Shown here piece by piece: positions 1 to 64,000 of a stretch of DNA of 64,000 nucleotides. Positions within the stretch are counted from its first letter, which is position 1. Each line of letters starts with the position of its first letter. Source of the DNA: Escherichia coli (GTDB lineage Bacteria > Pseudomonadota > Gammaproteobacteria > Enterobacterales > Enterobacteriaceae). The stretch lies in the NCBI RefSeq assembly GCF_003018235.1, contig NZ_CP027437.1; one strand, given 5' to 3'. The translations under genes and the position numbers were made by a program. Under the pieces are notes generated by a model. That model saw nothing but the letters and a program-made list of their open reading frames with translations. It did not search any database and was not told the DNA's origin.

Positions 1-368
1 ATCCTATCGTTGGTGTGGACTTTCTTCAGGGCGATTTTCGTGATGAACTGGTGATGAAAGCACTGCTGGAGCGCGTTGGCGACAGCAAAGTCCAGGTTGT
101 CATGTCCGATATGGCACCAAACATGAGCGGAACACCGGCGGTGGATATCCCCCGTGCCATGTATCTGGTGGAACTGGCGCTAGAAATGTGTCGTGATGTA
201 TTAGCGCCAGGTGGCAGTTTTGTAGTGAAGGTGTTCCAGGGCGAAGGTTTCGATGAGTATCTAAGGGAAATTCGCTCCCTGTTTACGAAGGTCAAAGTTC
301 GTAAGCCGGACTCTTCTCGTGCACGTTCGCGGGAAGTGTATATTGTAGCGACCGGGCGTAAACCCTAA
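1..368 (+). CDS. rlmE: 23S rRNA U2552 2'-O-methyltransferase, C-terminal part (5' end lies outside the window)
   Basis: ORF 15..368 in frame back to the window start; translation matches the RlmE/FtsJ C-terminus; immediately upstream of ftsH as in E. coli. Confidence 0.85.
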
Positions 369-467
369 CCGGGAGATTTCAGACGAAAGTTTGAAAGATG
401 CTGGATATAGAGTATCCTGACGCTGTTTTTAACACAGTTGTAATAAGAGGTTAATCCCTTGAGTGAC

Positions 468-2402
468 ATGGCGAAAAACCTAATACTCTGGCTGGTCATT
501 GCCGTTGTGCTGATGTCAGTATTCCAGAGCTTTGGGCCCAGCGAGTCTAATGGCCGTAAGGTGGATTACTCTACCTTCCTACAAGAGGTCAATAACGACC
601 AGGTTCGTGAAGCGCGTATCAACGGACGTGAAATCAACGTTACCAAGAAAGATAGTAACCGTTATACCACTTACATTCCGGTTCAGGATCCGAAATTACT
701 GGATAACCTGTTGACCAAGAACGTCAAGGTTGTCGGTGAACCGCCTGAAGAACCAAGCCTGCTGGCTTCTATCTTCATCTCCTGGTTCCCGATGCTGTTG
801 CTGATTGGTGTCTGGATCTTCTTCATGCGTCAAATGCAAGGCGGCGGTGGCAAAGGTGCCATGTCGTTTGGTAAGAGCAAAGCGCGCATGCTGACTGAAG
901 ATCAGATCAAAACGACCTTTGCTGACGTTGCGGGCTGCGACGAAGCAAAAGAAGAAGTTGCTGAACTGGTTGAGTATCTGCGCGAGCCGAGCCGCTTCCA
1001 GAAACTCGGCGGTAAGATCCCGAAAGGCGTTCTGATGGTCGGTCCTCCGGGTACCGGTAAAACGCTGCTGGCGAAAGCGATTGCAGGCGAAGCGAAAGTT
1101 CCGTTCTTTACTATCTCCGGTTCTGACTTCGTCGAAATGTTCGTCGGTGTGGGTGCATCCCGTGTTCGTGACATGTTCGAACAGGCGAAGAAAGCGGCAC
1201 CGTGTATCATCTTTATCGATGAAATCGACGCCGTAGGCCGCCAGCGTGGCGCAGGCCTGGGCGGTGGTCACGATGAACGTGAACAGACTCTGAACCAGAT
1301 GCTGGTTGAGATGGATGGCTTCGAAGGTAACGAAGGTATCATCGTTATCGCCGCAACTAACCGTCCGGACGTTCTCGACCCGGCGCTGCTGCGTCCTGGC
1401 CGTTTCGACCGTCAGGTTGTGGTTGGCTTGCCAGATGTTCGCGGTCGTGAGCAGATCCTGAAAGTTCACATGCGTCGTGTACCATTGGCACCCGATATCG
1501 ACGCGGCAATCATTGCCCGTGGTACTCCAGGTTTCTCCGGTGCTGACCTGGCGAACCTGGTGAACGAAGCGGCACTGTTCGCTGCTCGTGGCAACAAACG
1601 CGTTGTGTCGATGGTTGAGTTCGAGAAAGCGAAAGACAAAATCATGATGGGTGCGGAACGTCGCTCCATGGTGATGACGGAAGCGCAGAAAGAATCGACG
1701 GCTTACCACGAAGCGGGTCACGCGATTATCGGTCGCCTGGTGCCGGAACACGATCCGGTGCACAAAGTGACGATTATCCCACGCGGTCGTGCGCTGGGTG
1801 TGACTTTCTTCTTGCCTGAGGGCGACGCAATCAGCGCCAGCCGTCAGAAACTGGAAAGCCAGATTTCTACGCTGTACGGTGGTCGTCTGGCAGAAGAGAT
1901 CATCTACGGGCCGGAACATGTTTCTACCGGTGCGTCCAACGATATTAAAGTTGCGACCAACCTGGCACGTAACATGGTGACTCAGTGGGGCTTCTCTGAG
2001 AAATTGGGTCCACTGCTGTACGCGGAAGAAGAAGGTGAAGTGTTCCTCGGCCGTAGCGTAGCGAAAGCGAAACATATGTCCGATGAAACTGCACGTATCA
2101 TCGACCAGGAAGTGAAAGCACTGATTGAGCGTAACTATAATCGTGCGCGTCAGCTTCTGACCGACAATATGGATATTCTGCATGCGATGAAAGATGCTCT
2201 CATGAAATATGAGACTATCGACGCACCGCAGATTGATGACCTGATGGCACGTCGCGATGTACGTCCGCCAGCGGGCTGGGAAGAACCAGGCGCTTCTAAC
2301 AATTCTGGCGACAATGGTAGTCCAAAGGCTCCACGTCCGGTTGATGAACCGCGTACGCCGAACCCGGGTAACACCATGTCAGAGCAGTTAGGCGACAAGT
2401 AA
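468..2402 (+). CDS. ftsH: ATP-dependent zinc metalloprotease FtsH (HflB)
   Basis: ORF 459..2402; N-terminus [16 protein letters not shown]; Walker A GPPGTGKT; zinc-binding HEAGH motif; 644 aa from the ATG at 468. Confidence 0.97.
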
Positions 2403-2434
2403 GTTCCCGCATCAGATGACTGTATTTGTACCGA

Positions 2435-2466
2435 AAACCCCGGGGCGTGCTCCGGGGTTTTTTCTT
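2435..2466 (+). terminator. Rho-independent terminator after ftsH
   Basis: GC-rich hairpin ccccggggcgtgctccgggg followed by a T-run. Confidence 0.6.
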
Positions 2467-2491
2467 ATCAATTCATACTAGGGATAACACC

Positions 2492-3340
2492 ATGAAACTC
2501 TATGCCCAGGGCACTTCACTGGACCTTAGCCATCCTCACGTAATGGGGATCCTCAACGTCACGCCTGATTCCTTTTCGGATGGCGGCACGCATAACTCGC
2601 TGATAGATGCGGTGAAACATGCGAATCTGATGATCAACGCTGGCGCGACGATCATTGACGTTGGTGGTGAGTCCACGCGCCCAGGGGCGGCGGAAGTTAG
2701 CGTTGAAGAAGAGTTGCAACGTGTTATTCCTGTGGTTGAGGCAATTGCTCAACGCTTCGAAGTCTGGATCTCGGTAGATACATCCAAACCAGAAGTCATC
2801 CGTGAGTCAGCGAAAGTTGGCGCTCACATTATTAACGATATCCGCTCCCTTTCCGAACCAGGGGCTCTGGAGGCAGCTGCAGAAACCGGTTTACCGGTTT
2901 GTCTGATGCATATGCAGGGAAATCCAAAGACCATGCAGGAAGCCCCGAAGTATGACGATGTCTTTGCAGAAGTGAATCGCTATTTTATTGAGCAAATAGC
3001 ACGTTGCGAGCAGGCGGGTATCGCAAAAGAGAAATTGTTGCTCGACCCCGGATTCGGTTTCGGTAAAAATCTCTCCCATAACTATTCATTACTGGCGCGC
3101 CTGGCTGAATTTCACCATTTCAACCTGCCGCTGTTGGTGGGTATGTCACGAAAATCGATGATTGGGCAGCTGCTGAACGTGGGGCCGTCCGAGCGTCTGA
3201 GCGGTAGTCTGGCTTGTGCGGTCATTGCCGCTATGCAAGGCGCGCATATCATTCGTGTTCATGACGTCAAAGAAACCGTAGAAGCGATGCGGGTGGTGGA
3301 AGCCACTCTGTCTGCAAAGGAAAACAAACGCTATGAGTAA
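2492..3340 (+). CDS. folP: Dihydropteroate synthase
   Basis: ORF 2426..3340; N-terminus [32 protein letters not shown] from the ATG at 2492; 282 aa. Confidence 0.95.
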
Positions 3341-4670
3341 TCGTAAATATTTCGGTACCGATGGGATTCGTGGTCGTGTAGGGGATGCGCCGATCACCCC
3401 TGATTTTGTGCTTAAGCTGGGTTGGGCCGCGGGTAAAGTGCTGGCGCGCCACGGCTCCCGTAAGATCATTATTGGTAAAGACACACGTATTTCTGGCTAT
3501 ATGCTGGAGTCAGCACTGGAAGCGGGTCTGGCGGCTGCCGGTCTTTCCGCGCTCTTCACTGGCCCGATGCCAACACCGGCCGTGGCTTATCTGACGCGGA
3601 CTTTCCGCGCAGAGGCTGGGATTGTGATATCTGCATCGCATAACCCGTTCTACGATAATGGCATTAAATTTTTCTCTATCGACGGCACCAAACTACCGGA
3701 TGCAGTAGAAGAGGCCATCGAAGCGGAAATGGAAAAAGAGATCAGCTGTGTTGATTCGGCAGAACTGGGTAAAGCCAGCCGTATCGTTGATGCTGCGGGT
3801 CGCTATATCGAGTTTTGCAAAGCCACGTTCCCAAACGAACTTAGCCTCAGTGAACTGAAGATTGTGGTGGATTGTGCAAACGGTGCGACTTATCACATCG
3901 CGCCGAACGTGCTGCGTGAACTGGGAGCGAACGTTATCGCTATCGGTTGTGAGCCGAACGGTGTAAACATCAATGCCGAAGTGGGGGCTACCGACGTTCG
4001 CGCGCTCCAGGCCCGTGTGCTGGCTGAAAAAGCGGATCTCGGTATTGCCTTTGACGGCGACGGCGATCGCGTGATTATGGTTGACCATGAAGGCAATAAA
4101 GTCGATGGCGATCAGATCATGTATATCATCGCGCGTGAAGGTCTTCGTCAGGGCCAGCTGCGTGGTGGCGCTGTGGGTACATTGATGAGCAACATGGGGC
4201 TTGAACTGGCGCTGAAACAGTTAGGAATTCCATTTGCGCGCGCGAAAGTGGGTGACCGCTACGTACTGGAAAAAATGCAGGAGAAAGGCTGGCGTATCGG
4301 TGCAGAGAATTCCGGTCATGTGATCCTGCTGGATAAAACCACTACCGGTGACGGCATCGTTGCTGGCTTGCAGGTGCTGGCGGCGATGGCGCGTAACCAT
4401 ATGAGCCTGCACGATCTTTGCAGCGGCATGAAAATGTTCCCGCAGATTCTTGTTAACGTGCGTTACACCGCAGGTAGCGGCGATCCGCTGGAGCATGAAT
4501 CAGTCAAAGCTGTGACCGCAGAAGTTGAAGCGGCGCTGGGTAGCCGTGGACGTGTGCTGTTGCGTAAATCCGGCACCGAACCGTTAATTCGCGTGATGGT
4601 GGAAGGTGAAGACGAAGCGCAGGTGACTGAATTTGCACACCGCATCGCTGATGCAGTAAAAGCCGTTTAA
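3333..4670 (+). CDS. glmM: Phosphoglucosamine mutase
   Basis: 445-aa ORF; [15 protein letters not shown]-terminus and active-site SASHNP motif; overlaps the folP stop. Confidence 0.97.
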
Positions 4671-4689
4671 AGCGTTAGATAACTGGCTA

Positions 4690-4717
4690 AAAAGGCGGCG
4701 ATTGTCGCCTTTTTTCT
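4690..4717 (+). terminator. Rho-independent terminator after glmM
   Basis: Hairpin ggcggcgattgtcgcc followed by tttttt. Confidence 0.55.
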
Positions 4718-4897
4718 CAGCGAACACATCGGTTTTGCTGTTTTTTTCCGCAGTTGATACAATGCGATAAAATTGCCCTTGCGAAGGTCATTCGCTTTGG
4801 TTAGTATTCACACCCGCTTCAGTGGGAAAGATTAAAAATTCCCGCTTTATTGGTTGAAGCATTGGTACGCGGCAACTCCGCAAGGAACAGGTTGATT

Positions 4898-5230
4898 ATG
4901 TACGAAGCTCTTTTAGTAGTTTTCCTTATTGTGGCAATTGGCCTTGTTGGTCTGATCATGCTGCAGCAAGGTAAAGGCGCTGATATGGGAGCCTCCTTCG
5001 GAGCAGGCGCTTCCGCTACGCTGTTTGGTTCAAGTGGTTCTGGTAACTTCATGACCCGCATGACGGCGCTGCTGGCAACGTTATTCTTCATCATCAGTCT
5101 GGTGCTGGGTAACATCAATAGCAATAAAACCAATAAAGGTAGCGAATGGGAAAACCTGAGTGCGCCGGCGAAAACCGAACAAACTCAGCCAGCTGCTCCG
5201 GCTAAGCCGACCAGCGATATCCCGAACTAA
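4898..5230 (+). CDS. secG: Preprotein translocase subunit SecG
   Basis: ORF 4850..5230; known N-terminus MYEALLVVFLIVAIGLVGLIMLQQGKGA from the ATG at 4898; 110 aa. Confidence 0.93.
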   Translation: MYEALLVVFLIVAIGLVGLIMLQQGKGADMGASFGAGASATLFGSSGSGNFMTRMTALLATLFFIISLVLGNINSNKTNKGSEWENLSAPAKTEQTQPAAPAKPTSDIPN

Positions 5231-5244
5231 AAAGTAGTATCCGT

Positions 5245-5331
5245 GCCGAGGTGGTGGAATTGGTAGACACGCTACCTTGAGGTGGTAGTGCCCAATAGGG
5301 CTTACGGGTTCAAGTCCCGTCCTCGGTACCA
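5245..5331 (+). tRNA. leuU: tRNA-Leu (leuU type)
   Basis: 87-nt sequence GCCGAGGTGGTGGAATTGGTAGACACGCTACCTTGAGGTGGTAGTGCCCAATAGGGCTTACGGGTTCAAGTCCCGTCCTCGGTACCA read directly; long variable arm; encoded CCA end; directly downstream of secG. Confidence 0.95.
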
Positions 5332-5344
5332 AATTCCAGAAAAG

Positions 5345-5368
5345 AGACGCTGAAAAGCGTCTTTTTTC
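5345..5368 (+). terminator. Rho-independent terminator after leuU
   Basis: Hairpin agacgctgaaaagcgtct followed by tttttt. Confidence 0.6.
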
Positions 5369-5405
5369 GTTTTATAGGCCAAGCAAAATATTCTTAATTT
5401 GATAA

Positions 5406-6359
5406 CTATTTGCCCAGGCATAAATCTGTTTCATCTAGTTTGAAATCTGTAATTTCTAACTTTTGCATTATTACCGGAAGCACTTGGTGAATTATTCTCA
5501 TGCCAGTGAGGATCTCGTTCATGTATATATCTGGATGAATGCGCGATTTATTGAAATCGAAACTTTCGGCTTCTGCTGCAACGCTAAGTTGGTCAGCGGT
5601 GTTATAAACCATTTCCAGAAGTTCGGCTCTTAACGGGATTCCCGCCCTGAATGCCATCATCTTGAGTTGATTCAACCAATTTTCGTAGTCTTTTTTAACT
5701 CTATAACGAAATTCTTTAAAGTTTGATGCAACAGGAGTATCAATTTCAATTTTGCATGCAGCAAGTGATATCAATGAACTCTGAATATTGATGGCTTCGC
5801 TTGAATAGACATCTAAATCGTCGTCCTGAATCAACTCATCAACATATGCTATGTAGAAACCATAAACATCATTCAGAGCATGATAAATATCATTAATTAC
5901 AGAACAATGAGCATTGCTCTCTAATATCTCCCAAAAAGCCTCTTCTTCGTCAGCATTATCGTCGTCAATATTAAGTCCTTCAGGAAAGGGAAGAGGTGTA
6001 GGAAAACCTATTCGCTTTAATACATCAATTGTTTCTTCAACCAAAAAGCCATCTTCGTCAGTAAGAGGTCGTGTTATATAACCCGTTTCAGCATCCTCCA
6101 TAGCTCGTTGAGCAAGAAAATGGATAAGCCGATCCCATTTCTCAGCATTCTCGACTGAGCCCGTCCATTCAACTAGTTGAGGAGAATAATCTCCTATTTG
6201 TGTAATATTTCTGAACTTTTTTTCCATATCAGCAGACATGTGTTCCCCTTTTTTCCATTTGCTAATTTGTGTTGAGGAAACACCTAAGTGGCTTGCTAAA
6301 TCTTTTTGAGTGCATTTCAGAGTATGTAATGCGAGGCGTACAAAATATTCACCATTCAT
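5406..6359 (-). CDS. HTH (XRE/Cro-CI-like) domain protein with an uncharacterised acidic/helical C-terminal domain, 317 aa
   Basis: Intact 317-aa ORF with an AAGGAA Shine-Dalgarno about 7 nt upstream of the ATG; N-terminal helix-turn-helix signature TQKDLASHLGVSSTQISKWKKGE; no catalytic motif recognised downstream; visibly AT-rich compared with flanking core genes; sits where K-12 has yhbX. Confidence 0.7.
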   Translation of the reverse strand: MNGEYFVRLALHTLKCTQKDLASHLGVSSTQISKWKKGEHMSADMEKKFRNITQIGDYSPQLVEWTGSVENAEKWDRLIHFLAQRAMEDAETGYITRPLTDEDGFLVEETIDVLKRIGFPTPLPFPEGLNIDDDNADEEEAFWEILESNAHCSVINDIYHALNDVYGFYIAYVDELIQDDDLDVYSSEAINIQSSLISLAACKIEIDTPVASNFKEFRYRVKKDYENWLNQLKMMAFRAGIPLRAELLEMVYNTADQLSVAAEAESFDFNKSRIHPDIYMNEILTGMRIIHQVLPVIMQKLEITDFKLDETDLCLGK

Positions 6360-6370
6360 CGGTCATTCCT

Positions 6371-6446
6371 TTTACTGAGAATAAAAACATAAAGTAAAAA
6401 TAGAATGCGCTGAAATTTACTTTATTTCATTTGGATTTTACTTTAA
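6371..6446. promoter_or_regulatory. Putative operator/promoter repeat array upstream of the HTH gene
   Basis: TTTACTTTAT at 6416-6425 and TTTACTTTAA at 6437-6446 (21-bp spacing), an inverted copy ATAAAGTAAA at 6389-6398, and a half-copy TTTACT at 6371-6376 next to the RBS. Confidence 0.35.
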
Positions 6447-6495
6447 TTCCGGATTCGGACACTGTGGCCCCTAAACACGGTCACATCTCTTAGCC

Positions 6496-6525
6496 GTAAA
6501 AAAGGCCGCATTTGCGGCCCTTATC
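6496..6525 (-). terminator. Rho-independent terminator downstream of argG
   Basis: Hairpin ggccgcaaatgcggcc followed by a T-run when read on the minus strand. Confidence 0.55.
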
Positions 6526-6540
6526 ATGAAAGCACTGAGA

Positions 6541-7899
<1,359 letters not shown>

Positions 7900-7935
7900 T
7901 TAATTAACTGATGATGAGCCTGGATTTCCGCTCTC

Positions 7936-7976
7936 ACTGAATTTTTATGCAAAATAAATGAGTTTTCATTTAATCA
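7936..7976. promoter_or_regulatory. Putative ArgR boxes in the argG control region
   Basis: AT-rich imperfect palindromes TGAATTTTTATGCAAA and AATGAGTTTTCATTTAAT about 50-90 bp upstream of the argG start, resembling the ARG-box consensus. Confidence 0.4.
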
Positions 7977-8109
7977 TCTTTTATCGGAGACAGGAAGAGT
8001 TTAGTGTGTTTTTTGTAAAATAATGCGCTTAAGGGAGAGCAGGAGAAGGCAAAAGTATTCAACAAATGAAAGTGAACTGGATATTCATTCACGTGATTAG
8101 CAATAAACG

Positions 8110-8139
8110 TTGACAAAATGTGGTATGGATCACTATAAT
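8110..8139 (+). promoter_or_regulatory. Sigma70 promoter for the metY-rimP-nusA-infB operon
   Basis: Consensus TTGACA (8110-8115) and TATAAT (8134-8139) with 18-bp spacing, about 90 bp upstream of tRNA-fMet. Confidence 0.5.
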
Positions 8140-8231
8140 GCCTGCAGATTTTACGTCCCGTCTCGGTACACCAAATCCCAGCAGTATTTGCATTTTTTAC
8201 CCAAAACGAGTAGAATTTGCCACGTTTCAGG

Positions 8232-8308
<77 letters not shown>

Positions 8309-8431
8309 CTTTCCCTTAGAGTCCTTTTTCAAATATACTGTGAAGACTTCGGCCTTCGTAGTGGGATTTGAAAAAATCCTTCTGGAAAGTGCTCCAGACC
8401 GCAGTTGCGGTTATAGGGTTCAGTTATATAA

Positions 8432-8456
8432 AGCCCCGATTTATCGGGGTTTTTTG
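8432..8456 (+). terminator. Attenuator/terminator hairpin in the metY-rimP leader
   Basis: Hairpin agccccgatttatcggggt followed by tttttt. Confidence 0.5.
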
Positions 8457-8514
8457 TTATCTGACTACAGAATAACTGGGCTTTAGGCCCTTTTTTTATG
8501 TCTTGGGGGTGGGC

Positions 8515-8967
8515 TTGTCCACATTAGAGCAAAAATTAACAGAGATGATTACTGCGCCAGTTGAGGCCCTGGGTTTTGAACTGGTTGGCATCGAATTTAT
8601 TCGCGGTCGCACATCCACACTGCGCATCTATATTGATAGTGAAGATGGCATCAATGTTGATGATTGTGCTGATGTGAGCCACCAGGTAAGTGCTGTGCTG
8701 GATGTTGAAGATCCCATCACCGTTGCTTATAACCTGGAAGTCTCCTCACCGGGTCTCGATCGCCCACTGTTCACGGCTGAACACTACGCCCGTTTCGTCG
8801 GAGAAGAGGTGACTCTGGTTCTCCGCATGGCGGTACAAAACCGTCGTAAATGGCAGGGCGTTATCAAAGCGGTAGACGGTGAAATGATCACAGTTACCGT
8901 CGAAGGTAAAGATGAAGTGTTCGCGCTGAGTAATATCCAGAAGGCGAACCTGGTTCCCCACTTTTAA
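8515..8967 (+). CDS. rimP: Ribosome maturation factor RimP
   Basis: ORF 8503..8967; matches RimP (..[27 protein letters not shown]..); start is probably a non-ATG codon (TTG 8515 or GTG 8509), so the start is uncertain. Confidence 0.88.
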
Positions 8968-8994
8968 TAGTCTGGATGAGGTGAAAAGCCCGCG

Positions 8995-10482
<1,488 letters not shown>

Positions 10483-10506
10483 TAAACTGTAGCAGGAAGG
10501 AACAGC

Positions 10507-13179
10507 ATGACAGATGTAACGATTAAAACGCTGGCCGCAGAGCGACAGACCTCCGTGGAACGCCTGGTACAGCAATTTGCTGATGCAGGTATCCGGAAGT
10601 CTGCTGACGACTCTGTGTCCGCACAAGAGAAACAGACTTTGATTGACCACCTGAATCAGAAAAATTCAGGCCCGGACAAATTGACGCTGCAACGTAAAAC
10701 ACGCAGCACCCTTAATATTCCTGGTACCGGTGGAAAAAGCAAATCGGTACAAATCGAAGTCCGCAAGAAACGCACCTTTGTGAAACGCGATCCGCAAGAG
10801 GCTGAACGCCTTGCTGCGGAAGAGCAAGCGCAGCGTGAAGCGGAAGAGCAAGCCCGTCGTGAGGCAGAAGAATCGGCTAAACGCGAGGCGCAACAAAAAG
10901 CTGAACGTGAGGCCGCAGAACAAGCTAAGCGTGAAGCTGCTGAACAAGCGAAACGTGAAGCTGCGGAAAAAGACAAAGTGAGCAATCAACAAGACGATAT
11001 GACTAAAAACGCCCAGGCTGAAAAAGCCCGCCGTGAGCAGGAAGCTGCAGAGCTCAAGCGTAAAGCCGAAGAAGAAGCGCGTCGTAAACTCGAAGAAGAA
11101 GCACGTCGCGTTGCTGAAGAAGCACGTCGTATGGCGGAAGAAAACAAATGGACTGATAACGCGGAACCGACTGAAGATTCCAGCGATTATCACGTCACTA
11201 CTTCTCAACATGCTCGCCAGGCAGAAGACGAAAGCGATCGTGAAGTCGAAGGCGGCCGTGGCCGTGGTCGTAACGCGAAAGCTGCGCGTCCGAAGAAAGG
11301 CAACAAACACGCTGAATCAAAAGCTGATCGTGAAGAAGCACGCGCAGCAGTACGTGGCGGTAAAGGCGGAAAACGTAAAGGTTCTTCGCTGCAGCAAGGC
11401 TTCCAGAAGCCTGCTCAGGCCGTTAACCGTGACGTAGTGATCGGCGAAACCATCACCGTTGGCGAACTGGCGAACAAGATGGCGGTTAAAGGCTCTCAGG
11501 TCATCAAAGCGATGATGAAACTGGGCGCAATGGCAACCATCAACCAGGTTATCGATCAGGAAACCGCACAGCTGGTTGCTGAAGAGATGGGCCACAAAGT
11601 TATCCTGCGTCGTGAAAACGAGCTGGAAGAAGCGGTAATGAGCGACCGTGACACGGGTGCAGCGGCTGAACCGCGCGCGCCGGTTGTGACCATCATGGGT
11701 CACGTTGACCACGGTAAAACCTCTCTGCTGGACTACATTCGTTCAACGAAAGTGGCCTCTGGCGAAGCGGGCGGCATTACCCAGCACATTGGTGCATACC
11801 ACGTTGAAACTGAAAACGGCATGATCACCTTCCTGGACACCCCGGGGCACGCCGCGTTTACTTCAATGCGTGCTCGTGGTGCGCAGGCAACGGACATCGT
11901 AGTCTTGGTTGTTGCTGCCGACGACGGCGTAATGCCGCAGACCATCGAAGCAATCCAGCACGCGAAAGCGGCGCAGGTTCCGGTGGTCGTTGCAGTGAAC
12001 AAGATCGATAAACCAGAAGCCGATCCGGATCGCGTTAAGAACGAACTCTCCCAGTACGGCATCCTGCCGGAAGAGTGGGGCGGTGAAAGCCAGTTCGTAC
12101 ATGTGTCTGCGAAAGCGGGTACTGGTATCGATGAGCTGCTGGACGCTATCCTGCTGCAGGCGGAAGTTCTGGAACTGAAAGCGGTACGTAAAGGCATGGC
12201 GAGCGGTGCGGTTATCGAATCCTTCCTCGATAAAGGTCGTGGTCCGGTTGCTACCGTTCTGGTACGTGAAGGTACTCTGCACAAGGGCGATATCGTTCTG
12301 TGTGGCTTCGAATATGGTCGTGTTCGTGCGATGCGTAACGAACTGGGTCAGGAAGTGCTGGAAGCGGGTCCGTCCATTCCGGTGGAAATCCTCGGCCTGT
12401 CCGGCGTTCCGGCTGCGGGTGATGAAGTTACCGTTGTACGTGACGAGAAGAAAGCGCGTGAAGTTGCACTCTATCGTCAGGGTAAATTCCGCGAAGTTAA
12501 ACTGGCGCGTCAGCAGAAATCTAAACTCGAGAACATGTTCGCCAACATGACCGAAGGCGAAGTTCACGAAGTGAATATCGTCCTGAAGGCAGACGTACAG
12601 GGCTCTGTGGAAGCTATCTCCGACTCCTTGCTGAAACTGTCTACTGACGAAGTTAAAGTGAAGATCATCGGTTCTGGCGTAGGTGGTATCACCGAAACCG
12701 ACGCTACCCTGGCTGCGGCGTCCAACGCCATCCTGGTTGGCTTCAACGTACGTGCTGATGCCTCTGCACGTAAAGTGATTGAAGCGGAAAGCCTGGATCT
12801 GCGTTACTACTCCGTCATCTATAACCTGATCGACGAAGTGAAAGCGGCAATGAGCGGTATGCTGTCTCCGGAACTGAAACAACAGATTATCGGTCTGGCG
12901 GAAGTTCGTGACGTATTCAAATCACCGAAATTTGGTGCCATCGCAGGTTGTATGGTTACCGAAGGTGTGGTTAAACGTCACAACCCGATCCGCGTTCTGC
13001 GCGACAACGTGGTTATCTACGAAGGCGAGCTGGAGTCCCTGCGCCGCTTCAAAGATGACGTTAACGAAGTCCGTAACGGTATGGAATGTGGTATCGGCGT
13101 TAAGAACTACAACGATGTCCGCACTGGCGATGTGATCGAAGTATTCGAAATCATCGAAATCCAACGTACCATCGCTTAA
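10507..13179 (+). CDS. infB: Translation initiation factor IF-2
   Basis: 890-aa ORF; charged repetitive N-terminal region; GTPase motifs GHVDHGKT and DTPGH. Confidence 0.97.
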
Positions 13180-13194
13180 GGTTTTTAGGGTTCC

Positions 13195-13268
13195 ATGCGG
13201 GATAAGGCGTTTACGCCGCATCCGGCATGGATTGCCTGATGCGACGCTGGCGCGTCTTATCAGGCCAA
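13195..13268. repeat. REP (repetitive extragenic palindromic) element pair
   Basis: gcgggataaggcgtttacgccgcatccggca and tgcctgatgcgacgctggcgcgtcttatcaggcc, typical E. coli REP units in the infB-rbfA spacer. Confidence 0.6.
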
Positions 13269-13303
13269 CGTGAACAGCCCTTCCACCTGAAATTAATTTT
13301 AAA

Positions 13304-13327
13304 AAGGGGCTAACAGCCCCTTTTTTG
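13304..13327 (+). terminator. Rho-independent hairpin upstream of rbfA
   Basis: Hairpin ggggctaacagcccc followed by tttttt. Confidence 0.55.
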
Positions 13328-13342
13328 TCAGGAGAATTTATT

Positions 13343-13744
13343 ATGGCGAAAGAATTTGGTCGCCCGCAGCGCGTAGCGCAGGAAATGCAAAAAGAGATCG
13401 CTCTCATCCTGCAGCGTGAAATTAAAGATCCTCGCCTGGGCATGATGACCACCGTTTCCGGTGTCGAAATGTCTCGCGACCTGGCGTATGCCAAAGTATA
13501 TGTGACGTTCCTCAACGACAAAGATGAAGACGCGGTTAAAGCGGGCATCAAAGCGCTGCAGGAAGCTTCTGGTTTCATCCGCAGCCTGTTGGGGAAAGCG
13601 ATGCGCCTGCGTATCGTGCCGGAACTGACCTTCTTCTACGACAACTCGCTGGTTGAAGGGATGCGCATGTCAAACCTGGTGACCAGCGTGGTCAAACATG
13701 ACGAAGAACGTCGTGTTAACCCGGACGACAGCAAGGAGGACTAA
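13343..13744 (+). CDS. rbfA: Ribosome-binding factor A
   Basis: ORF 13325..13744; known N-terminus [20 protein letters not shown] from the ATG at 13343; 133 aa. Confidence 0.93.
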
Positions 13745-14688
13745 TGAGTCGTCCTCGTCGTCGCGGTCGCGACATTAACGGCGTGTTGTTGCTGGATAAA
13801 CCGCAGGGTATGTCCAGCAACGATGCGCTGCAAAAAGTGAAACGGATTTATAACGCCAACCGTGCCGGGCATACCGGTGCGCTGGACCCGCTGGCAACTG
13901 GCATGTTGCCAATTTGCCTCGGGGAAGCGACGAAGTTTTCCCAGTATCTGCTGGACTCCGACAAACGCTATCGGGTGATTGCGCGTCTTGGACAGCGTAC
14001 CGATACGTCTGACGCCGATGGACAAATCGTTGAAGAACGTCCGGTAACCTTTAGCGCAGAGCAACTGGCGGCGGCACTGGATACTTTCCGTGGCGATATC
14101 GAACAGATCCCATCGATGTATTCAGCACTGAAATACCAGGGCAAAAAACTGTACGAATATGCGCGTCAGGGCATTGAAGTACCGCGTGAAGCGCGCCCGA
14201 TTACCGTTTATGAATTGCTGTTTATTCGCCACGAAGGCAATGAGCTGGAGCTGGAAATTCACTGCTCAAAAGGCACTTATATCCGCACCATTATTGATGA
14301 CCTGGGTGAAAAACTCGGTTGTGGCGCGCATGTTATTTACCTGCGTCGTCTGGCGGTAAGTAAATATCCGGTTGAACGGATGGTGACCCTGGAACATCTG
14401 CGTGAACTGGTTGAGCAAGCCGAACAGCAGGATATTCCGGCTGCGGAGTTACTTGATCCATTACTGATGCCAATGGACAGTCCAGCTTTGGACTACCCGG
14501 TGGTGAATCTTCCGTTAACGTCTTCTGTTTACTTCAAAAATGGTAACCCGGTTCGTACATCCGGTGCGCCGCTGGAAGGACTGGTTCGCGTTACAGAAGG
14601 TGAGAACGGCAAGTTTATCGGTATGGGCGAAATTGACGATGAAGGCCGCGTCGCGCCTCGTCGCCTGGTGGTTGAATACCCGGCGTAA
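13744..14688 (+). CDS. truB: tRNA pseudouridine-55 synthase
   Basis: 314-aa ORF; [11 protein letters not shown] catalytic motif; start overlaps the rbfA stop. Confidence 0.97.
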
Positions 14689-14740
14689 TGTTAACCGTCT
14701 TGCGATAACAGGTCGCTACGAGTAGAATACTGCCGCTTAA

Positions 14741-15106
<366 letters not shown>

Positions 15107-15123
15107 TTCTTGCGAGTTTCAGA

Positions 15124-15150
15124 AAAGGGGGCCTGAGTGGCCCCTTTTTT
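15124..15150 (+). terminator. rpsO terminator hairpin
   Basis: Hairpin gggggcctgagtggcccc followed by tttttt. Confidence 0.65.
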
Positions 15151-15352
15151 CAAGCTGACGGCAGCAATTCACTGGAAACTAATGTATTGTTGCTATGAAT
15201 GATCTTCCGCTGCAGAGGTTCGCGCGGCTAATGAGAGGCTTTACCCACATAGAGCTGGGTTAGGGTTGTCATTAGTCGCGAGGATGCGCAGAAGATCGGG
15301 TATTAACACCAGTGCCGTAAGGTACTGTCTAAGAAAGAGAAAGGATATTACA

Positions 15353-17488
15353 TTGCTTAATCCGATCGTTCGTAAATTCCAGTACGGCCAACACACCGTG
15401 ACTCTGGAAACCGGCATGATGGCTCGTCAGGCTACTGCCGCTGTTATGGTTAGCATGGATGACACTGCGGTATTTGTTACCGTTGTTGGCCAGAAAAAAG
15501 CCAAACCAGGCCAGGACTTCTTCCCACTGACCGTTAACTATCAGGAGCGTACCTACGCTGCTGGTCGTATCCCGGGTAGCTTCTTCCGTCGTGAAGGCCG
15601 CCCAAGCGAAGGCGAAACCCTGATCGCGCGTCTGATTGACCGCCCGATTCGCCCGCTGTTCCCGGAAGGCTTCGTCAACGAAGTTCAGGTTATCGCCACC
15701 GTGGTTTCTGTTAACCCGCAGGTTAACCCGGATATCGTCGCGATGATTGGTGCTTCCGCAGCACTGTCTCTGTCTGGTATTCCGTTCAATGGTCCGATTG
15801 GTGCTGCCCGCGTAGGTTACATCAATGACCAGTACGTACTGAACCCGACTCAGGACGAACTGAAAGAGAGCAAACTGGATCTGGTTGTTGCCGGTACTGA
15901 AGCCGCTGTACTGATGGTTGAATCTGAAGCTGAACTGCTGAGCGAAGACCAGATGCTGGGCGCAGTAGTGTTCGGTCATGAACAACAGCAGGTTGTTATT
16001 CAGAACATCAATGAACTGGTGAAAGAAGCCGGTAAACCGCGTTGGGACTGGCAGCCGGAGCCGGTAAACGAAGCGCTGAACGCGCGCGTTGCTGCACTGG
16101 CTGAAGCTCGTCTGAGCGATGCTTACCGTATCACCGACAAACAAGAGCGTTATGCGCAGGTTGATGTCATCAAATCTGAAACCATCGCGACGCTGCTTGC
16201 TGAAGACGAAACCCTGGACGAAAACGAACTGGGTGAAATTCTGCACGCTATCGAGAAAAACGTTGTTCGTAGCCGCGTACTGGCAGGCGAACCGCGTATC
16301 GACGGTCGTGAAAAAGATATGATCCGTGGTCTGGATGTGCGTACTGGCGTGCTGCCGCGTACTCACGGTTCTGCGCTGTTCACCCGTGGTGAAACTCAGG
16401 CGCTGGTTACCGCAACGCTGGGTACTGCTCGTGACGCGCAGGTTCTTGATGAACTGATGGGCGAACGTACCGATACCTTCCTGTTCCACTACAACTTTCC
16501 TCCGTACTCCGTAGGCGAAACCGGCATGGTCGGTTCTCCGAAGCGTCGTGAAATTGGTCACGGTCGTCTGGCGAAGCGCGGCGTGCTGGCAGTCATGCCG
16601 GATATGGACAAATTCCCGTACACCGTACGTGTAGTGTCTGAAATCACCGAATCCAACGGTTCTTCTTCTATGGCTTCCGTGTGCGGCGCGTCTCTGGCGC
16701 TGATGGACGCAGGTGTGCCAATCAAAGCTGCCGTTGCGGGTATCGCAATGGGTCTGGTGAAAGAAGGCGACAACTACGTTGTACTGTCTGACATTTTGGG
16801 CGACGAAGATCACCTGGGCGATATGGACTTCAAAGTTGCAGGTTCCCGCGACGGTATCTCTGCACTGCAGATGGATATCAAAATTGAAGGTATCACCAAA
16901 GAGATCATGCAGGTTGCGCTGAATCAGGCTAAAGGTGCGCGTCTGCATATCCTGGGCGTAATGGAACAGGCGATCAACGCGCCGCGCGGCGATATCTCTG
17001 AGTTCGCTCCGCGTATCCATACCATCAAGATCAACCCGGACAAGATCAAAGACGTTATCGGTAAAGGCGGTTCTGTTATCCGTGCTCTGACCGAAGAAAC
17101 TGGCACCACCATCGAAATCGAAGATGACGGTACTGTGAAAATCGCAGCGACCGACGGCGAGAAAGCGAAACATGCTATTCGTCGTATCGAAGAGATCACT
17201 GCAGAAATCGAAGTGGGCCGCGTCTACAATGGTAAAGTGACCCGTATCGTTGACTTTGGCGCATTTGTTGCCATCGGCGGCGGTAAAGAAGGTCTGGTAC
17301 ACATCTCTCAGATCGCTGACAAACGCGTTGAGAAAGTGACCGATTACCTGCAGATGGGTCAGGAAGTACCGGTGAAAGTTCTGGAAGTTGATCGCCAGGG
17401 CCGTATCCGTCTGAGCATTAAAGAAGCGACTGAGCAGTCTCAACCTGCTGCAGCACCGGAAGCTCCGGCTGCTGAACAGGGCGAGTAA
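15353..17488 (+). CDS. pnp: Polynucleotide phosphorylase
   Basis: ORF 15266..17488; PNPase sequence begins [21 protein letters not shown] at the TTG at 15353 (E. coli pnp uses a UUG start); RNase PH, KH and S1 domains. Confidence 0.95.
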
Positions 17489-17499
17489 GGTTGCCATTT

Positions 17500-17526
17500 G
17501 CCCTCCGCTGCGGCGGGGGGCTTTTA
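17500..17526 (+). terminator. Hairpin after pnp
   Basis: GC-rich hairpin ccctccgctgcggcgggggg followed by ctttt. Confidence 0.5.
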
Positions 17527-17596
17527 ACCGGGCAGGACGCCTTGTTAGCAACCGGGAACAGGACGTTCATTCAACCGTGGTCTTCGGGAGTGGGAA

Positions 17597-18481
17597 ATGA
17601 AGCCTTTTTTGCGCTGGTGTTTCGTTGCGACAGCACTTACGCTTGCAGGATGCAGTAATACTTCCTGGCGTAAAAGTGAAGTCCTCGCGGTACCATTGCA
17701 ACCGACTTTACAGCAGGAAGTGATTCTGGCACGTATGGAACAAATCCTTGCCAGTCGGGCTTTAACCGATGACGAACGCGCACAGCTTTTATATGAGCGC
17801 GGAGTGTTGTATGATAGTCTCGGTCTGAGGGCATTAGCGCGTAACGATTTTTCGCAAGCGCTGGCAATCCGACCAGATATGCCTGAAGTATTCAATTACT
17901 TAGGCATATATTTAACGCAGGCAGGCAATTTTGATGCTGCCTATGAAGCGTTTGATTCTGTACTTGAGCTTGATCCAACTTACAACTACGCGCACTTGAA
18001 TCGCGGGATCGCATTATATTACGGCGGTCGTGACAAGTTAGCGCAAGATGATCTGCTGGCGTTTTATCAAGACGATCCCAATGATCCTTTCCGTAGTCTG
18101 TGGCTTTATCTCGCCGAGCAGAAGCTCGATGAGAAGCAGGCTAAAGAAGTGTTGAAACAGCACTTCGAAAAATCGGATAAGGAACAGTGGGGATGGAACA
18201 TTGTCGAGTTCTACCTGGGCAACATTAGCGAACAAACGTTAATGGAAAGGCTCAAGGCGGACGCAACGGATAACACCTCGCTCGCTGAGCATCTCAGTGA
18301 AACCAACTTCTATTTAGGTAAGTACTACCTAAGTCTGGGGGATTTGGACAGCGCCACGGCACTGTTCAAACTGGCGGTTGCCAACAACGTTCATAACTTT
18401 GTTGAGCACCGATACGCATTGTTGGAATTATCGCTCCTGGGCCAGGACCAAGATGACCTGGCAGAATCGGACCAGCAATAG
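17597..18481 (+). CDS. nlpI: Lipoprotein NlpI (TPR repeats)
   Basis: 294-aa ORF; lipobox LAGCS in the signal peptide; TPR-like repeats. Confidence 0.95.
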
Positions 18482-18660
18482 CTGACGTACACATCAGCCC
18501 GTAATCTTTTTTGATTGCCATCACCTTAACGGGTGAGGGCGTTGTTGTTCGTTAATACACCTACTTTGAGCCGGTTCACACTTTTCAATGAAAATTGCTG
18601 ATCAATTTCATGATGAGTTATGTAGACTGGCCGCCATTAATTTTGAGGCACACGTACTAC

Positions 18661-20550
18661 ATGGCTGAATTCGAAACCACTTTTGCAGATCTGGGCCTGA
18701 AGGCTCCTATCCTTGAAGCCCTTAACGATCTGGGTTACGAAAAACCATCTCCAATTCAGGCAGAGTGTATTCCACATCTGCTGAATGGCCGCGACGTCCT
18801 GGGTATGGCCCAGACGGGGAGCGGAAAAACTGCAGCATTCTCTTTACCTCTGCTGCAGAATCTTGATCCTGAGCTGAAAGCACCACAGATTCTGGTGTTG
18901 GCACCGACCCGCGAACTGGCGGTACAGGTTGCTGAGGCAATGACGGATTTCTCTAAACACATGCGCGGCGTAAACGTGGTTGCCCTGTACGGCGGCCAGC
19001 GTTATGACGTGCAATTACGCGCCCTGCGTCAGGGGCCGCAGATCGTTGTCGGTACTCCGGGCCGTCTGCTGGATCACCTGAAACGTGGCACTCTGGACCT
19101 TTCTAAACTGAGCGGTCTGGTTCTGGATGAAGCTGACGAAATGCTGCGCATGGGCTTCATCGAAGACGTTGAAACCATTATGGCGCAGATCCCGGAAGGT
19201 CATCAGACCGCTCTGTTCTCTGCAACCATGCCGGAAGCGATTCGTCGCATTACCCGCCGCTTTATGAAAGAGCCGCAGGAAGTGCGCATTCAGTCCAGCG
19301 TGACTACCCGTCCTGACATCAGCCAGAGCTACTGGACTGTCTGGGGTATGCGTAAAAACGAAGCACTGGTACGTTTCCTGGAAGCGGAAGATTTTGATGC
19401 GGCGATTATCTTCGTTCGTACCAAAAATGCGACTCTGGAAGTGGCTGAAGCTCTTGAGCGTAACGGCTACAACAGCGCCGCGCTAAACGGTGACATGAAC
19501 CAGGCGCTGCGTGAGCAGACACTGGAACGCCTGAAAGATGGTCGTCTGGACATCCTGATTGCGACCGACGTTGCGGCCCGTGGCCTGGACGTTGAGCGTA
19601 TCAGCTTGGTAGTTAACTACGATATCCCGATGGATTCTGAGTCTTACGTTCACCGTATCGGTCGTACTGGTCGTGCGGGCCGTGCTGGCCGTGCGCTGCT
19701 GTTCGTTGAGAACCGTGAGCGTCGTCTGCTGCGCAACATTGAACGCACCATGAAGCTGACCATTCCGGAAGTTGAACTGCCGAACGCAGAACTGCTGGGC
19801 AAACGTCGTCTGGAAAAATTCGCCGCTAAAGTACAGCAGCAGCTGGAAAGCAGCGATCTGGATCAATACCGTGCACTGCTGAGCAAAATTCAGCCGACTG
19901 CCGAAGGCGAAGAGCTGGATCTCGAAACTCTGGCCGCCGCACTGCTGAAAATGGCACAGGGTGAACGTACTCTGATTGTTCCGCCAGATGCGCCGATGCG
20001 TCCGAAACGTGAATTCCGTGACCGTGATGACCGTGGTCCGCGCGATCGTAACGACCGTGGCCCGCGTGGTGACCGTGAAGATCGTCCGCGTCGTGAACGT
20101 CGTGATGTTGGCGATATGCAGCTGTACCGCATTGAAGTGGGCCGCGATGATGGTGTTGAAGTTCGTCATATCGTTGGCGCGATTGCTAACGAAGGCGACA
20201 TCAGCAGCCGTTACATCGGTAACATCAAGCTGTTTGCTTCTCACTCCACCATCGAACTGCCGAAAGGTATGCCGGGTGAAGTACTGCAACACTTTACGCG
20301 CACTCGCATTCTCAACAAGCCGATGAACATGCAGTTACTGGGCGATGCACAGCCGCATACTGGCGGTGAGCGTCGTGGCGGTGGTCGTGGTTTCAGTGGC
20401 GAACGTCGTGAAGGCGGTCGTAACTTTAGCGGTGAACGCCGTGAAGGTGGTCGTGGTGATGGTCGTCGTTTTAGCGGCGAACGTCGTGAAGGCCGCGCAC
20501 CGCGTCGTGATGACTCTACCGGTCGTCGTCGTTTCGGTGGTGATGCGTAA
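18661..20550 (+). CDS. deaD: Cold-shock DEAD-box RNA helicase DeaD/CsdA
   Basis: ORF 18595..20550; [13 protein letters not shown] from the ATG at 18661; motifs [19 protein letters not shown]; repetitive arginine/glycine-rich C-terminal tail. Confidence 0.95.
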
Positions 20551-20593
20551 TCATCGCTAAACAGCGAACACAATCTGTAAAATAATATATACA

Positions 20594-20624
20594 GCCCCGA
20601 TTTTTACCATCGGGGCTTTTTTTC
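20594..20624 (+). terminator. Rho-independent terminator after deaD
   Basis: Hairpin cagccccgatttttaccatcggggct followed by ttttttt. Confidence 0.6.
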
Positions 20625-20631
20625 TGTCTTT

Positions 20632-20660
20632 TGTACTCGTGTACTGGTACAGTGCAATAC
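20632..20660. promoter_or_regulatory. Putative TrpR operator in the mtr promoter
   Basis: TGTACTCGTGTACTGGTACAGTGCA contains repeated GTACT half-sites resembling the trp operator consensus, about 50 bp upstream of mtr. Confidence 0.45.
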
Positions 20661-20703
20661 ATAACAACGCAGTCGCACTATTTTTCACTGGAGAGAAGCC
20701 CTC

Positions 20704-21948
20704 ATGGCAACACTAACCACCACCCAAACGTCACCGTCGCTGCTTGGCGGCGTGGTGATCATCGGCGGCACCATTATTGGCGCAGGGATGTTTTCTCTGC
20801 CTGTGGTCATGTCCGGGGCGTGGTTCTTCTGGTCAATGGCGGCGCTGATCTTTACCTGGTTCTGTATGCTGCATTCCGGCTTGATGATTCTGGAAGCTAA
20901 CCTGAATTATCGAATCGGTTCTAGCTTTGACACCATCACCAAAGACCTGCTCGGCAAAGGCTGGAACGTAGTCAACGGCATTTCCATTGCCTTTGTGCTC
21001 TATATCCTGACTTACGCCTATATTTCTGCCAGCGGTTCGATTCTGCATCACACCTTCGCGGAGATGTCGCTGAACGTCCCTGCACGGGGAGCGGGTTTTG
21101 GTTTTGCACTACTGGTGGCGTTTGTGGTGTGGTTGAGCACCAAAGCGGTCAGCCGGATGACAGCAATTGTGCTGGGGGCGAAAGTCATTACGTTTTTCCT
21201 CACCTTCGGTAGCCTGCTGGGACATGTGCAGCCTGCGACATTGTTCAACGTCGCCGAAAGCAATGCGTCTTATGCACCGTATCTGCTGATGACGCTGCCA
21301 TTCTGTCTGGCATCGTTTGGTTATCACGGTAACGTGCCGAGCCTGATGAAGTATTACGGCAAAGATCCGAAAACCATCGTGAAATGCCTGGTGTACGGTA
21401 CGCTGATGGCGCTGGCGCTGTATACCATCTGGTTGCTGGCGACGATGGGCAACATCCCTCGTCCGGAGTTTATCGGCATCGCCGAGAAGGGCGGTAATAT
21501 TGATGTGCTGGTACAGGCGTTAAGCGGCGTGCTGAACAGCCGTAGCCTGGATCTGCTGCTGGTCGTGTTCTCAAACTTTGCGGTAGCGAGTTCGTTCCTT
21601 GGCGTAACGCTGGGTTTGTTTGACTATCTGGCAGATCTGTTTGGTTTTGACGACTCTGCCCTGGGCCGCTTTAAAACGGCGTTGCTGACCTTTGCCCCGC
21701 CTGTTGTGGGTGGCCTGCTGTTTCCTAACGGATTCCTGTACGCCATTGGTTATGCTGGCTTAGCGGCTACCATCTGGGCGGCAATTGTTCCGGCGCTGTT
21801 GGCCCGCGCATCGCGTAAACGCTTTGGTAGCCCGAAATTCCGCGTCTGGGGCGGCAAGCCGATGATTGCGCTGATTCTGGTGTTTGGCGTTGGCAACGCA
21901 CTGGTGCATATTTTATCGAGCTTTAATTTGCTGCCGGTGTATCAGTAA
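20704..21948 (+). CDS. mtr: Tryptophan-specific permease
   Basis: 414-aa [36 protein letters not shown]; aromatic amino-acid permease family. Confidence 0.95.
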
Positions 21949-21984
21949 TCAGCGGTGCCTTATCCGACATTTCTGCTGCCTACA

Positions 21985-22020
21985 CAATGCCTGATGCGCT
22001 TTGCTTATCAGGCCTATATA
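21985..22020. repeat. REP element
   Basis: gcctgatgcgctttgcttatcaggcctat palindromic unit between mtr and yhbW. Confidence 0.5.
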
Positions 22021-22064
22021 GGACAGCGTTGCCAGCCCGATAAGGCTTCCCGCGTTAAGACACA

Positions 22065-23072
22065 CTATCCCAACAACTCTTCCTTCACATCCATCGCCAG
22101 CTCAAACGAATGCAGGCGCGCCTGGTGGTCGAAAATCTGCCCGTTAACCATAATCTCATCGGCGTCGGTTTCGCGCAGGATCGACTGCAAGCCGTGACGC
22201 ACTTTCGCTTTATCGCCCACCAGCGACATACTCAGCGCCTGCTGCACGCCATACTGCTCGGACGGTGACCAGAACTGATCCATATTTTGAATCGGCGGCG
22301 GTAGTTGCCCGGTTTCGCCACGGCGTAGTTTCACAAAGGCTTGCTGCATTGAGGTAAAGAGAAATTCAGCGTCGCGGTTGCTGTCGGCGGCGATAATATT
22401 GATGCACACCATCGCATACGGTTTTTCCAGCCGTGCCGACGGTTTGAAGTTGCTGCGATAAAGATGCAGCGCCTGGAACAACATATCCGGCGCGAAGTGT
22501 GAGGCAAACGCAAACGGCAGACCAAGCTGCGCCGCCAGTTGCGCGCTGTAAAGGCTGGAGCCTAACAACCACACGGGGATTTTCTCGCCATAGCCCGGTA
22601 CCGGGCGCACATGCGGATTGGGATCGCGGGCGTCAAACCAGTCCACCAGCTCCGCGACATCGCGGGGGAAATTATCAATATCGCCGCTCATATGACGACG
22701 TAGAGCCATCATGGTTCGCTGGTCACTACCCGGAGCACGGCCCAGCCCCAAATCGATTCGCCCCGGATAGAGCGTATTGAGCGTGCCGAACTGTTCGGCG
22801 ATCACCAACGGTGAGTGGTTTGGTAACATCACGCCGCCGGACCCCAGATGCAGCGTAGTGGTATTCGCCGCCAGATAGCCAATCAATACTGATGTTGCAG
22901 CACTGGCAATACCGGTCATATTGTGGTGTTCAGCCAGCCAGTAGCGATGATAGCCGCGCTTTTCAGCCAGACGGGCGAGGTCGAGAGAGTGGGAGAACGC
23001 TTCTCGCGCTGAAGAACCTTCGGGAATGGGGGCCAGATCGAGTAGCGAAAACGGAATGGTTTTATCAGTCAT
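22065..23072 (-). CDS. yhbW: Luciferase-like (LLM class) flavin-dependent monooxygenase
   Basis: 335-aa [29 protein letters not shown]; bacterial luciferase fold family. Confidence 0.9.
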
Positions 23073-23152
23073 AACAGCTCACTTTGTTACCGATTAATCT
23101 TTAATACTGCATTAAAGAGTAGTTAAAGTTGTTAACAAAGTGAGCTATATAC

Positions 23153-24031
23153 TTACGCTTGCAGCTCCAGCCCGGCCAGCCGCCGCCAGTAGCCGTTACA
23201 ATCGCTGTTTGCCGTCAACGGCAGTGGTGCAGCGCCATTTTCATTGGCGCGGAAGGCGTCGAGCATTGCGAAAGTGTCAGTACCCTGCGGTGACAGGCGG
23301 ACCACATCGACCAGCCCCTGCATGGATGTCAGCTCGTTACCGAGGTTGTAAACGTAGCCGCTCATGGTCTGAATGCCATTGAGTACAAACACTTGTTGGT
23401 TTTCCTGCGATAGCACGTTGCGCCCGTTCGGATACTTAATGCAGCAGGTTTCACACTCATCTTTCGGGCGGTCTTCCGAACGCGCGGTAAAGCAGCGGGC
23501 GGAGTAGGCCAGCGGCAGATGACCGTAGCTCAGGACTTCCACTTCAAACTGGTTGCGAATGCCCAGCTCATCGCACTGATTAAGCAGATTCACCAACCAG
23601 TCGCGGGAAAGCTCCACCGGCATACACCAGCGCATCATGCCCTGTTTGAGCAATATTTTCAGTGTCACCGCGTTGTAGCAGTTCAGCGCGTGCCCGGCGA
23701 CGAACGGCAGTTTGCGTTCAGCACACATATTCACCACGCCGAGATCGCTGGCTTCAATCAGAAACTCACCGTTTTCAACATAGCGCTTCAGTTCGCCCAG
23801 TTCCGAGGATGCCTGCACCAGCGCCAGCGTGGAGAGCACAATCTGCTTACCACTTCCGGCGAGCGATTTTGCCATCTCCAGCCAGTCGCCAACTTTGGTT
23901 GCCCGGCGCTTGCTACAGACCGCTTCACCAAGATAAATCACGTCGGCGCTGCTGGTGGCGGCCTGCTGATAAAATTCTTCCAGCGTCTCTTTTGGCCAGT
24001 ACCACAGCACTGGCCCTAAGGAATATTTCAT
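23153..24031 (-). CDS. ubiV: U32-family protein, anaerobic ubiquinone biosynthesis (UbiV/YhbV)
   Basis: ORF 23153..24049; known N-terminus MKYSLGPVLWYWPKETLEEFYQQAA from the 7th codon; 292 aa. Confidence 0.9.
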   Translation of the reverse strand: MKYSLGPVLWYWPKETLEEFYQQAATSSADVIYLGEAVCSKRRATKVGDWLEMAKSLAGSGKQIVLSTLALVQASSELGELKRYVENGEFLIEASDLGVVNMCAERKLPFVAGHALNCYNAVTLKILLKQGMMRWCMPVELSRDWLVNLLNQCDELGIRNQFEVEVLSYGHLPLAYSARCFTARSEDRPKDECETCCIKYPNGRNVLSQENQQVFVLNGIQTMSGYVYNLGNELTSMQGLVDVVRLSPQGTDTFAMLDAFRANENGAAPLPLTANSDCNGYWRRLAGLELQA

Positions 24032-24039
24032 TGCTTTTC

Positions 24040-25035
24040 TCACTGCCATTTACGGTGATACGCGCCAAGGGTGGTCTGCGTGCCTTCGGACATCGACCCG
24101 AGCGTCTCCATCCACGCGCTTTGCGGTACGAAGTTTTGCGGATCGGCCTTACAACGGTCGATAGCCTGACGCCAGACTTTCGCCACCTGGCTGACATACG
24201 CCGGGCTACGCTGGCGGCCTTCAATTTTCACCGAAGCAATATTCGCTGCCATTAACTCCGGCAGCAGTTCCAGGGTATTGAGACTGGTGGGTCCTTCCAG
24301 CGCGTGATAGCGCTCGCCGTCCACCAGATAACGCCCTTTACACAGCGTCGGATAACCTGCGTTTTCGCCGTCCTGATAACGGTCGATCAGCACTTCGTTC
24401 AGGCGGGATTCCAGCCCCTGCGGCGTTTGCTGCCAGCGCACGAAGCGAGCCGGAGAACATGCACCGACGGTGTTGGGCGATTCACCCGTCAGATATGACG
24501 ACAGATAGCAACGGCCTTCCGACATAATGCACAGGCTGCCGAAAGCAAAGACTTCCAGTGGTACAGGCGTGACCCGCGCCAGTTGTTTCACCTGATGAAT
24601 CGACAACACGCGCGGCAGCACCACGCGTGCAACGTCAAAATGGCGATGATAAAAGTTAATCGCCTCTTCATTGGTCGCCGAAGCCTGCACTGACACATGA
24701 CGCTCAATATGCGGGTAACGCTCGGCGGCGTACTCCAGCATGGCGAGGTCGGCGAGGATCAGCGCGTCGGCACCCAGCTGCGCCGCCATATCCACGGCGC
24801 GCTGCCAACGGGCGTAACCGTCCGGATGCGCAAAAGTGTTAATCGCGATGTGAAGTTTGCGGCGATGTTGATGGACAAAACTCACCGCTTCCTGCAATTT
24901 TTTCTCGGTAAAGTTAAGGCCGGCGAAGTGACGGGCATTGGTATCATCTTTTAGCCCGATATAAACAGCATCTGCGCCGTTTTCGATGGCCGCCTTAAGC
25001 GCCGGGAGATTTCCGGCAGGGCAGAGCAGCTCCAT
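24040..25035 (-). CDS. ubiU: U32-family protein, anaerobic ubiquinone biosynthesis (UbiU/YhbU)
   Basis: ORF 24040..25062; known N-terminus MELLCPAGNLPALKAAIENGADAVYIG; 331 aa. Confidence 0.9.
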   Translation of the reverse strand: MELLCPAGNLPALKAAIENGADAVYIGLKDDTNARHFAGLNFTEKKLQEAVSFVHQHRRKLHIAINTFAHPDGYARWQRAVDMAAQLGADALILADLAMLEYAAERYPHIERHVSVQASATNEEAINFYHRHFDVARVVLPRVLSIHQVKQLARVTPVPLEVFAFGSLCIMSEGRCYLSSYLTGESPNTVGACSPARFVRWQQTPQGLESRLNEVLIDRYQDGENAGYPTLCKGRYLVDGERYHALEGPTSLNTLELLPELMAANIASVKIEGRQRSPAYVSQVAKVWRQAIDRCKADPQNFVPQSAWMETLGSMSEGTQTTLGAYHRKWQ

Positions 25036-25243
25036 AATTTTTCCTGAAGGTTGCGCTATCAAAACGCAAAAATGTTAACGAACTGGGATTTTAGTTAACC
25101 TTGCTGCGACAATTTTTGATTTAAGGCAGTTAAAGTTGTATTGGTGGTAGCAGCAATTTCATATGGAATTGTTGATTTATACCGCTATGTTATTTTTCTG
25201 ATATGGCAAAATAGGATGATTGTTGAAACAGGGAGTAAAACTC

Positions 25244-25768
25244 GTGTTGGATAAACTGCGTTCCCGTATTGTGCATTTGGGGCCATCTCTGTTGAGTGTA
25301 CCGGTAAAACTGACGCCATTTGCGCTAAAACGCCAGGTTCTTGAGCAGGTCTTAAGCTGGCAATTCCGTCAGGCGCTGGATGATGGCGAGCTGGAGTTTC
25401 TTGAAGGCCGCTGGTTAAGTATTCATGTGCGTGATATTGACCTGCAATGGTTTACCTCGGTGGTGAATGGCAAACTGGTCGTTAGCCAGAACGCGCAAGC
25501 TGATGTGAGTTTTAGTGCCGACGCCAGCGATCTGCTGATGATTGCGGCGCGTAAACAAGATCCGGATACGCTCTTCTTCCAGCGTCGGCTGGTGATTGAA
25601 GGCGATACGGAGCTGGGGCTGTATGTGAAAAACCTGATGGACGCCATTGAACTGGAGCAAATGCCGAAAGCCTTACGCATGATGCTGCTGCAACTGGCGG
25701 ATTTTGTTGAGGCGGGAATGAAAACCGCGCCTGAAACCAAACAGACATCGGTAGGTGAACCATGCTAA
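25244..25768 (+). CDS. ubiT: SCP2-domain protein UbiT (YhbT)
   Basis: ORF 25220..25768; probable GTG start giving MLDKLRSRIVHLGPSLLSVPVKL; divergent from ubiUV. Confidence 0.85.
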   Translation: MLDKLRSRIVHLGPSLLSVPVKLTPFALKRQVLEQVLSWQFRQALDDGELEFLEGRWLSIHVRDIDLQWFTSVVNGKLVVSQNAQADVSFSADASDLLMIAARKQDPDTLFFQRRLVIEGDTELGLYVKNLMDAIELEQMPKALRMMLLQLADFVEAGMKTAPETKQTSVGEPC

Positions 25769-26265
25769 TTCGAGTAGAAATTCCCATTGATGCGCCGGGT
25801 ATTGATGCCCTGCTGCGTCGTTCATTCGAAAGTGATGCGGAAGCGAAGCTGGTTCACGATCTGCGTGAAGATGGCTTTCTGACGTTGGGGCTGGTGGCGA
25901 CAGATGACGAAGGTCAGGTCATTGGCTATGTGGCATTTAGTCCGGTTGATGTGCAGGGCGAAGACCTGCAATGGGTCGGCATGGCACCGCTGGCGGTAGA
26001 TGAAAAATACCGTGGACAGGGGCTGGCACGCCAACTGGTCTATGAAGGACTCGATTCGCTCAATGAGTTCGGCTATGCCGCAGTGGTGACGCTGGGCGAT
26101 CCGGCGCTGTACAGTCGTTTCGGCTTTGAACTGGCGGCTCATCACGATCTGCGTTGCCGCTGGCCGGGCACTGAAAGCGCCTTCCAGGTACATCGTTTAG
26201 CGGATGACGCGCTGAACGGCGTAACCGGTCTGGTTGAGTATCACGAGCATTTCAATCGCTTTTAA
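25762..26265 (+). CDS. yhbS: GNAT-family N-acetyltransferase YhbS
   Basis: 167-aa ORF; GNAT acetyl-CoA binding region (..[15 protein letters not shown]..). Confidence 0.9.
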
Positions 26266-26554
26266 TCTCCGGGGTTTGCAGGCTGCTCAACAGCTCTGCA
26301 AACCCTGCGCCTTCCGCTACCAGACGTTCTTTTTGCCGTTTGGTCAGTTGCTTAACGCGATATTCTGCCCGTAACGCCAGCGAACGATCGCCCACTGGCG
26401 CGGAAAACGCCAGCGTTAGTTCTCCTTTCCCGCGCAGTGCTTTCGCCCCTTTGCCGCTTTGGTGCTGCTGATAGCGGCGTTCGACATCTGTGGTGATCCC
26501 GGTATAAAGCTTATTGTCGGCGGTACGGATCAAGTAAAGAAACCAGGGTGTCAT
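26252..26554 (-). CDS. yhbQ: GIY-YIG domain protein YhbQ (UPF0213)
   Basis: 100-aa ORF with [28 protein letters not shown], a GIY-YIG nuclease-like motif. Confidence 0.9.
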
Positions 26555-26604
26555 CGTCTGCGTCGCATGTTAAGGTCAGGCCCACAGTATAAAAGAGAAC
26601 AGCA

Positions 26605-27027
26605 ATGGAAACACTCACCGCCATCAGCCGTTGGCTGGCAAAACAACATGTTGTCACCTGGTGTGTGCAGCAGGAAGGGGAACTCTGGTGCGCTAATGCC
26701 TTTTATCTTTTTGATGCGCAGAAAGTCGCCTTCTACATTTTGACGGAAGAAAAAACGCGCCACGCGCAGATGAGTGGGCCGCAGGCTGCGGTTGCCGGAA
26801 CGGTAAACGGTCAGCCGAAAACGGTAGCGTTAATTCGCGGCGTGCAATTTAAAGGCGAGATCCGCAGGCTTGAAGGTGAGGAAAGCGACCTCGCACGCAA
26901 GGCGTACAACCGTCGCTTTCCGGTTGCCAGAATGCTGTCGGCCCCGGTATGGGAAATCCGGCTCGATGAAATCAAATTCACCGACAACACGCTGGGCTTT
27001 GGTAAAAAAATGATTTGGCTACGTAAC

Positions 27028-27048
<21 letters not shown>
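26605..27048 (+). CDS. yhbP: Pyridoxamine 5'-phosphate oxidase-like (FMN-binding split barrel) protein YhbP
   Basis: 147-aa [31 protein letters not shown]. Confidence 0.88.
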
Positions 27049-27558
<510 letters not shown>

Positions 27559-27559
27559 A

Positions 27560-28309
<750 letters not shown>

Positions 28310-28381
28310 TTATTCCCAAGAATTGATAGTGAGCGTAATATTCACGCGCTCAATTATCATAACTTATTCCTGGGGAATGCT

Positions 28382-29422
28382 ATGACTGGTCAGTCTTCAT
28401 CTCAGGCGGCAACGCCCATTCAGTGGTGGAAACCCGCGCTTTTCTTTCTCGTTGTCATTGCTGGTCTCTGGTATGTGAAATGGCAACCTTACTACGGCAA
28501 AGCGTTTACTGCTGCCGAAACCCACAGTATCGGTAAATCTATCCTTGCGCAGGCTGATGCTAATCCGTGGCAGGCGGCGTTGGATTACGCGATGATCTAT
28601 TTCCTCGCGGTATGGAAAGCGGCGGTGCTGGGCGTACTGCTCGGGTCGTTGATTCAGGTGCTGATCCCGCGTGACTGGTTGCTGCGTACGCTTGGGCAAT
28701 CGCGCTTTCGCGGCACGCTGCTGGGAACGCTGTTTTCGCTGCCGGGCATGATGTGTACCTGCTGTGCGGCTCCGGTCGCGGCGGGAATGCGTCGCCAACA
28801 GGTGTCGATGGGCGGTGCGCTGGCATTCTGGATGGGGAATCCGTTGTTAAACCCGGCGACGCTGGTGTTTATGGGGTTTGTCCTCGGCTGGGGGTTTGCG
28901 GCGATTCGTCTGGTGGCGGGGCTGGTGATGGTGTTGCTGATTGCGACGCTGGTGCAAAAATGGGTACGTGAAACACCGCTAACGCAGGCACCGGTCGAAA
29001 TTGACATACCGGAAGCGCAGGGCGGATTTTTTAGCCGCTGGGGCAGGGCGCTATGGACGCTTTTCTGGAGTACGATCCCGGTTTACATCCTTGCAGTACT
29101 GGTGTTGGGTGCCGCTCGCGTCTGGTTATTCCCCCATGCTGATGGTGCTGTCGATAACAGCCTGATGTGGGTGATTGCGATGGCGGTAGCGGGATGCTTG
29201 TTTGTCATTCCCACGGCGGCAGAAATTCCAATTGTACAAACGATGATGCTGGCAGGCATGGGAACCGCTCCGGCGCTGGCATTGTTGATGACGCTCCCGG
29301 CGGTGAGTTTGCCGTCACTGATTATGCTGCGCAAAGCGTTCCCGGCGAAAGCCTTATGGCTGACAGGGGCGATGGTGGCAGTGTCTGGTGTGATTGTCGG
29401 CGGGTTGGCGCTGTTGGCCTAA
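28382..29422 (+). CDS. yraQ: Putative permease YraQ (multi-pass membrane protein)
   Basis: 346-aa hydrophobic ORF. Confidence 0.9.
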   Translation: MTGQSSSQAATPIQWWKPALFFLVVIAGLWYVKWQPYYGKAFTAAETHSIGKSILAQADANPWQAALDYAMIYFLAVWKAAVLGVLLGSLIQVLIPRDWLLRTLGQSRFRGTLLGTLFSLPGMMCTCCAAPVAAGMRRQQVSMGGALAFWMGNPLLNPATLVFMGFVLGWGFAAIRLVAGLVMVLLIATLVQKWVRETPLTQAPVEIDIPEAQGGFFSRWGRALWTLFWSTIPVYILAVLVLGAARVWLFPHADGAVDNSLMWVIAMAVAGCLFVIPTAAEIPIVQTMMLAGMGTAPALALLMTLPAVSLPSLIMLRKAFPAKALWLTGAMVAVSGVIVGGLALLA

Positions 29423-29454
29423 GATGTTGGATGCTCCTGAATACAGCACTGGAC

Positions 29455-29500
29455 GGTCCCCTCTCCCCTTTGGGGAGAGGGTTAGGGTGAGGGGAACAGG
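29455..29500. repeat. Short interspersed palindromic repeat (boxC-like)
   Basis: cccctctcccctttggggagagggttagggtgagggg, a motif I recognise as recurring in E. coli intergenic regions; the family name is uncertain. Confidence 0.4.
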
Positions 29501-29543
29501 TCGGCTAAGATGTGAATATTTACTTCAACGACCGATCAATGGC

Positions 29544-30119
29544 TTATTTAATAAACGTAAACGCCGTAGTTACCCGCTTCACGCCGCTCACCCGGCTGGC
29601 AATATCTGCCGCCGCTTTCGCTTCACTTTCAGTCACCAGCCCCATCAGGAACACTTCACCGTTTTCGGTGGTCACTTTCACGTTGGACGATTTCACCAGG
29701 TCGCTGGTTAAGAGCTGCGAACGTACTTTGGTGGTGATCCACGTATCGTTAGACGCTTCGCCCAGACCAATCGGCTGGCCCTGACGAATCTCGTTATACA
29801 CTTCGTTGGCACCGTCTACGCCCATAGCAATCTGTTTGGCGCGAGCCGAAAGTTCAGCGTTTGGTGACTGCCCAACCAGTAGCACTTTGCCCTGATAGGC
29901 CGTGACATTAATGCGCGCTTCTTTCTTAATTTGTTCGTCTTTCGACAATGCGCTGTTCACGCGCACTTCCAGGGTACCATCGTCCACCTGGGTGCCGACA
30001 CTGCGTGGGTCAGTTGCGGCTTTGGTACCTACAGCAGCGGTACCCACTACGGCAGCGGCAACACAACCTTGCAACAGCAGCGCGGAAAGAAGGACTGCGA
30101 TTGGCGATAATGCCTTCAT
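29544..30119 (-). CDS. dolP: Outer-membrane lipoprotein DolP (YraP), dual BON domains
   Basis: 191-aa ORF with lipobox LLQGCV and two BON-like repeats. Confidence 0.92.
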   Translation of the reverse strand: MKALSPIAVLLSALLLQGCVAAAVVGTAAVGTKAATDPRSVGTQVDDGTLEVRVNSALSKDEQIKKEARINVTAYQGKVLLVGQSPNAELSARAKQIAMGVDGANEVYNEIRQGQPIGLGEASNDTWITTKVRSQLLTSDLVKSSNVKVTTENGEVFLMGLVTESEAKAAADIASRVSGVKRVTTAFTFIK

Positions 30120-30128
30120 GTATTCTCC

Positions 30129-30719
30129 TTAAACATCCTGGTGAGGGAAAAGCGTGTTATCGATCAGATCGCACAGGCAATTTACCGTCAGCATATGCAT
30201 TTCCTGAATGCGAGCACTACGATGCGAAGGAATGCGGATCTCCACATCCTGTGGCCCTAACAAACCTGCAAGTTCACCGCCGTCATAGCCGGTTAATGCC
30301 ACAATGGTCATATCACGCGTAACGGCAGCTTCTACCGCTTTTACAATATCGCGGCTGTTGCCACGGGTGGAAATGGCTAACAATACATCTCCCGCATGAC
30401 CCAGCGCCCGCACCTGTTTTGCATACACTTCATCATGTAAGCGATCGTTGGCAATCGCCGTTAAGACAACATTATCAGTATTTAGTGCAATGGCAGGTAA
30501 GCTGGGCCGCTCCGTTTCGAAACGGTTGATCATGCTGGCAGCAAAATGCTGTGCATTGGCAGCGGAAGTTCCATTACCACAACAGAGGATTTTGTTGCCA
30601 TTGAGCAGAGACTGAACCAGCGTCATAGCTGCACGCGAGATGGCATCCGGAAGCGCCTCTGCCGCCGCAATTTGAGTTTGAATGCTTTCAGTGAAGCAAG
30701 CTTTAATTCTTTCTTGCAC
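30129..30719 (-). CDS. diaA: DnaA initiator-associating protein DiaA (SIS domain)
   Basis: 196-aa [30 protein letters not shown]; phosphoheptose-isomerase-like SIS fold. Confidence 0.92.
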
Positions 30720-30738
30720 GCTAATCCTTAAACCTTAA

Positions 30739-31134
30739 TTATGAGTGGTCATTAAAGGCATCCTTAATCCACTCAACCTCATTCCCGGTGAAGGCTACCA
30801 CATCGAACCGGCAATCCACAGTATCAAAACTCCCATTATGACGCGCGAGCCACAAGCGGGCAGTCTGTAATAATTTGTGTTGTTTGCTGCGGGTCACACT
30901 GGCTGCCGCGCCGCCATAAAGCGCAGAGCGGCGGTAACGCACCTCGACAAAAACGGTGGTCCGGCCTTCACGCATTATCAGATCGATCTCGCCGCCACGC
31001 TCGTTCACGTTAGCGGCGATAAACCGCAGTCCTTTGCCTTCCAGCCAGCGACGCGCTTGTGCTTCCCACGCATCGCCGGTCTGTTTGGTGGTTAACTGGC
31101 GGGGACTACCTGACCTTGTTGGTACTGTAGCCAT
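30739..31134 (-). CDS. yraN: UPF0102 protein YraN (endonuclease-like fold)
   Basis: 131-aa ORF; overlaps the lpoA 5' end as in E. coli. Confidence 0.9.
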
Positions 31135-33128
31135 GATAACTTCCTGTTAATTACGCAATCCGGGTTAGCCGTCAGACTTCCGGTATTACCGTTGATTTCA
31201 AAACCCTGAACCTGGCGCATTTGTGAGAAATGATTTGCCAACGACCAGGCATCGACGCCCATCGCATACATGCGAGCCAGCGAATAATCGTTGTTCACCG
31301 CGCTGAGCGCCTGCTGCATTAACGGCAGATTACCGCCTGCCAGCATCGGGATTTCGCTGTACTGCAAGCCTTCCATCTCCAGACGGAAATCCGGGCCTGC
31401 GGTGCCTTGTGCGCTGCGGGAACTGGCGTACAGCGTTGCACCGCTCTGGCTACCGTTACGCATGGCGATCATCGGTTTGATAAAAGCGATTTCACCCGGC
31501 GTTGCCACAATGTACACCGCATCGACACGACCGCCATTATTGGTGAACTGGTCATCGGTTGGCGTGGTTTGCAACGTTGGATTGTTGGTTGTCATGCCGG
31601 AGTCGGTTGTTTCTCTGGGAGTAATCGGGCTACCCGTTAAAGCGATACCCGAACCGCCGTTAACACCCGCGCGTAATTCGCTGGTGGAACCAAATTTTTG
31701 TTGCAGAACGGTGCCGCCACCCAGTTTCTGCCACTCTTGCGCAAACGCATTGGCTACGCGATCGCCCAATGAACTACGTGGGATCAGCACCAGCGGCGCT
31801 TGTTTACCCTGGTCACGAATATGACGCGCTGCATCGCGCGCTTCGTCTTCTGGTGAAAGCGCGAAGTAACAAATATTGACGCGGTTTTCGATATTCTCCG
31901 GCTGGTTCAGTGCCAGCACGTTCAGCGGGGTGTTGCTCTTCAGCAACTCTTCAACGTTATTTTTCAGCAACGGACCGACCACAATACTCGCGCCATCTTG
32001 TTGGACCTGGCTTAAGATCTGGCTAAGTGGTTGTGATGATGTATCGTAGATTTTCAGCTCTGCGGATGGATTCGCGGGTGCGCTTACCGCTGCGGTGGTT
32101 GCCGCCGGGGCGCTTACAGGCACCGGCTGGGCCGCAGGTTGTTCACCGGTCAGATCGCTAACCGAGGCTTGTGCCGGGCTGGCAACGCCATCCACGGTTT
32201 GCGGCTGAGGTTGTTCTGCTACGTCTGCGGCAGGTGCGGCAGCTACCTGAGCCGCCACTGGCTGAGTGCCGATATTTTTCGCCGCTTCAAAGCCTTGCTG
32301 AATAGTGCGACCAAATACCGCTGCCTGGCCATTCAGTGGCAAAAGCAGGGCGATTTTGTTGGTCGATGCGGGTTTAAACGCTTTTACGTTAACCAACTGC
32401 GTTGGCAGCATTTTCGCGCCCGGGTTGTTCGGATAACGTTTCTGCCAGTCGGCGATCCCGGCTTTCATCATGTCGGGATCGTTACGGTTATCAAACCAGA
32501 TGCGCTGCAGATCCAACCAGCCTTGCAGAATATTTTCGTCGGCATTGATCACCAGCGTATTCGCCTGTTCCTGAGTCATGGAGGAGAGCGCCTGCCAGGT
32601 GGCGTCAATATTCTGCTGCTTTTCTTTCGCACCGAGCAGCGGTTCCTGAGCAATTAACGCGCGCAGTAAATCAATGGAAGGACGCCCCTGGCTGGCATCG
32701 ATTTTTGCCTGCCAGTAACGCGCTTGCTGGTTTTGTTCTAAATCTGCAGGTGTGATTTTCGCCAGCAAGTTTTGCGCGCCAGCAAAATCTTTCTGCGCCA
32801 GTTTAATCTCTGCCGCCAGCAGTGTTTTCTCGCGACGCTGAGAATCGTTCAGTTCTTGCGGTAGTTGGTTAAACAACTCCACCGCCTGTCCGGTTTTACC
32901 TTCTTTCACCAGTGCACGAATGGCGAGTAATTGCCAGTTGATCCTGGTATCATCAGAACTTTGCTGCATCTGTTGCAGGTAAAAGGCAGAATCAGCCTGC
33001 GCCGTGCCCTGCATATAAGCAGTGGACTGATCGGGAGTATGGGTGCCACAACCGGCGAAAATCAGGGCTGCCAGAACAACAGGCAGACAACGCGCGGCTT
33101 TCAAACGAGAAAATGTTGAGGGTACCAT
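31092..33128 (-). CDS. lpoA: Penicillin-binding protein activator LpoA (YraM)
   Basis: 678-aa ORF; lipoprotein signal [10 protein letters not shown]; TPR-like N-domain and periplasmic-binding-protein-like C-domain. Confidence 0.93.
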
Positions 33129-33191
33129 AATGTATCCAGTGATATTTTTTTACGCAATGCTCAATATTAAATCGGCAATACGGACGACACA

Positions 33192-34055
33192 ATGAAACAA
33201 CACCAATCGGCGGATAATTCTCAGGGCCAGCTTTACATTGTACCGACGCCAATCGGCAATCTGGCGGATATCACCCAGCGTGCGTTGGAGGTATTACAGG
33301 CCGTTGATCTGATTGCCGCCGAGGATACGCGTCACACCGGTTTATTGCTGCAACATTTTGGGATTAATGCTCGGTTGTTTGCGCTGCACGACCATAACGA
33401 ACAACAAAAAGCCGAAACGCTGCTGGCGAAGCTGCAAGAGGGGCAAAACATTGCGCTGGTTTCCGATGCCGGAACGCCGCTAATTAACGATCCTGGCTAC
33501 CATCTGGTGCGTACCTGCCGTGAAGCGGGGATTCGCGTGGTGCCGCTACCCGGGCCGTGTGCTGCTATCACTGCGTTAAGCGCCGCGGGTTTACCATCCG
33601 ATCGTTTTTGTTATGAAGGCTTTTTACCTGCCAAATCAAAAGGCCGCCGTGATGCGCTAAAAGCCATTGAAGCGGAGCCGCGCACGCTGATTTTTTATGA
33701 ATCTACCCACCGTCTGTTAGATAGCCTGGAAGATATCGTTGCGGTATTAGGCGAATCCCGCTACGTGGTTCTGGCGCGTGAGCTAACCAAAACCTGGGAA
33801 ACCATTCACGGCGCGCCCGTTGGCGAGCTGCTGGCGTGGGTAAAAGAAGATGAAAACCGTCGCAAAGGCGAAATGGTGCTGATTGTCGAAGGCCATAAAG
33901 CGCAGGAAGATGACCTGCCTGCTGATGCCCTGCGCACGCTGGCGCTGCTACAGGCAGAACTGCCGCTGAAAAAAGCGGCGGCGCTGGCCGCAGAAATTCA
34001 CGGCGTGAAAAAAAATGCGCTGTATAAGTATGCGCTGGAGCAGCAGGGAGAGTGA
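33192..34055 (+). CDS. rsmI: 16S rRNA C1402 2'-O-methyltransferase RsmI
   Basis: 287-aa ORF; tetrapyrrole-methylase-like motif [15 protein letters not shown]. Confidence 0.93.
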
Positions 34056-34158
34056 TATCTCTCCGTGGCCCCGTTTGAAGAACCCATGGGCCGCCTGCTA
34101 AACAATCAGTCTTTTTAGTGAATACCGCCGTAAATCCTCGCTCCGTGCGGACTGACCA

Positions 34159-35115
34159 TCAGGGAGCTAGTTGCGTGGTATAGTTGGCAGCGACCCAACG
34201 ATAACCCTTGCTGTTGCTTTTAACATGCCCCAGGCCAGGGAATGAGATATGGGCAGCTGCCACCCAGTAACCACCCTGAGCCGCATGTTTTAATACTCGC
34301 TCACGGGTTTTTACCGCTTGCTGTTGATCCACATCGAAATGTATCGCCACGTGAGGATCCGGCATCTGCACTGCTTTGGCATGAATAATATCACCCCACA
34401 ACACTAGCGTCTGGCCTTCACTCTCCACTGTGTACATCACGCTTCCAGGTGTATGGCCGGCCGTTGAGGTGGCCGTAATGTCTGCAAATACCGTTGCCGG
34501 TGCGATAAAGGTTTTCAGCTGACCTGCGTTGATCACTGGGCGGATGGTCTGCTCCGATTCGACAAAGGTGTGCTTCTGACTCTCTTCTACTTTCGAGGCA
34601 TTCGCCGGATTAAGCCAGAAATCCGCATCTTTCTGCTCAACGAATACCTGGGCGTTAGGGAAAGCTGGTTTGCCCTGACGGGAGATGCCACCAGAGTGGT
34701 CGGCATGAATATGCGTCAGCAGCACGGCATCAATGGTTTCAGCCGGATAGCCAGCAGCTGCCAGGTTCTCAAGCAGTTGGCCTCCATTGTTGCCAAACAG
34801 ATCGCCCGCACCGGCATCAATCAACACGCGTTGCTGACCATTATCAATAACAAATGCATTGATTGAAGTCTCCGTATGGGGTGTCAGAGAATCCTTTGCC
34901 AGTTGCTGGCGCAGTTTATCGGCAGGAATGTGGGTGAGTAATTTATCTAGCGGAATTGTCACCGTGCCGTCGGAGACGGCGGTAATACGTAGTTTGCCCA
35001 ATATCATGCGGTAATAGCCCGGTGCTTGTGTATCAGGAGGGGGCACAGGTATAGGCGTTGCTAACGCATTTACGGAGAGTACCAGTGAGGTCACCAGAGT
35101 CAGCAAAAGTTTCAT
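34159..35115 (-). CDS. Secreted metallo-beta-lactamase-fold hydrolase (function unassigned)
   Basis: 318-aa ORF; N-terminal signal peptide MKLLLTLVTSLVLSVNALA; MBL zinc motif THIHADHSGG (HxHxDH); divergent from the LysR-type gene. Confidence 0.8.
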   Translation of the reverse strand: MKLLLTLVTSLVLSVNALATPIPVPPPDTQAPGYYRMILGKLRITAVSDGTVTIPLDKLLTHIPADKLRQQLAKDSLTPHTETSINAFVIDNGQQRVLIDAGAGDLFGNNGGQLLENLAAAGYPAETIDAVLLTHIHADHSGGISRQGKPAFPNAQVFVEQKDADFWLNPANASKVEESQKHTFVESEQTIRPVINAGQLKTFIAPATVFADITATSTAGHTPGSVMYTVESEGQTLVLWGDIIHAKAVQMPDPHVAIHFDVDQQQAVKTRERVLKHAAQGGYWVAAAHISFPGLGHVKSNSKGYRWVAANYTTQLAP

Positions 35116-35196
35116 TCTATCCTCGATAAGTTCTGTTATTACAGTACGGGCACCAGTATCCTTTTGCGGATAACATCATTCAAATTGATTAATATA

Positions 35197-36132
35197 ATGA
35201 ACTCTATCAGAGAAAATGATTTAAACCGGGTCGACCTCAACCTGCTAATCGTGTTCCTGGTGCTACATCGAGAGGGGGAGCGTTTCACGTGCAGCCAACA
35301 AGTTACACTTGGGGCAGCCAGCAGTCAGTGGCGCGCTGGCACGGCTGAGAGAAATGTTTAACGACCCGTTATTTGTGCGCACGGCAAAGGGGATGGCACC
35401 GACACCACGTGCACAAGATCTGGTTACGGCACTACTGCCGGTGATGGATCAAATGCAGCAGGTGATTTTTCAAAGGCCAGTTTTTACCCCAGAACAGGAT
35501 CAGCATACGTTTCGCCTGGGGATGAGTGACTGGGTCGAACGCTGGCTGATGCCTGGAATGATGGCAGATATAGCCCAAATGGCACCCGGGATTCGCTTAC
35601 AAGTCACGGCATCCGATCCTTTCCAGGATGGCGAAAAAGTGCAACAGGATAAGGTGGACGTAGCAATCTCCGTCGTGGAGCAGGTGCCCGCCGGAGTGGA
35701 ACGAGAAGTGATCACTCAAATGGGTTTTTGTACGATGTGGCATCCGCTCCAGTTATCTATCACTTCACCGTTAACCCTTGATGTATATACTGAAACCGAC
35801 CATCTTTTGGTCTCTTATCGCGGTGCAAGCAGTAGCTCTATCGATCTGATTTTGGCTGACTGCGGGCGTGGGAAGTGCGTTACGTCACGCCAAATTTCTC
35901 ATCGTTACCGTTGATGTTGAGACAGATACCGGCTTTAGCGACCGTACCGCAGGGGCTGGCAGAAGGTTGGGTAGCCGATTATGGGTTGCAATTTGCCGAT
36001 GTCCCACTCGAGGTTCCTGCTTTTACGCTCTCTCTACTCTGGAATAAGCGGCGTAATAATGATGAGGCGCTGCGCTGGTTACTAGAGAAATTACGTGCAC
36101 GAATGCAGGGCTGGGAGATGTTTTCAGAATGA
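35197..36132 (+). pseudogene. LysR-family transcriptional regulator interrupted by two frameshifts
   Basis: Three consecutive ORFs carry the pieces of one LysR protein: HTH in frame 1 (35164..35361), substrate-binding domain in frame 2 (35309..35914), C-terminus back in frame 1 (35875..36132); the first shift coincides with a G-run at 35311-35314. Confidence 0.65.
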
Positions 36133-36384
36133 GTTTGAAAACGTAACAATGTGAACAGAAAATAAGGGCTTTCTAAATTAAATAATTCCTGTTGAATATC
36201 ATCGTTAGCGACAACATCATCCACGACTACCAGCAGATTTGCACCGATGGTGGATGTTCAGGTCACGCCAACCTGGCCATGAACCAGAAGGTTATCAATA
36301 CGGGTTAAGAGAATATTGAGTAATGTCATAGTCTTATCTCCTGTTATCCTTGTCGCCTTTCATTTTTCGTTCTTTTGGCGGCAA

Positions 36385-36413
36385 TAAAAAAGGCAGATAA
36401 TTAATTATCTGCC
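36385..36413 (-). terminator. Rho-independent terminator of the PTS/C-S lyase operon
   Basis: Hairpin ggcagataattaattatctgcc followed by a T-run on the minus strand. Confidence 0.55.
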
Positions 36414-36420
36414 CTGTGGT

Positions 36421-37593
36421 TTATGCGATTTTTTGCATCCTTTCTAATGCTTGTTCAAGCCAGTATCTTTGGGTGCCGAAGTTTAAACGTAAGTAGTTTT
36501 CACCGTTTTGCACATAATGGCTGCCATCTTCAATAATGACTCCAGCGTTGCGGGCAAAATGATTGACCCATTCGGTCGCGGAGCGTCCACTTTCACTGAC
36601 ATCAATCCATGCCAGATATGACGATTCTGGTGTCATCATTTTCCATTCAGGAAAATGCGTCTTGAGGGCATCATTAAGCCAGTGGGAGTTATTGCGTAAA
36701 TAGATATTTAATGCATCCAGCCACGGTCTTGCATGCTGATAAGCCAGTGTAATTCCCCAAACGCCAAAAATATTCGGCGAAGTGATTGAGTTCATTTCCA
36801 GTCTCTGGCGAAAACGCTGCCTCAATCCTTTATTCGGAATGACTGAGTAAGATGTTTTCAGTCCCCCTAGGTTAAAGGCTTTATTTGGTGATGTTAGCAG
36901 GACCAGATTATCGTGATCGGCACATCCGGTAGCCAGGCAACTGACAAACTCGCCTTCCAGCAGGTGCTCGGCATGGACTTCATCCACGACCAGAATGACG
37001 CCGTAACGTTTACATAAGTCCGAAACCTGGCGAATCTCATCTGCCGTCCAGATTCGCCCGGAAGGGTTATGTGGAGAGCAGAAAAACCATAGTTTAGGTT
37101 TATGAAGTTTAAGCTGATCTTCAACCAGCGAAAAATCCAGTTGATAACGGTTATCCGCAATGCTTAACGGATTTGCCAGCACTTTAACCCCCTGGCGCTC
37201 TGTTGCCATGGCAAAAGGGTCATAGACTGGCGTATTCATCATGACGCTATCGCCCGGCTGGCAGAACGCCTGAACCATATAGTGCAGCGTTGAGACAGTA
37301 CCATAGGTTAGGGTGATCCAATTCTGCTCGATACTTACGTGGTGACGATCGCGCTGGAAGCCTATCACGGCCTCATAAAACTCATTAAAGGCGTATGTGT
37401 AGCCGAAAGTTCCGTGCTCAACAATCCGTTGAAAACCGTCAATTACCGCTGGTGGCGAAGTAAAATCCATATCAGCGATCCAAAGAGGGATAAAATCTTC
37501 TGCAACCGCACCGAAGCGTGAGCAGACAAACTGATGATCCCATTTGCGGCACTTGTCGCTTTTACGCTCGATAATTCTATCGAAATCGAACAT
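36421..37593 (-). CDS. PLP-dependent C-S lyase (MalY/PatB-family class I/II aminotransferase fold)
   Basis: 390-aa ORF resembling MalY/PatB cystathionine beta-lyases (..LLTSPNKAFNLGGLK.. PLP-lysine region); clearly diverged from K-12 MalY, so a paralogue. Confidence 0.85.
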   Translation of the reverse strand: MFDFDRIIERKSDKCRKWDHQFVCSRFGAVAEDFIPLWIADMDFTSPPAVIDGFQRIVEHGTFGYTYAFNEFYEAVIGFQRDRHHVSIEQNWITLTYGTVSTLHYMVQAFCQPGDSVMMNTPVYDPFAMATERQGVKVLANPLSIADNRYQLDFSLVEDQLKLHKPKLWFFCSPHNPSGRIWTADEIRQVSDLCKRYGVILVVDEVHAEHLLEGEFVSCLATGCADHDNLVLLTSPNKAFNLGGLKTSYSVIPNKGLRQRFRQRLEMNSITSPNIFGVWGITLAYQHARPWLDALNIYLRNNSHWLNDALKTHFPEWKMMTPESSYLAWIDVSESGRSATEWVNHFARNAGVIIEDGSHYVQNGENYLRLNFGTQRYWLEQALERMQKIA

Positions 37594-37605
37594 TTTTAAC
37601 TCCTG

Positions 37606-39177
37606 TTAAATTAAAGCTTCAAGGCCCGTTTTCACACTTTGAACTTGCGGGCCAATAATTACCTGCACACTGTGAGCATCCAGTACAACCACCGACAGGG
37701 CACCTGCATTCTTTAACGTGGCTTGATCCACTTTCGACATATCTTTCACCACCAAACGTAAACGAGTAATACAGTTATCCAGTGAATCAATATTTTCTTT
37801 TCCGCCAAGCGCACTCAAAATCACAGCATGATCATATTTAGATTTGCCTCGTGCTTTTGAATTTGCTGCAACAGCCTGTGCTGCATCCTCAGATGAGTCT
37901 TCACGGCCTGGGGTTTTAATATCATGCTTAAGGATGTACCAACGGAAAACAAAGAAATAAATAGCAAACCAAACAATACCCACCGGAAGTATTAAATACC
38001 ATTTAGTAGAAGTACCCTGCATGATACCAAATATTAATAAATCCAAAATCCCGCCATCAGTATTACCGATAGTCACGCCCAGGATTGCCATAACCATTAA
38101 GGCCAGACCGGACATGATAATATGGAATATATACAACGCAGGAGCAATAAAGAGGAATAAAAACTCAATTGGTTCAGAAATGCCAGTAACAACAGATACT
38201 AATACGCCTGAAAGCAGTAAGCCTTTAATTACAGGACGATTTTCTGGTTTGGCTGTACGATAAATTGCGTAAGCCACAGCAGGCAAACCAAACATAAAGG
38301 TTGGCATAAAGCCTTGGGATAAAAACGCAGTAACATGTGGGCTAAAGGGAAGACCGGCTTTTAATTCTGCATAGAAAATATTGAGTGCTCCGGCAACTTC
38401 ATGACCGTCGACAATTTCTGTACCGCCCGCAGGTGTGAAGCGAACCATTGCAAGCAAGATATGATGTAGCCCGAAAGGCTTAAGCAAAAGCACACCAACG
38501 CCATAAAGGAACGGGCCGAATACGCTGGTACTTTGAATAATGTGGCCAATACCAGCAATACCCATTGCAACATAGGTCCAGAGCAAAGGAATGGCCTGGC
38601 CTACTAATGATAATGTTAGCGAAGTGATGATGGGTACGAAGCGGATACCGCTAAAGAAGGCAAAGGCATCATGTAATACAGTATCCTGAAAACGTTCGTG
38701 GAGAAAATAAGTTATTACCCCGGCGATGATGCCACCTAAAACGCCCATCTCTAAGGTTTGAATACCTAATACTACAGATTGACCAACCTGCTTCATCGTG
38801 GCAGCATCGGCAAGTTGATGGGTAACAGTGAGATAATAATTAATACTCATGTTCATTAGCATATAGCCAACAAAACCTGAATATGCGCCTACTGCTTTAT
38901 TTCTCTTTGCCATTCCTAATGGAATTGCAATAGCAAACATAACAGGTAGATAAGTAAATGCAAAGCCACCTACCATTGCAATAAAGCCAAATGTAAGTTG
39001 GGTAAGCTCACCACCTAAAAAGGGGAAGTTATTAATTGTTGAGGGGCTGGTTACTGAACTACCTATACCTAACAGAAGTCCCATAAAAGCGAGTAATGAT
39101 ACTGGGAACATAAATGTTTTCCCTAAACTTTGGAAAAACTCCCAGACCCGTGACTTTATAGACTTTTCCTGTGTCAT
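37606..39177 (-). CDS. PTS glucose-family EIICB component (MalX/PtsG-like)
   Basis: 523-aa ORF; multi-pass EIIC domain plus C-terminal EIIB domain with phosphorylation-site motif NCITRLRL; co-directional with and 13 bp upstream of the C-S lyase gene. Confidence 0.85.
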   Translation of the reverse strand: MTQEKSIKSRVWEFFQSLGKTFMFPVSLLAFMGLLLGIGSSVTSPSTINNFPFLGGELTQLTFGFIAMVGGFAFTYLPVMFAIAIPLGMAKRNKAVGAYSGFVGYMLMNMSINYYLTVTHQLADAATMKQVGQSVVLGIQTLEMGVLGGIIAGVITYFLHERFQDTVLHDAFAFFSGIRFVPIITSLTLSLVGQAIPLLWTYVAMGIAGIGHIIQSTSVFGPFLYGVGVLLLKPFGLHHILLAMVRFTPAGGTEIVDGHEVAGALNIFYAELKAGLPFSPHVTAFLSQGFMPTFMFGLPAVAYAIYRTAKPENRPVIKGLLLSGVLVSVVTGISEPIEFLFLFIAPALYIFHIIMSGLALMVMAILGVTIGNTDGGILDLLIFGIMQGTSTKWYLILPVGIVWFAIYFFVFRWYILKHDIKTPGREDSSEDAAQAVAANSKARGKSKYDHAVILSALGGKENIDSLDNCITRLRLVVKDMSKVDQATLKNAGALSVVVLDAHSVQVIIGPQVQSVKTGLEALI

Positions 39178-39314
39178 TTAATAGACTCCTTGATTTTTAT
39201 AAGCATAGTTTCAAGGTCATGAAAAAGTAATCATGACCTTTTATATTTGTGAGGTAAGTTGTTTTTTATTGTCTGAATACAGCTGCTAAGAAACTGTTAT
39301 TCACATATTTTTAA

Positions 39315-40184
<870 letters not shown>

Positions 40185-41339
40185 TTATGCCTGCCACGGA
40201 TGAATGATTACGCCTTGCACCACGCGGTTAACGGTGCCACTGGCTGATGGGGTATCCGGCGTATTGCCCATGTGCAGCGACTGCATCAGTGCAAACGTCT
40301 GGGCGTACATCAGGAAGCAAAATGCCTGCTCAACGTCGATAAAGTGACGGGACGGCGGCAGGATGATATGTGGACCGGCGGTAATAACGTCGTTGCTTTC
40401 CGCGGCGATAGCGATTACGCGCATCGCCTGGTTGTCACGACGAAGTTCAGCCAGCAGATCAAGATCATACTGGCGGGTGTAAGGGTGGCTGGAGACAAAT
40501 ACCACCACCAGCGTTTCGTTATCGACCAGCGATTTTGGTCCATGACGGAATCCGGTCGGGGAATCATAAAAGGCCGCCAGTTTACCCGCCGTCAGTTCCA
40601 GTACTTTCAGCGCCGACTCGCGTGCTGCGCCCTGTAAGCCACCGCTGCCGAGATAAACGATCCGTTTCCACGGTGCGTAACCAAACACACCTTCGCTGAA
40701 ATCGCTCAGTGAGGTTAGGATCGCCTGGCAACGATCCGCCACGTCGCGGAAGCTCTGGCTGTTGATCGTCTCAGGTGCGAAAACCGCGAGGCAGCTGGCC
40801 ATCATGGTGGTAATGCTGCTGGTCATCGCAAAGCCGCGATCGTGCGTTTCTGCGGGCATCAGCAGGGCAAACGCGTTGTCGCTGTTGATCGCGTTTTGGT
40901 AAAGAGCGCCCGCTTCGTTGCAGGTGATCGGCAGGTGATAGCACTCGGGTACAAATTGATTTGCCAGTTCCACGGCGGCGACGCTTTCCGGGCTGTTGCC
41001 GGATCGACCGAAGGAGATCAACAGCAGCGGATGAGCTGGATTCAGGTAGTCCATCGGATTGGTGACCAGATCGGTGGTCGGTACGGCGCTGAAGTTTTTA
41101 CCGGTATGGCTGGCGAGCCACGGCGCGATGATGTCACCGATAAATGCCGAGGTTCCGGCTCCGGTCAGGATTACCCGCAGATTCTCTTTGCGCAGTAACG
41201 GTTCAAGGAAGTTATTGAGCGCGGAACGTAGCGCGTCGATGTTGGTGAGTGAACGGATCCATGCGCGAGGCTGATGGCGGATCTCTTCTTCAGTCCATGT
41301 ACCGGTTGCGGCAGCAGCAGGGGTGTAATTTTCTGGCAT
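40185..41339 (-). CDS. agaS: Galactosamine-6-phosphate deaminase/isomerase AgaS (tandem SIS domains)
   Basis: 384-aa ORF MPENYTPAAAATGTWTEEEIRHQPRAW. Confidence 0.93.
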   Translation of the reverse strand: MPENYTPAAAATGTWTEEEIRHQPRAWIRSLTNIDALRSALNNFLEPLLRKENLRVILTGAGTSAFIGDIIAPWLASHTGKNFSAVPTTDLVTNPMDYLNPAHPLLLISFGRSGNSPESVAAVELANQFVPECYHLPITCNEAGALYQNAINSDNAFALLMPAETHDRGFAMTSSITTMMASCLAVFAPETINSQSFRDVADRCQAILTSLSDFSEGVFGYAPWKRIVYLGSGGLQGAARESALKVLELTAGKLAAFYDSPTGFRHGPKSLVDNETLVVVFVSSHPYTRQYDLDLLAELRRDNQAMRVIAIAAESNDVITAGPHIILPPSRHFIDVEQAFCFLMYAQTFALMQSLHMGNTPDTPSASGTVNRVVQGVIIHPWQA

Positions 41340-41379
41340 AACTCAATCCTTAGTCTGATGAACTTGACGTCGGGCGTTG

Positions 41380-41500
41380 TCGCTTTCGCTTACCTTTCGT
41401 TTCATTTCACTTGGTGATGTCTTTCGTTGATTAAAATCTATAGAAAAGAAACTGAAAGTTCAATGGAGAAAAAAGAAATAAAACGAAATTTGTGATCATT
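41380..41500. promoter_or_regulatory. agaS promoter region with AgaR-type operator repeats
   Basis: Clustered CTTTCGTTTC/GAAACGAAA-like half-sites (ctttcgcttacctttcgtttcatttcac, tctttcgttgat, aaaacgaaatttg), same motif family as the kbaZ-agaR spacer. Confidence 0.4.
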
Positions 41501-41556
41501 GAAAGAAAAGACAAGGGAAGATTAAAGGATGGCGTGATGACGTTGCTATGTTCACC

Positions 41557-41615
41557 GATTGCCGGATGCGGCGTACCGTAGGTCAAAGAAGACGCGTCAG
41601 CGTCGCATCCGATAC
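41557..41615. repeat. REP-like palindromic element
   Basis: gccggatgcggcgta ... gacgcgtcagcgtcgcatccg in the agaA-agaS spacer. Confidence 0.4.
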
Positions 41616-41688
41616 CCTGCACAGAGCACAACGAAAGAAAAAGAAAGGCCTTACGGGGGAAGTGAAGGCCCAATAAAGGAGCAAACCA

Positions 41689-42822
41689 TCAAAACGAAGC
41701 TAATTGACCCTGAATCCAGATTTGTTGCACATGCAGCCCGCTATCCAGCGCAACGATGCTGGCGCGTTTGCCCGGTTTAAGCGATCCCAGAACATCATCA
41801 ACACCCAGCATTTGCGCCGGATGCAGCGACGCCATATGGATGGCTTCGGCAGGCGTTACACCCGCCAACTCAACCATGTTGCGCACTGCCGCATCGACAG
41901 ACAGCGTACTGCCCGCCAGCCCACCGGACGCGGTACGGACAACGCCACCGTGCATCTGCACTTCTTCACCACATAACGTATAGCGACCATCCGGCATCCC
42001 GGCTGCCTGCATCGCGTCGGTGATGAGCACGATTCTCTCTTTTGCACAGCAACAACACAGCGACATCGCCGCCGGATGCACATGATGACCATCGGCTATC
42101 AGTTCCAGCCAGGCGCGCTTGTCCGTTAATCCCGCACCAACCATTCCCGGTTCGCGGTGATGTAAACCTGTCATCCCGTTATAGCAATGCACCAGGCCGT
42201 CGGCACCAGCGTCAAACGCGGCACGGGTTTGTTGCCAGGTCGCCGCGCTATGCCCCAGCATCACCCGTACGTTTTGCTGTTTAAGATGGCGGATGGCCTG
42301 CAATGCCCCTTCTTTTTCCGGTGCCAGCGCTACCACGCGCAAGGTGTGCTGAGAAACGGCAATCAACTGATCCAGCTCGGCAATTTCCAGCTCGCGAAAC
42401 AGCTCCGGCGGATGCGCGCCTTTATTCTGCGGCGTGAAGTATGGTCTTTCGAGATAACTCCCCAGCACTTGCGCACCAGGTCCGCCGCGTTGGCAACGTT
42501 GAGCAATACGTTTCAGCGCCGCATGAATGGTATTAAGCGGCGCGGTTACGGTGGTCGGTAACCAACTGCCGACACCTTCGCGTGCCTTGTGCATTGCCAG
42601 CTTGTCGAGCACATCCGGCGCGTCATCCATTACATCAACGCCCGCACCACCGTGTACATGGGTGTCGATGTAAGCGGGGCAGAGCAGTTCCGCATCGCGT
42701 TCAGTCACGCCCACTGGAATCGGTTCGATTGCTGCGATTACACCGTCAGCAATACGCAACTGATGGTCATCGAGCCATCCCTCTTCAGTCAGCAGCCTTC
42801 TGGCGCGCAGAACGTGTGTCAT
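41689..42822 (-). CDS. agaA: N-acetylgalactosamine-6-phosphate deacetylase AgaA (full length)
   Basis: ORF 41689..42843; NagA-like amidohydrolase; start taken as MTHVLRARR (ATG at 42822), which overlaps the agaF stop in an ATGA arrangement; full length here, whereas I recall agaA being truncated in K-12. Confidence 0.88.
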   Translation of the reverse strand: MTHVLRARRLLTEEGWLDDHQLRIADGVIAAIEPIPVGVTERDAELLCPAYIDTHVHGGAGVDVMDDAPDVLDKLAMHKAREGVGSWLPTTVTAPLNTIHAALKRIAQRCQRGGPGAQVLGSYLERPYFTPQNKGAHPPELFRELEIAELDQLIAVSQHTLRVVALAPEKEGALQAIRHLKQQNVRVMLGHSAATWQQTRAAFDAGADGLVHCYNGMTGLHHREPGMVGAGLTDKRAWLELIADGHHVHPAAMSLCCCCAKERIVLITDAMQAAGMPDGRYTLCGEEVQMHGGVVRTASGGLAGSTLSVDAAVRNMVELAGVTPAEAIHMASLHPAQMLGVDDVLGSLKPGKRASIVALDSGLHVQQIWIQGQLASF

Positions 42823-43253
42823 ATTCCTTCCTCGACCGGACATTCTTCATGGCAGCGGCCTAACTCGTCCACCAAACTGGTCAGCCCACGGTGTCCACAC
42901 TCCAGCGCCTGCACACGGAACTCTTCACCGCTTAACCCTTCGCGCTCCAGCACCATCTCCAGTAGCAGTTGCAAATTGGTGCCGGTGATCACTTCACAGC
43001 CCGGTTTTTGCATCGCCAGCGTTGAAGCTACGCGAAACGGCGTGCCGCCCAGCAAATCCGTCAGAAAAACAATGCCGTCTTCACAATCGAGTTGGGCGAT
43101 GGCCTCTTCAAGCTGCGATGTAAGCAGCGCGGTGCTTGAGGTTTCGGGAAAATCGATGGCAATAAACTGCGATTGCTCGCCGAGGATTTGCTTCATTGCT
43201 TTTTCTATGCCACTGGCAAACCCGCCATGCCCTGTCAAAATAATACTTAACAT
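42819..43253 (-). CDS. agaF: PTS EIIA component, mannose family (AgaF)
   Basis: 144-aa ORF MLSIILTGHGGFASG with the EIIA-Man phosphohistidine region. Confidence 0.88.
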   Translation of the reverse strand: MLSIILTGHGGFASGIEKAMKQILGEQSQFIAIDFPETSSTALLTSQLEEAIAQLDCEDGIVFLTDLLGGTPFRVASTLAMQKPGCEVITGTNLQLLLEMVLEREGLSGEEFRVQALECGHRGLTSLVDELGRCHEECPVEEGI

Positions 43254-43270
43254 CTAATACCTCATTGTAT

Positions 43271-44155
43271 TTAAAGGAAATGGCAGAATTTACCGACGAT
43301 GCCGAGAACCACGGTAACTGCAATCAGGCGCAGCGGACTCCAGCCGCGGCGTACCAGCCAGAACATGGTCAGGGTGTAGACCAGCGGTAAGAAGGCTGGC
43401 ATCAGTTTGTCGATAACATCAGCCTGTAACTTAACCACTGCGTCGCCAGCGGTGATTTCCAGCGTGGTGCTTAAACGAACATAGGTTGCCACCAGCGCGC
43501 CGATTACCGTCATCCCAACGATTGACGCAGCATGGCCGACTTTTTGGGTATTCGCTTTAATGAGTGGAATCGCCGCCACGCCCATGCGGTAAGCATAATG
43601 CGCCAGACCAAAACGCAGCCCCAGGTGTACCACGTTGAACAGCACAATAAAGACGACTGCGCCAAGAATAGAGCCTTGTAGCGCGAGGCTTGCGCCTATC
43701 CCGCCACAAATCGGCAGTAGCGTCAGCCAGAACATCGCATCGCCAATCCCGCCGAGCGGCGCACCGACGGCAATTTTGGTGCTCTGAATACTGTTAACGT
43801 CCTGCTTAGAACGCTCCATCGCAAGGATAATGCCGATAACAAACGTCACCAGAAACGGATGGGTATTGAAGAAACCCATATGCCCTTTCATGGCGCGCGC
43901 CAGGTCGCGTTTATTAGTGTGGATCTTTTTCAGAGCAGGCAGCAGACCGTACAACCAGCCGGAAGCCTGCATACGCTCGTAGTTAAAAGACGCTTGTAAC
44001 AGCATGGAACGCCAGGCGACGCGGTTGATATCTTTTTTCGTCAGCTCTGCGCCAATGCTCTGATCTTCATACACGTTTTCATTGACGCCTGTCAGCAGTG
44101 TTTCTTCGTTTTCACTGACGTTCGGCAGGGTGGTTTGATTAGATGCCATCTTCAA
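43271..44155 (-). CDS. agaE: PTS EIID component, mannose family (AgaE)
   Basis: 294-aa membrane ORF; EIID family. Confidence 0.88.
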   Translation of the reverse strand: MKMASNQTTLPNVSENEETLLTGVNENVYEDQSIGAELTKKDINRVAWRSMLLQASFNYERMQASGWLYGLLPALKKIHTNKRDLARAMKGHMGFFNTHPFLVTFVIGIILAMERSKQDVNSIQSTKIAVGAPLGGIGDAMFWLTLLPICGGIGASLALQGSILGAVVFIVLFNVVHLGLRFGLAHYAYRMGVAAIPLIKANTQKVGHAASIVGMTVIGALVATYVRLSTTLEITAGDAVVKLQADVIDKLMPAFLPLVYTLTMFWLVRRGWSPLRLIAVTVVLGIVGKFCHFL

Positions 44156-44918
44156 ATTCCTCTTTCTGTGCCGCAGGTTGAGTCGGTTCAGGAGATTTAC
44201 GCAGCAGATCGATCAGCGCCATCGCCAGCGCGGCGGCAGCAATAGCCAGCACCGGTAACTTGAGCCAGGCTGCGGCAACAAAGCCCAGGATGAAGTAGGG
44301 GATGTAGACGTTTTTCATCATGATTTTCAGCAGCACGGCAAAACCGATTGCTGGCATGATGCCGCCCGCGACGCCGAGGCCGTCGATTAATCGTTGCGGC
44401 AGGACATCAATGATGGTTTTGGCATGTTCTGCGCCGAAGTAGATAGGCAGGAAAGCGCAGAGAAAATAGAAAGTGCCGAGTGCCAGCAGTGCCAGATAGT
44501 TCACGCGTTCAATGCCGCGAGTATCGGCGTTCTCCGCCATCCGGTCGCAGCGGGACATTACGCCAGACATCACCGAGAACAGGAAGGTAATCCCCATCTG
44601 TACTGCGACAGCGAAAGGTACGGCGACACCGACCGCGACATCGGGTTTCACGCCAGTAGTAATGGCAAACGCCGTGCCGACGATAGTACCGATAATCACG
44701 TTAGGCGGTTGTGCGCCTGCCAGCGGGGCCAGCCCCATCCACACCAGTTCCAGCGTACCGCCGGTTAAAATACCGGTATGCAGATCGCCAAGTACCAGCC
44801 CGACTAACGGGCCGAGGACCACCGGGCGGTGCATATGGGTTAAGCCGTTAAACATATCCAGGCCAGCGATAAAGGCGATAATGCCCAACGCGAATGCCTG
44901 CAACAGACTGATTTCCAT
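44139..44918 (-). CDS. agaW: PTS EIIC component, mannose family (AgaW, full length)
   Basis: 259-aa hydrophobic ORF MEISLLQAFALGIIAFIAG. Confidence 0.88.
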   Translation of the reverse strand: MEISLLQAFALGIIAFIAGLDMFNGLTHMHRPVVLGPLVGLVLGDLHTGILTGGTLELVWMGLAPLAGAQPPNVIIGTIVGTAFAITTGVKPDVAVGVAVPFAVAVQMGITFLFSVMSGVMSRCDRMAENADTRGIERVNYLALLALGTFYFLCAFLPIYFGAEHAKTIIDVLPQRLIDGLGVAGGIMPAIGFAVLLKIMMKNVYIPYFILGFVAAAWLKLPVLAIAAAALAMALIDLLRKSPEPTQPAAQKEEFEDGI

Positions 44919-44928
44919 GATGAATCCC

Positions 44929-45402
44929 TCAAAGTAATTTAAAGAGGTCCACAGCAGGCTCTGTCGGGACGCCCTGAACGAAGCATTCCACCCCAGCGGC
45001 TTTCAGGTCGTTAAATGCTGCGATATCGCCCGCATCCACAGAAACCGTTTTGGCGATTTGTTGCTTGCCATTGGCGTAGTGCATATTGCCAACGTTAATG
45101 CGATTCACCGGAACGCCACCTTTCACCAGCGTCAGGAAATCGGCAGGTGTTTTACAAACCAGCAGGATTTTCTGTCGATCGGCGGCGCGATGAATGTTGT
45201 CGATGACTTTTTGCAGCGTCCAGAAACGTACGGCGATCCCTTCTGCCAGTACCATTTCCATCAGGTTTTGTTGTACCGGATCTTCGGCAACCTCATCGTT
45301 GGCTACCAGCACCAGATTTGCCCCCGCAAATCCGACCCACTGAACGCCGACCTGACCGTGAATCAAGCGTTCATCAATCCGGCTTAAAATAATATTTGGC
45401 AT
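44929..45402 (-). CDS. agaV: PTS EIIB component, mannose family (AgaV)
   Basis: ORF 44929..45438; start at MPNIILSRIDERLIHGQVG (EIIB-Man phosphohistidine loop); 157 aa. Confidence 0.88.
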   Translation of the reverse strand: MPNIILSRIDERLIHGQVGVQWVGFAGANLVLVANDEVAEDPVQQNLMEMVLAEGIAVRFWTLQKVIDNIHRAADRQKILLVCKTPADFLTLVKGGVPVNRINVGNMHYANGKQQIAKTVSVDAGDIAAFNDLKAAGVECFVQGVPTEPAVDLFKLL

Positions 45403-45424
45403 AGCGTGTTCCTCTTTGTTTTGC

Positions 45425-46705
45425 TTATTGGCCTTCACAGGCTGTGTGGTACTGCGCCAGGATGTCCTGAATATGGTTGATAATGAGTTCCCGTGGCGTC
45501 GGTTGCAGCTCGCCGGAGCGAACTTTCACGTATTGCAGCGGCAGATACTGGCTGATGAGCGGCAGCGGAATCGGTGAATCCGCCAGATTACGAACCAGAT
45601 GGGCGAAAGCGTCATCAATCTGGCTGTCCGGCCAGTAATAGCGCACGCGATCCGAGTAGCTATAACCACGCGCCAGACGACGCGCGTTGCCGTCACCGTG
45701 GTAGTGGCTTTGCCAGTATTCCGGGCGGTCGAGCATCACGTTTTCCAGCACCTGACGCAGACCGGAACAGGCTTTCGCTGGTACCAGTTCTTCTTCAATC
45801 GCCGCCAGAGAAAAAAGGGCTTCACGCAGGGCGAAGGTCAGCGCCGGGCCAACTTTCAGAATGGCAAAGTGGTCAATCACCAGCTGGCGCAACGATTGCG
45901 GCGTTTGGTAATCGGTAGAGTGCGCTTCGAAAATCAGCGTTTCGTAGTTTTCGACCATCTGGCTTAATGCGGTCGCTTTAGCTGGCTGATAATCAATAAC
46001 GTTGGTGTGATCGAATTCGACGCCGGGTTGAACCACCAGGGCAATAATGCGTGGCCAGATGGCATTCAGGCCCTGCTTTTCAAAGGCGTGGCGATGGGCT
46101 TCCAGTGTGGCGCGGGCGGCATCCGGCGTGGTGACCGCCAGCTCGCTTAAGGTTTCATGCGCGCCGCCAGGTACCGGTACTTCGGTACCAATGACATACT
46201 CCAGATCGGCCGCGCCAAAATGTTCACGGCAGGTTTCTTCCGCCACTTTCGCCAGACGAGCGGCGCGTTCGGCCACGATGTCATCAGTTAAGGGAATCGG
46301 ATCGTCCTGACAGGACATGCTGCAATCAAGGTGAATTTTTTTGAATCCTGCCGCCACGTAGCTTTTAATCAAATCATCGGCATTGGCCATTGCCTGAGCG
46401 GCAGGCAGGTTTTGCCAGCGGTTTGGCCCCAGATGGTCGCCACCCAGAATCAACGCATCCTGTGGGAAATTCAACGAGTCGGCGAGCTGACAAACAAAGC
46501 CGCGAAAATCGGCGGGCGTCATTCCGGTATAACCGCCGAACTGGTCCACCTGATTGGAGGTTGCTTCAATCAGTAACGGTGTTTGGTTTGCACTGGCGTA
46601 GCGGATTGCAGCTTCCAGCACCAGCGGATGTGCGGAACAAACGGCATAAATCCCATTTGTTTTGCCCTCTTTGTGCTGTCTCACCATTTCTGTCAGATGT
46701 TTCAC
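45425..46705 (-). CDS. kbaZ: Tagatose-bisphosphate aldolase accessory subunit KbaZ (AgaZ)
   Basis: 426-aa [40 protein letters not shown]. Confidence 0.93.
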
Positions 46706-46953
46706 TTTCCTCTCCAGTTCAGATTACTGCGATATTAATCTTTCGTTTTGTTTCAGTTGATACTGCGCCATGGTGAGATAAAAATAAAACGAAAGATAAT
46801 AGTTTTCTGATCTGATTCACAAAAGAAACATAATGAAAGCCACTGAAACGAGAGTAGCTTGCGCCAATGGGTAAGGTGGGCTTGCATTTGCTTAATAGAA
46901 AGGCGTTAATAGGCAAAACGAAATGAAACGAAAGTTTTACGAAAGGACTTACT
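46706..46953. promoter_or_regulatory. Divergent kbaZ/agaR promoter region with AgaR (DeoR-type) operator repeats
   Basis: Repeated CTTTCGTTT/AAACGAAAG motifs (ctttcgttttgtttcag, aaaacgaaagataa, aacgaaatgaaacgaaagttttacgaaagg). Confidence 0.5.
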
Positions 46954-47763
46954 ATGAGTAATACCGACGCTTCAGGCGAGAAGCGAGTGACAGGCACCAG
47001 TGAGCGACGAGAGCAGATCATTCAACGCCTGCGCCAGCAAGGAAGTGTGCAGGTTAACGATCTGTCGGCATTGTATGGCGTATCTACTGTGACGATCCGC
47101 AACGATCTGGCGTTTCTGGAAAAGCAGGGGATCGCTGTGCGTGCCTATGGCGGCGCGTTGATCTGCGATAGCACGACGCCGTCAGTCGAGCCATCAGTGG
47201 AAGATAAAAGCGCGCTGAACACCGCAATGAAACGCAGCGTTGCGAAAGCTGCCGTTGAGTTGATTCAGCCAGGTCATCGGGTAATCCTCGATTCCGGGAC
47301 CACCACTTTTGAGATTGCTCGTCTGATGCGCAAGCACACTGACGTAATTGCGATGACCAACGGTATGAACGTGGCTAATGCGTTGCTGGAAGCGGAAGGC
47401 GTTGAGCTGCTGATGACCGGCGGGCATTTGCGCCGTCAGTCGCAATCTTTTTACGGCGATCAGGCTGAACAATCGCTGCAAAATTACCACTTCGATATGC
47501 TGTTTCTTGGCGTAGATGCGATCGATCTGGAGCGCGGCGTCAGCACGCATAATGAAGATGAAGCCCGTTTAAACCGTCGGATGTGCGAAGTTGCGGAACG
47601 GATCATCGTGGTCACCGATTCCAGTAAGTTCAATCGTTCCAGTTTACATAAGATCATTGATACTCAACGTATCGACATGATCATTGTTGATGAAGGCATT
47701 CCTGCGGATAGTCTGGAAGGACTGCGAAAGGCTGGGGTTGAAGTGATTCTGGTCGGGGAGTGA
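46954..47763 (+). CDS. agaR: DeoR-family repressor AgaR
   Basis: 269-aa ORF; N-terminal HTH ([35 protein letters not shown]) and DeoR C-terminal sensor domain. Confidence 0.93.
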
Positions 47764-47817
47764 GAAAGGGTGCCCGCTGGTCAACACGAATGCGTTCGGC
47801 GGGCATTGTGAACACCA

Positions 47818-48282
47818 TCAATGGGTTTCTTCTGTCTCTCGGGTGAGGGTTTCCCAGTCGGCAGGAGGATGTCCTCTTTTTAACATTTTGCTGAATACGG
47901 TATAGGCATCTGTTTTTTTACCGTAGGTGCGCAGAGTGTTTTCATCGTTCATCCATCCCAGAATGATGACTTTCTCTTTTTCACTATAACGAAAGAAGAG
48001 ACGATAACGACCAGCACCAAATTTTACCCGTGACCAGTCTTTATTTTTCCCAGAGCCTAACGACTTGCCATGACGGAATGCCGGTGATGATGGATTGACC
48101 GTGATATGCTCCTCAATCACTTTATGGACTACCGCCAATAACTTTGTGGCGGCTTTTCTCTGATAATTTTCAGGATCTTTTCCCTTTAATATCTCGACTT
48201 CGGCAACTAAAGCGTCGTAGGTTTCCTGAAAACAGGGATGAGCATATAGCGCCCAACCATTAACCCTTTGTGGAAAATCCAT
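47818..48282 (-). CDS. yhaV: Type II toxin YhaV (ribosome-dependent mRNA interferase)
   Basis: 154-aa ORF MDFPQRVNGWALYAHPCFQETYDALVAEVE; stop/start overlap with prlF. Confidence 0.93.
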   Translation of the reverse strand: MDFPQRVNGWALYAHPCFQETYDALVAEVEILKGKDPENYQRKAATKLLAVVHKVIEEHITVNPSSPAFRHGKSLGSGKNKDWSRVKFGAGRYRLFFRYSEKEKVIILGWMNDENTLRTYGKKTDAYTVFSKMLKRGHPPADWETLTRETEETH

Positions 48283-48617
48283 TATTCGTCGTCGCCAATC
48301 TCATCATCAATGTTGACGTCCAGGCCAGCGACCAGTTTCTTTCCTTGCTGAATGTTGAATGGACGAGTTTTTTGCGGGTTGTTCTGGATATCTGCATCCA
48401 GAAAACGCAAAAATGCATTCATGGTATGATCCTCCTGTTCATCTCCCAGTCGGCACATAAATACTTGCCCACCAGGCAGAATTTCGTAATGAATGCTGTC
48501 CTGGCCTGGCTTCAGTTTTAAGGCCTCACGCACTGGCGCGGGGATAGTTGTTTGTCCGCGTATCGTGACCTTTGATTCAGTGGTCAGTACAGCGTGAGAG
48601 CGAGCATTAGCGGGCAT
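48282..48617 (-). CDS. prlF: Type II antitoxin PrlF (SohA), AbrB/SpoVT-fold
   Basis: 111-aa ORF MPANARSHAVLTTESKVTIRGQTTIPAPVREAL with acidic C-terminus. Confidence 0.93.
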   Translation of the reverse strand: MPANARSHAVLTTESKVTIRGQTTIPAPVREALKLKPGQDSIHYEILPGGQVFMCRLGDEQEDHTMNAFLRFLDADIQNNPQKTRPFNIQQGKKLVAGLDVNIDDEIGDDE

Positions 48618-48765
48618 GATTCACTGTCCTTTTACAGCCTGTTTTCTGCTCAAATTATAAGCTTGAACTAAGGTAATGCAAATGCATTATTAATGGACGT
48701 GGGGACTTTAAACAATAAAAACATGGCACTAAGGCCATGTTTTGCGAGGGACGTTCCAAAAGAAA

Positions 48766-50337
48766 TCAGGTCACCGGTGCCGGGTTAAACACCGCCAGCT
48801 GGTTATGCAGTCCCCATTGATCTGAGAAGGTTTTCTTCTTCCCGCTGGCGACGTCGAGAATAAAGTGGAACAACTTCCAGCCCACCTCTTCAATAGTTTC
48901 TTCGCCAGTAGCGATGGTGCCCGCATTAATATCCATTAAATCAAACCAGCGGTTCGCCAGCTCGGTGCGGGTCGCCATTTTAATGACGGGTACCGCCATC
49001 AGGCCGTACGGCGTACCGCGACCGGTCGTAAACACTTGCACGGTAATCCCTGAAGCCACCTGTTGTGTGCCACAGACAAAATCGCTGGCTGGCGTCGCGG
49101 CGTAAATTAATCCGCGTTTAGTCGGGCGTTGACCGGGCGACAGCACTTCAACAATTGCACTTTTACCCGATTTAGCAATGGAGCCGAGCGCTTTCTCCAC
49201 CACGTTTGCCAGACCGCCTTTCTTGTTGCCCGGCGAAGGGTTGGCGCTGCGGTCGGTTTTTCCCATATTGAGATAGTTATCGTACCACTCCATCTCCTCC
49301 AGCAGCCGTTTGCCGACCTCTTTGTTCACTGCGCGTGGTGTCAGCAGATGGATCGCGTCACGCACTTCCGTGACTTCTGAAAACATCACCGTTGCGCCGC
49401 AGCGCACCAGTAGATCAGACGCATACCCAACCGCCGGGTTTGCCGTTACGCCAGAAAACGCATCGCTGCCGCCGCACTGCATGCCGACAACCAGTTCTGA
49501 AGCCGGACAGGTTTCTCGCTGCCGTTGATTCAGTTTGTGCAAATGGCGTTCGGCGACCTGCAAAATATCCTCGACCATGGACTGAAAGCCGACATGCTTT
49601 TCATCCTGCAAACTGACAATGCTGGCGCTTTCTACTGGAATAGCTTGCACATCATCTGTTCCAGTCAGCAGGCGCTCAGGCTGCAACTTTTCACAACCCA
49701 GACCAATCACCATTACTTCGCCGCCAAAGTTAGGGTTCAGCGAAATATTGTGGATGGTACGAATAGGCACAACTGCCGCCGGTGCGTTAATCGCCACGCC
49801 ACAGCCGTACAAATGATTCAGCCCCACCACGCCATCGACGTTCGGGTATTTCGGTAGCAGATCGCGTTCAATGATTTTTACTACATAGTCCACCACGCCT
49901 GCCACACAGTGGACGCTGGTGGTGATGCCGAGCAGGTTTTTGGTGCCCACGCTGCCATCGGCATTGCGATAGCCCTCAAAGGTGTATCCTTCCAGTGGCG
50001 GTAAGGGTTCCGGGACTTTGGTTGCCAGTGGCAGCGTGTGTAACGGTGGCGCTTCCGGTAGCACAACCATTGATTCGTCGATCCAGCTTCCGCGTGGGAT
50101 TGCGCGCACGGCGTAACCAATCACTTCGCCATAACGAATAATTTCACCATTAGCCGGAATGTCCAGCAATGCGACTTTATGCCCCTGGGGAATATGTTCA
50201 ATTAATTCCAGCCCATCCGGAAAACGCGTTCCTGCTTTCAGGCCATTATCATTAACAATAATTGCCACATTATCTGTGTCGTGAACTTTTATATAAAACG
50301 CAGTTGGCGTTTCTTGTCTGATTTCGATGTTGGCCAT
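48766..50337 (-). CDS. garD: Galactarate dehydratase
   Basis: 523-aa [31 protein letters not shown]. Confidence 0.95.
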
Positions 50338-50711
50338 TGTGCAATATTCTCCAGCCAGGGGTTATTAAAATGAGGACCTGGTCTCATTTAAAAATAAATG
50401 ACTTCATTGGGTGAAATAAGAATGTCAGGAGTTTAAAGGCAGAAATGTGATCAATGTCAATCATTTCAGGGATTGCAGTGCCGCGCGGTAAGGTAAAGCG
50501 CAAATCTGTGCTTTAGCGCGCAACCTTATGTGCATATGCTCAAAATAATATTTAAATAGTATTAATTAAATTAGCATTTGCACAATGATTATTATTCTCG
50601 CGCTGCTTATACTAATTCCCGAGTTCATTGCCGTAACGGCATAAATAAAACTCATAAATAACACCTTCCCCATAATAATAAAAATCAGCATAAGTACCCG
50701 AGGTAAATAAA

Positions 50712-52046
50712 ATGATTCTGGACACCGTTGACGTAAAAAAGAAAGGCGTGCATACCCGCTATTTAATATTACTGATTATTTTTATTGTTACCGCCGTTAA
50801 CTACGCCGATCGTGCAACGCTGTCTATTGCTGGTACCGAAGTGGCAAAAGAGTTGCAGTTAAGTGCGGTTTCGATGGGTTACATCTTCTCTGCTTTTGGC
50901 TGGGCCTACTTGCTGATGCAAATCCCCGGCGGCTGGCTGCTTGATAAGTTTGGTTCGAAAAAAGTTTACACCTACAGCCTCTTTTTCTGGTCGCTATTCA
51001 CCTTCCTGCAAGGCTTTGTTGATATGTTCCCGCTGGCCTGGGCAGGGATCTCCATGTTCTTTATGCGCTTTATGCTGGGGTTCTCGGAAGCGCCATCATT
51101 CCCGGCGAACGCCCGTATTGTCGCCGCCTGGTTCCCAACGAAAGAACGTGGTACTGCCTCCGCCATCTTTAACTCGGCGCAATATTTCTCGCTGGCGCTC
51201 TTTTCGCCGCTGCTTGGCTGGCTGACTTTCGCCTGGGGCTGGGAGCACGTCTTTACCGTTATGGGGGTAATTGGTTTTGTGCTGACGGCGCTGTGGATCA
51301 AGTTGATTCATAACCCGACAGATCACCCACGTATGTCTGCGGAAGAGCTGAAGTTTATCTCAGAAAATGGCGCGGTGGTCGATATGGACCACAAAAAGCC
51401 GGGCAGTGTGGCAGCAAGCGGTCCCAAACTGCATTACATCAAGCAATTGCTCTCTAACCGCATGATGCTGGGCGTATTTTTCGGACAATATTTTATCAAC
51501 ACCATCACCTGGTTCTTCCTCACCTGGTTCCCAATTTATCTGGTGCAGGAAAAAGGCATGTCGATTCTGAAAGTGGGTCTGGTCGCCTCGATTCCGGCAC
51601 TGTGTGGCTTTGCGGGCGGCGTGCTGGGAGGTGTCTTCTCGGATTATCTGATCAAACGCGGTTTGTCCCTGACCCTGGCACGTAAGCTACCGATTGTGCT
51701 GGGAATGTTGCTGGCTTCCACCATCATCTTATGTAACTACACCAACAACACCACGCTGGTGGTCATGCTGATGGCGCTGGCTTTCTTTGGCAAAGGATTT
51801 GGTGCGCTGGGCTGGCCGGTAATTTCTGACACCGCGCCGAAAGAGATTGTTGGCCTCTGCGGCGGCGTCTTTAACGTCTTTGGCAATGTTGCCTCCATTG
51901 TCACTCCACTGGTGATTGGCTATCTGGTAAGTGAACTGCACTCCTTCAATGCAGCACTGGTTTTCGTGGGATGTTCAGCGCTGATGGCGATGGTCTGCTA
52001 CCTCTTTGTAGTTGGCGACATTAAACGTATGGAATTGCAGAAATAA
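50712..52046 (+). CDS. garP: Galactarate/glucarate/glycerate MFS transporter
   Basis: 444-aa ORF; 12-TM MFS protein; divergent from garD. Confidence 0.93.
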   Translation: MILDTVDVKKKGVHTRYLILLIIFIVTAVNYADRATLSIAGTEVAKELQLSAVSMGYIFSAFGWAYLLMQIPGGWLLDKFGSKKVYTYSLFFWSLFTFLQGFVDMFPLAWAGISMFFMRFMLGFSEAPSFPANARIVAAWFPTKERGTASAIFNSAQYFSLALFSPLLGWLTFAWGWEHVFTVMGVIGFVLTALWIKLIHNPTDHPRMSAEELKFISENGAVVDMDHKKPGSVAASGPKLHYIKQLLSNRMMLGVFFGQYFINTITWFFLTWFPIYLVQEKGMSILKVGLVASIPALCGFAGGVLGGVFSDYLIKRGLSLTLARKLPIVLGMLLASTIILCNYTNNTTLVVMLMALAFFGKGFGALGWPVISDTAPKEIVGLCGGVFNVFGNVASIVTPLVIGYLVSELHSFNAALVFVGCSALMAMVCYLFVVGDIKRMELQK

Positions 52047-52061
52047 GCAAAGGTATAAGCG

Positions 52062-52832
52062 ATGAATAACGATGTTTTCCCGAATAAATTCAAAGCCGCA
52101 CTGGCTGCGAAACAGGTACAAATTGGTTGCTGGTCAGCACTCTCTAACCCGATTAGCACTGAAGTTCTTGGTTTGGCTGGGTTTGACTGGCTGGTGCTGG
52201 ATGGCGAACATGCGCCAAACGATATCTCCACGTTTATTCCGCAGTTAATGGCCCTGAAAGGCAGCGCCAGCGCGCCAGTAGTGCGAGTGCCGACCAACGA
52301 GCCGGTAATTATTAAGCGTCTTCTGGATATCGGTTTCTATAACTTCCTGATTCCTTTTGTAGAAACAAAAGAGGAAGCAGAGCAGGCGGTGGCATCAACC
52401 CGTTATCCACCGGAAGGCATTCGCGGCGTCTCCGTTTCTCACCGCGCCAATATGTTTGGCACCGTGGCGGATTATTTCGCTCAGTCGAACAAGAACATCA
52501 CCATTCTGGTCCAGATAGAAAGTCAGCAGGGCGTAGATAACGTCGATGCCATTGCCGCTACCGAAGGCGTAGACGGTATCTTCGTCGGCCCCAGCGATCT
52601 GGCTGCGGCATTAGGCCATCTCGGCAATGCCTCGCACCCGGATGTACAAAAAGCAATTCAGCATATTTTTAACCGTGCCAGTGCGCACGGCAAACCCAGC
52701 GGTATCCTCGCACCGGTCGAAGCCGATGCGCGTCGTTATCTGGAATGGGGTGCGACGTTTGTGGCTGTCGGCAGCGATCTCGGCGTCTTCCGCTCTGCCA
52801 CTCAGAAACTGGCTGATACCTTTAAAAAATAA
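52062..52832 (+). CDS. garL: 5-keto-4-deoxy-D-glucarate aldolase
   Basis: 256-aa [27 protein letters not shown]; HpcH/HpaI aldolase family. Confidence 0.95.
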
Positions 52833-52867
52833 CCACCACCGCAACAAGAGAGATGATTGATATGACT

Positions 52868-53752
52868 ATGAAAGTTGGTTTTATTGGCCTGGGGATTATG
52901 GGTAAACCAATGAGTAAAAACCTTCTGAAAGCAGGTTACTCGCTGGTGGTTGCTGACCGTAACCCAGAAGCTATTGCTGACGTGATTGCTGCAGGTGCAG
53001 AAACAGCCTCTACGGCTAAAGCGATCGCTGAACAGTGCGACGTCATCATAACCATGCTGCCAAACTCCCCTCATGTGAAAGAGGTGGCGCTGGGTGAGAA
53101 TGGCATTATTGAAGGCGCGAAGCCAGGTACGGTATTGATCGATATGAGTTCTATCGCACCGCTGGCAAGCCGTGAAATCAGCGAAGCTCTGAAAGCGAAA
53201 GGCATTGATATGCTGGACGCCCCGGTGAGCGGCGGTGAACCGAAAGCCATCGACGGTACGCTGTCAGTGATGGTGGGCGGCGACAAGGCTATTTTCGACA
53301 AATACTATGATTTGATGAAAGCGATGGCGGGTTCCGTGGTGCATACCGGGGAAATTGGTGCAGGTAACGTCACCAAACTGGCGAATCAGGTCATTGTGGC
53401 GCTGAATATTGCCGCGATGTCAGAAGCGTTAACGCTGGCAACTAAAGCGGGCGTTAACCCGGACCTGGTTTATCAGGCAATTCGCGGTGGGCTGGCGGGC
53501 AGTACCGTGCTGGATGCCAAAGCGCCGATGGTGATGGACCGCAACTTCAAGCCGGGCTTCCGCATTGATCTGCATATTAAGGATCTGGCGAATGCGCTGG
53601 ATACTTCTCACGGCGTCGGCGCGCAACTGCCGCTCACAGCTGCGGTTATGGAGATGATGCAGGCACTGCGTGCAGATGGTTTAGGAACGGCGGATCATAG
53701 CGCCCTGGCTTGCTACTACGAAAAACTGGCGAAAGTCGAAGTTACTCGCTAA
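52868..53752 (+). CDS. garR: Tartronate semialdehyde (2-hydroxy-3-oxopropionate) reductase
   Basis: ORF 52853..53752; MKVGFIGLGIMGKPMSKNL Rossmann motif from the ATG at 52868. Confidence 0.93.
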   Translation: MKVGFIGLGIMGKPMSKNLLKAGYSLVVADRNPEAIADVIAAGAETASTAKAIAEQCDVIITMLPNSPHVKEVALGENGIIEGAKPGTVLIDMSSIAPLASREISEALKAKGIDMLDAPVSGGEPKAIDGTLSVMVGGDKAIFDKYYDLMKAMAGSVVHTGEIGAGNVTKLANQVIVALNIAAMSEALTLATKAGVNPDLVYQAIRGGLAGSTVLDAKAPMVMDRNFKPGFRIDLHIKDLANALDTSHGVGAQLPLTAAVMEMMQALRADGLGTADHSALACYYEKLAKVEVTR

Positions 53753-53848
53753 TGACGTCGTGCCCGGATGGCGTATTGCAATCCGGGCCTGGAATCCAGG
53801 CCGAATAAGAGAAACGCCCTCCGGCGTCATGTGGTAACAGGCATAGGT

Positions 53849-54994
53849 ATGAAAATCGTAATCGCCCCAGACTCTTATAAAGAAAGTTTATCTGCCAGCG
53901 AGGTTGCGCAGGCGATAGAAAAAGGATTTCGGGAAATTTTTCCTGATGCACAGTACGTTTCTGTTCCGGTTGCCGACGGTGGCGAAGGAACGGTGGAAGC
54001 GATGATTGCAGCCACCCAGGGTTCCGAACGTCACGCCTGGGTTACAGGGCCGCTGGGCGAGAAAGTGGATGCCAGTTGGGGGATCTCCGGCGATGGCAAA
54101 ACCGCGTTTATTGAAATGGCGGCGGCCAGTGGGCTGGAGCTGGTACCTGCGGAAAAACGCGATCCACTCGTGACCACTTCACGCGGCACAGGCGAGTTAA
54201 TCCTGCAGGCGCTGGAGAGCGGTGCAACAAACATTATTATCGGCATTGGCGGCAGCGCTACAAATGATGGCGGCGCAGGCATGGTACAGGCGCTGGGGGC
54301 GAAATTATGCGACGCCAACGGCAATGAAATTGGTTTTGGCGGCGGTAGTCTTAATACTCTGAATGATATTGATATTTCCGGCCTCGATCCGCGCTTAAAA
54401 GATTGCGTCATTCGCGTCGCTTGTGATGTCACCAATCCGCTGGTGGGTGATAACGGCGCATCGCGCATCTTTGGCCCACAAAAGGGAGCCAGTGAAGCGA
54501 TGATTGTCGAGCTGGACAATAACCTCTCTCACTATGCCGATGTCATTAAAAAAGCGCTGCATGTTGATGTGAAAGATGTCCCCGGCGCAGGAGCTGCGGG
54601 CGGTATGGGCGCGGCGCTGATGGCGTTTCTTGGTGCAGAACTGAAAAGTGGTATTGAAATAGTCACTACGGCGCTGAATCTGGAGGAACATATTCACGAT
54701 TGTACGCTGGTGATCACCGGTGAAGGGCGTATTGACAGCCAGAGTATTCACGGCAAGGTTCCGATTGGCGTCGCAAACGTGGCGAAAAAGTACCATAAAC
54801 CGGTGATTGGCATTGCGGGTAGCCTGACCAATGATGTTGGCGTTGTACATCAGCATGGCATTGATGCGGTCTTCAGCGTATTGACCAGCATTGGTACGTT
54901 GGACGAAGCATTCCGCGGGGCTTATGACAATATTTACCGTGCTTCACGTAATATCGCCGCGACACTGGCGATTGGAATGCGCAACGCGGGGTGA
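53849..54994 (+). CDS. garK: Glycerate 2-kinase
   Basis: ORF 53768..54994; MKIVIAPDSYKESLSASEVAQAIEKGF from the ATG at 53849; 381 aa. Confidence 0.93.
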   Translation: MKIVIAPDSYKESLSASEVAQAIEKGFREIFPDAQYVSVPVADGGEGTVEAMIAATQGSERHAWVTGPLGEKVDASWGISGDGKTAFIEMAAASGLELVPAEKRDPLVTTSRGTGELILQALESGATNIIIGIGGSATNDGGAGMVQALGAKLCDANGNEIGFGGGSLNTLNDIDISGLDPRLKDCVIRVACDVTNPLVGDNGASRIFGPQKGASEAMIVELDNNLSHYADVIKKALHVDVKDVPGAGAAGGMGAALMAFLGAELKSGIEIVTTALNLEEHIHDCTLVITGEGRIDSQSIHGKVPIGVANVAKKYHKPVIGIAGSLTNDVGVVHQHGIDAVFSVLTSIGTLDEAFRGAYDNIYRASRNIAATLAIGMRNAG

Positions 54995-55026
54995 CAAGGG
55001 CGCGCAAACCCTCTATACTGCGCGCC

Positions 55027-55403
<377 letters not shown>

Positions 55404-55413
55404 GTTTTACGTA

Positions 55414-55438
55414 AAAACCCGCTTCGGCGGGTTTTTGC
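55414..55438 (+). terminator. rnpB terminator
   Basis: Hairpin aaaacccgcttcggcgggttttt. Confidence 0.65.
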
Positions 55439-55509
55439 TTTTGGTGCACAGGGTAAGATGAATAAATATCTACGGTATTAATAATAGACTTTGTAAGAAG
55501 TTATTAAGT

Positions 55510-56697
55510 CTATATTGCATTTAAAAGGTCGTAATTATACGTATAGTCCTCTCTGGTAAAATATTGATTCTCTGAGTTATAAGCTTCATATGTATTATAT
55601 TTTACGACTTCAAAGCAATTGTCTGAAGAATTTTCGTCTTTCTCGAGTGTATTATCTGGAAGGAATTCCTCTGAGCTAGAGTCCTCTATGTTTAAATCTG
55701 TATTGTAATTAATTTTTGGATCGATTAGATAAGCATTTCCTTTGACGCTTTCATAATCTTTAATGATTATATCGATGTAATAATCTATTTTTTCTGATGA
55801 GAATGCTTTCATCTCTGGTAATCTAATTCTGTTCAAGTAATTGTTAATTTTCGATGAGCTTTTATATATTTCTTTTGTTAATTCATTTTCTAATTCATCT
55901 GTTAGAGTTGCTCTTGGTATAGATTCTATAATTGCAAGTCTCATAATTTTTAATTGTTCTTCGGTAATATCCCCAAGCGCATTTAAACAACTTTCGACAA
56001 GCTTAATTTTTTCTTCAGAATACATATCGCTAATGCTTGTTATAACAGGCGTTATTTTTAGTAAATAATCCCAGGAGATTGTGGCGTTTTGTGTTGAACT
56101 AACGAAATTTACCTGAAACATGTTGGCATTAGTAAAATCTGTGTCATCCAATTTAAAAGGATTTAAAATTGTATTGGCCATATGTTTATCTGTAAAATCA
56201 TAAAGTTCTAAATCGACATTCCGTAAGTCCAGAGAGGATAGATCAACTATACCTCCAGTCCCACAACTAAAGATTACGTTCAACCTCCTGATTTCATTGT
56301 AAATGTCTTTCAATGGGCAATTAACATTGATATTGCCTGTGGATATTTCCTGGTTTTTTAACGGTTCATTAATGGTAAGTTCACAGGTATTGTCTGATCG
56401 TTGAATAATTCGGGCGTTATAACCTAAAAAATCCAGACGAAGAGACGAGTCATTATAAAGAATTACATTTTGTAAGTACGCTAATTCTTTTTGAAAATCA
56501 CCAGTGATAATGCATTTCCCACCTGGTTGTAACGCGTTAAGTAAAGTGACCATTTGAACAGAGGTCTGTTTTAGTTTTTCTATGCCTGGTGCTAGTGCTT
56601 CGAGGTTATTTCCTATGGGGCTTTCAGGAAGATCATTCATTTTTCGACGGGCTAAATCACAACTAATATCATTACCAATTGATGAAACAGGGGACAT
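55510..56697 (-). CDS. yhaC: Uncharacterised pentapeptide-repeat-containing protein YhaC
   Basis: 395-aa ORF; very AT-rich; central run of pentapeptide-like repeats (DLSSLDLRNVDLELYDFTDKHMANTILNPFKLDDTDFTNANMF); position next to rnpB matches K-12 yhaC. Confidence 0.85.
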   Translation of the reverse strand: MSPVSSIGNDISCDLARRKMNDLPESPIGNNLEALAPGIEKLKQTSVQMVTLLNALQPGGKCIITGDFQKELAYLQNVILYNDSSLRLDFLGYNARIIQRSDNTCELTINEPLKNQEISTGNINVNCPLKDIYNEIRRLNVIFSCGTGGIVDLSSLDLRNVDLELYDFTDKHMANTILNPFKLDDTDFTNANMFQVNFVSSTQNATISWDYLLKITPVITSISDMYSEEKIKLVESCLNALGDITEEQLKIMRLAIIESIPRATLTDELENELTKEIYKSSSKINNYLNRIRLPEMKAFSSEKIDYYIDIIIKDYESVKGNAYLIDPKINYNTDLNIEDSSSEEFLPDNTLEKDENSSDNCFEVVKYNTYEAYNSENQYFTREDYTYNYDLLNAI

Positions 56698-56718
56698 TAT
56701 TTTATCCTTTATAAATAA

Positions 56719-57288
56719 TCAATAAAAATCATTATTAAAATGATCGGGTGAAAAAAAGAGAATTTGCCAACAATCTGAAGGAATGGCTGTTTTATTAAAG
56801 TACGTAGGGGGGGTTAAGATGGCTTCTTTTCGGGTGAATTTTGCACAATACTTAGAAATCGTCTCCTTAATATATTCCAGCTCTTTTTTATTGACGACTG
56901 AGCAAGTACATTGTTCACCAAAAGGTGCAAAAGTGCCTACATCTAATGTTTGTATGATGTAATCGTCATGTTCTCCTGTAGAAATATCTATGATGAATGG
57001 ACTCATATTTTCCGGTTGGATTCGGATCATGACAGAAGGAATATCGCCTTGATAGAAATTCAATGCAGTAATTGCAGATAATACTCTCCGCAGTTCATTA
57101 CTTATACTGTAAATTTTATTAACGTCATTGGTGGAGACAATTTCTGCAAACTTTCTTTTTACCGTCCAATAATCAATATTTCTATTGTGATTGTTAACCA
57201 CTGCGTGCATTGGCGGGATTGAAGGGTGAAAAATATGTGCAATTGGGAAGCCTTTCATTGATGCCTGCCTTGTCATCATGACAAACAA
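56719..57288 (-). CDS. yhaB: Uncharacterised protein YhaB
   Basis: 189-aa AT-rich ORF immediately downstream of yhaC on the same strand; start is uncertain. Confidence 0.75.
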   Translation of the reverse strand: MFVMMTRQASMKGFPIAHIFHPSIPPMHAVVNNHNRNIDYWTVKRKFAEIVSTNDVNKIYSISNELRRVLSAITALNFYQGDIPSVMIRIQPENMSPFIIDISTGEHDDYIIQTLDVGTFAPFGEQCTCSVVNKKELEYIKETISKYCAKFTRKEAILTPPTYFNKTAIPSDCWQILFFSPDHFNNDFY

Positions 57289-57513
57289 TAATAGATGCTT
57301 ATTTTCCTCGCAGGGTTCTTTCGCACTATCAAAAAACGCTCATTTACCCGGCGTTACAGTAAACGAAGCAACATTCTGTGGCCTACGCCGATCAAAAGCT
57401 CTGTGAAAATTTCCCTTGTTGTCTTTGTCTGACCTTATCGCGGCGACCAGCAATTATTCGTTTTGTGATCCTCAACACAAAATGCTATTCGTCACCTATG
57501 AGGGGAGAAGAAT

Positions 57514-57858
57514 TTATGGAAAACGATTGCATTCACAAAATGACGTCCTGTCAGAAGAGAAAAAGTTGACGTTAATCAATTGTTCGAGATGATCAATATT
57601 TGTATTCGAAATTTTAAAATATTGATAAAATAAATGTTTGTTCTCCAACAAATAGCGTGAAAAAATGTGACGTGCCGCATTATTTATCGCTGAAAATGAT
57701 TTATTTATAATAAAATTTGAGAACTTGCTCATTAAATTTAACTCAAAATTTGCCTGGTAATTATCCGGTAATTGCTTGAAATATGGTCTCAGCCCCTTTT
57801 TTGTATTAACCACATAACGAATGATGTTATCGCCATAAAATATGGTTATCCCCGTCAT
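57514..57858 (-). CDS. tdcR: tdc operon activator TdcR (ORF here is longer than I recall for K-12)
   Basis: ORF 57514..57870 divergent from tdcA, about 190 bp upstream; AT-rich; assignment is by position; boundaries uncertain. Confidence 0.45.
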   Translation of the reverse strand: MTGITIFYGDNIIRYVVNTKKGLRPYFKQLPDNYQANFELNLMSKFSNFIINKSFSAINNAARHIFSRYLLENKHLFYQYFKISNTNIDHLEQLINVNFFSSDRTSFCECNRFP

Positions 57859-58046
57859 TTTTTTTGACAAAAATCAGGGTTTATGCTGATTTTTATACTT
57901 TAACTTATTGATATATAAAGATATTTAATTGGAATAACGATACCATGGAAAGTATTGAAAGTTAATTTGTGAGTGGTCGCACATATCCTGTTCATTTCAT
58001 TTTGATACACTTCATGCCGTCAATGAGGTAATTAACGTAGGTCGTT

Positions 58047-58985
58047 ATGAGCACTATTCTTCTTCCGAAAACGCAGCACCTGGTAGTCTTTCAGGAAGTC
58101 ATTAGAAGTGGCTCTATCGGCTCGGCTGCAAAAGAATTAGGGTTAACTCAACCGGCCGTCAGTAAAATCATTAACGATATTGAAGATTATTTTGGCGTGG
58201 AATTAGTGGTGCGGAAAAATACCGGTGTAACATTAACACCTGCCGGTCAATTGTTACTCTCCCGTTCCGAATCCATTACCCGTGAAATGAAAAATATGGT
58301 TAATGAGATAAGCGGTATGTCTTCTGAGGCGGTGGTGGAAGTCTCATTTGGTTTTCCTTCATTGATTGGTTTTACTTTTATGTCCGGGATGATCAACAAG
58401 TTCAAAGAGGTGTTCCCGAAAGCGCAGGTTTCTATGTATGAAGCGCAACTGTCTTCGTTCTTACCGGCAATCCGCGACGGTCGACTGGATTTTGCGATTG
58501 GTACGTTAAGCGCAGAAATGAAGCTTCAGGATTTACATGTTGAGCCGCTGTTCGAGTCCGAGTTTGTGCTGGTAGCCAGTAAGTCCCGAACATGCACCGG
58601 CACCACCACGCTGGAGTCGTTGAAGAACGAACAGTGGGTGTTGCCACAAACCAATATGGGGTACTACAGCGAGCTGCTCACCACGTTACAAAGAAATGGC
58701 ATCAGTATTGAAAACATCGTTAAAACCGACTCAGTCGTGACAATTTATAATCTTGTTCTCAATGCTGATTTCTTAACTGTAATTCCTTGTGATATGACAT
58801 CACCTTTTGGTTCTAATCAATTTATTACTATTCCGGTTGAAGAAACATTACCTGTGGCACAATATGCCGCGGTATGGTCGAAAAATTATCGTATTAAAAA
58901 AGCAGCATCGGTTTTGGTGGAATTAGCCAAAGAGTATTCATCTTATAATGGGTGTAGACGAAGGCAATTAATTGAAGTTGGTTAG
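58047..58985 (+). CDS. tdcA: LysR-family activator TdcA
   Basis: 312-aa ORF MSTILLPKTQHLVVFQEVIRSGSIGSAAKELGLTQPAVSKIINDIE (LysR HTH). Confidence 0.95.
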   Translation: MSTILLPKTQHLVVFQEVIRSGSIGSAAKELGLTQPAVSKIINDIEDYFGVELVVRKNTGVTLTPAGQLLLSRSESITREMKNMVNEISGMSSEAVVEVSFGFPSLIGFTFMSGMINKFKEVFPKAQVSMYEAQLSSFLPAIRDGRLDFAIGTLSAEMKLQDLHVEPLFESEFVLVASKSRTCTGTTTLESLKNEQWVLPQTNMGYYSELLTTLQRNGISIENIVKTDSVVTIYNLVLNADFLTVIPCDMTSPFGSNQFITIPVEETLPVAQYAAVWSKNYRIKKAASVLVELAKEYSSYNGCRRRQLIEVG

Positions 58986-59083
58986 TTATTTGTTTTTATT
59001 TAAACATAAATAATCCACCTGTCTGTTTTGCAGGTGTCGGTTACGGTTACCTACATATTTAATTCAGGCTAAGAGGTTTTATA

Positions 59084-60073
59084 ATGCATATTACATACGA
59101 TCTCCCGGTTGCTATTGATGACATCATTGAAGCAAAACAACGACTGGCTGGGCGAATTTATAAAACAGGCATGCCTCGCTCCAACTATTTTAGTGAACGT
59201 TGCAAAGGTGAAATATTCCTCAAATTCGAAAACATGCAGCGTACCGGTTCATTTAAAATTCGTGGCGCATTTAATAAATTAAGTTCACTGACCGATGCGG
59301 AAAAACGTAAAGGTGTAGTGGCCTGTTCTGCGGGCAACCATGCGCAAGGGGTTTCCCTCTCCTGCGCGATGCTGGGCATCGACGGTAAAGTGGTGATGCC
59401 AAAAGGCGCGCCGAAATCCAAAGTAGCGGCAACGTGCGACTACTCTGCAGAAGTCGTTCTGCATGGTGATAACTTCAACGACACTATCGCTAAAGTGAGC
59501 GAAATTGTCGAAATGGAAGGCCGTATTTTTATCCCACCTTATGATGATCCGAAAGTGATTGCTGGCCAGGGAACGATTGGTCTGGAAATTATGGAAGATC
59601 TCTATGATGTCGATAATGTGATTGTGCCAATTGGTGGTGGCGGTTTAATTGCTGGTATTGCGGTGGCAATAAAATCTATTAACCCGACCATTCGTGTTAT
59701 TGGCGTACAGTCAGAAAACGTTCACGGCATGGCGGCTTCTTTCCACTCCGGAGAAATAACCACGCACCGAACTACCGGCACCCTGGCGGATGGTTGTGAT
59801 GTCTCCCGCCCGGGTAATTTAACTTACGAAATCGTTCGTGAATTAGTCGATGACATCGTGCTGGTCAGCGAAGACGAAATCAGAAACAGTATGATTGCCT
59901 TAATTCAGCGCAATAAAGTCGTCACCGAAGGCGCAGGCGCTCTGGCATGTGCTGCATTATTAAGCGGTAAATTAGACCAATATATTCAAAACAGAAAAAC
60001 CGTCAGTATTATTTCCGGCGGCAATATCGATCTTTCTCGCGTCTCTCAAATCACCGGTTTCGTTGACGCTTAA
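59084..60073 (+). CDS. tdcB: Catabolic L-threonine dehydratase
   Basis: 329-aa ORF; PLP-lysine motif SFKIRGA. Confidence 0.95.
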
Positions 60074-60091
60074 TTAATTCGTTGAGGATAG

Positions 60092-61426
<1,335 letters not shown>

Positions 61427-61451
61427 TCCGTAACTCAGGATGAGAAAAGAG

Positions 61452-62660
61452 ATGAATGAATTTCCGGTTGTTTTGGTTATTAACTGTGGTTCGTCTTCAA
61501 TTAAGTTTTCCGTACTCGATGCCAGCGACTGTGAAGTATTAATGTCAGGTATTGCCGACGGTATTAACTCGGAAAATGCATTCTTATCCGTAAATGGGGG
61601 AGAGCCAGCACCGCTGGCTCACCACAGCTACGAAGGTGCATTGAAGGCAATTGCATTTGAACTGGAAAAACGGAATTTAAATGACAGTGTGGCCTTAATT
61701 GGCCACCGCATCGCTCACGGCGGCAGTATTTTTACCGAGTCCGCCATTATTACCGATGAAGTCATTGATAATATCCGTCGCGTTTCTCCACTGGCACCCC
61801 TGCATAATTACGCCAATTTAAGTGGTATTGAATCGGCGCAGCAATTATTTCCGGGCGTAACTCAGGTGGCGGTATTTGATACCAGTTTCCACCAGACGAT
61901 GGCACCGGAGGCTTATTTATACGGCCTGCCGTGGAAATATTATGAAGAGTTAGGTGTACGCCGTTATGGTTTCCACGGCACGTCGCACCGCTACGTTTCC
62001 CAGCGCGCGCATTCTTTGCTGAATCTGGCGGAAGATGACTCCGGCCTGGTCGTGGCGCATCTTGGCAATGGCGCGTCAATCTGCGCAGTTCGCAACGGTC
62101 AGAGTGTTGACACTTCAATGGGAATGACGCCGCTGGAAGGCTTGATGATGGGGACCCGCAGTGGTGATGTCGACTTCGGGGCGATGTCCTGGGTCGCCAG
62201 CCAAACCAACCAGAGCCTGGGTGACCTGGAGCGCGTAGTGAATAAAGAGTCGGGATTATTAGGCATTTCCGGTCTTTCTTCGGATTTACGTGTTCTGGAA
62301 AAAGCCCGGCATGAAGGTCACGAACGCGCGCAACTGGCAATTAAAACCTTTGTTCACCGAATTGCCCGTCATATTGCCGGACACGCAGCCTCATTACGTC
62401 GCCTGGATGGAATTATATTCACCGGCGGAATAGGAGAAAATTCAAGTTTAATTCGTCGTCTGGTCATGGAACATTTGGCTGTATTAGGCGTAGAGATTGA
62501 TACAGAAATGAATAATCGCTCTAACTCCTGTGGAGAGCGAATTGTTTCCAGTGAAAATGCGCGTGTCATTTGCGCCGTTATCCCAACCAACGAAGAAAAA
62601 ATGATTGCTTTGGATGCCATTCATTTAGGCAAAGTGAACGCGCCCGCAGAATTTGCATAA
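61452..62660 (+). CDS. tdcD: Propionate/acetate kinase TdcD
   Basis: ORF 61440..62660; [21 protein letters not shown] acetokinase signature from the ATG at 61452. Confidence 0.93.
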
Positions 62661-62693
62661 TTTAGTTGAAGTATTGTAGAGAGATTATTTTTC

Positions 62694-64000
62694 ATGAAGG
62701 TAGATATTGATACCAGCGATAAGCTGTACGCCGACGCATGGCTTGGCTTTAAAGGTACGGACTGGAAAAACGAAATTAATGTCCGCGATTTTATTCAACA
62801 TAACTATACACCGTATGAAGGTGATGAATCTTTTCTCGCCGAAGCGACGCCAGCCACCACGGAATTGTGGGAAAAAGTGATGGAAGGCATTCGTATCGAA
62901 AACGCAACCCACGCGCCGGTTGATTTCGATACTAATATTGCTACCACCATTACCGCTCATGATGCGGGATATATTAACCAGCCGCTGGAAAAAATAGTGG
63001 GCCTGCAAACGGATGCGCCATTAAAGCGTGCGCTGCATCCGTTCGGTGGCATTAATATGATTAAAAGTTCATTCCACGCCTATGGCCGTGAAATGGACAG
63101 TGAATTTGAATATCTGTTTACCGATCTGCGTAAAACCCATAATCAGGGCGTATTTGATGTTTACTCACCAGATATGCTGCGCTGCCGTAAATCGGGTGTA
63201 CTGACTGGTTTGCCAGATGGTTATGGCCGTGGGCGCATTATCGGTGACTACCGCCGCGTGGCGCTGTATGGCATCAGTTATCTGGTGCGTGAACGCGAAC
63301 TGCAATTTGCCGATCTCCAGTCCCGTCTGGAAAAAGGCGAGGATCTGGAAGCCACCATCCGTCTGCGTGAGGAGCTGGCAGAGCATCGTCATGCGCTGTT
63401 GCAGATTCAGGAAATGGCGGCGAAATATGGCTTTGATATCTCTCGCCCGGCGCAGAATGCGCAGGAAGCGGTGCAGTGGCTCTACTTCGCTTACCTGGCG
63501 GCAGTGAAATCGCAAAATGGCGGCGCGATGTCGCTGGGTCGCACGGCATCGTTCCTCGATATCTACATTGAGCGCGACTTTAAAGCTGGCGTACTCAATG
63601 AGCAGCAGGCACAGGAACTGATCGATCACTTCATTATGAAGATCCGTATGGTGCGCTTCTTGCGTACGCCGGAATTTGATTCGCTGTTCTCCGGCGACCC
63701 AATCTGGGCGACGGAAGTGATCGGCGGGATGGGGCTGGACGGTCGTACGCTGGTGACCAAAAACTCCTTCCGCTATTTGCACACCCTGCACACTATGGGG
63801 CCTGCACCGGAACCTAACCTGACCATTCTTTGGTCGGAAGAATTACCGATTGCCTTCAAAAAATATGCCGCGCAGGTGTCGATCGTCACCTCTTCCTTGC
63901 AGTATGAAAACGACGATCTGATGCGTACTGACTTCAACAGCGACGATTACGCGATTGCCTGCTGCGTCAGCCCAATGGTGATTGGTAAGCAAATGCAGTT
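62694..64000 (+). CDS. tdcE: 2-ketobutyrate/pyruvate formate-lyase TdcE (N-terminal part; 3' end beyond the window)
   Basis: Open frame from the ATG at 62694 to the window end (MKVDIDTSDKLYADAWLGFKGTDWKNEINVRDFIQ...), PFL-family N-terminus; absent from the ORF track because no stop codon falls inside the window. Confidence 0.92.
   Translation, partial: MKVDIDTSDKLYADAWLGFKGTDWKNEINVRDFIQHNYTPYEGDESFLAEATPATTELWEKVMEGIRIENATHAPVDFDTNIATTITAHDAGYINQPLEKIVGLQTDAPLKRALHPFGGINMIKSSFHAYGREMDSEFEYLFTDLRKTHNQGVFDVYSPDMLRCRKSGVLTGLPDGYGRGRIIGDYRRVALYGISYLVRERELQFADLQSRLEKGEDLEATIRLREELAEHRHALLQIQEMAAKYGFDISRPAQNAQEAVQWLYFAYLAAVKSQNGGAMSLGRTASFLDIYIERDFKAGVLNEQQAQELIDHFIMKIRMVRFLRTPEFDSLFSGDPIWATEVIGGMGLDGRTLVTKNSFRYLHTLHTMGPAPEPNLTILWSEELPIAFKKYAAQVSIVTSSLQYENDDLMRTDFNSDDYAIACCVSPMVIGKQMQ

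Follow-up and report, generated by a model that had tools for sequence, protein, structure and literature searches.

A metallo-beta-lactamase-fold enzyme of the DHCH/MPH lactonase clade in Escherichia coli, predicted to be exported, and its divergent LysR-family partner gene

What would an exported hydrolase of the metallo-beta-lactamase (MBL) fold act upon in Escherichia coli, and what would control it when the regulator gene at its side is broken? The question is raised by a divergent gene pair within a stretch of 64,000 nucleotides, the whole of which is called here the window. A preliminary description of this DNA had proposed a secreted MBL-fold hydrolase, paired with a LysR gene in the way that is classic for inducible catabolic or detoxifying enzymes, and had considered beta-lactamases, lactonases and arylsulfatase-like hydrolases as its possible kin, the substrate being held to lie beyond the reach of the sequence. 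The explanation that we favour as a whole, and which we consider likely, is that of an exported lactonase of the dihydrocoumarin-hydrolase (DHCH)/MPH clade forming a module with a LysR-type regulator.

The hydrolase gene is intact and runs on the minus strand from 35115 down to 34159 (34159..35115), from ATG to stop, encoding 318 amino acids, as supported by the list of open reading frames, by Pfam, and by searches of PDB sequences and of folds. The protein matches the Pfam family Lactamase_B (PF00753) with an E-value of 1.9e-18 and 67.5 bits, against a gathering cutoff of 22.7, and it carries the HxHxDH motif (H135-I-H137-A-D139-H140, codons at 34696..34713, minus strand, read directly from the sequence), which places it in the MBL-fold superfamily. 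The decapeptide T-H-I-H-A-D-H-S-G-G that had been noticed before corresponds to residues 134-143, so that both the reading frame and the zinc motif of the preliminary description were confirmed.

The first 19 codons (35059..35115, minus strand) would encode a Sec-type signal peptide, MKLLLTLVTSLVLSVNALA, with a predicted cut after A-L-A. The N-terminus, MKLLLTLVTSLVLSVNALA|TPIPVPPP, shows a single basic residue (Lys), a hydrophobic core of 13-15 residues with Kyte-Doolittle 9-mer means of 1.5-2.4, and an A-L-A site of the A-x-A type, while inspection of this region found neither a Cys lipobox nor a twin arginine. The predicted cleavage coincides in the alignment with the start of mature methyl parathion hydrolase (MPH), and 16 homologs retain M1, K2 and a hydrophobic stretch. 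Inspection, hydropathy and this conservation all agree with the signal peptide proposed earlier, and suggest that the hydrolase is exported through Sec to the periplasm.

Databases contain the identical protein from 38 E. coli contigs, under the name “MBL fold metallo-hydrolase [Escherichia coli]”, and the database names are generic throughout the enterobacterial subgroup; the cluster at 90% identity includes one record named “methyl parathion hydrolase [Escherichia coli 2845650]”. Compared with other E. coli alleles, the hydrolase gene shows an omega of about 0.2, a value which rests on 15 substitutions only and which indicates, within that limit, past purifying selection.

The window itself is a colinear piece of E. 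coli chromosome (ftsH, argG, nusA-infB, pnp, deaD and lpoA-rsmI, followed by aga, gar, rnpB and tdc), with 95-99% identity to essentially all complete E. coli genomes and about 99.0-99.3% to the best of them. Into this common background is set an accessory island of 2,126 bp (34057..36182) that carries the hydrolase and LysR genes, with limits set by BLAST comparison to K-12 and SC418: the DNA homologous to that of other E. coli ends at 34056, one base past the rsmI stop, and the island is followed by an agaB remnant of 135 bp (36183-36317), by an insert with malX-like and malY-like genes (36318-39333), and by kbaY homology, which restarts from 39334 onward. Of 5,426 complete E. coli genomes, 63 (1.2%) carry the island, in every case on the chromosome; STEC O145:H28, ETEC O169:H41 and various isolates from animals and the environment are among them, and in three carriers the island simply sits between rsmI and agaI. 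Elsewhere, the slot beside rsmI is taken up by the yraHIJK fimbrial operon (K-12) or a RelE/ParE toxin-antitoxin pair, or is empty (SC418). Within the species, the hydrolase and LysR genes are an ordinary accessory gene pair.

Beyond the species, the pair is more than a local neighbourhood. The same divergent arrangement of hydrolase and LysR genes occurs in E. coli, Winslowiella, Enterobacter kobei, Serratia proteamaculans, Cedecea neteri and on a plasmid of Erwinia rhapontici, with LysR orthologs of 49-65% identity and a spacer of about 80-95 bp, whereas all other neighbours differ among these loci of six genera. The two genes are therefore a conserved two-gene module. The nearest homologs outside Escherichia (77-81% identity) reside on large plasmids of plant-isolated Erwinia rhapontici, Erwinia persicina and Pantoea agglomerans, which would fit a plant-associated origin of the module and plant-derived lactones as substrates.

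The divergent pairing with a LysR gene was thus well seen, and the importance given to it is borne out by its conservation across six genera; what did not hold is the integrity of the regulator, which in the window is spread over three frames. The LysR-family pseudogene lies on the plus strand at 35197..36132, as defined by comparison with intact alleles of 945 nt, and its open reading frames are broken into pieces at 35164-35361, 35309-35914 and 35875-36132. Its HTH_1 and LysR_substrate domains are both recognisable, but in separate frames, so that no intact frame in the window joins the two. The first lesion lengthens the G-run at 35274-35278 by one G, so that the frame is lost within the HTH and a stop is reached at 35359-35361; the second is a deletion of 4 bp (AAAA) between 35869 and 35870. 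In addition, a TGC>TGA change at 36130-36132 strips the last two codons. An L20F change, listed together with the LysR lesions, is seen in the window only. No curated equivalog was matched by this regulator, the best being BsrA with 194.8 bits, under its cutoff of 480.

An artefact of sequencing or assembly was rejected as the origin of these frameshifts on two grounds. The 43.5 kb of flanking DNA (about 42 genes) are clean when aligned to strain SC418, with seven indels that are all intergenic and none coding, and the same +G and -AAAA recur identically in four independent NCBI assemblies (contigs L016, L017, L019 and L020). The contigs compared were those that share both the identical hydrolase protein and the SNP haplotype of the window. 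On this haplotype, contig L018 and others similar to it have neither indel and encode an intact LysR protein of 312 amino acids, and contig L021 carries another lesion, a single A being missing from the A4 tract in which the -AAAA deletion lies. At least two independent events have therefore disabled LysR on one haplotype. An argument that the hydrolase was preferentially preserved during the decay of LysR, built on the contigs with identical protein, was discarded as circular, since these contigs had been selected on the hydrolase. In five annotated E. coli carriers from other lineages, the LysR gene is intact (945 nt, 314 amino acids) and so is the hydrolase gene. Against other E. coli alleles, LysR shows an omega of about 0.25 (17 substitutions), and taken together the two estimates indicate past purifying selection on both genes, followed by a recent loss of LysR.

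These lesions bring in the alternative that survives best, namely, that the module is decaying in this lineage and is functionless here, the regulator having been struck first and the hydrolase being intact merely for want of time. Three disruptive LysR events in one haplotype (the +G and -AAAA of the window type and the -A of L021), the L20F change private to the window, and an island that is rare and sits in a slot whose cargo varies by strain, all speak for it. On the other side, neither gene is broken in any of the five annotated carriers of other lineages or in the sister contigs of the L018 type, and the omega of the hydrolase points to selection in the past. On balance we regard such a decay as possible, and as somewhat unlikely. 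It should be kept in mind that this alternative concerns the present-day use of the module, and that it is compatible with the biochemical assignment of the enzyme.

Whether or not the module is in use here, its control region keeps the traces of a regulatory arrangement. The divergent spacer measures 81 bp (35116..35196). On its minus strand, it contains the SD sequence GAGGA of the hydrolase gene (35120-35124) and a putative -10 element, GATACT (35155-35160), suggested by a cross-genus alignment; a putative -35 element, TTGAAT (35178-35183), lies 17 nt away, and the two make 8 of 12 consensus matches. A promoter scan gave no sigma-70 promoter above threshold for the hydrolase, and its best match (35170-35198, 10/12) is on the plus strand, with a -10 that overlaps the LysR ATG.

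When the spacers are aligned across genera, two conserved blocks stand out and the remainder has diverged. The first one, ATCAATTTGAATGAT on the hydrolase strand (35175-35189), is a perfect ATC-N9-GAT dyad of the T-N11-A type, and is referred to as LysR-type box 1 (ATCATTCAAATTGAT, 35175..35189), which encloses the putative -35; the second is GGATACTG (CATAAT in Serratia). An extended motif, AATCRATTKGNRTGAT, occurs once and at the identical position in all nine loci, from five genera, that were compared. The bare ATC-N9-GAT pattern, found 26 times in the window where 15.7 would be expected, is common by chance and was dropped as operator evidence, only the cross-genus position and the synonymous constraint being counted. 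A second LysR-type box (ATCAGAGAAAATGAT, 35206..35220) lies 31 bp from the first, within codons 4-8 of LysR. The codons for the invariant residues I4, E6 and D8 are identical in six genera, whereas in the rest of the gene such identity is seen at just 4 of 96 comparable columns, which shows that the region of box 2 is constrained at the DNA level; a constraint on translation initiation could also be a cause of the synonymous conservation of codons 4-8.

These elements allow a model of control to be proposed. The LysR-type regulator would probably bind both ATC-N9-GAT dyads, which are separated by 31 bp, with box 1 overlapping the putative -35 of the hydrolase and box 2 lying in the first codons of the regulator itself. 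If transcription starts about 7 nt beyond the putative -10, the boxes would be centred near -34 and -65, a position that depends on the assumed -10 and that would correspond to the usual LysR geometry of an activation site and a recognition site. Such a two-box geometry would provide for inducer-dependent activation of the hydrolase together with autorepression of LysR, and the inducer may be the lactone or its ring-opened product. In orientation, in the spacer of about 81 bp, in the ATC-N9-GAT/T-N11-A dyads and in a distance of about three helical turns between sites, the module resembles canonical LysR divergent pairs; it differs from them in that the second site falls within codons 4-8 of the regulator itself, and in that the regulator is a pseudogene in the window. 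Because the regulator has been destroyed by two inherited frameshifts, the hydrolase is probably uninducible in this lineage, where it would be left with basal expression only; were LysR a repressor, its loss would instead raise the expression of the hydrolase. The logic of an inducible enzyme, which the divergent pairing had suggested from the start, thus holds for the relatives; in this genome it probably does so no longer.

The second half of the question, which concerns the substrate, can be approached through the position of the enzyme in its superfamily, for which a homology or structure search had been advised. A phmmer search against all PDB chains gave AncDHCH1/Anc1-MPH (5hif/6c2c), a reconstruction of the lactonase from which MPH descends, with an E-value of 2e-87, MPH (1p9e) with 4e-78, OPHC2 with 6e-72 and AbOPH (4xuk) with 1e-60, and after them two quorum-quenching lactonases, LrsL (7y7u) with 3e-46 and AidC with 6.5e-34; the B3 beta-lactamases AIM-1, L1 and SMB-1 reach just about 1e-5. 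Foldseek gave the same ranking for the structure predicted by AlphaFold2 with 16 homologs (pLDDT 76, pTM 0.80), with TM scores of about 0.75 for the MPH-type enzymes. The confidence of this model is lowest in residues 50-83 and 241-262 (pLDDT of about 46-56), which are the loops that carry the specificity residues. Full-length homology to MPH and AncDHCH1 is thus higher than to any other solved MBL-fold family, and the hydrolase is shown by sequence and predicted fold to belong to the DHCH/MPH lactonase clade. The curated NCBIfam models tell a complementary story, as the protein is related to several named families and is called a member of none. It is an uncharacterised enterobacterial branch of an already known clade. 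Two further resemblances were set aside: a match to the anti-Pycsar Apyc1 family of Pfam (21.3 bits, cutoff 50) was taken as generic MBL similarity and not as the sign of an anti-defence nuclease, and the arylsulfatase-like or alkylsulfatase option found no support, with no family or structure match for a hydrolase that is a single domain of 318 amino acids.

The active site is in keeping with this position. The metals of MPH are held by His147/His149/His234 and by Asp151/His152/His302, with Asp255 as a bridge (PMC7916636), and all seven ligands align to identical residues of the hydrolase, which are H135, H137 and H221, D139, H140 and H289, and the bridging D242. The seven are invariant in 16 enterobacterial homologs (64-97% identity to the hydrolase). 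An MBL-fold hydrolase with a full metal set is hence what the alignment displays, as had been anticipated, and of the two findings named beforehand as arguing against it (missing metal-binding residues, or clear orthology to a characterised non-hydrolytic MBL-fold protein) neither was made.

The history of this clade also supplies diagnostic positions for specificity. Five changes, l72R, the insertion S193, h258L, i271T and f273L, were shown by the Tokuriki group to be necessary and sufficient to turn the ancestral DHCH into MPH (PMC8222346), and extant DHCH enzymes hydrolyse dihydrocoumarin with a kcat/KM of at least 1e6 M-1 s-1 and organophosphates with less than 1e2 M-1 s-1 (bioRxiv 10.1101/504811). 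The hydrolase has L59, H245, I258 and F260, that is, the ancestral L72, H258, I271 and F273 states, all of them invariant in the 16 homologs. Its alignment to AncDHCH1 covers the full mature length with one single-residue gap, placed away from the residue-193 loop; this loop is gapless against AncDHCH1 and has a gap of one residue against MPH, as expected when the S193 insertion is absent. None of the five derived states of MPH is present, and the lactonase state is read at every diagnostic position of the sequence. For this reason, the prediction is a lactone hydrolase, and neither a beta-lactamase nor a hydrolase of organophosphates. The substrate, which had been thought to escape any sequence analysis, is in this way narrowed to a class by homology and specificity residues, and among the options put forward at the outset it is the lactonase that comes nearest, both by sequence and by fold and in the type of its specificity residues.

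Which lactones are hydrolysed is a finer matter. The enzyme probably acts on a dihydrocoumarin-type lactone, either aromatic or of plant origin, and acyl-homoserine lactones (AHLs) are possibly substrates as well, the 47% identity to the nearest characterised enzyme (AncDHCH1) leaving room for another preferred substrate. Beta-lactams are not expected to be hydrolysed, nor organophosphates at a useful rate, judging from the residues present, so that only a weak promiscuous activity on the latter would be anticipated. As for the chemistry, the ring is most likely opened when a hydroxide that bridges two divalent metals attacks the lactone carbonyl, the metals being held, as predicted by the alignment, by H135/H137/H221 and D139/H140/H289, with D242 as the bridge.

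The possibility of AHL hydrolysis leads to a different view of the role of the enzyme, that of a periplasmic AHL lactonase that would quench quorum sensing by degrading the signals of neighbouring bacteria. E. coli is not known to make AHLs, yet it senses them through SdiA. The best NCBIfam match of the hydrolase is indeed the AidB family of AHL lactonases (NF047979; 7e-60, full-length), LrsL and AidC are among the nearest structures, and the closest relatives come from plant-associated members of Erwinia and Pantoea, two genera in which signalling by AHLs is frequent. Against it, the AidB score of 202.6 bits is well under the cutoff of 360, the lactonase models AiiA, AttM and YtnP stay far below theirs (31.5, 27.3 and 67.6 bits against 375, 390 and 425), and the identity is higher to DHCH and MPH (47% and 42%) than to LrsL (34%) or AidC (25%). 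Moreover, the DHCH-type pocket residues are retained, and in none of the genera examined does the module have an AHL-related gene linked to it. AidB, LrsL and AidC (4zo2) share with the hydrolase a wider clade of dizinc lactonases of about 290-330 amino acids, and we consider quorum quenching an unlikely main role. The lactonase described in PMC8537011 belongs to the PLL family and not to the MBL fold.

Far less probable is the reading contained in the older E. coli record, that the hydrolase is a methyl parathion hydrolase acting on organophosphates. It can appeal to the full-length homology to MPH (4e-78) and to that one name within the 90% cluster, but L, H, I and F stand in place of R72, L258, T271 and L273, the S193 insertion is absent, and enzymes with these ancestral states remain below 1e2 M-1 s-1 on organophosphates (bioRxiv 10.1101/504811). 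With MPH (Pseudomonas sp. WBC-3, 1p9e) the hydrolase shares the fold, the binuclear site and, by prediction, the N-terminal export signal; what it lacks are the five derived changes that created efficient organophosphate hydrolysis. We give next to no weight to the idea of a subclass B3 metallo-beta-lactamase conferring inducible beta-lactam resistance, since the predicted export signal, the MBL fold, the HxHxDH motif and the weak similarity to AIM-1, L1 and SMB-1 (about 1e-5) are outweighed by scores of 48 bits against a cutoff of 240 in the B3 model (NF033105) and of 42 against 100 in the class B core model, by B3 structures that appear only from rank 32 on with TM scores of 0.41-0.44, and by the presence of the bridging aspartate (D242, equivalent to D255 of MPH), a feature of MBL-fold enzymes of the lactonase and glyoxalase types that B3 lactamases are not known to have. 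The beta-lactamase option raised at first does not stand.

A lactonase of the DHCH/MPH clade is thus the assignment with which the known systems are best compared. The closest relatives are AncDHCH1 and the DHCH enzymes such as JsDHCH, with which the hydrolase shares the seven ligands, the L/H/I/F specificity residues and the length of the loop at 193; 53% of the residues differ from AncDHCH1, the hydrolase belongs to an enterobacterial subgroup, and its gene is linked to a LysR regulator. PoOPH (4o98), OPHC2 (4le6) and AbOPH are members of the same clade, with 36-42% identity by structure alignment, but they are farther away than DHCH and MPH, and their hosts are Pseudomonas and Acinetobacter. 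PoOPH is natively a lactonase/esterase with a weak phosphotriesterase activity. In all this company, the features of the E. coli module that we would call mildly unusual are the operator in the first codons of the regulator and the recurrent loss of the latter, and nothing else.

A broader scenario can be drawn from these observations, which we offer as a speculation with the odds clearly against it. The module would have come from plasmids of plant-associated Erwiniaceae, and would allow minority lineages of E. coli, including the produce-associated STEC O145:H28, to destroy plant lactones or the AHL signals of their neighbours in the periplasm, under an operator placed in the first codons of LysR, the two or more independent losses of the regulator reflecting maybe a change of niche.

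More immediately, the assignment bears on how such enzymes are to be read in genomes. A hidden carbapenemase is very unlikely to lie behind this MBL-fold enzyme of E. coli, predicted to be exported, also where it is found in STEC O145:H28 and ETEC O169:H41, and the old label of “methyl parathion hydrolase” is misleading. MPH has become a textbook case of recent enzyme evolution, and its natural lactonase relatives are seen here to occur in enteric bacteria beside a dedicated regulator. This LysR-type regulator could, in turn, point to the native inducer and substrate of the enzyme, and one haplotype offers natural controls for the action of the regulator, in the form of LysR alleles that are intact, broken once or broken twice.

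The junction at 34056/34057, which separates rsmI from the aga genes, is a hotspot for cargo in E. coli. In K-12 this slot carries the yraHIJK fimbrial operon, in ECNB21-M121 a RelE/ParE toxin-antitoxin pair, and in 63 genomes the pair formed by the probably exported MBL-fold hydrolase and its divergent LysR regulator; in SC418 it is empty. The first 65 bp past rsmI (34057-34121) are common to the slots of the toxin-antitoxin type and those of the hydrolase type.

At 36183-36317 there is a 135-bp N-terminal remnant of agaB, with 96% identity to the K-12 gene, and this same fragment is labelled as an incomplete PTS IIB gene in the O145 and TB06052 records. The galactosamine PTS genes agaB (its C-terminal part), agaC, agaD and agaI are absent from the lineage of the window. 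A 3-kb insert of lower GC content (about 44-45%; 36318-39333) is flanked by this remnant and kbaY, and contains two genes on the minus strand, encoding a MalX-like PTS EIIBC protein (37606-39177) and a C-S lyase of the PLP-dependent MalY/PatB type (36421-37593). Through this position of the insert, the malX-like and malY-like genes lie directly downstream of agaS-kbaY, where they replace agaBCDI. The malY-like gene is closely followed, on its downstream side, by a palindrome at 36390-36415 (GGCAGATAATTAATTATCTGCC) that forms a hairpin of 9-11 pairs and gives terminator-like calls for both strands, with a T-run in the minus-strand call only. Elsewhere in the window, four small indels relative to SC418 are clustered in the infB-rbfA intergenic region (13270-13312), the sole indel-rich spot of a 43.5-kb alignment with that strain that is otherwise gap-free.

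Among the relatives of the hydrolase, the 90% cluster includes P0129 (EMW16696.1) and P0126 (EIH5003736.1). Of these two, one is of Shigella boydii origin and the other is annotated as “methyl parathion hydrolase [Escherichia coli 2845650]”, a name unsupported by the residues that separate lactonases from methyl parathion hydrolases.

Regarding the LysR pseudogene, the best promoter-like match of the region (ATAACA-17-TATAAT, 10/12) occurs at 35170-35198 on the plus strand, with its -10 element overlapping the presumed LysR ATG at 35197. At position 35254 the window alone has a T, in contrast to the C shared by all remaining contigs of its haplotype and by other E. coli; the resulting L20F replacement in the HTH region of the regulator is consistent with continued drift of a pseudogene. 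In the sister-strain contig L021 (GCA_974490345.1, 1482-2419), with an identical hydrolase allele, one A has been lost from the same A4 tract of LysR that is deleted in the window, which leaves fragments of 239 and 72 amino acids. This single-A loss is a second, independent inactivation of the LysR gene.

Follow-up and report, generated by a model that had tools for sequence, protein, structure and literature searches.

LysR-type transcriptional regulators (LTTRs) share a common architecture, and the hallmark of their binding sites is a T-N11-A dyad (PMC11495319). Regulators of the NahR/DntR/NodD/MexT-like group have about 310 residues, carry an HTH_1 and a LysR_substrate domain, and are associated with a divergently transcribed target gene, with a T-N11-A dyad lying in between. 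Their neighboring genes belong to a dioxygenase pathway or an efflux pump. Structures of DntR are deposited as PDB entries 1UTB and 5AE4 (PMC4730206).

Two other described systems are relevant here. Multi-lesion frameshifted pseudogenes of recent enterobacterial clones carry a first inactivating indel that is followed by further indels and substitutions; the broken allele is inherited clonally, and intact alleles are found in sister lineages. The DHCH/MPH family of hydrolases (PDB 5HIF/6C2C and 1P9E) is known for an evolutionary transition in which lactonase-like dihydrocoumarin hydrolase (DHCH) ancestors gave rise to methyl parathion hydrolase (MPH) (PMC8222346).

In this study, we analyzed a LysR-type locus in a stretch of Escherichia coli DNA of 64,000 nucleotides, hereafter the window. 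The regulator encoded there, once its reading frame is repaired, resembles the NahR/DntR/NodD/MexT-like LTTRs in domain content, length, divergent target gene and intergenic T-N11-A dyad. It differs from them in that the gene is a pseudogene and its neighbor is a lactonase-like MBL hydrolase instead of a dioxygenase pathway or an efflux pump. As a decayed gene it is like the multi-lesion enterobacterial pseudogenes in its succession of lesions, its clonal inheritance and the survival of intact alleles in sister lineages; nothing essential separates it from them, except that the indels here sum to -3. We consider it very well supported that the locus is a genuine, clonally inherited LTTR pseudogene in one E. 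coli lineage. It is a routine recent pseudogene, of a kind already known.

Three collinear LysR ORF pieces are present in the window, at 35164/35197-35361 (frame 1), 35309-35914 (frame 2) and 35875-36132 (frame 1), and translation in all frames gives LysR-like sequence in the order 1, 2, 1. The same region is collinear with a single 945-bp ORF in E. coli N96 and O145:H28, at about 97.5% identity, and residues 27-228 of the N96 protein map to the window in frame 2 by tblastn. Alignment to these two intact orthologues, a check that the earlier note on this DNA had called for, reveals exactly two indels and places both exactly. The extent of the former ORF was defined by alignment to intact 945-bp orthologues (L001/L002) and to an intact 939-bp allele of the same haplotype (L005/L006). 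Its features are as follows.

35197..36132, plus strand: LysR-type transcriptional regulator pseudogene; the former ORF has 312 codons after one G is removed and AAAA is restored.
35197..35361, plus strand: product readable from the native ATG, with 27 native residues (MNSIRENDLNRVDLNLLIVFLVLHREG) and 27 out-of-frame residues, ending at TAA 35359-35361.
35254, plus strand: C>T substitution in what was the helix-turn-helix region (Leu20 to Phe); private to the window and absent from 9 of 9 other alleles of the haplotype.
35274..35278, plus strand: +1 G insertion in a G-run, presumably the later lesion; GGGGG here and GGGG in every intact allele; the true reading frame passes from 1 to 2.
35279..35869, plus strand: central segment, native protein in frame 2 (SVSRAANKLHLGQPAVSGALARL ... 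ILADCGR), comprising the rest of the helix-turn-helix (HTH), the linker and most of the effector-binding domain.
35869..35870, plus strand: junction of a 4-bp AAAA deletion, presumably the earlier lesion; CGT-AAAA-GGG in intact alleles; Lys225 is removed and the true reading frame passes from 2 to 1.
35870..36132, plus strand: C-terminal segment, native protein in frame 1 (..EVRYVTPNFSSLPLMLRQIPALATVPQ...EMFSE), with stop TGA at 36130-36132.

The repaired protein scores 66.2 bits against PF00126 (HTH_1, cut-off 26.6) over residues 14-73 and 75.7 bits against PF03466 (LysR_substrate, cut-off 28) over residues 99-304 of its 312 aa, as expected of an LTTR. It differs from an intact 312-aa E. coli allele at a single residue (L20F). 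The alignment and the Pfam scores bear out the suggestion of the earlier note that a single LysR-type regulator gene was broken by two indels, and the near-identity to the intact allele agrees with its view that the lesions are recent. Several of its details need revision. It spoke of three reading frames, of which only two are used. It assigned the first shift to the run cttGGGGcagcc at 35311-35314; intact alleles have the same run there, and the extra G is found 37 nt upstream, at 35274-35278. Dropping a G at 35311-35314, which it expected to repair the HTH, would leave ERFTCSQQVT where SVSRAANKLH belongs. The latter, the canonical helix, is already encoded correctly in frame 2 by 35279-35310, and with the extra G placed at 35274-35278 the repaired HTH reads ...LHREGSVSRAANKLHLGQPAVSGALARL.... 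The second indel was located to within 5 nt of its true place, and the alignment now gives its exact form, loss of AAAA between 35869 and 35870. The two lesions are 595 bp apart, not about 560 bp.

Without repair, the additional G at codon 27/28 splits the HTH, and ATG-initiated translation covers 54 codons before it is ended by the TAA. Past the AAAA deletion, frame 2 continues for 14 junk codons to TGA 35912-35914, which gives the ORF at 35309-35914 the tail GRGKCVTSRQISHRYR. A DNA-binding, tetramer-forming LTTR is encoded by a single uninterrupted ORF; because this locus carries two frameshifts and its translation ends after 54 codons, it is an LTTR pseudogene and not a working member of the family. 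The indels of +1 and -4 sum to -3, which returns the last 87 codons to the original frame. This net change is a coincidence without functional meaning, because translation from the ATG cannot cross the 595 bp that separate the lesions. The deletion had been thought to compensate for the insertion; the stop at 35359-35361 intervenes between them, and a sister strain has the deletion alone.

Both lesions touch homopolymer runs (G4/G5 and A4), and the earlier note had left room for assembly indels, that is, for a gene that is intact in the organism and only miscalled. To examine other sequences of the locus, contigs were found by exact look-up of the neighboring hydrolase sequence in public assemblies, and their LysR regions were then aligned. 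Both lesions are present, gap-free, in two NCBI assemblies (GCA_012768955.1 and GCA_011972655.1) and in the Logan assemblies of SRR35421096, SRR21461730 and SRR18885539; only 2-5 SNPs per 6.5-9 kb separate these five from the window. The window, L003, L004 (both NCBI) and L008-L010 (Logan) have G5; L001, L002, L005 and L006 (both ENA), L007 (GCA_974490345.1) and L018 (Logan SRR30658444) have G4. The two ENA assemblies have the same haplotype with an intact 312-aa gene. Exact look-up of the 186-aa fragment protein (P0137) with the frameshifted tail gave 20-23 contigs, some from NCBI and some from Logan assemblies of different SRA runs, in records that carry the source name Escherichia coli. Three fragment-bearing contigs align to the window without gaps and with 2-4 mismatches over 6.5 kb.

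The remaining genes of the window provide a further control. Reference proteins were taken from the closest annotated genomes, and 57 of the 57 non-LysR proteins map on the window full-length, in a single frame and with zero gaps; LysR alone splits. A search for frameshifts elsewhere in the window, also proposed in the earlier note, thus found none in these 57. Two more proteins, from the yhaB and yhaC positions, did not reach the 80% identity required and were left unscored. Given the independent assemblies, the look-ups of the fragment protein and the frameshift-free state of the other 57 genes, both lesions are biological and clonally inherited. A sequencing or assembly artefact is extremely improbable, since both lesions recur in identical form in at least five isolates that were sequenced and assembled separately, the protein look-up gives 20-23 contigs, loss of a whole A4 run is atypical of a homopolymer miscall, and none of the other genes tested is frameshifted. 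What can be said for it, apart from the runs themselves, is a different, one-base loss in the same A run in a long-contig assembly (L007) and in a poor-quality Logan product (P0009).

These two sequences have irregularities of their own. At 2982-3919, L007 has a LysR copy with G4 and with AAA in place of AAAA, and a malX-like gene is also split in this assembly; P0009 has the same change of AAAA to AAA together with several odd substitutions. Their one-base losses may be sequencing errors and not independent mutations. In the NCBI assemblies with both lesions, a protein record is absent between the flanking genes, although the ENA and Logan assemblies have a called product at that place; judging by NCBI annotation practice, the absent record would fit a pseudogene call by the annotators. 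An exact-pattern scan for the deletion junction with 0-4 bases at the gap gave no match among GTDB species-representative genomes.

The assembly L018 is informative with regard to the order of events. It has the AAAA deletion together with G4, it is the sole record of the deletion-only product in exact look-ups, and at several SNP sites it matches the strains with intact alleles and not the clade with both lesions. For the opposite intermediate, with the additional G only, two expected products were looked up exactly, and neither occurs in the protein collection. Because a sister strain has the deletion alone, the parsimonious order, which relies on this one intermediate assembly, would place the deletion first and the G insertion later, as subsequent decay.

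A possible history of the locus can be outlined on this basis. The ancestral gene was intact, and its product was a 312-aa regulator that had a winged helix-turn-helix at the N-terminus and an effector-binding domain at the C-terminus. Divergent from the gene for an exported MBL-fold lactonase-like hydrolase, this regulator would have bound an ATC-N9-GAT dyad, by analogy with other LTTRs, and would have controlled the hydrolase gene and probably itself too. Loss of AAAA at codon 225 would have truncated the effector-binding domain at residue 224. A +1 slip in the G4 run at codon 27-28 would have followed in the already dead gene, cutting the product to 27 native residues, and the C>T change at 35254 (Leu20Phe) would have arisen in this genome only. 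The clone can make no functional regulator, and the hydrolase gene would now be left at a basal, regulator-free level of expression.

We also considered that the split gene might be functional or switchable, through run-length phase variation, ribosomal frameshifting over both lesions, or production of an HTH-less effector domain from an internal start near 35309/35354. The indels do sit in mononucleotide runs, their net change is -3, and an open ORF of 186-201 aa covers most of the effector-binding domain. The runs, however, are just 4-5 nt long, unlike those of a phase-variable gene, and both G5 and the AAAA deletion are invariant in 6 of 6 genomes of the clade, so switching is unseen. Reading through the gene would require two frameshifts in opposite directions. 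Programmed ribosomal frameshifting is also at odds with the orthologues in E. coli and four other genera, which are single ORFs of 304-314 aa (304-311 aa in the related genera); the frame changes in LysR occur in one clone only. What is left as an internal ORF has no HTH and has 14 junk residues at its end, and a product of the gene is absent from the NCBI assembly records for the LysR stretch. We therefore regard a functional role for the split arrangement as highly implausible and retain the reading as a pseudogene.

Erwinia, Pantoea, Serratia, Franconibacter, Buttiauxella, Kosakonia, Cronobacter and others have homologues of the lost regulator, at 49-70% identity. Among solved structures, DntR chains, matched full-length with E-values of about 1e-45, and the effector domain of MexT (1e-25) come closest to it. 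All named NCBIfam equivalogs score below their cut-offs, with BsrA the best (202.8 against 480), followed by LeuO (120.9 against 262) and LelA (103.3 against 500), and because the protein is below every one of these cut-offs it is an unnamed LTTR.

The presumed target of this regulator and the presumed control region lie immediately upstream.

34159..35115, minus strand: MBL-fold metallo-hydrolase of 318 aa, presumed regulatory target; intact, with an N-terminal signal peptide and an HxHxDH motif (THIHADH).
35116..35196, no strand: divergent intergenic region of 81 bp between the hydrolase gene and the LysR pseudogene, presumed bidirectional control region.
35175..35189, plus strand: ATC-N9-GAT / T-N11-A dyad ATCATTCAAATTGAT, candidate LysR site; intact, ending 7 nt before the LysR ATG.

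The hydrolase scores 67.5 bits against Pfam PF00753. Its closest solved relatives are 5hif, a reconstructed dihydrocoumarin hydrolase ancestor (2e-87, residues 23-313), and methyl parathion hydrolase 1p9e (4e-78). It is thus like the DHCH/MPH family in its full-length match, its HxHxDH metal motif and its signal peptide, and is known here from sequence. With 202.6 bits against NF047979, the model for AidB-type quorum-quenching AHL lactonases (cut-off 360), it is related to that family and not a member of it. The identical hydrolase sequence is found in strains with intact LysR.

The pairing of the two genes extends well beyond E. coli. A divergent regulator/MBL pair is present in Erwinia toletana, Serratia, Franconibacter and Kosakonia, with a hydrolase of 313-318 aa and a spacer of 73-90 bp. 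Outside the pair, gene content is unrelated among Erwinia, Serratia and the two genera Franconibacter and Kosakonia, which have downstream genes in common with each other. Because the divergent arrangement is kept amid unrelated neighborhoods, there is good evidence that LysR and the MBL hydrolase would form a functional pair. The intergenic regions have otherwise diverged, and the sole block conserved across those of E. coli, Erwinia, Serratia, Franconibacter and Kosakonia is the box ATCAyTCmAATwGAT, which E. coli, Erwinia, Serratia and Kosakonia match at every position and Franconibacter at all but one. The window contains a single copy, against a chance expectation of 0.05.

As in other LTTR systems, a presumed target gene stands divergent to the regulator here and a T-N11-A dyad lies between the two, which suggests that the dyad was a binding site. 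An LTTR site is expected near -65 of the target promoter, and the dyad here is nearer to the start of the regulator than in the textbook layout. Its exact role is uncertain because it ends 7 nt before the LysR ATG, and part of its conservation could reflect the translation-initiation region of LysR. Control of the hydrolase gene by LysR is proposed on account of the synteny and the motif, which make the hydrolase the likely target of the lost regulator. Of the two alternatives in the earlier note, that the divergent MBL hydrolase gene has lost its regulator, there called an activator, is accordingly judged likely, as both the pair and the box are conserved in other genera. Most likely, the system was an aromatic-compound- or lactone-responsive LTTR controlling an exported lactonase, of which the sensor has been lost and the enzyme gene and candidate operator have been kept.

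Two further observations concern this region. A sigma-70-like match at 35170-35198 consists of ATAACA, a 17-nt spacer that holds the dyad, and TATAAT (10 of 12 positions), and its -10 element overlaps the LysR ATG; it is not conserved in the other genera and, as a promoter, is uninformative and probably a chance match. An Rfam scan found no RNA family overlapping the LysR locus.

Could the loss have been selected? Inactivation of the regulator might have benefited the clone, for instance if the exported hydrolase was silenced or derepressed as a result, with the second lesion mere decay. Consistent with this idea, the broken allele is fixed in a much-sampled clone, the hydrolase gene is still intact, and the A run appears to have been hit again in other backgrounds (L007 and P0009). 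However, 2-5 SNPs per 6.5-9 kb make this a very young clade, in which fixation by clonal descent calls for no selection and the intact state of the hydrolase is uninformative. The other hits in the A run come from data with signs of error, namely the malX-like split in L007 and the odd substitutions in P0009, and the intact allele is far commoner, its 314-aa form being present on at least 1000 contigs. An advantage of the loss is therefore unlikely, and simple clonal decay remains our preferred reading. More specific proposals, that the loss was selected for a changed expression of an exported dihydrocoumarin-hydrolase-like enzyme or, as a variant, that the HTH-less effector-domain ORF is expressed with an activity of its own, would have to be called decidedly improbable. 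If selection did act, the clone would be a natural knockout pointing to the role and the inducer of a conserved LysR/lactonase module of Enterobacterales.

The significance of the pseudogene itself goes little beyond correct annotation: the split is biological, the coordinates of its lesions are exact, and its decay appears stepwise, by a deletion and then an insertion. Its practical value lies in the pair to which it belonged. LysR/MBL-lactonase pairs are known from Erwinia, Serratia, Franconibacter, Kosakonia and some E. coli. The clone and its sisters with intact alleles make up a natural set of knockout and controls for this uncharacterised pair, and the ATC-N9-GAT box offers a concrete candidate operator.

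The locus is sparsely distributed in the species. A megablast search with 35100-36200 detected it in 63 of 5,426 complete E. coli genomes, at about 97.5% identity, and the annotation in those genomes is one 945-bp "LysR family transcriptional regulator" beside an "MBL fold metallo-hydrolase". In the window, its surroundings are the following.

33192-34055, plus strand: rsmI, intact flank.
36182..36329, minus strand: PTS IIB gene remnant with internal stops; RefSeq has "incomplete; internal stop" at the equivalent stretch in L001 and L002.
36421-37593, minus strand: MalY/PatB-like aminotransferase, intact flank.
37606-39177, minus strand: MalX-like PTS IIBC, intact flank.

The PTS IIB remnant is also present where LysR is intact, and for this reason it is, by comparison of these sequences, taken as a separate and older decay event. 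The block at 34159-39177, with the MBL hydrolase, LysR, the PTS IIB remnant and the MalY-like and MalX-like genes, lies between rsmI and kbaY; in E. coli AF39, the closest core-genome relative, agaB-agaC-agaD-agaI stand in its place. At 36390-36415, a near-perfect hairpin with an AT-rich center (GGCAGATAATTAATTATCTGCC) is followed by a T-run on the minus strand and looks like the terminator of the MalY-like gene.

Other features of the window lie outside this block. Between argG and a tRNA-Leu gene, 5406-6359 (minus strand) encodes a 317-aa protein with a helix-turn-helix domain. The gene at this position in K-12 is yhbX. The possibility that 5406-6359 is a truncated yhbX, and thus a second pseudogene, was ruled out: the gene is annotated as intact in AF39, and the match is full-length, gap-free and in a single frame. 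At the yhaC/yhaB position, 55510-56697 and 56719-57288 (minus strand) are open ORFs of 395 and 189 aa with less than 80% identity to the N96 proteins; they are a strongly divergent allele or a replacement. Finally, Rfam matches to naRNA4, SraG and RNase P RNA were obtained at 13196-13266, 15123-15294 (minus strand) and 55027-55403, and others to the S15 and rimP leaders and two tRNAs, all of them away from the LysR locus and at the positions expected for E. coli.

Follow-up and report, generated by a model that had tools for sequence, protein, structure and literature searches.

A MalX-family permease and PatB-family lyase pair in the aga cluster of Escherichia coli: a malXY-like module that may cleave a sugar-amino-acid conjugate

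Among the closest described systems is the malI-malXY locus of Escherichia coli K-12, situated between hdhA and add, where the divergent LacI-type repressor MalI accompanies a Glc-family PTS permease (EIICB) without an EIIA domain and, about 10 nt further on, a 390-aa PLP enzyme of the PatB/MalY family. To our knowledge, work since the description of malXY has not settled the physiological role of this type of pairing. The PatB/MalY enzymes characterized so far are C-S lyases with cysteine conjugates as substrates, PatB-type examples being B. subtilis PatB, S. hominis PatB, S. anginosus Lcd and cystalysin, and we know of no report that links PatB-type lyases to a PTS permease or an amino-sugar operon. 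Further points of comparison are B. subtilis glvA-glvR-glvC, a PTS operon with a phospho-glycosidase, and the aga/gam regulon of E. coli C and O157, composed of agaR, kbaZ-agaVWEFA and agaS-kbaY-agaBCDI.

We analyzed a stretch of 64,000 nucleotides of E. coli DNA (the window) in which a gene pair with the malXY layout apparently lies in the agaS-kbaY transcription unit, where agaB begins in the aga/gam regulon. The features of this locus are as follows.

36183..36332, minus strand: 5' remnant of agaB (AgaB residues 1-48, with Trp24 changed to a stop), from blastn and translation
36390..36415, minus strand: intrinsic-terminator-like hairpin closing the module (11-bp stem, then TTTTATT), from a terminator scan and sequence reading
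36421..37593, minus strand: PatB-family PLP-dependent beta-lyase, 390 aa, from TIGR04350 and PDB matches
37606..39177, minus strand: MalX-family PTS EIICB permease, 523 aa, without an EIIA domain, from Pfam and NCBIfam matches
39213..39240, minus strand: stem-loop in the kbaY-EIICB spacer (10-bp stem, 8-nt loop, without a T-run)
39315..40172, minus strand: kbaY, tagatose-bisphosphate aldolase subunit, from blastn against K-12 and C-terminal comparison

A sequence-only reading of this DNA had placed the two genes 3' of kbaY, at the site normally taken by agaBCD, and both ORFs are confirmed. The gene kbaY lies directly upstream of EIICB on the same strand across a 137-nt spacer, and the position is corroborated by the agaB remnant just downstream, which matches K-12 agaB at 96% over 135 nt (36183-36317, blastn) and shows where agaBCD-agaI originally began. 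The remainder of agaB is missing at the locus together with agaC, agaD and agaI; the window retains the full set of aga genes upstream of the module. Between the EIICB stop and the lyase ATG lie 12 nt, rather than the 13 bp first given, and this short gap contains the lyase's own Shine-Dalgarno sequence (CAGGAG); EIICB starts with ATG, preceded by AAGGAG. The blastn alignment to K-12 ends at window position 39334, within kbaY, and the final approximately six kbaY codons (39315-39333) belong to the inserted segment, the KbaY C-terminus reading ...CGSYKRLR here versus ...CGSANRISA when carriers and non-carriers are compared. The insertion site lies between these last codons and the agaB remnant, and the module has a low GC content (0.44 versus 0.54). 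No notable direct or inverted flanking repeats, integrase, IS or tRNA-type boundary were found near the module; the junctions, inside kbaY and before agaB, fit recombination, homologous or illegitimate, better than a mobile element. Close plasmid matches were confined to one 37.8-kb record and two mislabelled chromosome-sized records.

The module is flanked by kbaY on one side and by the agaB remnant, a LysR pseudogene and an MBL hydrolase gene on the other. The absence of an adjacent malI holds, as no LacI-family gene was found in the neighborhood, and the sole adjacent regulator is the frameshifted LysR gene, part of a different inserted block. We considered this LysR/MBL block as a component of the module and rejected it: 33 other genomes carry it but lack the module, and in these it substitutes for yraHIJK only. 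Among genomes the kbaY-rsmI interval is variable, containing agaBCDI plus yraHIJK, MBL plus LysR, or a GH-like gene.

The pair is distinct from malXY in sequence, location and distribution. Identity to K-12 MalX and MalY is only 54% and 31%, respectively, as the divergence noted earlier had suggested, so the pair is not a relocated malXY, nor is it syntenic with malI-malXY. Of 5426 complete E. coli genomes, 5423 have canonical malXY, independently of the module, which occurs in 30 of the 5426, mainly STEC O145:H28, and the two coexist. The module entered a few E. coli lineages horizontally. These comparisons support the proposal of a probable second malXY-like sugar-uptake/lyase module at the aga locus; of its description as paralogous, the malXY-like character stands, but rather than an E. 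coli-specific paralogue this is a distinct orthologous two-gene module, located at the distal end of the aga cluster in many Enterobacterales and in Aeromonas.

Rarity in E. coli, along with the decayed state of its neighbors (the agaB remnant and the frameshifted LysR gene), might suggest that the module is itself a decaying leftover of a past transfer, functionless in this strain. We regard this as improbable in the extreme, since both ORFs are full length with good Shine-Dalgarno sequences and every functional motif intact, and dN/dS between E. coli and Escherichia copies is 0.05-0.09 (0.07 for EIICB and 0.09 for the lyase), indicative of purifying selection, at a dS similar to that of flanking kbaY and agaS. 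As judged from their sequences, both genes are intact, catalytically complete and under purifying selection.

The permease comprises PTS_EIIC (PF02378) and PTS_EIIB (PF00367) domains, as the earlier assignment of a 523-aa EIICB with a CITRLR EIIB site had it. It scores above the cutoffs of NCBIfam TIGR02004, the family that also holds K-12 MalX and is itself a 'hypothetical equivalog' model (732.6 bits, cutoff 632.2), and of NF007509 (722.8 bits, cutoff 665). Alignment shows the context of the phosphorylation cysteine to be intact (Cys469 in CITRLR), and this motif, GISEP at 332 and GLHH at 236 are kept in all ten clade members. Identity to E. coli PtsG and NagE is 38% and 33%, and Firmicute EIICBs (61-67%) resemble the permease more closely than K-12 MalX does. 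EIIA is absent both as a domain of EIICB and as a gene of the module. The permease belongs to the Glc family, not the Man family, which makes AgaF unusable as its EIIA; by analogy with MalX, it presumably relies on EIIA-Glc (Crr).

The identification of the downstream gene as a 390-aa MalY/PatB-type PLP enzyme is upheld by a TIGR04350 (PatB C-S lyase) score of 364.4 bits against a cutoff of 340, and B. subtilis PatB (6qp3, E 8e-80) comes closest among solved structures. The clade members and MalY all share Tyr124, Asn176, Asp204, Lys238 and Arg369, corresponding to the stacking Tyr, the Asn, the Asp, the Schiff-base Lys that holds PLP, and the alpha-carboxylate Arg, so that the full PLP catalytic set of the PatB-type lyases is shared. 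In fold-type I PLP enzymes an invariant carboxylate Arg implies an alpha-amino-acid substrate, and such a substrate is implied here as well. The characterized PatB-type lyases act on C-S compounds, whereas the substrate of the module lyase may not be one.

The architecture shared with malXY also raises the possibility that the lyase is mainly a trigger enzyme which, once the aga operon is switched on, binds and inhibits MalT or another activator, establishing a sugar hierarchy with EIICB as the signal. The precedent is E. coli MalY, which sequesters MalT through contacts at A84, C181, D182, E185, S218, N219 and A221 (PMC10427625); the 2023 paper reporting the MalY-MalT structure calls the physiological role of this control unclear (PMC10427625). 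The module lyase is of type A, a lineage other than that of MalY, and does not share this surface: at most two of the seven contact residues are kept, the E185 position is Arg or Lys in 8 of 10 clade members, and the clade members differ at the contact positions but share the catalytic residues without exception. Repression is already lost in Vibrio furnissii MalY, which carries just two such substitutions (PMC10427625), and close relatives of the module lyase occur in Firmicute operons with peptidases. A primarily regulatory role is accordingly improbable, and the moonlighting on the maltose system suggested by the sequence-only reading is unlikely because the published contact residues are not conserved. 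Invariant catalytic residues and dN/dS values of 0.07-0.09 argue for catalysis rather than regulation.

How the pair is expressed is suggested by its surroundings. No AgaR operator (CTTTCRTTT-type repeats) was found in the kbaY-EIICB spacer (39178-39314), so the module, which also lacks agaBCDI apart from the agaB remnant, differs from the aga/gam regulon in having no AgaR operator of its own; matches are present at the agaS and agaZ/agaR promoters (41394 and 46740-46934). A sigma-70 promoter scan of the region gave fewer matches than shuffled sequence and none that was convincing on the coding strand, and the sole terminator-like site with a T-run follows the lyase. We infer that the pair is probably co-transcribed with kbaY from the AgaR-controlled agaS promoter. 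The spacer stem-loop (dG -14.9 kcal/mol, z -5.9) is kept across five enterobacterial genera in structure, not in sequence: 88.8% of alignment cells are paired, 8 of 10 pairs have changed on both sides, and covariation is 0.60 versus 0.23 in shuffles (0 of 500) and at most 0.22 in slid controls. Rfam returned only a sub-threshold chance match at this hairpin (Termite-leu, 25.8 versus 51 bits). The hairpin might terminate most transcripts.

The same pair follows kbaY directly in Escherichia sp., Kluyvera, Enterobacter, Citrobacter, Salmonella subsp., Morganella and Aeromonas, an adjacency spanning at least seven genera and two orders. In a scan with the lyase, it lies directly 3' of kbaY in all 17 proteobacterial loci with flanking sequence, a count that leaves out one 5.3-kb contig (L014) lacking the upstream flank, and the arrangement recurs beyond these loci in Morganella and Salmonella subsp. 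indica. EIICB/lyase identities (%) drop in step (99/97, 98/95, 93/83, 90/67, 83/64, 71/59 and 66/58), indicating that the two genes are co-inherited. Aeromonas has its aga genes in another order, with a different downstream flank and a kbaY-EIICB spacer of only 38-41 nt, yet adjacency to kbaY persists there despite 40% protein divergence. The adjacency may nonetheless stem from a single ancestral fusion followed by block transfer, in which case the seemingly independent associations would count as one. An orthologous pair stands alone, with no aga genes nearby, in Hafnia and in one enterobacterial contig (L028), indicating that a neighboring aga pathway is not strictly needed.

In all of the approximately 30 contexts sampled across phyla, the lyase gene directly follows a PTS EIIC gene, and the regulators present are PRD antiterminators, PRD activators or RpiR-type proteins (HTH_6 plus SIS domains). 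Related lyases of Firmicutes always follow a PTS EIIC gene and are often accompanied by aminopeptidases, and operons of Pelosinus and Clostridium also carry M24 (YpdF-like), M20 and S8 peptidases. MalX-family EIICBs are the partners of two lyase lineages with a mutual identity of only about 30%; type A, that of the window, is found in Firmicutes in PRD-regulated PTS operons with peptidases, and a gene for RidA (enamine/imine deaminase family) overlaps the lyase gene in Carnobacterium, an association of the MalY-type lineage and not of the window's. In Enterobacter and Aeromonas sobria, a gene for an exported protein follows the lyase, and the confident structural model of its product matches alpha-galactosaminidase, GH36 and GH129 alpha-GalNAc-ase folds; this putative alpha-galactosaminidase-like neighbor was counted as a possible link to GalNAc conjugates.

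These contexts bear on a simpler account, in which a second glucose/maltose-type (or galactosamine) PTS permease travels with a general cysteine-S-conjugate or cystathionine beta-lyase that serves sulfur-amino-acid metabolism and not the imported sugar, the position after kbaY reflecting hitch-hiking in a recombination hot spot. Such an arrangement agrees with the scores of EIICB against MalX-named models, the C-S lyase activity of characterized family members, the clear variability of the kbaY-rsmI interval and the occurrence of the pair away from aga in Hafnia and L028. It leaves unexplained, however, the invariable position of the lyase 3' of a PTS EIIC gene in both Proteobacteria and Firmicutes with sugar-PTS-type regulators, the peptidases that join the operon, the pairing of two divergent lyase lineages with MalX-family EIICBs, and adjacency to kbaY in Aeromonas through such divergence and with a 38-nt spacer. 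We consider this account possible but doubtful.

The reading that we tentatively prefer, and hold to be a real possibility short of a probable one, is that the pair forms a horizontally acquired PTS-coupled beta-elimination module, the distal part of the agaS-kbaY unit and distinct from malXY, that cleaves a sugar-amino-acid conjugate. The AgaR-controlled agaS promoter would drive the pair, with the hairpin tuning distal expression, and EIICB, charged by EIIA-Glc, would import and 6-phosphorylate a conjugate joining a hexose or hexosamine to the beta-carbon of an amino acid (O-linked to Ser/Thr or S-linked to Cys). The lyase would take the role held by a phospho-glycosidase in other PTS operons, releasing sugar 6-phosphate, pyruvate (or 2-oxobutyrate) and ammonia by alpha,beta-elimination. 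The lyase loci of Robertmurraya and Carnobacterium, in which an RpiR-type regulator is combined with a MalX/GlvC-like EIICB and a single cytoplasmic enzyme, resemble the glv-type operons in layout and in this logic of import with phosphorylation followed by cleavage; in contrast to the GH4 or GH1 phospho-glycosidase of such operons, the cleaving enzyme is here a PLP lyase, which implies an amino-acid aglycone and not a second sugar. GalNAc-alpha-O-Ser/Thr from mucin breakdown is the most attractive candidate, as its product, GalNAc-6-P, could enter AgaA-AgaS-KbaYZ. The glyco-amino-acid is possibly the substrate on the grounds of gene context and chemical plausibility. Neither a documented PLP lyase for O-glycosyl serine nor a paper describing the module came up in our literature search, the AgaR-regulon comparison of Leyn et al. 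2012 being outside its scope.

A broader proposal, which we think unlikely but worth stating, is that pairs of MalX-family EIICB and PatB-type lyase, perhaps including classical malXY, represent an unrecognized catabolic strategy for glycosylated amino acids. In the present case the conjugate entering through the PTS would be GalNAc-alpha-O-Ser/Thr, the Tn core of mucin, and a PLP 'glyco-amino-acid beta-lyase' in place of a phospho-glycosidase would free sugar-6-phosphate together with pyruvate and ammonia; Firmicutes would begin by trimming glycopeptides with the aminopeptidases encoded in the operon.

The module is a natural variant of the malXY arrangement without the MalT-contact residues, apparently set inside a defined catabolic operon leading from GalNAc to tagatose bisphosphate. 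The aga context, the alpha-galactosaminidase-like neighbor and the Firmicute aminopeptidases narrow the candidate substrates to sugar-amino-acid conjugates. Should this idea be wrong, the module is still a well-defined, strain-variable accessory island, probably misnamed 'maltose/glucose-specific' by current annotation. If the GalNAc-O-Ser/Thr idea is true, the lyase would represent a new enzyme activity and the module a new route for feeding on mucin debris in Enterobacterales, including STEC O145:H28.

The two genes lie directly downstream of kbaY, as the sequence-only reading had placed them, within a locus composed as follows.

39315..40172, minus strand: kbaY, upstream neighbour of the EIICB gene
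39213-39240: stem-loop in the kbaY-EIICB spacer (dG -14.9, z -5.9)
37606..39177, minus strand: EIICB reading frame, 523 aa, 137 nt downstream of kbaY
36421..37593, minus strand: PLP lyase reading frame, 390 aa, 12 nt past the EIICB stop codon
36415..36390, minus strand: hairpin with a T-run at the 3' end of the module (terminator scan)
36318-39333: insertion relative to K-12 (blastn), its right end substituting the last six kbaY codons
36183-36317: 5' remnant of agaB, residues 1-48, Trp24 changed to a stop (blastn against K-12)
34049-36182: separate block of an MBL-fold hydrolase and a LysR regulator (blastn against K-12)

A domain search resolved the first product into PTS_EIIC and PTS_EIIB, and its scores against two MalX-named NCBIfam models (732.6, cutoff 632.2; 722.8, cutoff 665), together with the GISEP, GLHH and CITRLR motifs, the last containing Cys469, bear out the proposed EIICB with a CITRLR EIIB site. 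The lyase exceeds the cutoff of the NCBIfam PatB C-S lyase model (364 against 340), so its assignment as a PatB/MalY-type enzyme stands, while the gap between the genes is 12 nt and not the 13 bp first given, and both genes are on the minus strand, which that reading left out. The suggested divergence from K-12 is likewise upheld, with identities of 54% (EIICB-MalX) and 31% (lyase-MalY). The window itself is part of an E. coli chromosome, and its dolP-rsmI core genes show a 99.2% match to those of some E. coli. PGAP already labels the genes 'malX' and 'MalY/PatB family protein', and thus the parts are of known kinds.

GC content is 0.42-0.47 over both genes versus 0.52-0.58 in the flanks (0.437 for the module versus 0.544 for the aga genes). 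With segment borders set by blastn of the window against K-12, the surviving agaB remnant confirms that the pair occupies the site normally held by agaB onward, and the KbaY C-terminus reads ...CGSYKRLR in carriers versus ...CGSANRISA in non-carriers. Cryptic-clade Escherichia retain an intact agaBCD after the pair and therefore represent the state preceding the window's deletion. The module borders carry neither repeats nor IS elements nor integrases. The lyase ATG and the agaB-remnant ATG each have before them an identical 13-nt element combining stop codon and SD, TAACAGGAG(T/A)TAA (at 37596-37608 and 36334-36346), which may reflect chance or a vestige of junction formation.

Across 5426 complete E. 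coli genomes, the module occurs in 30, the LysR/MBL block in 63 (33 of them without the module) and canonical malXY in 5423, such that module carriers own both pairs. Block-only genomes have the order rsmI-MBL-LysR-agaI-agaD-agaC-agaB-kbaY; the block therefore replaced only the yraHIJK fimbrial operon, and insertion of the module with loss of agaB'-agaI is an event distinct from its arrival. The 318-aa MBL-fold hydrolase has an N-terminal signal-like sequence and best matches an NCBIfam AidB-type lactonase model at 203 bits, under the cutoff of 360. The divergent LysR gene (35197-36132, plus strand) is a pseudogene in the window strain: compared with the intact copies of 312-314 aa in O145, PapRG-06-5 and E. 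coli CP057617.1, it has gained one G at 35274 and lost 4 nt at about 35869.

Both module genes are intact and under selection, with dN/dS values of 0.07 (EIICB) and 0.09 (lyase) against the O145:H28 copy and 0.05 and 0.07 against the cryptic-clade Escherichia copy; dS resembles the values for the neighbouring kbaY and agaS. A lyase scan of one genome per species returned 19 loci, including 17 proteobacterial loci with flanks (Escherichia sp., five Kluyvera, seven Enterobacter, Citrobacter, Enterobacteriaceae RIT691 and two Aeromonas), and in all 17 the pair directly follows kbaY at the end of agaVWEF-agaA-agaS-kbaY. The same placement was observed in Morganella and Salmonella enterica subsp. 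indica, and it persists in Aeromonas, where the aga order differs (agaS first), recO-era lies downstream and no more than 38-41 nt separate kbaY from the EIICB gene. Left out of this set was L014, a 5.3-kb contig without upstream flank from a MAG labelled Collinsella sp.; judging from its identity to enterobacterial copies (EIICB 88%, lyase 79%, Ast-like gene 90%), it almost certainly stems from Enterobacter and was mis-binned into this actinobacterial MAG. Identity to the window drops jointly for EIICB and lyase (99 and 97, 98 and 95, 93 and 83, 90 and 67, 83 and 64, 71 and 59, 66 and 58%), and K-12 MalX and MalY fall outside the series at 54 and 31%, indicating a co-inherited unit that forms a separate orthologous group.

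The best-supported reading of the module is a PTS-coupled beta-elimination unit; the chief competing view sees an ordinary permease accompanied by an unrelated C-S lyase that hitch-hikes at a variable site. Real caveats to the former are the pair's solitary occurrence among housekeeping genes in Hafnia and one enterobacterial contig, and the possibility that kbaY adjacency stems from a single ancestral fusion. Hitch-hiking is weakened by the universality of EIIC-lyase pairing in the contexts sampled: starting from the lyase, every context shows a PTS EIIC gene immediately upstream, and starting from the EIICB, an Aminotran_1_2 gene comes next in three of three. Among the lyase-side contexts, Firmicute contigs encode a LicT-type antiterminator, a Glc-family EIICB and the lyase. 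Pelosinus, two Clostridium MAGs and a JGI contig carry a PRD/Mga regulator, EIIA, EIIB, EIIC, an M24 (YpdF-like) aminopeptidase and the lyase, with M20 and S8 peptidases adjoining these operons. The window EIICB shares 61-67% identity with many Firmicute EIICBs, exceeding its identity to K-12 MalX, and the three EIICB-side contexts are RpiR-type regulator, EIICB and lyase in Robertmurraya, the same with an overlapping RidA-family gene in Carnobacterium, and antiterminator, EIICB and lyase in Aerococcaceae. Two lyase lineages of about 30% mutual identity, the window type and the MalY type of K-12, Robertmurraya and Carnobacterium, both partner MalX-family EIICBs. In Carnobacterium maltaromaticum (locus L039, 9777-10154), the RidA-family (Ribonuc_L-PSP) gene overlaps the 3' end of the MalY-type lyase gene; since RidA proteins quench 2-aminoacrylate produced by PLP beta-eliminases, this overlap suggests true in vivo elimination flux for such pairs.

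The window shows evident AgaR operators (CTTTCRTTT repeats) at its agaS and agaZ/agaR promoters but none in the kbaY-EIICB spacer; the module is probably co-transcribed from the agaS promoter. The spacer stem-loop, which lacks a T-run, recurs at the matching position with other stem sequences in Kluyvera, Enterobacter, Citrobacter and RIT691, and is not present in Morganella or Aeromonas. In the alignment 88.8% of cells are paired, both sides change in eight of ten pairs, and covariation reaches 0.60, exceeding the 0.23 of shuffles (0/500) and the slid controls, none of which lies above 0.22. The hairpin would serve as an intercistronic stabiliser or attenuator. Directly 5' of it lies a box of ~20-25 nt, AATAAnAACAACnnACCTCnCAAATAT (39241-39262, minus strand; columns ~66-96 of alignment A1), whose sequence is conserved in five genera; it differs from the AgaR repeat and could be assigned neither to a CRP site nor to a clear promoter. 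In L037, a 37.8-kb E. coli 'plasmid' record (NZ_CP148478.1, 9680-15079), roughly the first 25 kbaZ codons have become joined to the kbaY 3' end through a natural deletion, which brings an Enterobacter-type hairpin-EIICB-lyase-Ast-like unit directly after the agaZ promoter, rich in AgaR operators, beside agaR and close to IS1; because the record derives from single-cell data, it could be a piece of the chromosome or a product of misassembly.

The closest solved structure to the lyase is B. subtilis PatB (6qp3, 8e-80), with MalY (1d2f, 1e-64) behind. No variation occurs within the clade at the stacking Tyr, the Asn, the Asp, the Schiff-base Lys or the alpha-carboxylate Arg, which for a fold-type I enzyme suggests an alpha-amino acid as substrate. 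Seven MalY residues contact MalT (PMC10427625); these are not conserved in the lyase, and the positions are variable among clade members, with E185 replaced by Arg or Lys in eight of ten, and MalY-like regulation of MalT by the lyase is therefore unlikely.

A 629-aa signal-peptide protein is encoded after the lyase in seven Enterobacter-type loci, one E. coli record and Aeromonas sobria (52% identity), for example at L013 9191-11080, L021 9524-11296 and L037 13190-15079, all outside the window. A member of the Ast/YacT family ('heat-stable cytotonic enterotoxin'; PMC6246891), it is named 'enterotoxin' in databases or, in some sources, 'predicted exported alpha-N-acetylgalactosaminidase', and a passage in a paper on Aeromonas genomics (PMC7250499) places ast, without interpreting the order, between an 'aspartate aminotransferase' and a 'tagatose bisphosphate aldolase'. 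The protein matched nothing in Pfam or NCBIfam and carries an LLDDGWDD motif; its confidently predicted structure (pLDDT 81, pTM 0.81) has its best matches in the blood-group-A alpha-galactosaminidase of Flavonifractor (E about 1e-21), GH36 alpha-galactosidases and the GH129 alpha-GalNAc-ase NagBb. Judging from this model, the 'enterotoxin' label may conceal an exported alpha-galactos(amin)idase. This gene provides an independent link between the extended cluster and conjugates of alpha-linked GalNAc/GalN.

In the literature searched, of which coverage was incomplete, the distinct orthologous group, its conserved aga-cluster membership, the conserved hairpin, the loss of the MalT surface and the peptidase and GH partners appear undescribed. 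For a PTS-coupled beta-elimination unit, we infer the involvement of Crr, the kind of substrate and the chemistry: the EIICB would take up and phosphorylate a sugar bonded to an amino-acid beta-carbon, and the lyase would stand in for a phospho-glycosidase, yielding sugar-6-P, pyruvate or 2-oxobutyrate, and ammonia. Given the aga operon setting, GalNAc-alpha-O-Ser/Thr from mucin would be the obvious candidate substrate.

Follow-up and report, generated by a model that had tools for sequence, protein, structure and literature searches.

Between the divergent kbaZ and agaR genes of this Escherichia coli strain, a CTTTC-type motif is repeated several times within 248 bp, and the same motif returns upstream of agaS. 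This raises the question of what the copies are for, which of them are genuine protein-binding sites, and how such sites are disposed with respect to the promoters of the locus. In the text below, the window designates the whole stretch of DNA analysed, 64 kb in length, and all positions refer to it. The conserved copies belong to boxes that can be identified with high confidence, from their sequence and context, as operators for AgaR, which belongs to the DeoR/GlpR family and represses the aga/gam regulon of Escherichia. The motif reading is thus correct but already known, as the AgaR system was characterised in 2004 and comparatively re-analysed in 2012. What may be considered mildly new is a conservation-backed map of the sites, the invariant spacing of the modules they form and an AgaR-box-like terminator tract.

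The aga/gam cluster in the window

The aga/gam cluster of Escherichia is carried by the window in reversed orientation compared with K-12 (Table 1). Of 5426 complete E. coli genomes, 5333 contain a match to an 8-kb query covering the cluster, with up to 99.1% identity. The agaR product reaches 465 bits against the NCBIfam equivalog NF040755 AgaR (cut-off 260) and 577 bits against NF007316, and it shares 100% amino acid identity with K-12 AgaR. Directly downstream of agaR, synteny with annotated E. coli genomes places the yhaV-prlF toxin-antitoxin pair and garD (47818-48617).

In gene content, the window strain differs from K-12 in two opposite ways, namely an intact agaW-agaE-agaF-agaA segment that was lost in K-12, and the lack of agaBCDI, in the place of which malX/malY-like genes are found. 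Indeed, agaB-agaC-agaD-agaI, usually located downstream of kbaY, are absent from 34159-39177 (compare loci L001, 2279-5146, and L083), and such a replacement occurs in only 30 of the 5426 complete E. coli genomes, O145:H28 strains included. Judging from the genes present, the GalN-specific PTS should be missing from a strain devoid of agaBCDI, and the malX-like genes might be expressed by read-through from the AgaR-controlled promoter PS. In the 137-bp gap separating kbaY from the malX-like gene, a perfect 10-bp hairpin (AAGGTCATGA...TCATGACCTT, 39213-39240) is terminator-like on the + strand only, since it is not followed by a T-run on the coding (-) strand.

Table 1. Window coordinates of the genes, motif copies, conserved boxes and putative promoter elements of the aga/gam locus (for motif copies, first position and strand).
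Feature	Position	Strand	Sequence	Remarks
agaR	46954-47763	+		DeoR/GlpR-family repressor gene; labelled agaR in the closest annotated E. coli genome
kbaZ	45425-46705	-		Heads the kbaZ-agaVWEFA operon; transcribed away from agaR; NCBIfam NF012002 KbaZ, 898 bits; synteny
agaV/W/E/F	42819-45438	-		
agaA	41689-42843	-		NCBIfam: NagA-type deacetylase in the cluster
agaS	40185-41339	-		First gene of the PS operon; NCBIfam TIGR02815 agaS_fam, 632 bits
kbaY	39315-40172	-		
malX-like PTS IIBC gene	37606-39177	-		In place of agaBCDI
MalY/PatB C-S lyase gene	36421-37593	-		In place of agaBCDI
LysR-regulator fragments	35309-35914 and 35875-36132			No full-length ORF; in place of agaBCDI
MBL-fold hydrolase gene	34159-35115	-		In place of agaBCDI
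kbaZ-agaR spacer	46706-46953			248 bp, GC 0.37
Exact 8-mer copies in spacer	46741 (+), 46787 (-), 46916 (-), 46926 (-)		TTTCGTTT	
Full 9-mer copies in spacer	46740 (+), 46787 (-), 46926 (-)		CTTTCGTTT	Three of the four TTTCGTTT copies
Motif copy upstream of agaS	41394	+	CTTTCGTTT	Exact
Motif copy upstream of agaS	41481	-	ATTTCGTTT	
One-mismatch copy upstream of agaS	41383-41391	+	CTTTCGCTT	Flanks S1; Escherichia-specific, low conservation; present in K-12
One-mismatch copy upstream of agaS	41421-41429	+	CTTTCGTTG	Flanks S1; Escherichia-specific, low conservation; present in K-12
RZ1	46915-46934	-	CTTTCGTTTCATTTCGTTTT	Over the putative PR start region; at least 95% conserved at most positions, 74 spacers
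RZ2	46896-46905	-	TAGAAAGGCG	Single conserved CTTTC (46898-46902); between putative PR -35 and -10
RZ3	46820-46839	-	CTTTCATTATGTTTCTTTTG	Conserved; adjoins the CRP-like site on its upstream side
CRP-like site	46806-46821	-	TGTGAATCAGATCAGA	TGTGA-N6-TCAGA; between RZ4 and RZ3
RZ4	46776-46795	-	CTTTCGTTTTATTTTTATCT	Conserved; covers the putative PZ -35 region
RZ5	46740-46759	+	CTTTCGTTTTGTTTCAGTTG	Conserved at 46739-46756; inverted relative to RZ1, RZ3 and RZ4; over the putative PZ start
S1	41394-41413	+	CTTTCGTTTCATTTCACTTG	Conserved; inverted relative to agaS; downstream of the putative PS start
S2	41439-41458	-	CTTTCAGTTTCTTTTCTATA	In conserved block 41433-41463; fills the putative PS -35/-10 spacer
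S3	41470-41489	-	ATTTCGTTTTATTTCTTTTT	Conserved; upstream of the putative PS -35
Motif copy in linker	46846-46854	-	CTCTCGTTT	In variable linker; Escherichia-specific; column conservation 0.1-0.4; K-12 copy identical
Putative agaR promoter PR	46882-46910	+		TTGCAT (46882-46887, conserved), 17-nt spacer, GTTAAT (46905-46910); start near 46917
Putative PZ -10	46757-46762	-	TATCAA	Start near 46750; CRP-like site then near -63
Conserved block	46759-46766			Explained only as the putative PZ -10
Putative agaS promoter PS	41435-41463	-		TTGAAC (41458-41463), 17-nt spacer, TAGATT (41435-41440); start near 41428
agaR Shine-Dalgarno	46941-46947	+	GAAAGGA	6 nt separate it from the ATG at 46954; low conservation as a motif
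agaA terminator	41628-41671	-	CTTTCTTTTTCTTTCGTTGT	Hairpin 41646-41671, then the tract given (41628-41647), which resembles an AgaR box

Occurrence of the motif

The original prediction counted at least four copies of the motif, in both orientations, in the kbaZ-agaR spacer, and noticed its recurrence upstream of agaS between 41380 and 41500; both observations hold. The exact TTTCGTTT occurs eight times in the window, of which four lie in the spacer (one on the + and three on the - strand) and two upstream of agaS, on either strand. Shuffling the whole window yields 3.55 +/- 1.62 copies and never eight in 100 shuffles, while composition-matched dinucleotide shuffles of the spacer contain 0.05 copy on average and two at most, so that the observed four are reached in none of 5000. 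With the degenerate form TTTC[GA]TTT, the two richest 250-bp segments of the 64 kb are the spacer and the agaS-upstream region, and the boxes come up again, as direct and inverted repeats, with an independent generic repeat finder.

Conserved boxes and their spacing

It had also been anticipated that the number and phasing of the sites could be mapped from the sequence, which was achieved by aligning spacers and agaS leaders across genera. A scan of 100,044 species genomes provided 80 loci encoding AgaR at 81-99% identity, spanning Escherichia to Yersinia, Serratia, Mixta and Cedecea, and in 76 of them, as in the window, kbaZ and agaR are divergent, giving 77 sequences in all. The alignment set, which covers Enterobacterales with AgaR at 81% identity or above, comprises 74 distinct spacers (median identity to the window 70%) and 72 agaS leaders. 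Though overall identity is only about 70%, the spacer measures 245-252 bp in 74 of the 77 sequences, and the variation in length is confined to an unconserved linker and the two gene-proximal ends.

Four conserved 20-bp boxes (RZ1, RZ3, RZ4, RZ5) and a single CTTTC (RZ2) emerge from the spacer alignment, together with three conserved boxes upstream of agaS (S1, S2, S3). A 20-bp box is made of two direct 10-bp units, [C/A]TTTC-N5 then [A/G]TTTC-N5, as exemplified by CTTTCGTTTC followed by ATTTCGTTTT, and the unit of function appears to be this box of about 20 bp and not the 9-mer. The majority-base frequency averages 0.93 in the boxes vs. 0.66 in the rest of the spacer (74 spacers; Mann-Whitney p = 5e-16). 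Between RZ4 and RZ3, the CRP-like site retains nine of the ten core positions of TGTGA-N6-TCACA and is itself conserved, with a majority-base frequency of 0.94 over the 74 spacers.

Position weight matrices (PWMs) trained on one region ranked the boxes of the other region first in the remaining ~63.6 kb, a test free of circularity for the recurrence of the motif. RZ4 is the top match of the PWM trained on the agaS boxes only, with RZ3 among the top matches, while S3 and S1 are respectively the best and second-best matches of the PWM trained on the agaR-kbaZ boxes only; S2 is the weakest fit to the box model (PWM 18.3). The boxes were further compared with the 24-nt string WRMMTTTCRTTTYRTTTYNYTTKK, which we take to be the AgaR consensus of Ray & Larson and EcoCyc. 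At three mismatches or fewer, it has six matches vs. 0.14 expected, five of the six in the two regions; the two zero-mismatch matches both fall there, on RZ1 (46914-46937) and S1 (41391-41414), and S3 (41469-41492), RZ3 and RZ5 show one, two and three mismatches, respectively. A full-text literature search for the consensus string and the box sequence yielded nothing useful. Elsewhere in the window, PWM or consensus matches at 6411-6434, 14807-14826 and 36357-36376 stand alone, have much lower scores than the boxes and were treated as chance.

The distances between these elements are remarkably constant within each promoter region. In the PZ module, RZ4-CRP, CRP-RZ3 and RZ4-RZ3 measure 18, 26 and 44 bp in 74 of 74 spacers and RZ5-RZ4 measures 55 bp in 68 of 74; in the PR module, TTGCAT lies 20 bp from RZ2 in all 74 and RZ2 lies 32 bp from RZ1 in 72; upstream of agaS, S2 stands at fixed distances from the PS -10 and -35 in 70 of 70 sequences. 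Between the PR and PZ modules, the anchors of the linker (46840-46877) are 39-46 bp apart depending on the genus, a difference of up to 7 bp. The sites are therefore arranged as rigid promoter-level modules and not as one phased array, and a loop joining the PR and PZ modules in strict phase, which was also considered, is unsupported with such a linker.

Copies outside the conserved boxes

Not every visible copy needs to be an operator. A reasonably probable refinement of the main explanation is that some copies are operators and others serve different roles, as the agaR ribosome-binding site, the agaA terminator U-tract or Escherichia-specific copies; about one third of the visible copies are probably not operators. 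Conservation across genera is low for the copies at 46846-46854, 41383-41391 and 41421-41429. These lineage-specific copies are nonetheless intact in K-12 and could fall inside published footprints. The CTCTCGTTT copy at 46846-46854 is at best a doubtful operator candidate. At the agaR end of the spacer, the CTTTC at 46941-46945 is accounted for as the reverse complement of the Shine-Dalgarno sequence GAAAGGA, which ends 6 nt before the agaR ATG.

Downstream of agaA, the CTTTC copies at 41633 and 41643 are part of the U-tract of a terminator that presents the features of rho-independent termination, i.e. a GC-rich hairpin, an adjoining U-tract and compensatory changes in the stem. In the predicted fold, the hairpin at 41646-41671 is directly followed by UUUCUUUUUCUUUC. 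Across 53 orthologous sequences, the stem covaries (GGCCTT/AAGGCC, GGTTTG/CAAACC, GTCTG/CAGAC) and the tract is nearly fixed. A simple terminator scan missed this terminator, probably because it accepts loops of 3-8 nt only. The fit to a plain U-tract is not perfect, in that the C positions of the tract CTTTCTTTTCCTTTC are kept in those 53 sequences while the hairpin sequence drifts, i.e. they are more conserved than a generic U-tract requires. Besides, CTTTCTTTTTCTTTCGTTGT is the best PWM match outside the training boxes (18.7 and 17.8), and the tract lies about 100 bp upstream of S3 in most genera. That the tract CTTTCTTTT(C/T)CTTTCG following the agaA hairpin would serve both as a U-tract and as a fourth, distal operator for AgaR is conceivable, albeit rather unlikely.

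The agaA-agaS interval holds other elements. A REP-like palindromic element, with arms CGGATGCGGCG and CGTCGCATCCG, occupies 41540-41620; its content in the window is not that of K-12, and most other genera lack it, their agaA-agaS spacers being about 45 bp shorter. In most non-Escherichia genera (loci L006-L082), a conserved CTTTC-type CCCTTTCATTGTG is present within the first ~15 nt directly after the agaA stop codon; this copy is missing in the window and in Escherichia sp. L005.

AgaR as the binding protein

The original prediction of a multi-operator, DeoR-type AgaR system controlling three promoters is supported by the identity of AgaR, the orthology with K-12 and the literature, where it was already established. 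AgaR operators at PR, PZ (kbaZ/agaZ) and PS of K-12 are attributed to Ray & Larson (2004, Mol Microbiol 51:813) in later publications (PMC3668189, PMC4694137, PMC8667592). The binding of AgaR at PR, PZ and PS, the repression of these promoters and their induction by GalNAc/GalN were demonstrated by others (PMC3668189, PMC4694137), with GalNAc inducing PZ 5-fold and PS 20-fold (PMC3668189; PMC4694137). Deletion of agaR renders agaA and agaS constitutive (PMC3668189), and loss-of-function agaR mutations lead to higher expression of the Aga PTS (PMC9628945). What the present analysis establishes is the identity with K-12, the non-random occurrence, the conservation across genera and the fixed spacing.

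K-12 possesses the same locus and the same repressor, and all conserved boxes are identical base for base. In the agaR-kbaZ region of K-12 MG1655, 276 of 281 positions are identical to the window, with no indels and none of the five substitutions in a motif copy, and three positions differ in the agaS-proximal ~180 bp. As the mapping is ungapped, a window position w corresponds to the MG1655 coordinate 3325619 - w in the spacer and 3323315 - w in 41340-41520. In MG1655, this places RZ1 at 3278685-3278704, RZ3 at 3278780-3278799, the CRP-like site at 3278798-3278813, RZ4 at 3278824-3278843, RZ5 at 3278860-3278879, S3 at 3281826-3281845, S2 at 3281857-3281876 and S1 at 3281902-3281921. One box can be related directly to an experimental site, since the AgaR site from PkbaZ used in vivo by Guharajan et al. 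(2021; PMC8667592 Table S3), printed as CTTTCGTTTCATTTTCGTTT, maps to RZ1, for which both the window and K-12 read CTTTCGTTTCATTTCGTTTT. The two strings differ by one T/C transposition, probably a misprint, or else an artefact of PDF reading.

Binding of the boxes by some other factor, be it another sugar regulator, a nucleoid protein preferring T-tracts or RNA polymerase through UP-element contacts, is very unlikely. Curved DNA and the sites of nucleoid proteins typically contain phased T/A-rich tracts such as these, but the conserved positions include specific C and G bases beyond the T-runs, the boxes co-occur with agaR orthologues in 77 of the 77 loci having a kbaZ-agaR spacer, and published work assigns the binding to AgaR, with one box used as an AgaR site in vivo (PMC3668189, PMC8667592).

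The approach followed here, in which AgaR sites are deduced from what is conserved ahead of aga genes in many genomes, shares its principle with that of Leyn et al. (2012, J Biol Chem 287:28047), who are reported to have reconstructed the AgaR regulon comparatively in Proteobacteria (cited in PMC4694137). The name AgaR is also borne by regulators of streptococci, i.e. AgaR1/AgaR2 of Streptococcus and AgaR of S. pneumoniae, which likewise repress GalNAc/GalN genes (PMC4694137, PMC5018945). In contrast with the system of the window, to which they are not homologous, these proteins belong to the GntR family and not to the DeoR family, and they recognise different, palindromic sites (PMC4694137).

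Promoters and proposed mechanism

Upstream of all three genes, the boxes overlap conserved -35/-10-like hexamers, which are putative and match the consensus weakly. A sigma-70 consensus scan returned no promoter on the expected strand in the spacer and none upstream of agaS at the scan threshold. The only two calls in the spacer, both on the + strand (46757-46785 and 46773-46800), were rejected; their TTGATA becomes TTTAAT in most genera, and it is better read as the PZ -10 on the - strand. Read from the sequence, both PR hexamers fall within conserved blocks and both PS hexamers are conserved. For PZ, a class II arrangement is an alternative, in which the -10 would be TATTTT (46781-46786) and CRP would lie near -40. 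We infer from the sequence the promoter hexamers and start sites, as well as the occlusion and the competition with CRP described below.

In the PR module, RZ2 would separate the -35 from the -10 and RZ1 would cover the start, so that bound AgaR would repress agaR itself (autorepression). The PZ module would present, in order, RZ5 over the start or the -10, RZ4 over the -35 region, the CRP site and RZ3, where AgaR would block RNA polymerase and probably hinder CRP; PZ reportedly needs cAMP-CRP. The same logic would apply to PS, with S3 (-42 to -61 relative to the putative PS start) located before the -35, S2 (-11 to -30) occupying the interval from the -35 to the -10, and S1 (+15 to +34) past the start. 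With these start sites, the start-proximal box at PR, PZ and PS would in each case be antisense to transcription. Growth on GalNAc or GalN would relieve the repression.

In E. coli, the operators of GlpR (glp regulon) and DeoR (deo operon) also number several per promoter region and overlap the promoter core; these regulators bind as oligomers and are associated with cAMP-CRP co-regulation. Cooperative or looped oligomer binding is expected in the DeoR/GlpR family, and an AgaR oligomer may bind in either manner. Although the family is the same, the GlpR and DeoR operators are palindromic and unrelated in sequence to the AgaR box, which is a direct repeat of 10-bp units.

The disposition of some boxes as inverted pairs could also evoke hairpins in the 5' leader of the RNA instead of DNA operators, RZ4 and RZ5 forming a 16-nt inverted repeat (94%, 28 nt between the arms) and S1 and S3 a 14-nt one (93%). 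Such a role is barely credible, for with the putative starts only one arm of each pair would be transcribed, no partner arm exists for RZ1 and RZ3, which are direct-repeat boxes, and the box sequence is conserved without compensatory change. Moreover, a permissive Rfam scan of 41000-47200 gave no family match at E <= 1, which excludes a known RNA element as the explanation. As for the copies being mere products of chance in AT-rich, T-tract-rich intergenic DNA without specific function, as the GC of the spacer (0.37) and the 207 occurrences of the short core CTTTC in the window could suggest, this is effectively refuted by the shuffles (the TTTCGTTT count being reached in 0/5000) and by the conservation of boxes at ~0.93 across genera with spacers only ~70% identical, the same 20-mers being moreover found at a second promoter.

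Concluding remarks

The region can be labelled with confidence as AgaR-controlled PR/PZ/PS regulatory DNA, which has little significance beyond annotation. The gain is modest and consists in a base-level map of the operators, including coordinates, orientation, invariant module spacing and likely non-operator copies, which is transferable to K-12. Such a map could guide the mutagenesis of operators or help in building synthetic circuits with AgaR boxes, as was done in PMC8667592. If AgaR did act on the terminator tract, the end of the kbaZ operon could be bridged to PS, via looping or via a roadblock reinforcing termination. In that case, the base-pair-invariant PZ, PR and PS modules found across Enterobacterales would reflect a fixed higher-order complex of AgaR, CRP and promoter.

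Follow-up and report, generated by a model that had tools for sequence, protein, structure and literature searches.

Does the small two-gene locus between agaR and garD in this stretch of Escherichia coli DNA form a complete and working toxin–antitoxin module, and does it differ from the one already known? The PrlF–YhaV pair has been studied since 2007, and the prlF gene since the early 1990s. The stretch analyzed here (64,000 nucleotides of contig NZ_CP027437.1, assembly GCF_003018235.1) is referred to as the window. A preliminary description made from the letters of the window had proposed an intact type II module at this place. We put at about 95% the probability that the locus is the canonical chromosomal type II toxin–antitoxin operon prlF-yhaV of E. 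coli, intact and presumably functional. The system and its location are both already known, and the allelic differences are trivial.

Gene order and control region

The open reading frames were taken from a six-frame list for the window, and the features of the locus are collected in Table 1. Two small genes are co-oriented with the antitoxin gene first, the best promoter-like site lies upstream of prlF, and RefSeq annotates prlF and yhaV in the equivalent place in thousands of E. coli genomes. The placement of an intact pair between agaR and garD was thus borne out, both frames being found where the preliminary description had put them. That description named no strand; both genes are on the minus strand. 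Its statement that the antitoxin precedes the toxin is correct because of this orientation, as it holds in the direction of transcription. The junction, read on the minus strand as GAC GAC GAA TAA TGG, also agrees with the overlap of one nucleotide that had been noted: base 48282 is common to the prlF stop codon TAA (48284..48282) and the yhaV start codon ATG (48282..48280).

Over 1101 nt, the alignment with K-12 MG1655 shows neither gaps nor frameshifts nor premature stop codons. The K-12 pair, PrlF (SohA, b3129) and YhaV (b3130), shares with the window the position relative to garD and agaR, the protein lengths of 111 and 154 amino acids and the TAATG overlap, and its promoter, operator and Shine-Dalgarno region are identical. 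Across prlF and yhaV, eight nucleotides differ, with one amino-acid change in each protein.

Table 1. Positions of the genes and candidate control elements of the prlF-yhaV locus in the window
Feature	Position	Strand	Basis or remark
agaR	46954..47763	+	269-aa ORF; name from RefSeq annotation of near-identical E. coli genomes
Segment missing from empty-site genomes (yhaV, prlF, promoter, spacers)	47760..48763	.	about 70 nt of unrelated sequence instead (EC5654)
GC-rich hairpin (GCCCGC...GCGGGC) between the convergent yhaV and agaR stops	47771..47805	.	predicted fold
yhaV CDS, predicted RelE/ParE-superfamily ribonuclease toxin	47818..48282	-	ATG start, 154-aa ORF
TAATG stop/start overlap of prlF and yhaV	48280..48284	-	read directly from the sequence
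prlF (sohA) CDS, presumed antitoxin and autorepressor	48282..48617	-	ATG start, 111-aa ORF
Heptamer repeat hot spot in prlF	48346..48359	-	here TTCAACA TTCAGCA; alignment to K-12
Shine-Dalgarno-like AAGGA, 9 nt before the prlF ATG	48627..48631	-	identical in K-12 and strain 1190
Sigma-70-type promoter-like site	48654..48682	-	consensus scan, 10/12, best in the region
Perfect palindrome TAATGCA-NN-TGCATTA over the -35 hexamer	48674..48689	.	candidate PrlF or PrlF-YhaV operator
garD terminator hairpin, followed by a T-rich tail	48718..48743		terminator scan
garD	48766..50337	-	523-aa ORF; name from RefSeq annotation of near-identical E. coli genomes

The promoter-like site combines a -35 hexamer TTTGCA (48682..48677), a 17-nt spacer and a -10 hexamer TATAAT (48659..48654), and its -10 region can be aligned in homologous loci. 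Sites as weak as the one at the junction of prlF and yhaV (9/12) are no more numerous than chance predicts. The perfect palindrome occurs once in the 64-kb window, against 0.01 copies expected by chance, and each of the nine module-bearing loci that were fetched has a single copy upstream of prlF. These include homologues with PrlF identities of 76% (Enterobacteriaceae bacterium G50), 60% (Salmonella enterica) and 50% (metagenomic), in which the intergenic DNA around the palindrome is otherwise barely alignable. No second copy was found near the promoter when up to three mismatches were allowed, the matches in the window being of chance number. Being unique in the window and conserved down to 50% PrlF identity, the palindrome is probably the autoregulatory operator, a candidate that agrees with the binding of a PrlF2-YhaV4 complex to a palindrome in the prlF promoter, as reviewed previously (PMC7781912).

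The yhaV ATG is not preceded by a recognizable Shine-Dalgarno-like motif, and the 1-nt overlap recurs in K-12 and in the Salmonella (60%) and G50 (76%) homologues. Together, these features are consistent with translational coupling of yhaV to prlF, which would fit the single transcript and the higher translation of the antitoxin reported for the K-12 module (PMC5535158). At the other end of the operon, the hairpin between the convergent genes (-20.1 kcal/mol, z = -1.32, not significant) was not called by a terminator consensus scan; it may act as a bidirectional terminator for yhaV and agaR. An Rfam scan of the whole window identified no RNA family in or adjoining the module.

Families and predicted folds of the two proteins

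The pair had been described as a known chromosomal one with similarity to PrlF and YhaV, and the curated family models support this. PrlF matches Pfam PF15937 over residues 14-110 (141 bits, cut-off 32, E=1.5e-41) and the NCBIfam equivalog NF007429 over residues 1-111 (168.3 bits, cut-off 125). YhaV matches Pfam PF11663 over residues 12-150, corresponding to positions 1-137 of the 138 in the model (180.2 bits, cut-off 35, E=2.6e-53), and none of the NCBIfam models. Both proteins are 99% identical to those of K-12 MG1655 and free of indels, the sole substitutions being M99L in PrlF and T31I in YhaV.

Could these substitutions have inactivated the toxin or the antitoxin, leaving two intact genes as a harmless remnant of a decayed module? 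Decay is common among chromosomal toxin–antitoxin modules, this one is absent from about 5% of complete E. coli genomes, and each protein does carry one change relative to the K-12 proteins that have been studied. The changes, however, fall at positions that vary within the families: L99 is present in several PrlF homologues, and in the YhaV family alignment no residue reaches a majority at position 31 (x in the consensus), I31 being found in E. coli strain 1190 as well. The exact PrlF sequence recurs on at least 1000 public contigs and the exact YhaV sequence on 44, under these names in both cases. When 1.84 billion cluster representatives were searched exhaustively, 976 clusters of the YhaV family were returned at E <= 0.001. 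In 54 aligned full-length members, diverse and sharing 33-55% identity with the query, nine columns are invariant: P64, R85, R94, F96, W110, N112, R118, D125 and Y127. The YhaV of the window keeps all nine. As the promoter, the Shine-Dalgarno-like motif and the operator are also unchanged from K-12, we consider decay extremely unlikely and retain the reading of an intact, presumably functional operon.

The AlphaFold2 model of YhaV, built from the 54-member alignment, is of high confidence (pLDDT 95.8, pTM 0.90). Compared with solved structures using Foldseek, its top 47 matches are RelE/ParE-superfamily toxins or RelE-domain proteins, with PfiT (1.2e-4) and E. coli RelE (2.1e-3) as the best and HigB2, Mycobacterium tuberculosis RelE1 and RelE2, Thermus thermophilus RelE, YoeB and ParE among the others. 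The best matches have E-values of 1e-4 to 1e-2 and target-normalized TM scores of at most 0.79. These E-values are modest and the query-normalized TM scores low (0.3-0.5) because YhaV is longer than the toxins it matches. By sequence, neither YhaV alone nor its family profile found a true relative among solved structures; matches to ThreeFoil and Zuotin in that search were due to chance. For a RelE/ParE-type fold of YhaV, the support is therefore confined to structure prediction.

The preliminary description had assigned PrlF to the AbrB fold. Residues 15-39 (KVTIRGQTTIPAPVREALKLKPG) do match models of this type, as the description would lead one to expect, but all matches remain below threshold: 19.7 bits for PF04014 (MazE/SpoVT-AbrB type, cut-off 24.7) and 27.2 bits for TIGR01439 (AbrB family, cut-off 28.3). 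PF04014 was matched by 11 of 13 PrlF-family members. The PrlF-family profile found only three matches among solved structures, all AbrB-family regulators, with E-values of about 0.5; sequence searches turned up no solved structure of PrlF itself, nor of YhaV. The AlphaFold2 model, obtained from a 13-sequence alignment, was too poor for a fold search (pLDDT 48). The shallow alignment is one cause of this, and an obligate-dimer fold and a disordered C-terminal half are probably further ones. A profile comparison of the PrlF family with the sequence of E. coli MazE aligned only the acidic NIDDE motif with 6% probability and was uninformative. For the AbrB classification of PrlF we therefore rely on earlier work, namely Coles et al. 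(2005) and Schmidt et al. (2007), both cited in PMC7781912, with which the sub-threshold matches are consistent.

The module can be compared with two groups of better-known systems. RelBE and other RelE/ParE systems likewise consist of two genes in an autoregulated operon, the antitoxin gene leading, and the toxins RelE, HigB and YoeB cut mRNA on the ribosome. The RelE, HigB, YoeB, ParE and PfiT toxins have a core fold like that predicted for YhaV. Their sequence identity to it is 9-17%, undetectable by sequence search of solved structures. YhaV exceeds them in length by about 60 residues and has a long helical hairpin at the N terminus of the model. It is paired with an antitoxin classed as AbrB/MazE-like, not RelB-like, in a complex reported as PrlF2-YhaV4 (PMC7781912). 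In the MazE/AbrB/SpoVT antitoxins (PF04014), the first strand and loop align with PrlF residues 15-39, below curated thresholds; the partner toxin of PrlF is, according to the model, RelE-like and not MazF-like.

Published studies of the K-12 proteins, which are 99% identical, let us propose how the module would operate. One sigma-70 promoter would give rise to a single bicistronic prlF-yhaV mRNA. PrlF would be translated from its own Shine-Dalgarno site and YhaV by coupling across the overlap, so that the antitoxin would exceed the toxin. PrlF would dimerize through its N-terminal AbrB/MazE-like domain, and its C-terminal part, ending in a conserved acidic tail, would neutralize YhaV. The PrlF2-YhaV4 complex would bind the palindrome over the -35 box and repress the operon. 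Upon loss of PrlF, with Lon implicated, free YhaV would cleave mRNA in a translation-dependent manner, resulting in growth arrest.

Several of these steps can be set beside the two reviews. Lon has been implicated in prlF phenotypes (PMC5408214, PMC7781912), and the activity of YhaV requires conserved arginines (PMC5408214). The reviews disagree on whether YhaV needs the ribosome: its cleavage of mRNA is described as ribosome-dependent and frame-dependent in one (PMC7781912) and as ribosome-independent in vitro in the other (PMC5408214). For the window, we infer the endoribonuclease activity of YhaV, the growth arrest and the neutralization by PrlF from the 99% identity to the K-12 protein and from these reviews.

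Distribution and genomic setting

Strain 1190 of E. coli is collinear with most of the window, the identity being 98.4-99%. Of 5426 complete E. coli genomes, 5161 carry the 800-nt module (5136 hold at least 80% of it) and 5362 its flanking DNA. A few genomes have an empty site, such as isolate EC5654, in which agaR adjoins garD. In E. coli, the module thus behaves as a discrete presence/absence segment of about 1 kb.

The homologues of Enterobacteriaceae bacterium G50 and Salmonella enterica share with the window the two-gene order, the 1-nt overlap and the upstream operator palindrome. The G50 pair adjoins garD, whereas the Salmonella pair lies away from garD and agaR, beside phage-type ANT and YfjT genes. 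From the latter setting, we conclude that the PrlF–YhaV family moves between contexts.

This mobility raises the question of whether the module serves mainly as an abortive-infection system against phages or as a stabilizer of mobile DNA, and not as a regulator of growth that responds to stress. Several other toxin–antitoxin systems defend against phage, and both the Salmonella neighborhood and the presence or absence of the segment as a unit in E. coli would suit such a role. The immediate surroundings argue otherwise, as the module sits among core metabolic genes with no adjoining mobile-element genes in the window, and no PADLOC defense model was matched by PrlF or YhaV (E <= 0.01). Nor do the two reviews and the evolution study that deal with the pair report a phage phenotype for it (PMC7781912, PMC5408214, PMC7686311). 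We regard a mainly anti-phage or DNA-stabilizing function as quite unlikely and keep to the canonical toxin–antitoxin operon.

The preliminary description had singled out the pair as the only clearly defense- or stress-related module in the window. It is the only toxin–antitoxin module apparent there, but the part on stress was overstated. By collinearity with the annotated strain 1190, the window also holds ftsH, deaD, pnp, nlpI, yhbO (a stress-linked deglycase), yhbQ (DNA-damage response) and dolP (outer-membrane stress).

The heptamer repeat in prlF and the value of the locus

One of the nucleotide differences from K-12 is synonymous and falls within a repeat. Nucleotides 259-272 of K-12 prlF form a perfect tandem repeat, TTCAACA TTCAACA, of which the second copy reads TTCAGCA in the window. 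The G at 48348 leaves Q91 unchanged (CAA to CAG) and interrupts the repeat. The 42-mer that spans the hot spot in the window is absent from all 5426 complete E. coli genomes, of which 3868 have the K-12 version. An exact 59-mer from prlF likewise had no match among species-representative genomes. Over 24 kb, no complete E. coli genome is more than 98.9% identical to the window, and with about 1% divergence from all of them a private substitution at 48348 is by itself unremarkable.

The repeat is known as a site of mutation. Duplication of TTCAACA was the sole prlF mutation among the prlF-mutant lines of one laboratory-evolution study, in which it increased expression of the operon and changed tolerance to carbenicillin, aztreonam, D-valine and hydrogen peroxide (PMC7686311). 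Similar consequences are described for prlF1, the classical allele, which has an insertion at the 3' end of the gene (PMC7781912). Publicly deposited PrlF variants, most of them of Shigella sonnei or E. coli origin, repeat the heptapeptide FNIQHST up to ten times and contain between 5 and about 30 heptamers, some in frame and others out of frame. Because FNIQHST corresponds to exactly three translated heptamers, the heptamer appears to be a natural variable-number repeat. No relevant publication connecting prlF or sohA to typing by VNTR or MLVA was found in a literature search.

These observations suggest a further possibility, namely that the heptamer works as a slipped-strand contingency switch and that the lineage of the window has been "locked" by the A-to-G change at 48348, with a lower rate of switching. 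We put this forward tentatively, as an idea that has the odds against it. If true, one extra heptamer would produce a prlF1-type frameshift, derepress the operon and alter tolerance to beta-lactams and oxidants.

The same mutants bear on what the operon mainly does. Its principal output might be PrlF itself as a regulator, acting in Lon-dependent export and envelope stress and in the down-regulation of ompF, with YhaV as a mere co-repressor. The discovery of prlF through Lon-dependent export and htrA-suppressor phenotypes speaks for this (PMC7781912, PMC5408214), as do the shifts in resistance profiles and the lower ompF and sodB mRNA levels caused by the recurrent prlF frameshift (PMC7686311). 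The authors of the latter study, however, credit the mRNA effects at least partly to the RNase activity of YhaV (PMC7686311), and the strict conservation of toxin residues argues for selection on that activity. We find PrlF doubtful as the main output; regulation by PrlF would in any case add to the toxin–antitoxin mechanism without replacing it, and the canonical operon remains our preferred reading.

What, then, does the locus contribute? An intact textbook pair adds no new biology, and its value is mainly that of a control. The module in its usual place confirms the chromosomal aga–gar region of E. coli, as the preliminary description had suggested in proposing it as a positive control for the identification of the locus, and it demonstrates that a small two-gene module and its overlap can be recognized from sequence alone. 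For specialists, three minor points may be of use: the candidate operator footprint of 16 bp, the presence or absence of the module as a segment of about 1 kb, and the rare synonymous change in the mutational hot spot of prlF.

Heptamer repeat in prlF

In E. coli K-12, prlF carries a tandem TTCAACA TTCAACA, which is where a recurrent 7-bp duplication arises (PMC7686311). Alignment shows that the window reads TTCAACA TTCAGCA at this site (48346..48359, prlF nt 259-272). The G responsible, at 48348, is synonymous, and none of the 5426 complete E. coli genomes carries it. An exact prlF 59-mer had no match among species-representative genomes, and for window positions 40000..64000 the top identity to any complete E. 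coli genome is at most 98.9%. The window stems from an E. coli-like lineage that neither genome set includes.

In natural prlF alleles, none of them from the window, the heptamer copy number ranges from 5 to about 30. These expanded alleles, found chiefly in Shigella sonnei and E. coli, encode the public PrlF variants P0005, P0006, P0008, P0022, P0023, P0025, P0026, P0031 and P0087, in which the expansions, both in frame and out of frame, translate to FNIQHST repeats. Some of these variants are wrongly named 'HsdR'. The heptamer site thus looks like a variable-number repeat, and our literature search found no VNTR typing using prlF or sohA.

Structured RNAs and other genes in the window

An Rfam scan of the whole window matched the expected RNA families and, in addition, two tRNAs; none lay within or adjoining the prlF-yhaV module. 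Other genes (see table) occupy 34057..39333 in place of agaI-agaD-agaC-agaB of the annotated E. coli strain 1190, an arrangement common to only 30 of the 5426 complete E. coli genomes (~97.5% identity), O145:H28 strains among them. A 317-aa accessory ORF between tRNA-Leu and argG, at the position occupied by yhbX in strain 1190, is present in 236/5426 complete E. coli genomes. Its N-terminus gave a sub-threshold match to an XRE-type HTH, ~270 residues matched no family, and the PADLOC matches were weak and confined to the HTH region.

Structured RNAs and other genes of the window
Feature	Coordinates	Strand	Source or context
RNase P RNA (rnpB)	55027..55403		Rfam
SraG sRNA	15123..15294		Rfam
S15 leader	14779..14893		Rfam
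naRNA4	13196..13266		Rfam
rimP leader	8397..8497		Rfam
Secreted MBL-fold hydrolase	34159..35115	-	
Truncated LysR-type ORF	35309..35914	+	
MalY/PatB-like aminotransferase	36421..37593	-	
MalX-like PTS IIBC gene	37606..39177	-	
317-aa accessory ORF	5406..6359	-	flanked by tRNA-Leu (5245..5328) and argG

Distribution of the prlF-yhaV module

A homologue of the module in Salmonella enterica (L005/L006, 1852..3797), with a PrlF identity of 60%, has the same 1-nt gene overlap and an identical palindrome, the probable operator. Because a phage ANT-domain gene lies directly upstream and a YfjT-family gene nearby, we suggest that this homologue is carried on a prophage-like island.

Within E. coli, the module is missing from ~5% of complete genomes. 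At the corresponding locus of strain EC5654 (L011), agaR adjoins garD and the counterpart of window 47760..48763 is missing, the ~1-kb toxin-antitoxin segment being swapped for ~70 nt of unrelated DNA that holds its own hairpin. We conclude that the agaR-garD junction of EC5654 is an empty-site allele of the prlF-yhaV segment.

Follow-up and report, generated by a model that had tools for sequence, protein, structure and literature searches.

The polymorphic yhaB-yhaC gene pair beside rnpB in Escherichia coli is under purifying selection and encodes a protein with a short pentapeptide-repeat block

Two AT-rich genes that lie between rnpB and tdcR in the window (the whole 64,000-nucleotide stretch of E. 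coli DNA that was analyzed) are the already annotated E. coli genes yhaB and yhaC, and RefSeq annotation at orthologous E. coli loci names the pair yhaC/yhaB. Analysis of its anatomy, taxonomic restriction, selection, and polymorphism revealed a highly polymorphic locus of E. coli and Shigella that is under purifying selection and in which YhaC carries a genuine but short pentapeptide-repeat block. We tentatively favor a binding or adaptor role for YhaC, as a cytoplasmic protein without enzymatic activity that has YhaB as its partner, is encoded by a silenced accessory operon, and is directed at a fast-evolving target, an assignment that is possible rather than probable. That the pair had never been functionally assigned, as the original prediction stated, was borne out. 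The result refines the annotation of a known “y-gene” pair, one of those that still lack an assignment in the best-studied bacterium, and falls short of a discovery.

The gene order in the window is garR-garK-rnpB-yhaC-yhaB-tdcR-tdcA-tdcB. The neighbors of yhaBC are metabolic genes, and no defense island is present. The features of the locus are as follows.

55027-55403, plus strand: rnpB, matched by RF00010 at 318.6 bits
55404..57570, no strand: hyper-variable cassette (rnpB-yhaC spacer, yhaC, yhaB, and the yhaB upstream region), delimited by identity to the divergent haplotype L002
55411..55438, no strand: G+C-rich hairpin between the convergent rnpB and yhaC, from a terminator scan of the plus strand
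55510..56697, minus strand: yhaC coding sequence, 395 residues, pI 4.43, 32.7% GC, 28.0% GC at third positions (GC3)
56719..57258, minus strand: yhaB coding sequence from the RefSeq ATG, 179 residues, pI 6.3, 36.0% GC
56719-57288, minus strand: longest mechanical open reading frame of yhaB, from a TTG, 189 residues
57464..57479, minus strand: CRP site ∼200 bp upstream of the yhaB ATG, an exact match to the K-12 site
57514..57732, minus strand: tdcR, 72 residues, 28.8% GC, matched by NCBIfam NF008507 at 165.7 bits
57566..57579, minus strand: FNR-like site upstream of yhaB, within the 3′ portion of tdcR, an exact match to the K-12 sequence

The pair adjoins rnpB as originally described, with rnpB at 55027-55403 and yhaC at 55510-56697. 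The earlier placement of the yhaB boundary at 57288 corresponds to the longest TTG-initiated frame, but the RefSeq start is the ATG at 57258, which yields the 179-residue protein. In a window of 50.7% GC, yhaC and yhaB are the two lowest-GC genes among open reading frames of at least 150 residues; the claim that they are the most AT-rich coding sequences is thus correct for that size class but not overall, because the 72-residue tdcR has a lower GC content. The AT-rich stretch extends from 55404 to 58046 (33.7% GC), includes tdcR, which is on the same strand as yhaBC, and shows drops to 29-36% GC in 500-bp windows.

A Shine-Dalgarno sequence (AAGGA) is located 9 nucleotides 5′ of the yhaC ATG, and yhaB and yhaC are separated by 21 nucleotides on a common strand. 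From this arrangement, the genes probably form a two-gene operon with translational coupling, and yhaB-yhaC has been given as a homogeneous young operon in a 2025 phylostratigraphy (PMC12218254). The hairpin between rnpB and yhaC, which reads AAAAACCCGCCGAAGCGGGTTTTTAC on the minus strand, is likely to be a bidirectional terminator because T-runs are present on both strands, and transcription of yhaC would end there.

Comparison of the window with the divergent haplotype (L002) revealed 66-92% identity inside the cassette and 94-100% identity outside it. The edges of the cassette are sharp, falling at the 3′ end of rnpB and within the 3′ end of tdcR, and its best-conserved 100 bp is the yhaB/yhaC junction, at 92-93% identity. 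In the divergent haplotype, dS reaches 0.5-0.65 in the cassette versus 0.04-0.10 in the flanking tdcA and garK. Balancing selection need not be the cause of this high dS, which import from a relative that was not sampled could also explain. A mosaic yhaC allele (P0029) was also found, and yhaC has been placed within the top 14 positively selected genes of 92 wastewater E. coli genomes (PMC9110714).

Despite this divergence, both open reading frames are intact in three deep haplotypes, with dN/dS values of 0.30-0.36 for yhaC and 0.24-0.47 for yhaB (dS up to 0.65). Values of 0.24-0.36 at a dS of ∼0.5-0.65, falling to ∼0.1 in the N-terminal domain of YhaC, are incompatible with long-term neutrality. 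At least 80% of the locus was covered in 4,316 of the 5,426 complete E. coli genomes, and a degraded yhaBC deletion was present in ∼1,100 (∼20%), including the type strain ATCC 11775; tdcR is kept in a strain that lacks yhaBC. The pair is held intact by selection in ∼80% of strains and deleted in ∼20%. Decay to pseudogenes across strains, which the original prediction had named as evidence that would count against a function, therefore describes the degraded remnants in about a fifth of genomes but not the rest, in which dN/dS is 0.24-0.47.

Milder disruptions were also observed. Frameshift variants of yhaB occur at C7 and T7 tracts, some yhaC alleles contain in-frame deletions, and yhaB of the window differs from that of K-12 by an apparently compensated change of frame (PPTY in the window versus PLVH in K-12) after which the downstream frame is kept. 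A nonsense mutation was tolerated in an engineered K-12 strain (PMC7907822). Given this tolerance, the ∼20% loss, and the frameshifted yhaB variants, the pair is dispensable.

The YhaC protein gave a full-length match to the NCBIfam model NF007262, “YhaC family” (PRK09716), with residues 1-395 aligned to model positions 1-395 at 856.6 bits against an equivalog cut-off of 765. The following regions were distinguished, all encoded on the minus strand.

56263..56523, minus strand: residues 59-145, the region of tightest constraint (dN/dS 0.09-0.13, dS up to 0.9)
56098..56247, minus strand: residues 151-200, pentapeptide block of ten pentads in an unbroken run, net charge ∼−7
55732..56073, minus strand: residues 209-322, predicted helical by low-confidence AF2 modeling, dN/dS 0.28-0.65
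55546..55731, minus strand: residues 323-384, acidic, variable tail rich in Asn, Tyr, and Ser, delimited by composition and dN/dS
55513..55545, minus strand: residues 385-395, C-terminal motif YTY(D/N)YDLLN(A/E)I, near-invariant amid the variable tail

The central block of pentapeptide-like repeats that had been noticed in YhaC is real but short. Its pentads (VDLSS LDLRN VDLEL YDFTD KHMAN TILNP FKLDD TDFTN ANMFQ VNFVS) follow an A(D/N)(L/F)xx-like pattern with Asp or Asn at position i−1 in seven of the ten. A period-5 run of ten Leu, Phe, or Met residues arose in none of 200,000 shuffles (p < 5e-6), and the central Leu, Phe, or Met of every pentad was invariant in 15 alleles with identity down to 64%. 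Sampled matches of the YhaC profile to proteins outside the family were restricted to positions ∼105-245, centered on 140-215, and each outside protein contained 2-12 stretches that matched the repeat profile, with E values down to 2e-11. All eight sampled outside matches carry PF00805 (53-311 bits), so the matches to true family members are reciprocal. PDB profile matches of YhaC to repeat proteins were weak and generic, and one of them aligned the block without gaps over ∼46 residues to the Np275/Np276 structure 2J8K.

YhaC resembles the pentapeptide-repeat proteins (PF00805/PF13599, Rfr fold) in its tandem pentads with a central Leu, Phe, or Met, but differs from them in that its ten pentads are embedded in a 395-residue multi-domain protein, of which the repeat accounts for 50 residues (13%), or ∼2.5 coils. 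The Pfam gathering scores were missed (14.8 bits versus 38 for PF13599 and 12.4 versus 20.2 for PF00805), and bulky residues (Leu, Tyr, Lys, Phe) occupy the normally small i−2 position in four of the ten pentads. On both counts, the block may depart from a canonical helix. AF2 modeling gave pLDDT values of 23-32 over residues 150-205, with no strands and no β-helix, and a mean of 36.1 for YhaC, from an alignment of 15 near-identical sequences that is too shallow.

Outside the repeat, constraint varies sharply along YhaC. The invariant N terminus (MxPVSSIGND) is polar and rich in Ser, and it has no Sec signal. Residues 59-145 possibly form a mixed α/β domain in the model, in which their pLDDT is low (53-64). 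The tail is near-neutral against the divergent allele (dN/dS 0.60-0.88, plus a 6-residue indel), and at most one or two non-synonymous differences separate deep alleles in the C-terminal motif. Residues 326-395 consist of 15.7% Asn, 12.9% Glu, 11.4% Asp, 11.4% Tyr, and 8.6% Ser (pI 4.05). The description of both ends as Asn/Ser/Tyr-rich and of low complexity consequently fits the C-terminal end but not the N-terminal 50 residues.

YhaB was predicted to have no recognizable motif, and this was upheld: no model matched it in the copies used of Pfam (a copy without PF27690), NCBIfam, PADLOC, and PHROGs, and its profile gave no PDB match at E ≤ 5. Close relatives of YhaB (74-96% identity) are all labeled PF27690, “UCP004546,” in precomputed annotation, so that its only label is that of its own family; RefSeq names the yhaB ortholog “protein YhaB.” AF2 modeling of YhaB on a 5-sequence alignment gave a mean pLDDT of 34.5 and no confident fold. 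For YhaC and YhaB alike, no family was matched in PADLOC-DB 2.0 at E ≤ 1, PHROGs returned only noise (E > 0.09), and no nuclease, NTPase, TIR, or other effector domain was found with Pfam and NCBIfam. A PDB profile match of YhaC to methylenetetrahydrofolate dehydrogenase (E = 0.011) was judged spurious. Neither protein carries the signature of an enzyme or known system in Pfam, NCBIfam, PADLOC, PHROGs, or the PDB.

Word-indexed and exhaustive profile searches of up to ∼15 billion proteins found no relatives of YhaC or YhaB outside E. coli and Shigella, and full-length relatives in the exhaustive profile search were confined to the YhaC family. A scan of species-representative genomes, which used strict patterns that divergent orthologs in other Escherichia species could escape, returned nothing but two E. 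coli contigs that had been placed in Collinsella and Bacteroides metagenome-assembled genomes by mis-binning. If the GTDB representative of E. coli is ATCC 11775, the yhaBC deletion in that strain would account for E. coli itself being unmatched in the scan. No match to yhaC was found in phages, and its “plasmid” matches comprised one record of 354 kb and three of chromosome size (4.8-4.9 Mb).

The locus deviates in composition and varies in presence among strains, as genomic islands do. The open reading frames between rnpB and tdcA are yhaC, yhaB, and tdcR, with no integrase or mobility gene among them, and no att-like repeat of the rnpB 3′ end was found around the islet near tdcR/tdcA. A classical integrative island at a stable-RNA gene was accordingly not supported. 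The earlier suggestion of old horizontally acquired cargo agrees with the foreign composition and patchy presence of the pair but gains no support from island marks or a nameable donor.

In K-12, H-NS binds a 706-bp “promoter island” inside yhaC in every ChIP study, and three methods predict a foreign origin for the island (PMC3661553, Table 1); the binding agrees with the original expectation of probable H-NS silencing. In the window, promoter-like hexamers showed a modest excess (18 versus 11.7 ± 3.0 expected), and the H-NS motif count in the islet was only about two-fold enriched, which is uninformative. The CRP site is assigned to yhaB in K-12 by in vitro Footprint-seq (PMC12871828), an FNR ChIP-chip peak is labeled yhaB in K-12 (PMC1802558), and SELEX peaks of RpoS and RpoH holoenzymes fall in yhaB (PMC5493296). 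The island inside yhaC places it with the H-NS-silenced promoter-island islets of K-12, such as appY and the ygeG-ygeK ETT2 region, from which yhaBC differs in having no mobility genes, att-like repeats, or identifiable donor.

In the reading that we tentatively favor, yhaBC would be an accessory operon of E. coli and Shigella that encodes real proteins and is normally silent under an H-NS coat. Given this coat together with the CRP and FNR sites, expression is likely to be confined to anaerobic, catabolite-poor (gut-like) conditions and may resemble that of the neighboring tdc operon. In YhaC, the constrained N-terminal domain would be followed by a strongly acidic β-helix stub of 2.5 turns, a fold suggested by the repeat, that could serve as a rigid interaction surface, then by the helical region and by a floppy, acidic Tyr/Asn-rich tail that would close in a docking-type motif. 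YhaB, which is co-inherited with yhaC, may be its partner. The target would be a phage, competitor, or host factor that evolves fast rather than a housekeeping component, because haplotypes are ancient and cassette-swapped, the tail is near-neutral, positive selection has been published, and a fifth of genomes have lost the pair. As selected, highly polymorphic genes found only in E. coli, yhaB and yhaC are plausible candidates for a role in a particular niche or in conflict.

Other explanations start from the architecture of YhaC. A non-repeat N-terminal part, a short repeat block, and a C-terminal part are shared with the effectors EspY3, EspX, PipB, and PipB2, and EspX-type effector genes of E. 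coli lie in AT-rich backbone islets, as yhaBC does. YhaC could on this basis be an orphan T3SS substrate, either a relic of ETT2 or one that LEE could export, with YhaB as chaperone or second substrate and the tail docking to a host protein. This is unlikely, even though an invariant polar N terminus without a Sec signal, a conserved C-terminal motif, an AT-rich and H-NS-bound locus, positive selection, and lineage-specific loss all favor it, as does the yhaBC deletion in ATCC 11775, a strain of phylogroup B2, the group that lacks ETT2. Beyond its generic repeats, YhaC resembles no effector family in the exhaustive profile search, its PDB matches include no NleL or other effector chain, no homology with EspX, EspY, or PipB2 was detected outside the repeats, and the WEx5F motif is absent (W209 has no Phe at +7). 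YhaB, at 179 residues and pI 6.3, does not resemble the class I chaperones, which are small and acidic, and no link between yhaC and secretion appeared in the literature searched. Purifying selection on the pair in lineages without a working T3SS, such as K-12, also argues against secretion, but weakly, because espX genes show likewise. Short repeats do occur in proven effectors: EspY3 of E. coli contains one block of 8 pentads and another of 9, and PipB2 has ∼30 pentads and a functional C-terminal part (PMC6313403). These findings neither bear out the effector-like lead of the original prediction nor dismiss it. That prediction had also pointed to DNA mimics of the Qnr/MfpA type, by which YhaC would shield gyrase or topoisomerase IV or act on DNA-binding proteins. 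Like Qnr, MfpA, AlbG, and McbG, YhaC has pentapeptide repeats and an acidic surface; its block has a net charge of ∼−7 over 50 residues, and its overall pI is 4.43. Those proteins, however, are ∼180-220 residues long and almost wholly repeat, with ∼8 or more coils, and dimerize into DNA-sized rods that mimic DNA. With only ten pentads (∼2.5 coils, 13% repeat) in a 395-residue multi-domain protein, no Qnr, MfpA, AlbG, or McbG chain among PDB matches at E ≤ 1, and no antibiotic-biosynthesis or resistance genes around the locus, such a role is unsupported and very improbable, notwithstanding a GO label quoted for it (PMC9110714), and the tempting Qnr-like reading of YhaC is removed.

Two further explanations turn on the population genetics of the locus. 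Presence or absence as a cassette, deep alleles that have co-diverged across both genes and the promoter, and the published positive selection on yhaC (PMC9110714) would suit an H-NS-silenced anti-phage or intragenomic-conflict module, for example a toxin-immunity or abortive-infection pair. Pentapeptide modules do occur beside a TIR domain, because one outside protein matched through the repeat block (P0137) is a pentapeptide-repeat-TIR fusion, and TIR domains are used in several known defense systems. A conflict module is nonetheless quite unlikely, given that there is no PADLOC model or notable PHROGs match, no effector-type domain such as a nuclease, NTPase, or TIR, no phage match, and no carriage on a true plasmid, that the neighbors are tdc and gar metabolic genes, and that confinement to E. 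coli is unusual among defense systems. A previously unrecognized, E. coli-specific conflict locus is doubtful to the same degree; it would be a two-protein module, either a new phage defense or a secreted factor that interacts with the host, whose ancient haplotypes balancing or frequency-dependent selection would maintain and which would be exchanged as a cassette between rnpB and tdcR. More improbable still is an inert, silenced foreign remnant drifting to loss, in which silencing removes both cost and benefit. It would account for the degraded remnants in ∼20% of complete genomes, the yhaB frameshifts at C7/T7 and in-frame yhaC deletions, the tolerated K-12 nonsense mutation (PMC7907822), the H-NS coating (PMC3661553), and the lack of a known phenotype in the literature searched. 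Drift is at odds with dN/dS values of 0.24-0.36 (∼0.1 in the N-terminal domain), with the persistence of a 395-codon open reading frame in 33% GC DNA through three deep haplotypes, with the ten invariant repeat centers, and with the compensated PPTY/PLVH change that preserves the downstream frame of yhaB. The favored reading of YhaC as a binding or adaptor protein is the one that we retain, with the reservation already expressed.

In the literature, yhaC is absent from the main text of PMC11128740, and “YHAc” in PMC6597613 denotes an acetate yield and not the gene. The K-12 genes yhaC (b3121, P11864) and yhaB (b3120) agree with the window in locus, gene order, and lengths. Relative to the K-12-like copies in L003, the window proteins are 88% (YhaC) and 95% (YhaB) identical, and the haplotypes differ, with a dS of 0.19 in yhaC versus 0.05-0.10 in the flanks. 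A 113-bp repeat after rnpB is present in one copy in the window versus 3.5 copies in a K-12-like strain, in which the copies are arranged in tandem and do not flank the locus.

The gene order in this part of the E. coli window is garR-garK-rnpB-yhaC-yhaB-tdcR-tdcA-tdcB, and the features relevant here are as follows.

55027-55403, plus strand: rnpB (RNase P RNA; Rfam)
55411-55438: hairpin with T-runs on both strands
55510-56697, minus strand: yhaC ORF, 395 aa (ORF list)
56719-57288, minus strand: longest yhaB ORF, 189 aa, TTG-initiated (ORF list)

RefSeq starts yhaB at an ATG corresponding to 57258, giving a protein of 179 aa; 57288 is the end coordinate of the original prediction. YhaC gave a full-length equivalog match to the NCBIfam model "YhaC family protein" (856.6 bits; cut-off 765), and the locus was matched by megablast in 5,422 of 5,426 complete E. 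coli genomes, with YhaC family protein, yhaB, tdcR, rnpB and tdcA as annotations. In a window of 50.7% GC, no other ORF of 150 aa or longer is as low in GC as yhaC (32.7%) or yhaB (36.0%), and all the DNA between rnpB and the start of tdcA (55404-58046) averages 33.7%. The suggestion that they are the most AT-rich coding sequences in the window therefore holds for long ORFs but not for tdcR (72 aa), which lies below both at 28.8%. The mechanical ORF of tdcR is 118 aa from a TTG, of which the NCBIfam TdcR model spans only the final 72 residues; the gene shares the strand and the AT-rich stretch of yhaBC and is still present in strains without the pair. The next most AT-rich long ORFs are 5406-6359 (minus strand, 317 aa, 37.9% GC) and 37606-39177 (minus strand, 523 aa, 41.7% GC, within a low-GC stretch at 36-39.5 kb).

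Residues 151-200 of YhaC read as ten uninterrupted pentads (VDLSS LDLRN VDLEL YDFTD KHMAN TILNP FKLDD TDFTN ANMFQ VNFVS), each centred on L, F or M, with D or N preceding the centre in seven of the ten. A period-5 run of this length was reached in none of 200,000 shuffles of YhaC (maximum nine, twice), and the ten centre residues do not vary across an alignment of 15 YhaC alleles with identities down to 64%. Pfam pentapeptide matches stayed below threshold (14.8 bits for a cut-off of 38, and 12.4 for one of 20.2). The YhaC profile was also run exhaustively with HMMER against 1.84 billion representative proteins, and every full-length relative belonged to the YhaC family; in the rows inspected, non-family matches fell within approximately positions 105-245, always included the repeat block at 140-215 and comprised 2 to 12 stretches per protein. 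All eight of those checked in Pfam were bona fide pentapeptide-repeat proteins (53-311 bits on PF00805), and a PDB profile search aligned Np275/Np276 and designed repeat proteins to the block without gaps. The shuffle test, the invariant centres and these profile and PDB matches together confirm the central pentapeptide-like block that had been proposed. The block is short, at ∼2.5 coils if it folds canonically, and the residues at four i-2 positions (L, Y, K and F) are non-canonical.

The Asn/Ser/Tyr-rich low-complexity sequence said to flank the repeats was found at the C-terminal end only, where residues 326-395 contain 15.7% N, 12.9% E, 11.4% D, 11.4% Y and 8.6% S, with a pI of 4.05; the N-terminal 50 residues are of ordinary composition and begin with an invariant MxPVSSIGND. 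YhaB matched only its own family (UCP004546/PF27690), in keeping with its description as lacking a recognizable motif. AF2 was unsuccessful for YhaC (pLDDT 36.1) and YhaB (pLDDT 34.5), and none of the tools used returned a fold or known domain in either protein besides the repeat stub.

No relatives outside E. coli/Shigella were present among the 74 YhaC, 22 YhaB and 26 YhaB-profile matches from a word-indexed search of 5.8 billion clusters. A scan of one genome per GTDB species yielded only two short contigs, JAIJJM010000798.1 and CAUHML010000178.1, encoding YhaC at 92% and 87% identity in metagenome assemblies labeled Collinsella sp. and uncultured Bacteroides sp.; these are almost certainly mis-binned E. 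coli contigs. These searches show YhaC and YhaB to be true orphans at the ∼15 billion-protein scale, by an exhaustive every-protein search for YhaC and a word-indexed tool for YhaB. For yhaC there was no match on phages, and its four "plasmid" matches were three chromosome-sized records and one of 354 kb; the former (PLSDB NZ_CP134663.1, NZ_CP141089.1 and NZ_OL790696.1; 4.8-4.9 Mb each, with the chromosomal yhaC locus) seem to be complete chromosomes entered as plasmids. Of the proposed horizontal acquisition beside a stable RNA gene, foreign origin is supported by composition and by published predictions for yhaC (GIST, Nakamura et al., and Lawrence and Ochman, tabulated in PMC3661553), but the ORF list contains no integrase in the islet, no repeat of the rnpB 3′ end was found at its far border, and neither a donor nor an integration mechanism emerged. 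The yhaB-yhaC pair has been classed as a young operon of phylostratum 9 (PMC12218254).

Three haplotypes were compared: that of the window, a K-12-like one, and a rare divergent one present in ∼21 of 5,426 complete genomes, with ∼82.5% DNA identity (YhaC, 64-67%; YhaB, 75-77%). The divergent YhaC (P0034) occurred in 641 blocks of an assembly index, at the same chromosomal site in all five loci shown. ORFs are intact in all three haplotypes (yhaC, 395/395/389 aa; yhaB, 179 aa throughout).

Selection estimates (whole genes: Nei-Gojobori, ranges over the three pairwise haplotype comparisons)
yhaC: dN/dS 0.30-0.36; dS 0.19-0.65
yhaB: dN/dS 0.24-0.47; dS 0.06-0.52
Flanks (tdcA and garK 3′ end): dN/dS 0-0.09; dS 0.04-0.10
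YhaC residues 59-145: dN/dS ∼0.1
YhaC repeat block, 146-208: dN/dS ∼0.26
YhaC predicted helical region, 209-322: dN/dS 0.28-0.65
YhaC acidic tail, 323-384: dN/dS 0.6-0.9

Both genes are under purifying selection, looser than that on their neighbors, and the age of their haplotypes exceeds that of the surrounding chromosome five- to ten-fold. Constraint along YhaC is uneven, and the final 11 residues hardly vary. The divergent segment (55404 to ∼57570) is sharply bounded, by the 3′ end of rnpB on one side and a point within the 3′ end of tdcR (ORF 57514-57870) on the other, and thus behaves like a cassette that includes yhaC, yhaB and the promoter region of yhaB. Allele P0029 combines the two YhaC types as a mosaic. 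In 92 wastewater E. coli genomes, yhaC was among the 14 most strongly positively selected genes after recombination filtering (PMC9110714).

Query coverage was only 40% in ∼1,100 of the 5,426 complete genomes, including the type strain ATCC 11775. Here, the rnpB-tdcR interval holds just three pieces, annotated by RefSeq as partial pseudogenes: approximately the last 45 bp of yhaC, an internal scrap read as matching yhaC codons ∼92-107, and approximately the first 100 bp of yhaB; tdcR is kept. These remnants show that the pair is dispensable and has degenerated within one large lineage, probably phylogroup B2. The scraps (3148-3314 of the deletion locus L001; window equivalents within 55510-57258) are separate rather than the product of one clean excision, implying that the lineage of ATCC 11775 underwent two or more deletions.

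Published K-12 data bear on the predicted H-NS silencing: a 706-bp "promoter island" inside yhaC was H-NS-bound in all ChIP studies compiled (PMC3661553). The CRP site that Footprint-seq attributes to yhaB (PMC12871828) and the sequence under an FNR ChIP peak labeled yhaB (PMC1802558) are identical in the window at 57464-57479 and 57566-57579, respectively, and RpoS and RpoH holoenzyme SELEX peaks lie within yhaB (PMC5493296).

We tentatively suggest that yhaBC may be an accessory two-protein module, silenced and conditionally expressed. YhaC would be a non-enzymatic adaptor with a constrained N-domain, a short acidic β-helix surface, a helical region and a disordered, acidic, Tyr/Asn-rich tail ending in a conserved docking motif; YhaB would be its partner. 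Their putative target would be fast-evolving, given the ancient cassette-like haplotypes, the nearly neutral tail, the positive selection reported for yhaC and how often the pair is lost. That YhaC is instead an orphan T3SS substrate like EspY3, EspX or PipB2 seems rather unlikely; short repeat blocks have precedent in a proven effector (PMC6313403), but YhaC has no homology to effectors outside the repeats. An unrecognized defense or conflict pair is a slightly weaker candidate; neither protein matched defense or phage libraries. It is more doubtful still that the pair is an inert remnant, a reading contradicted by the dN/dS values. The Qnr/MfpA-type DNA mimicry raised originally is very improbable, with a block of only 2.5 coils and no specific similarity to these proteins in the PDB profile search.

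Publications or annotation already cover the genes, their composition, H-NS binding, predicted foreign origin and youth, as well as the positive selection acting on yhaC. The present analysis adds the precise extent of the repeat block and its conservation, the orphan status, the domain-resolved selection, the cassette boundaries and the deletion-allele anatomy. The result refines a known unknown without assigning a function.

The hairpin at 55411-55438 probably terminates both rnpB and yhaC. It lies in a 113-bp unit that begins ∼23 nt before the rnpB end and is present as 3.5 tandem copies in the K-12-like locus (L003, 960-1352) and as a single copy in the window (55381-55493), where the rnpB-yhaC spacer is consequently 106 bp compared with ∼613 bp. 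Strains seem to differ in copy number; several megablast matches were split in two, and their spans in the record exceeded the query by 112-507 bp.

The yhaB-yhaC spacer is 21 nt and includes an AAGGA Shine-Dalgarno sequence 9 nt 5′ of the yhaC ATG. The yhaB TGA is in frame with this ATG, with no further stop between them (window 56695-56721), and no other 100 bp of the divergent cassette is as well conserved as this junction (92-93%, against 66-85% elsewhere). A 547-aa database protein (P0019) bears the YhaB family label, matches YhaC over its whole length and resembles a fusion product. Homopolymer tracts occur in the final third of yhaB (C7 on the coding strand, 56807-56813; T7, 56751-56757), and several database variants (P0076, P0077, P0078, P0084 and P0092) are frameshifted from about these tracts. 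The PPTY of YhaB in the window, in place of PLVH in K-12, looks like a compensated frame change.
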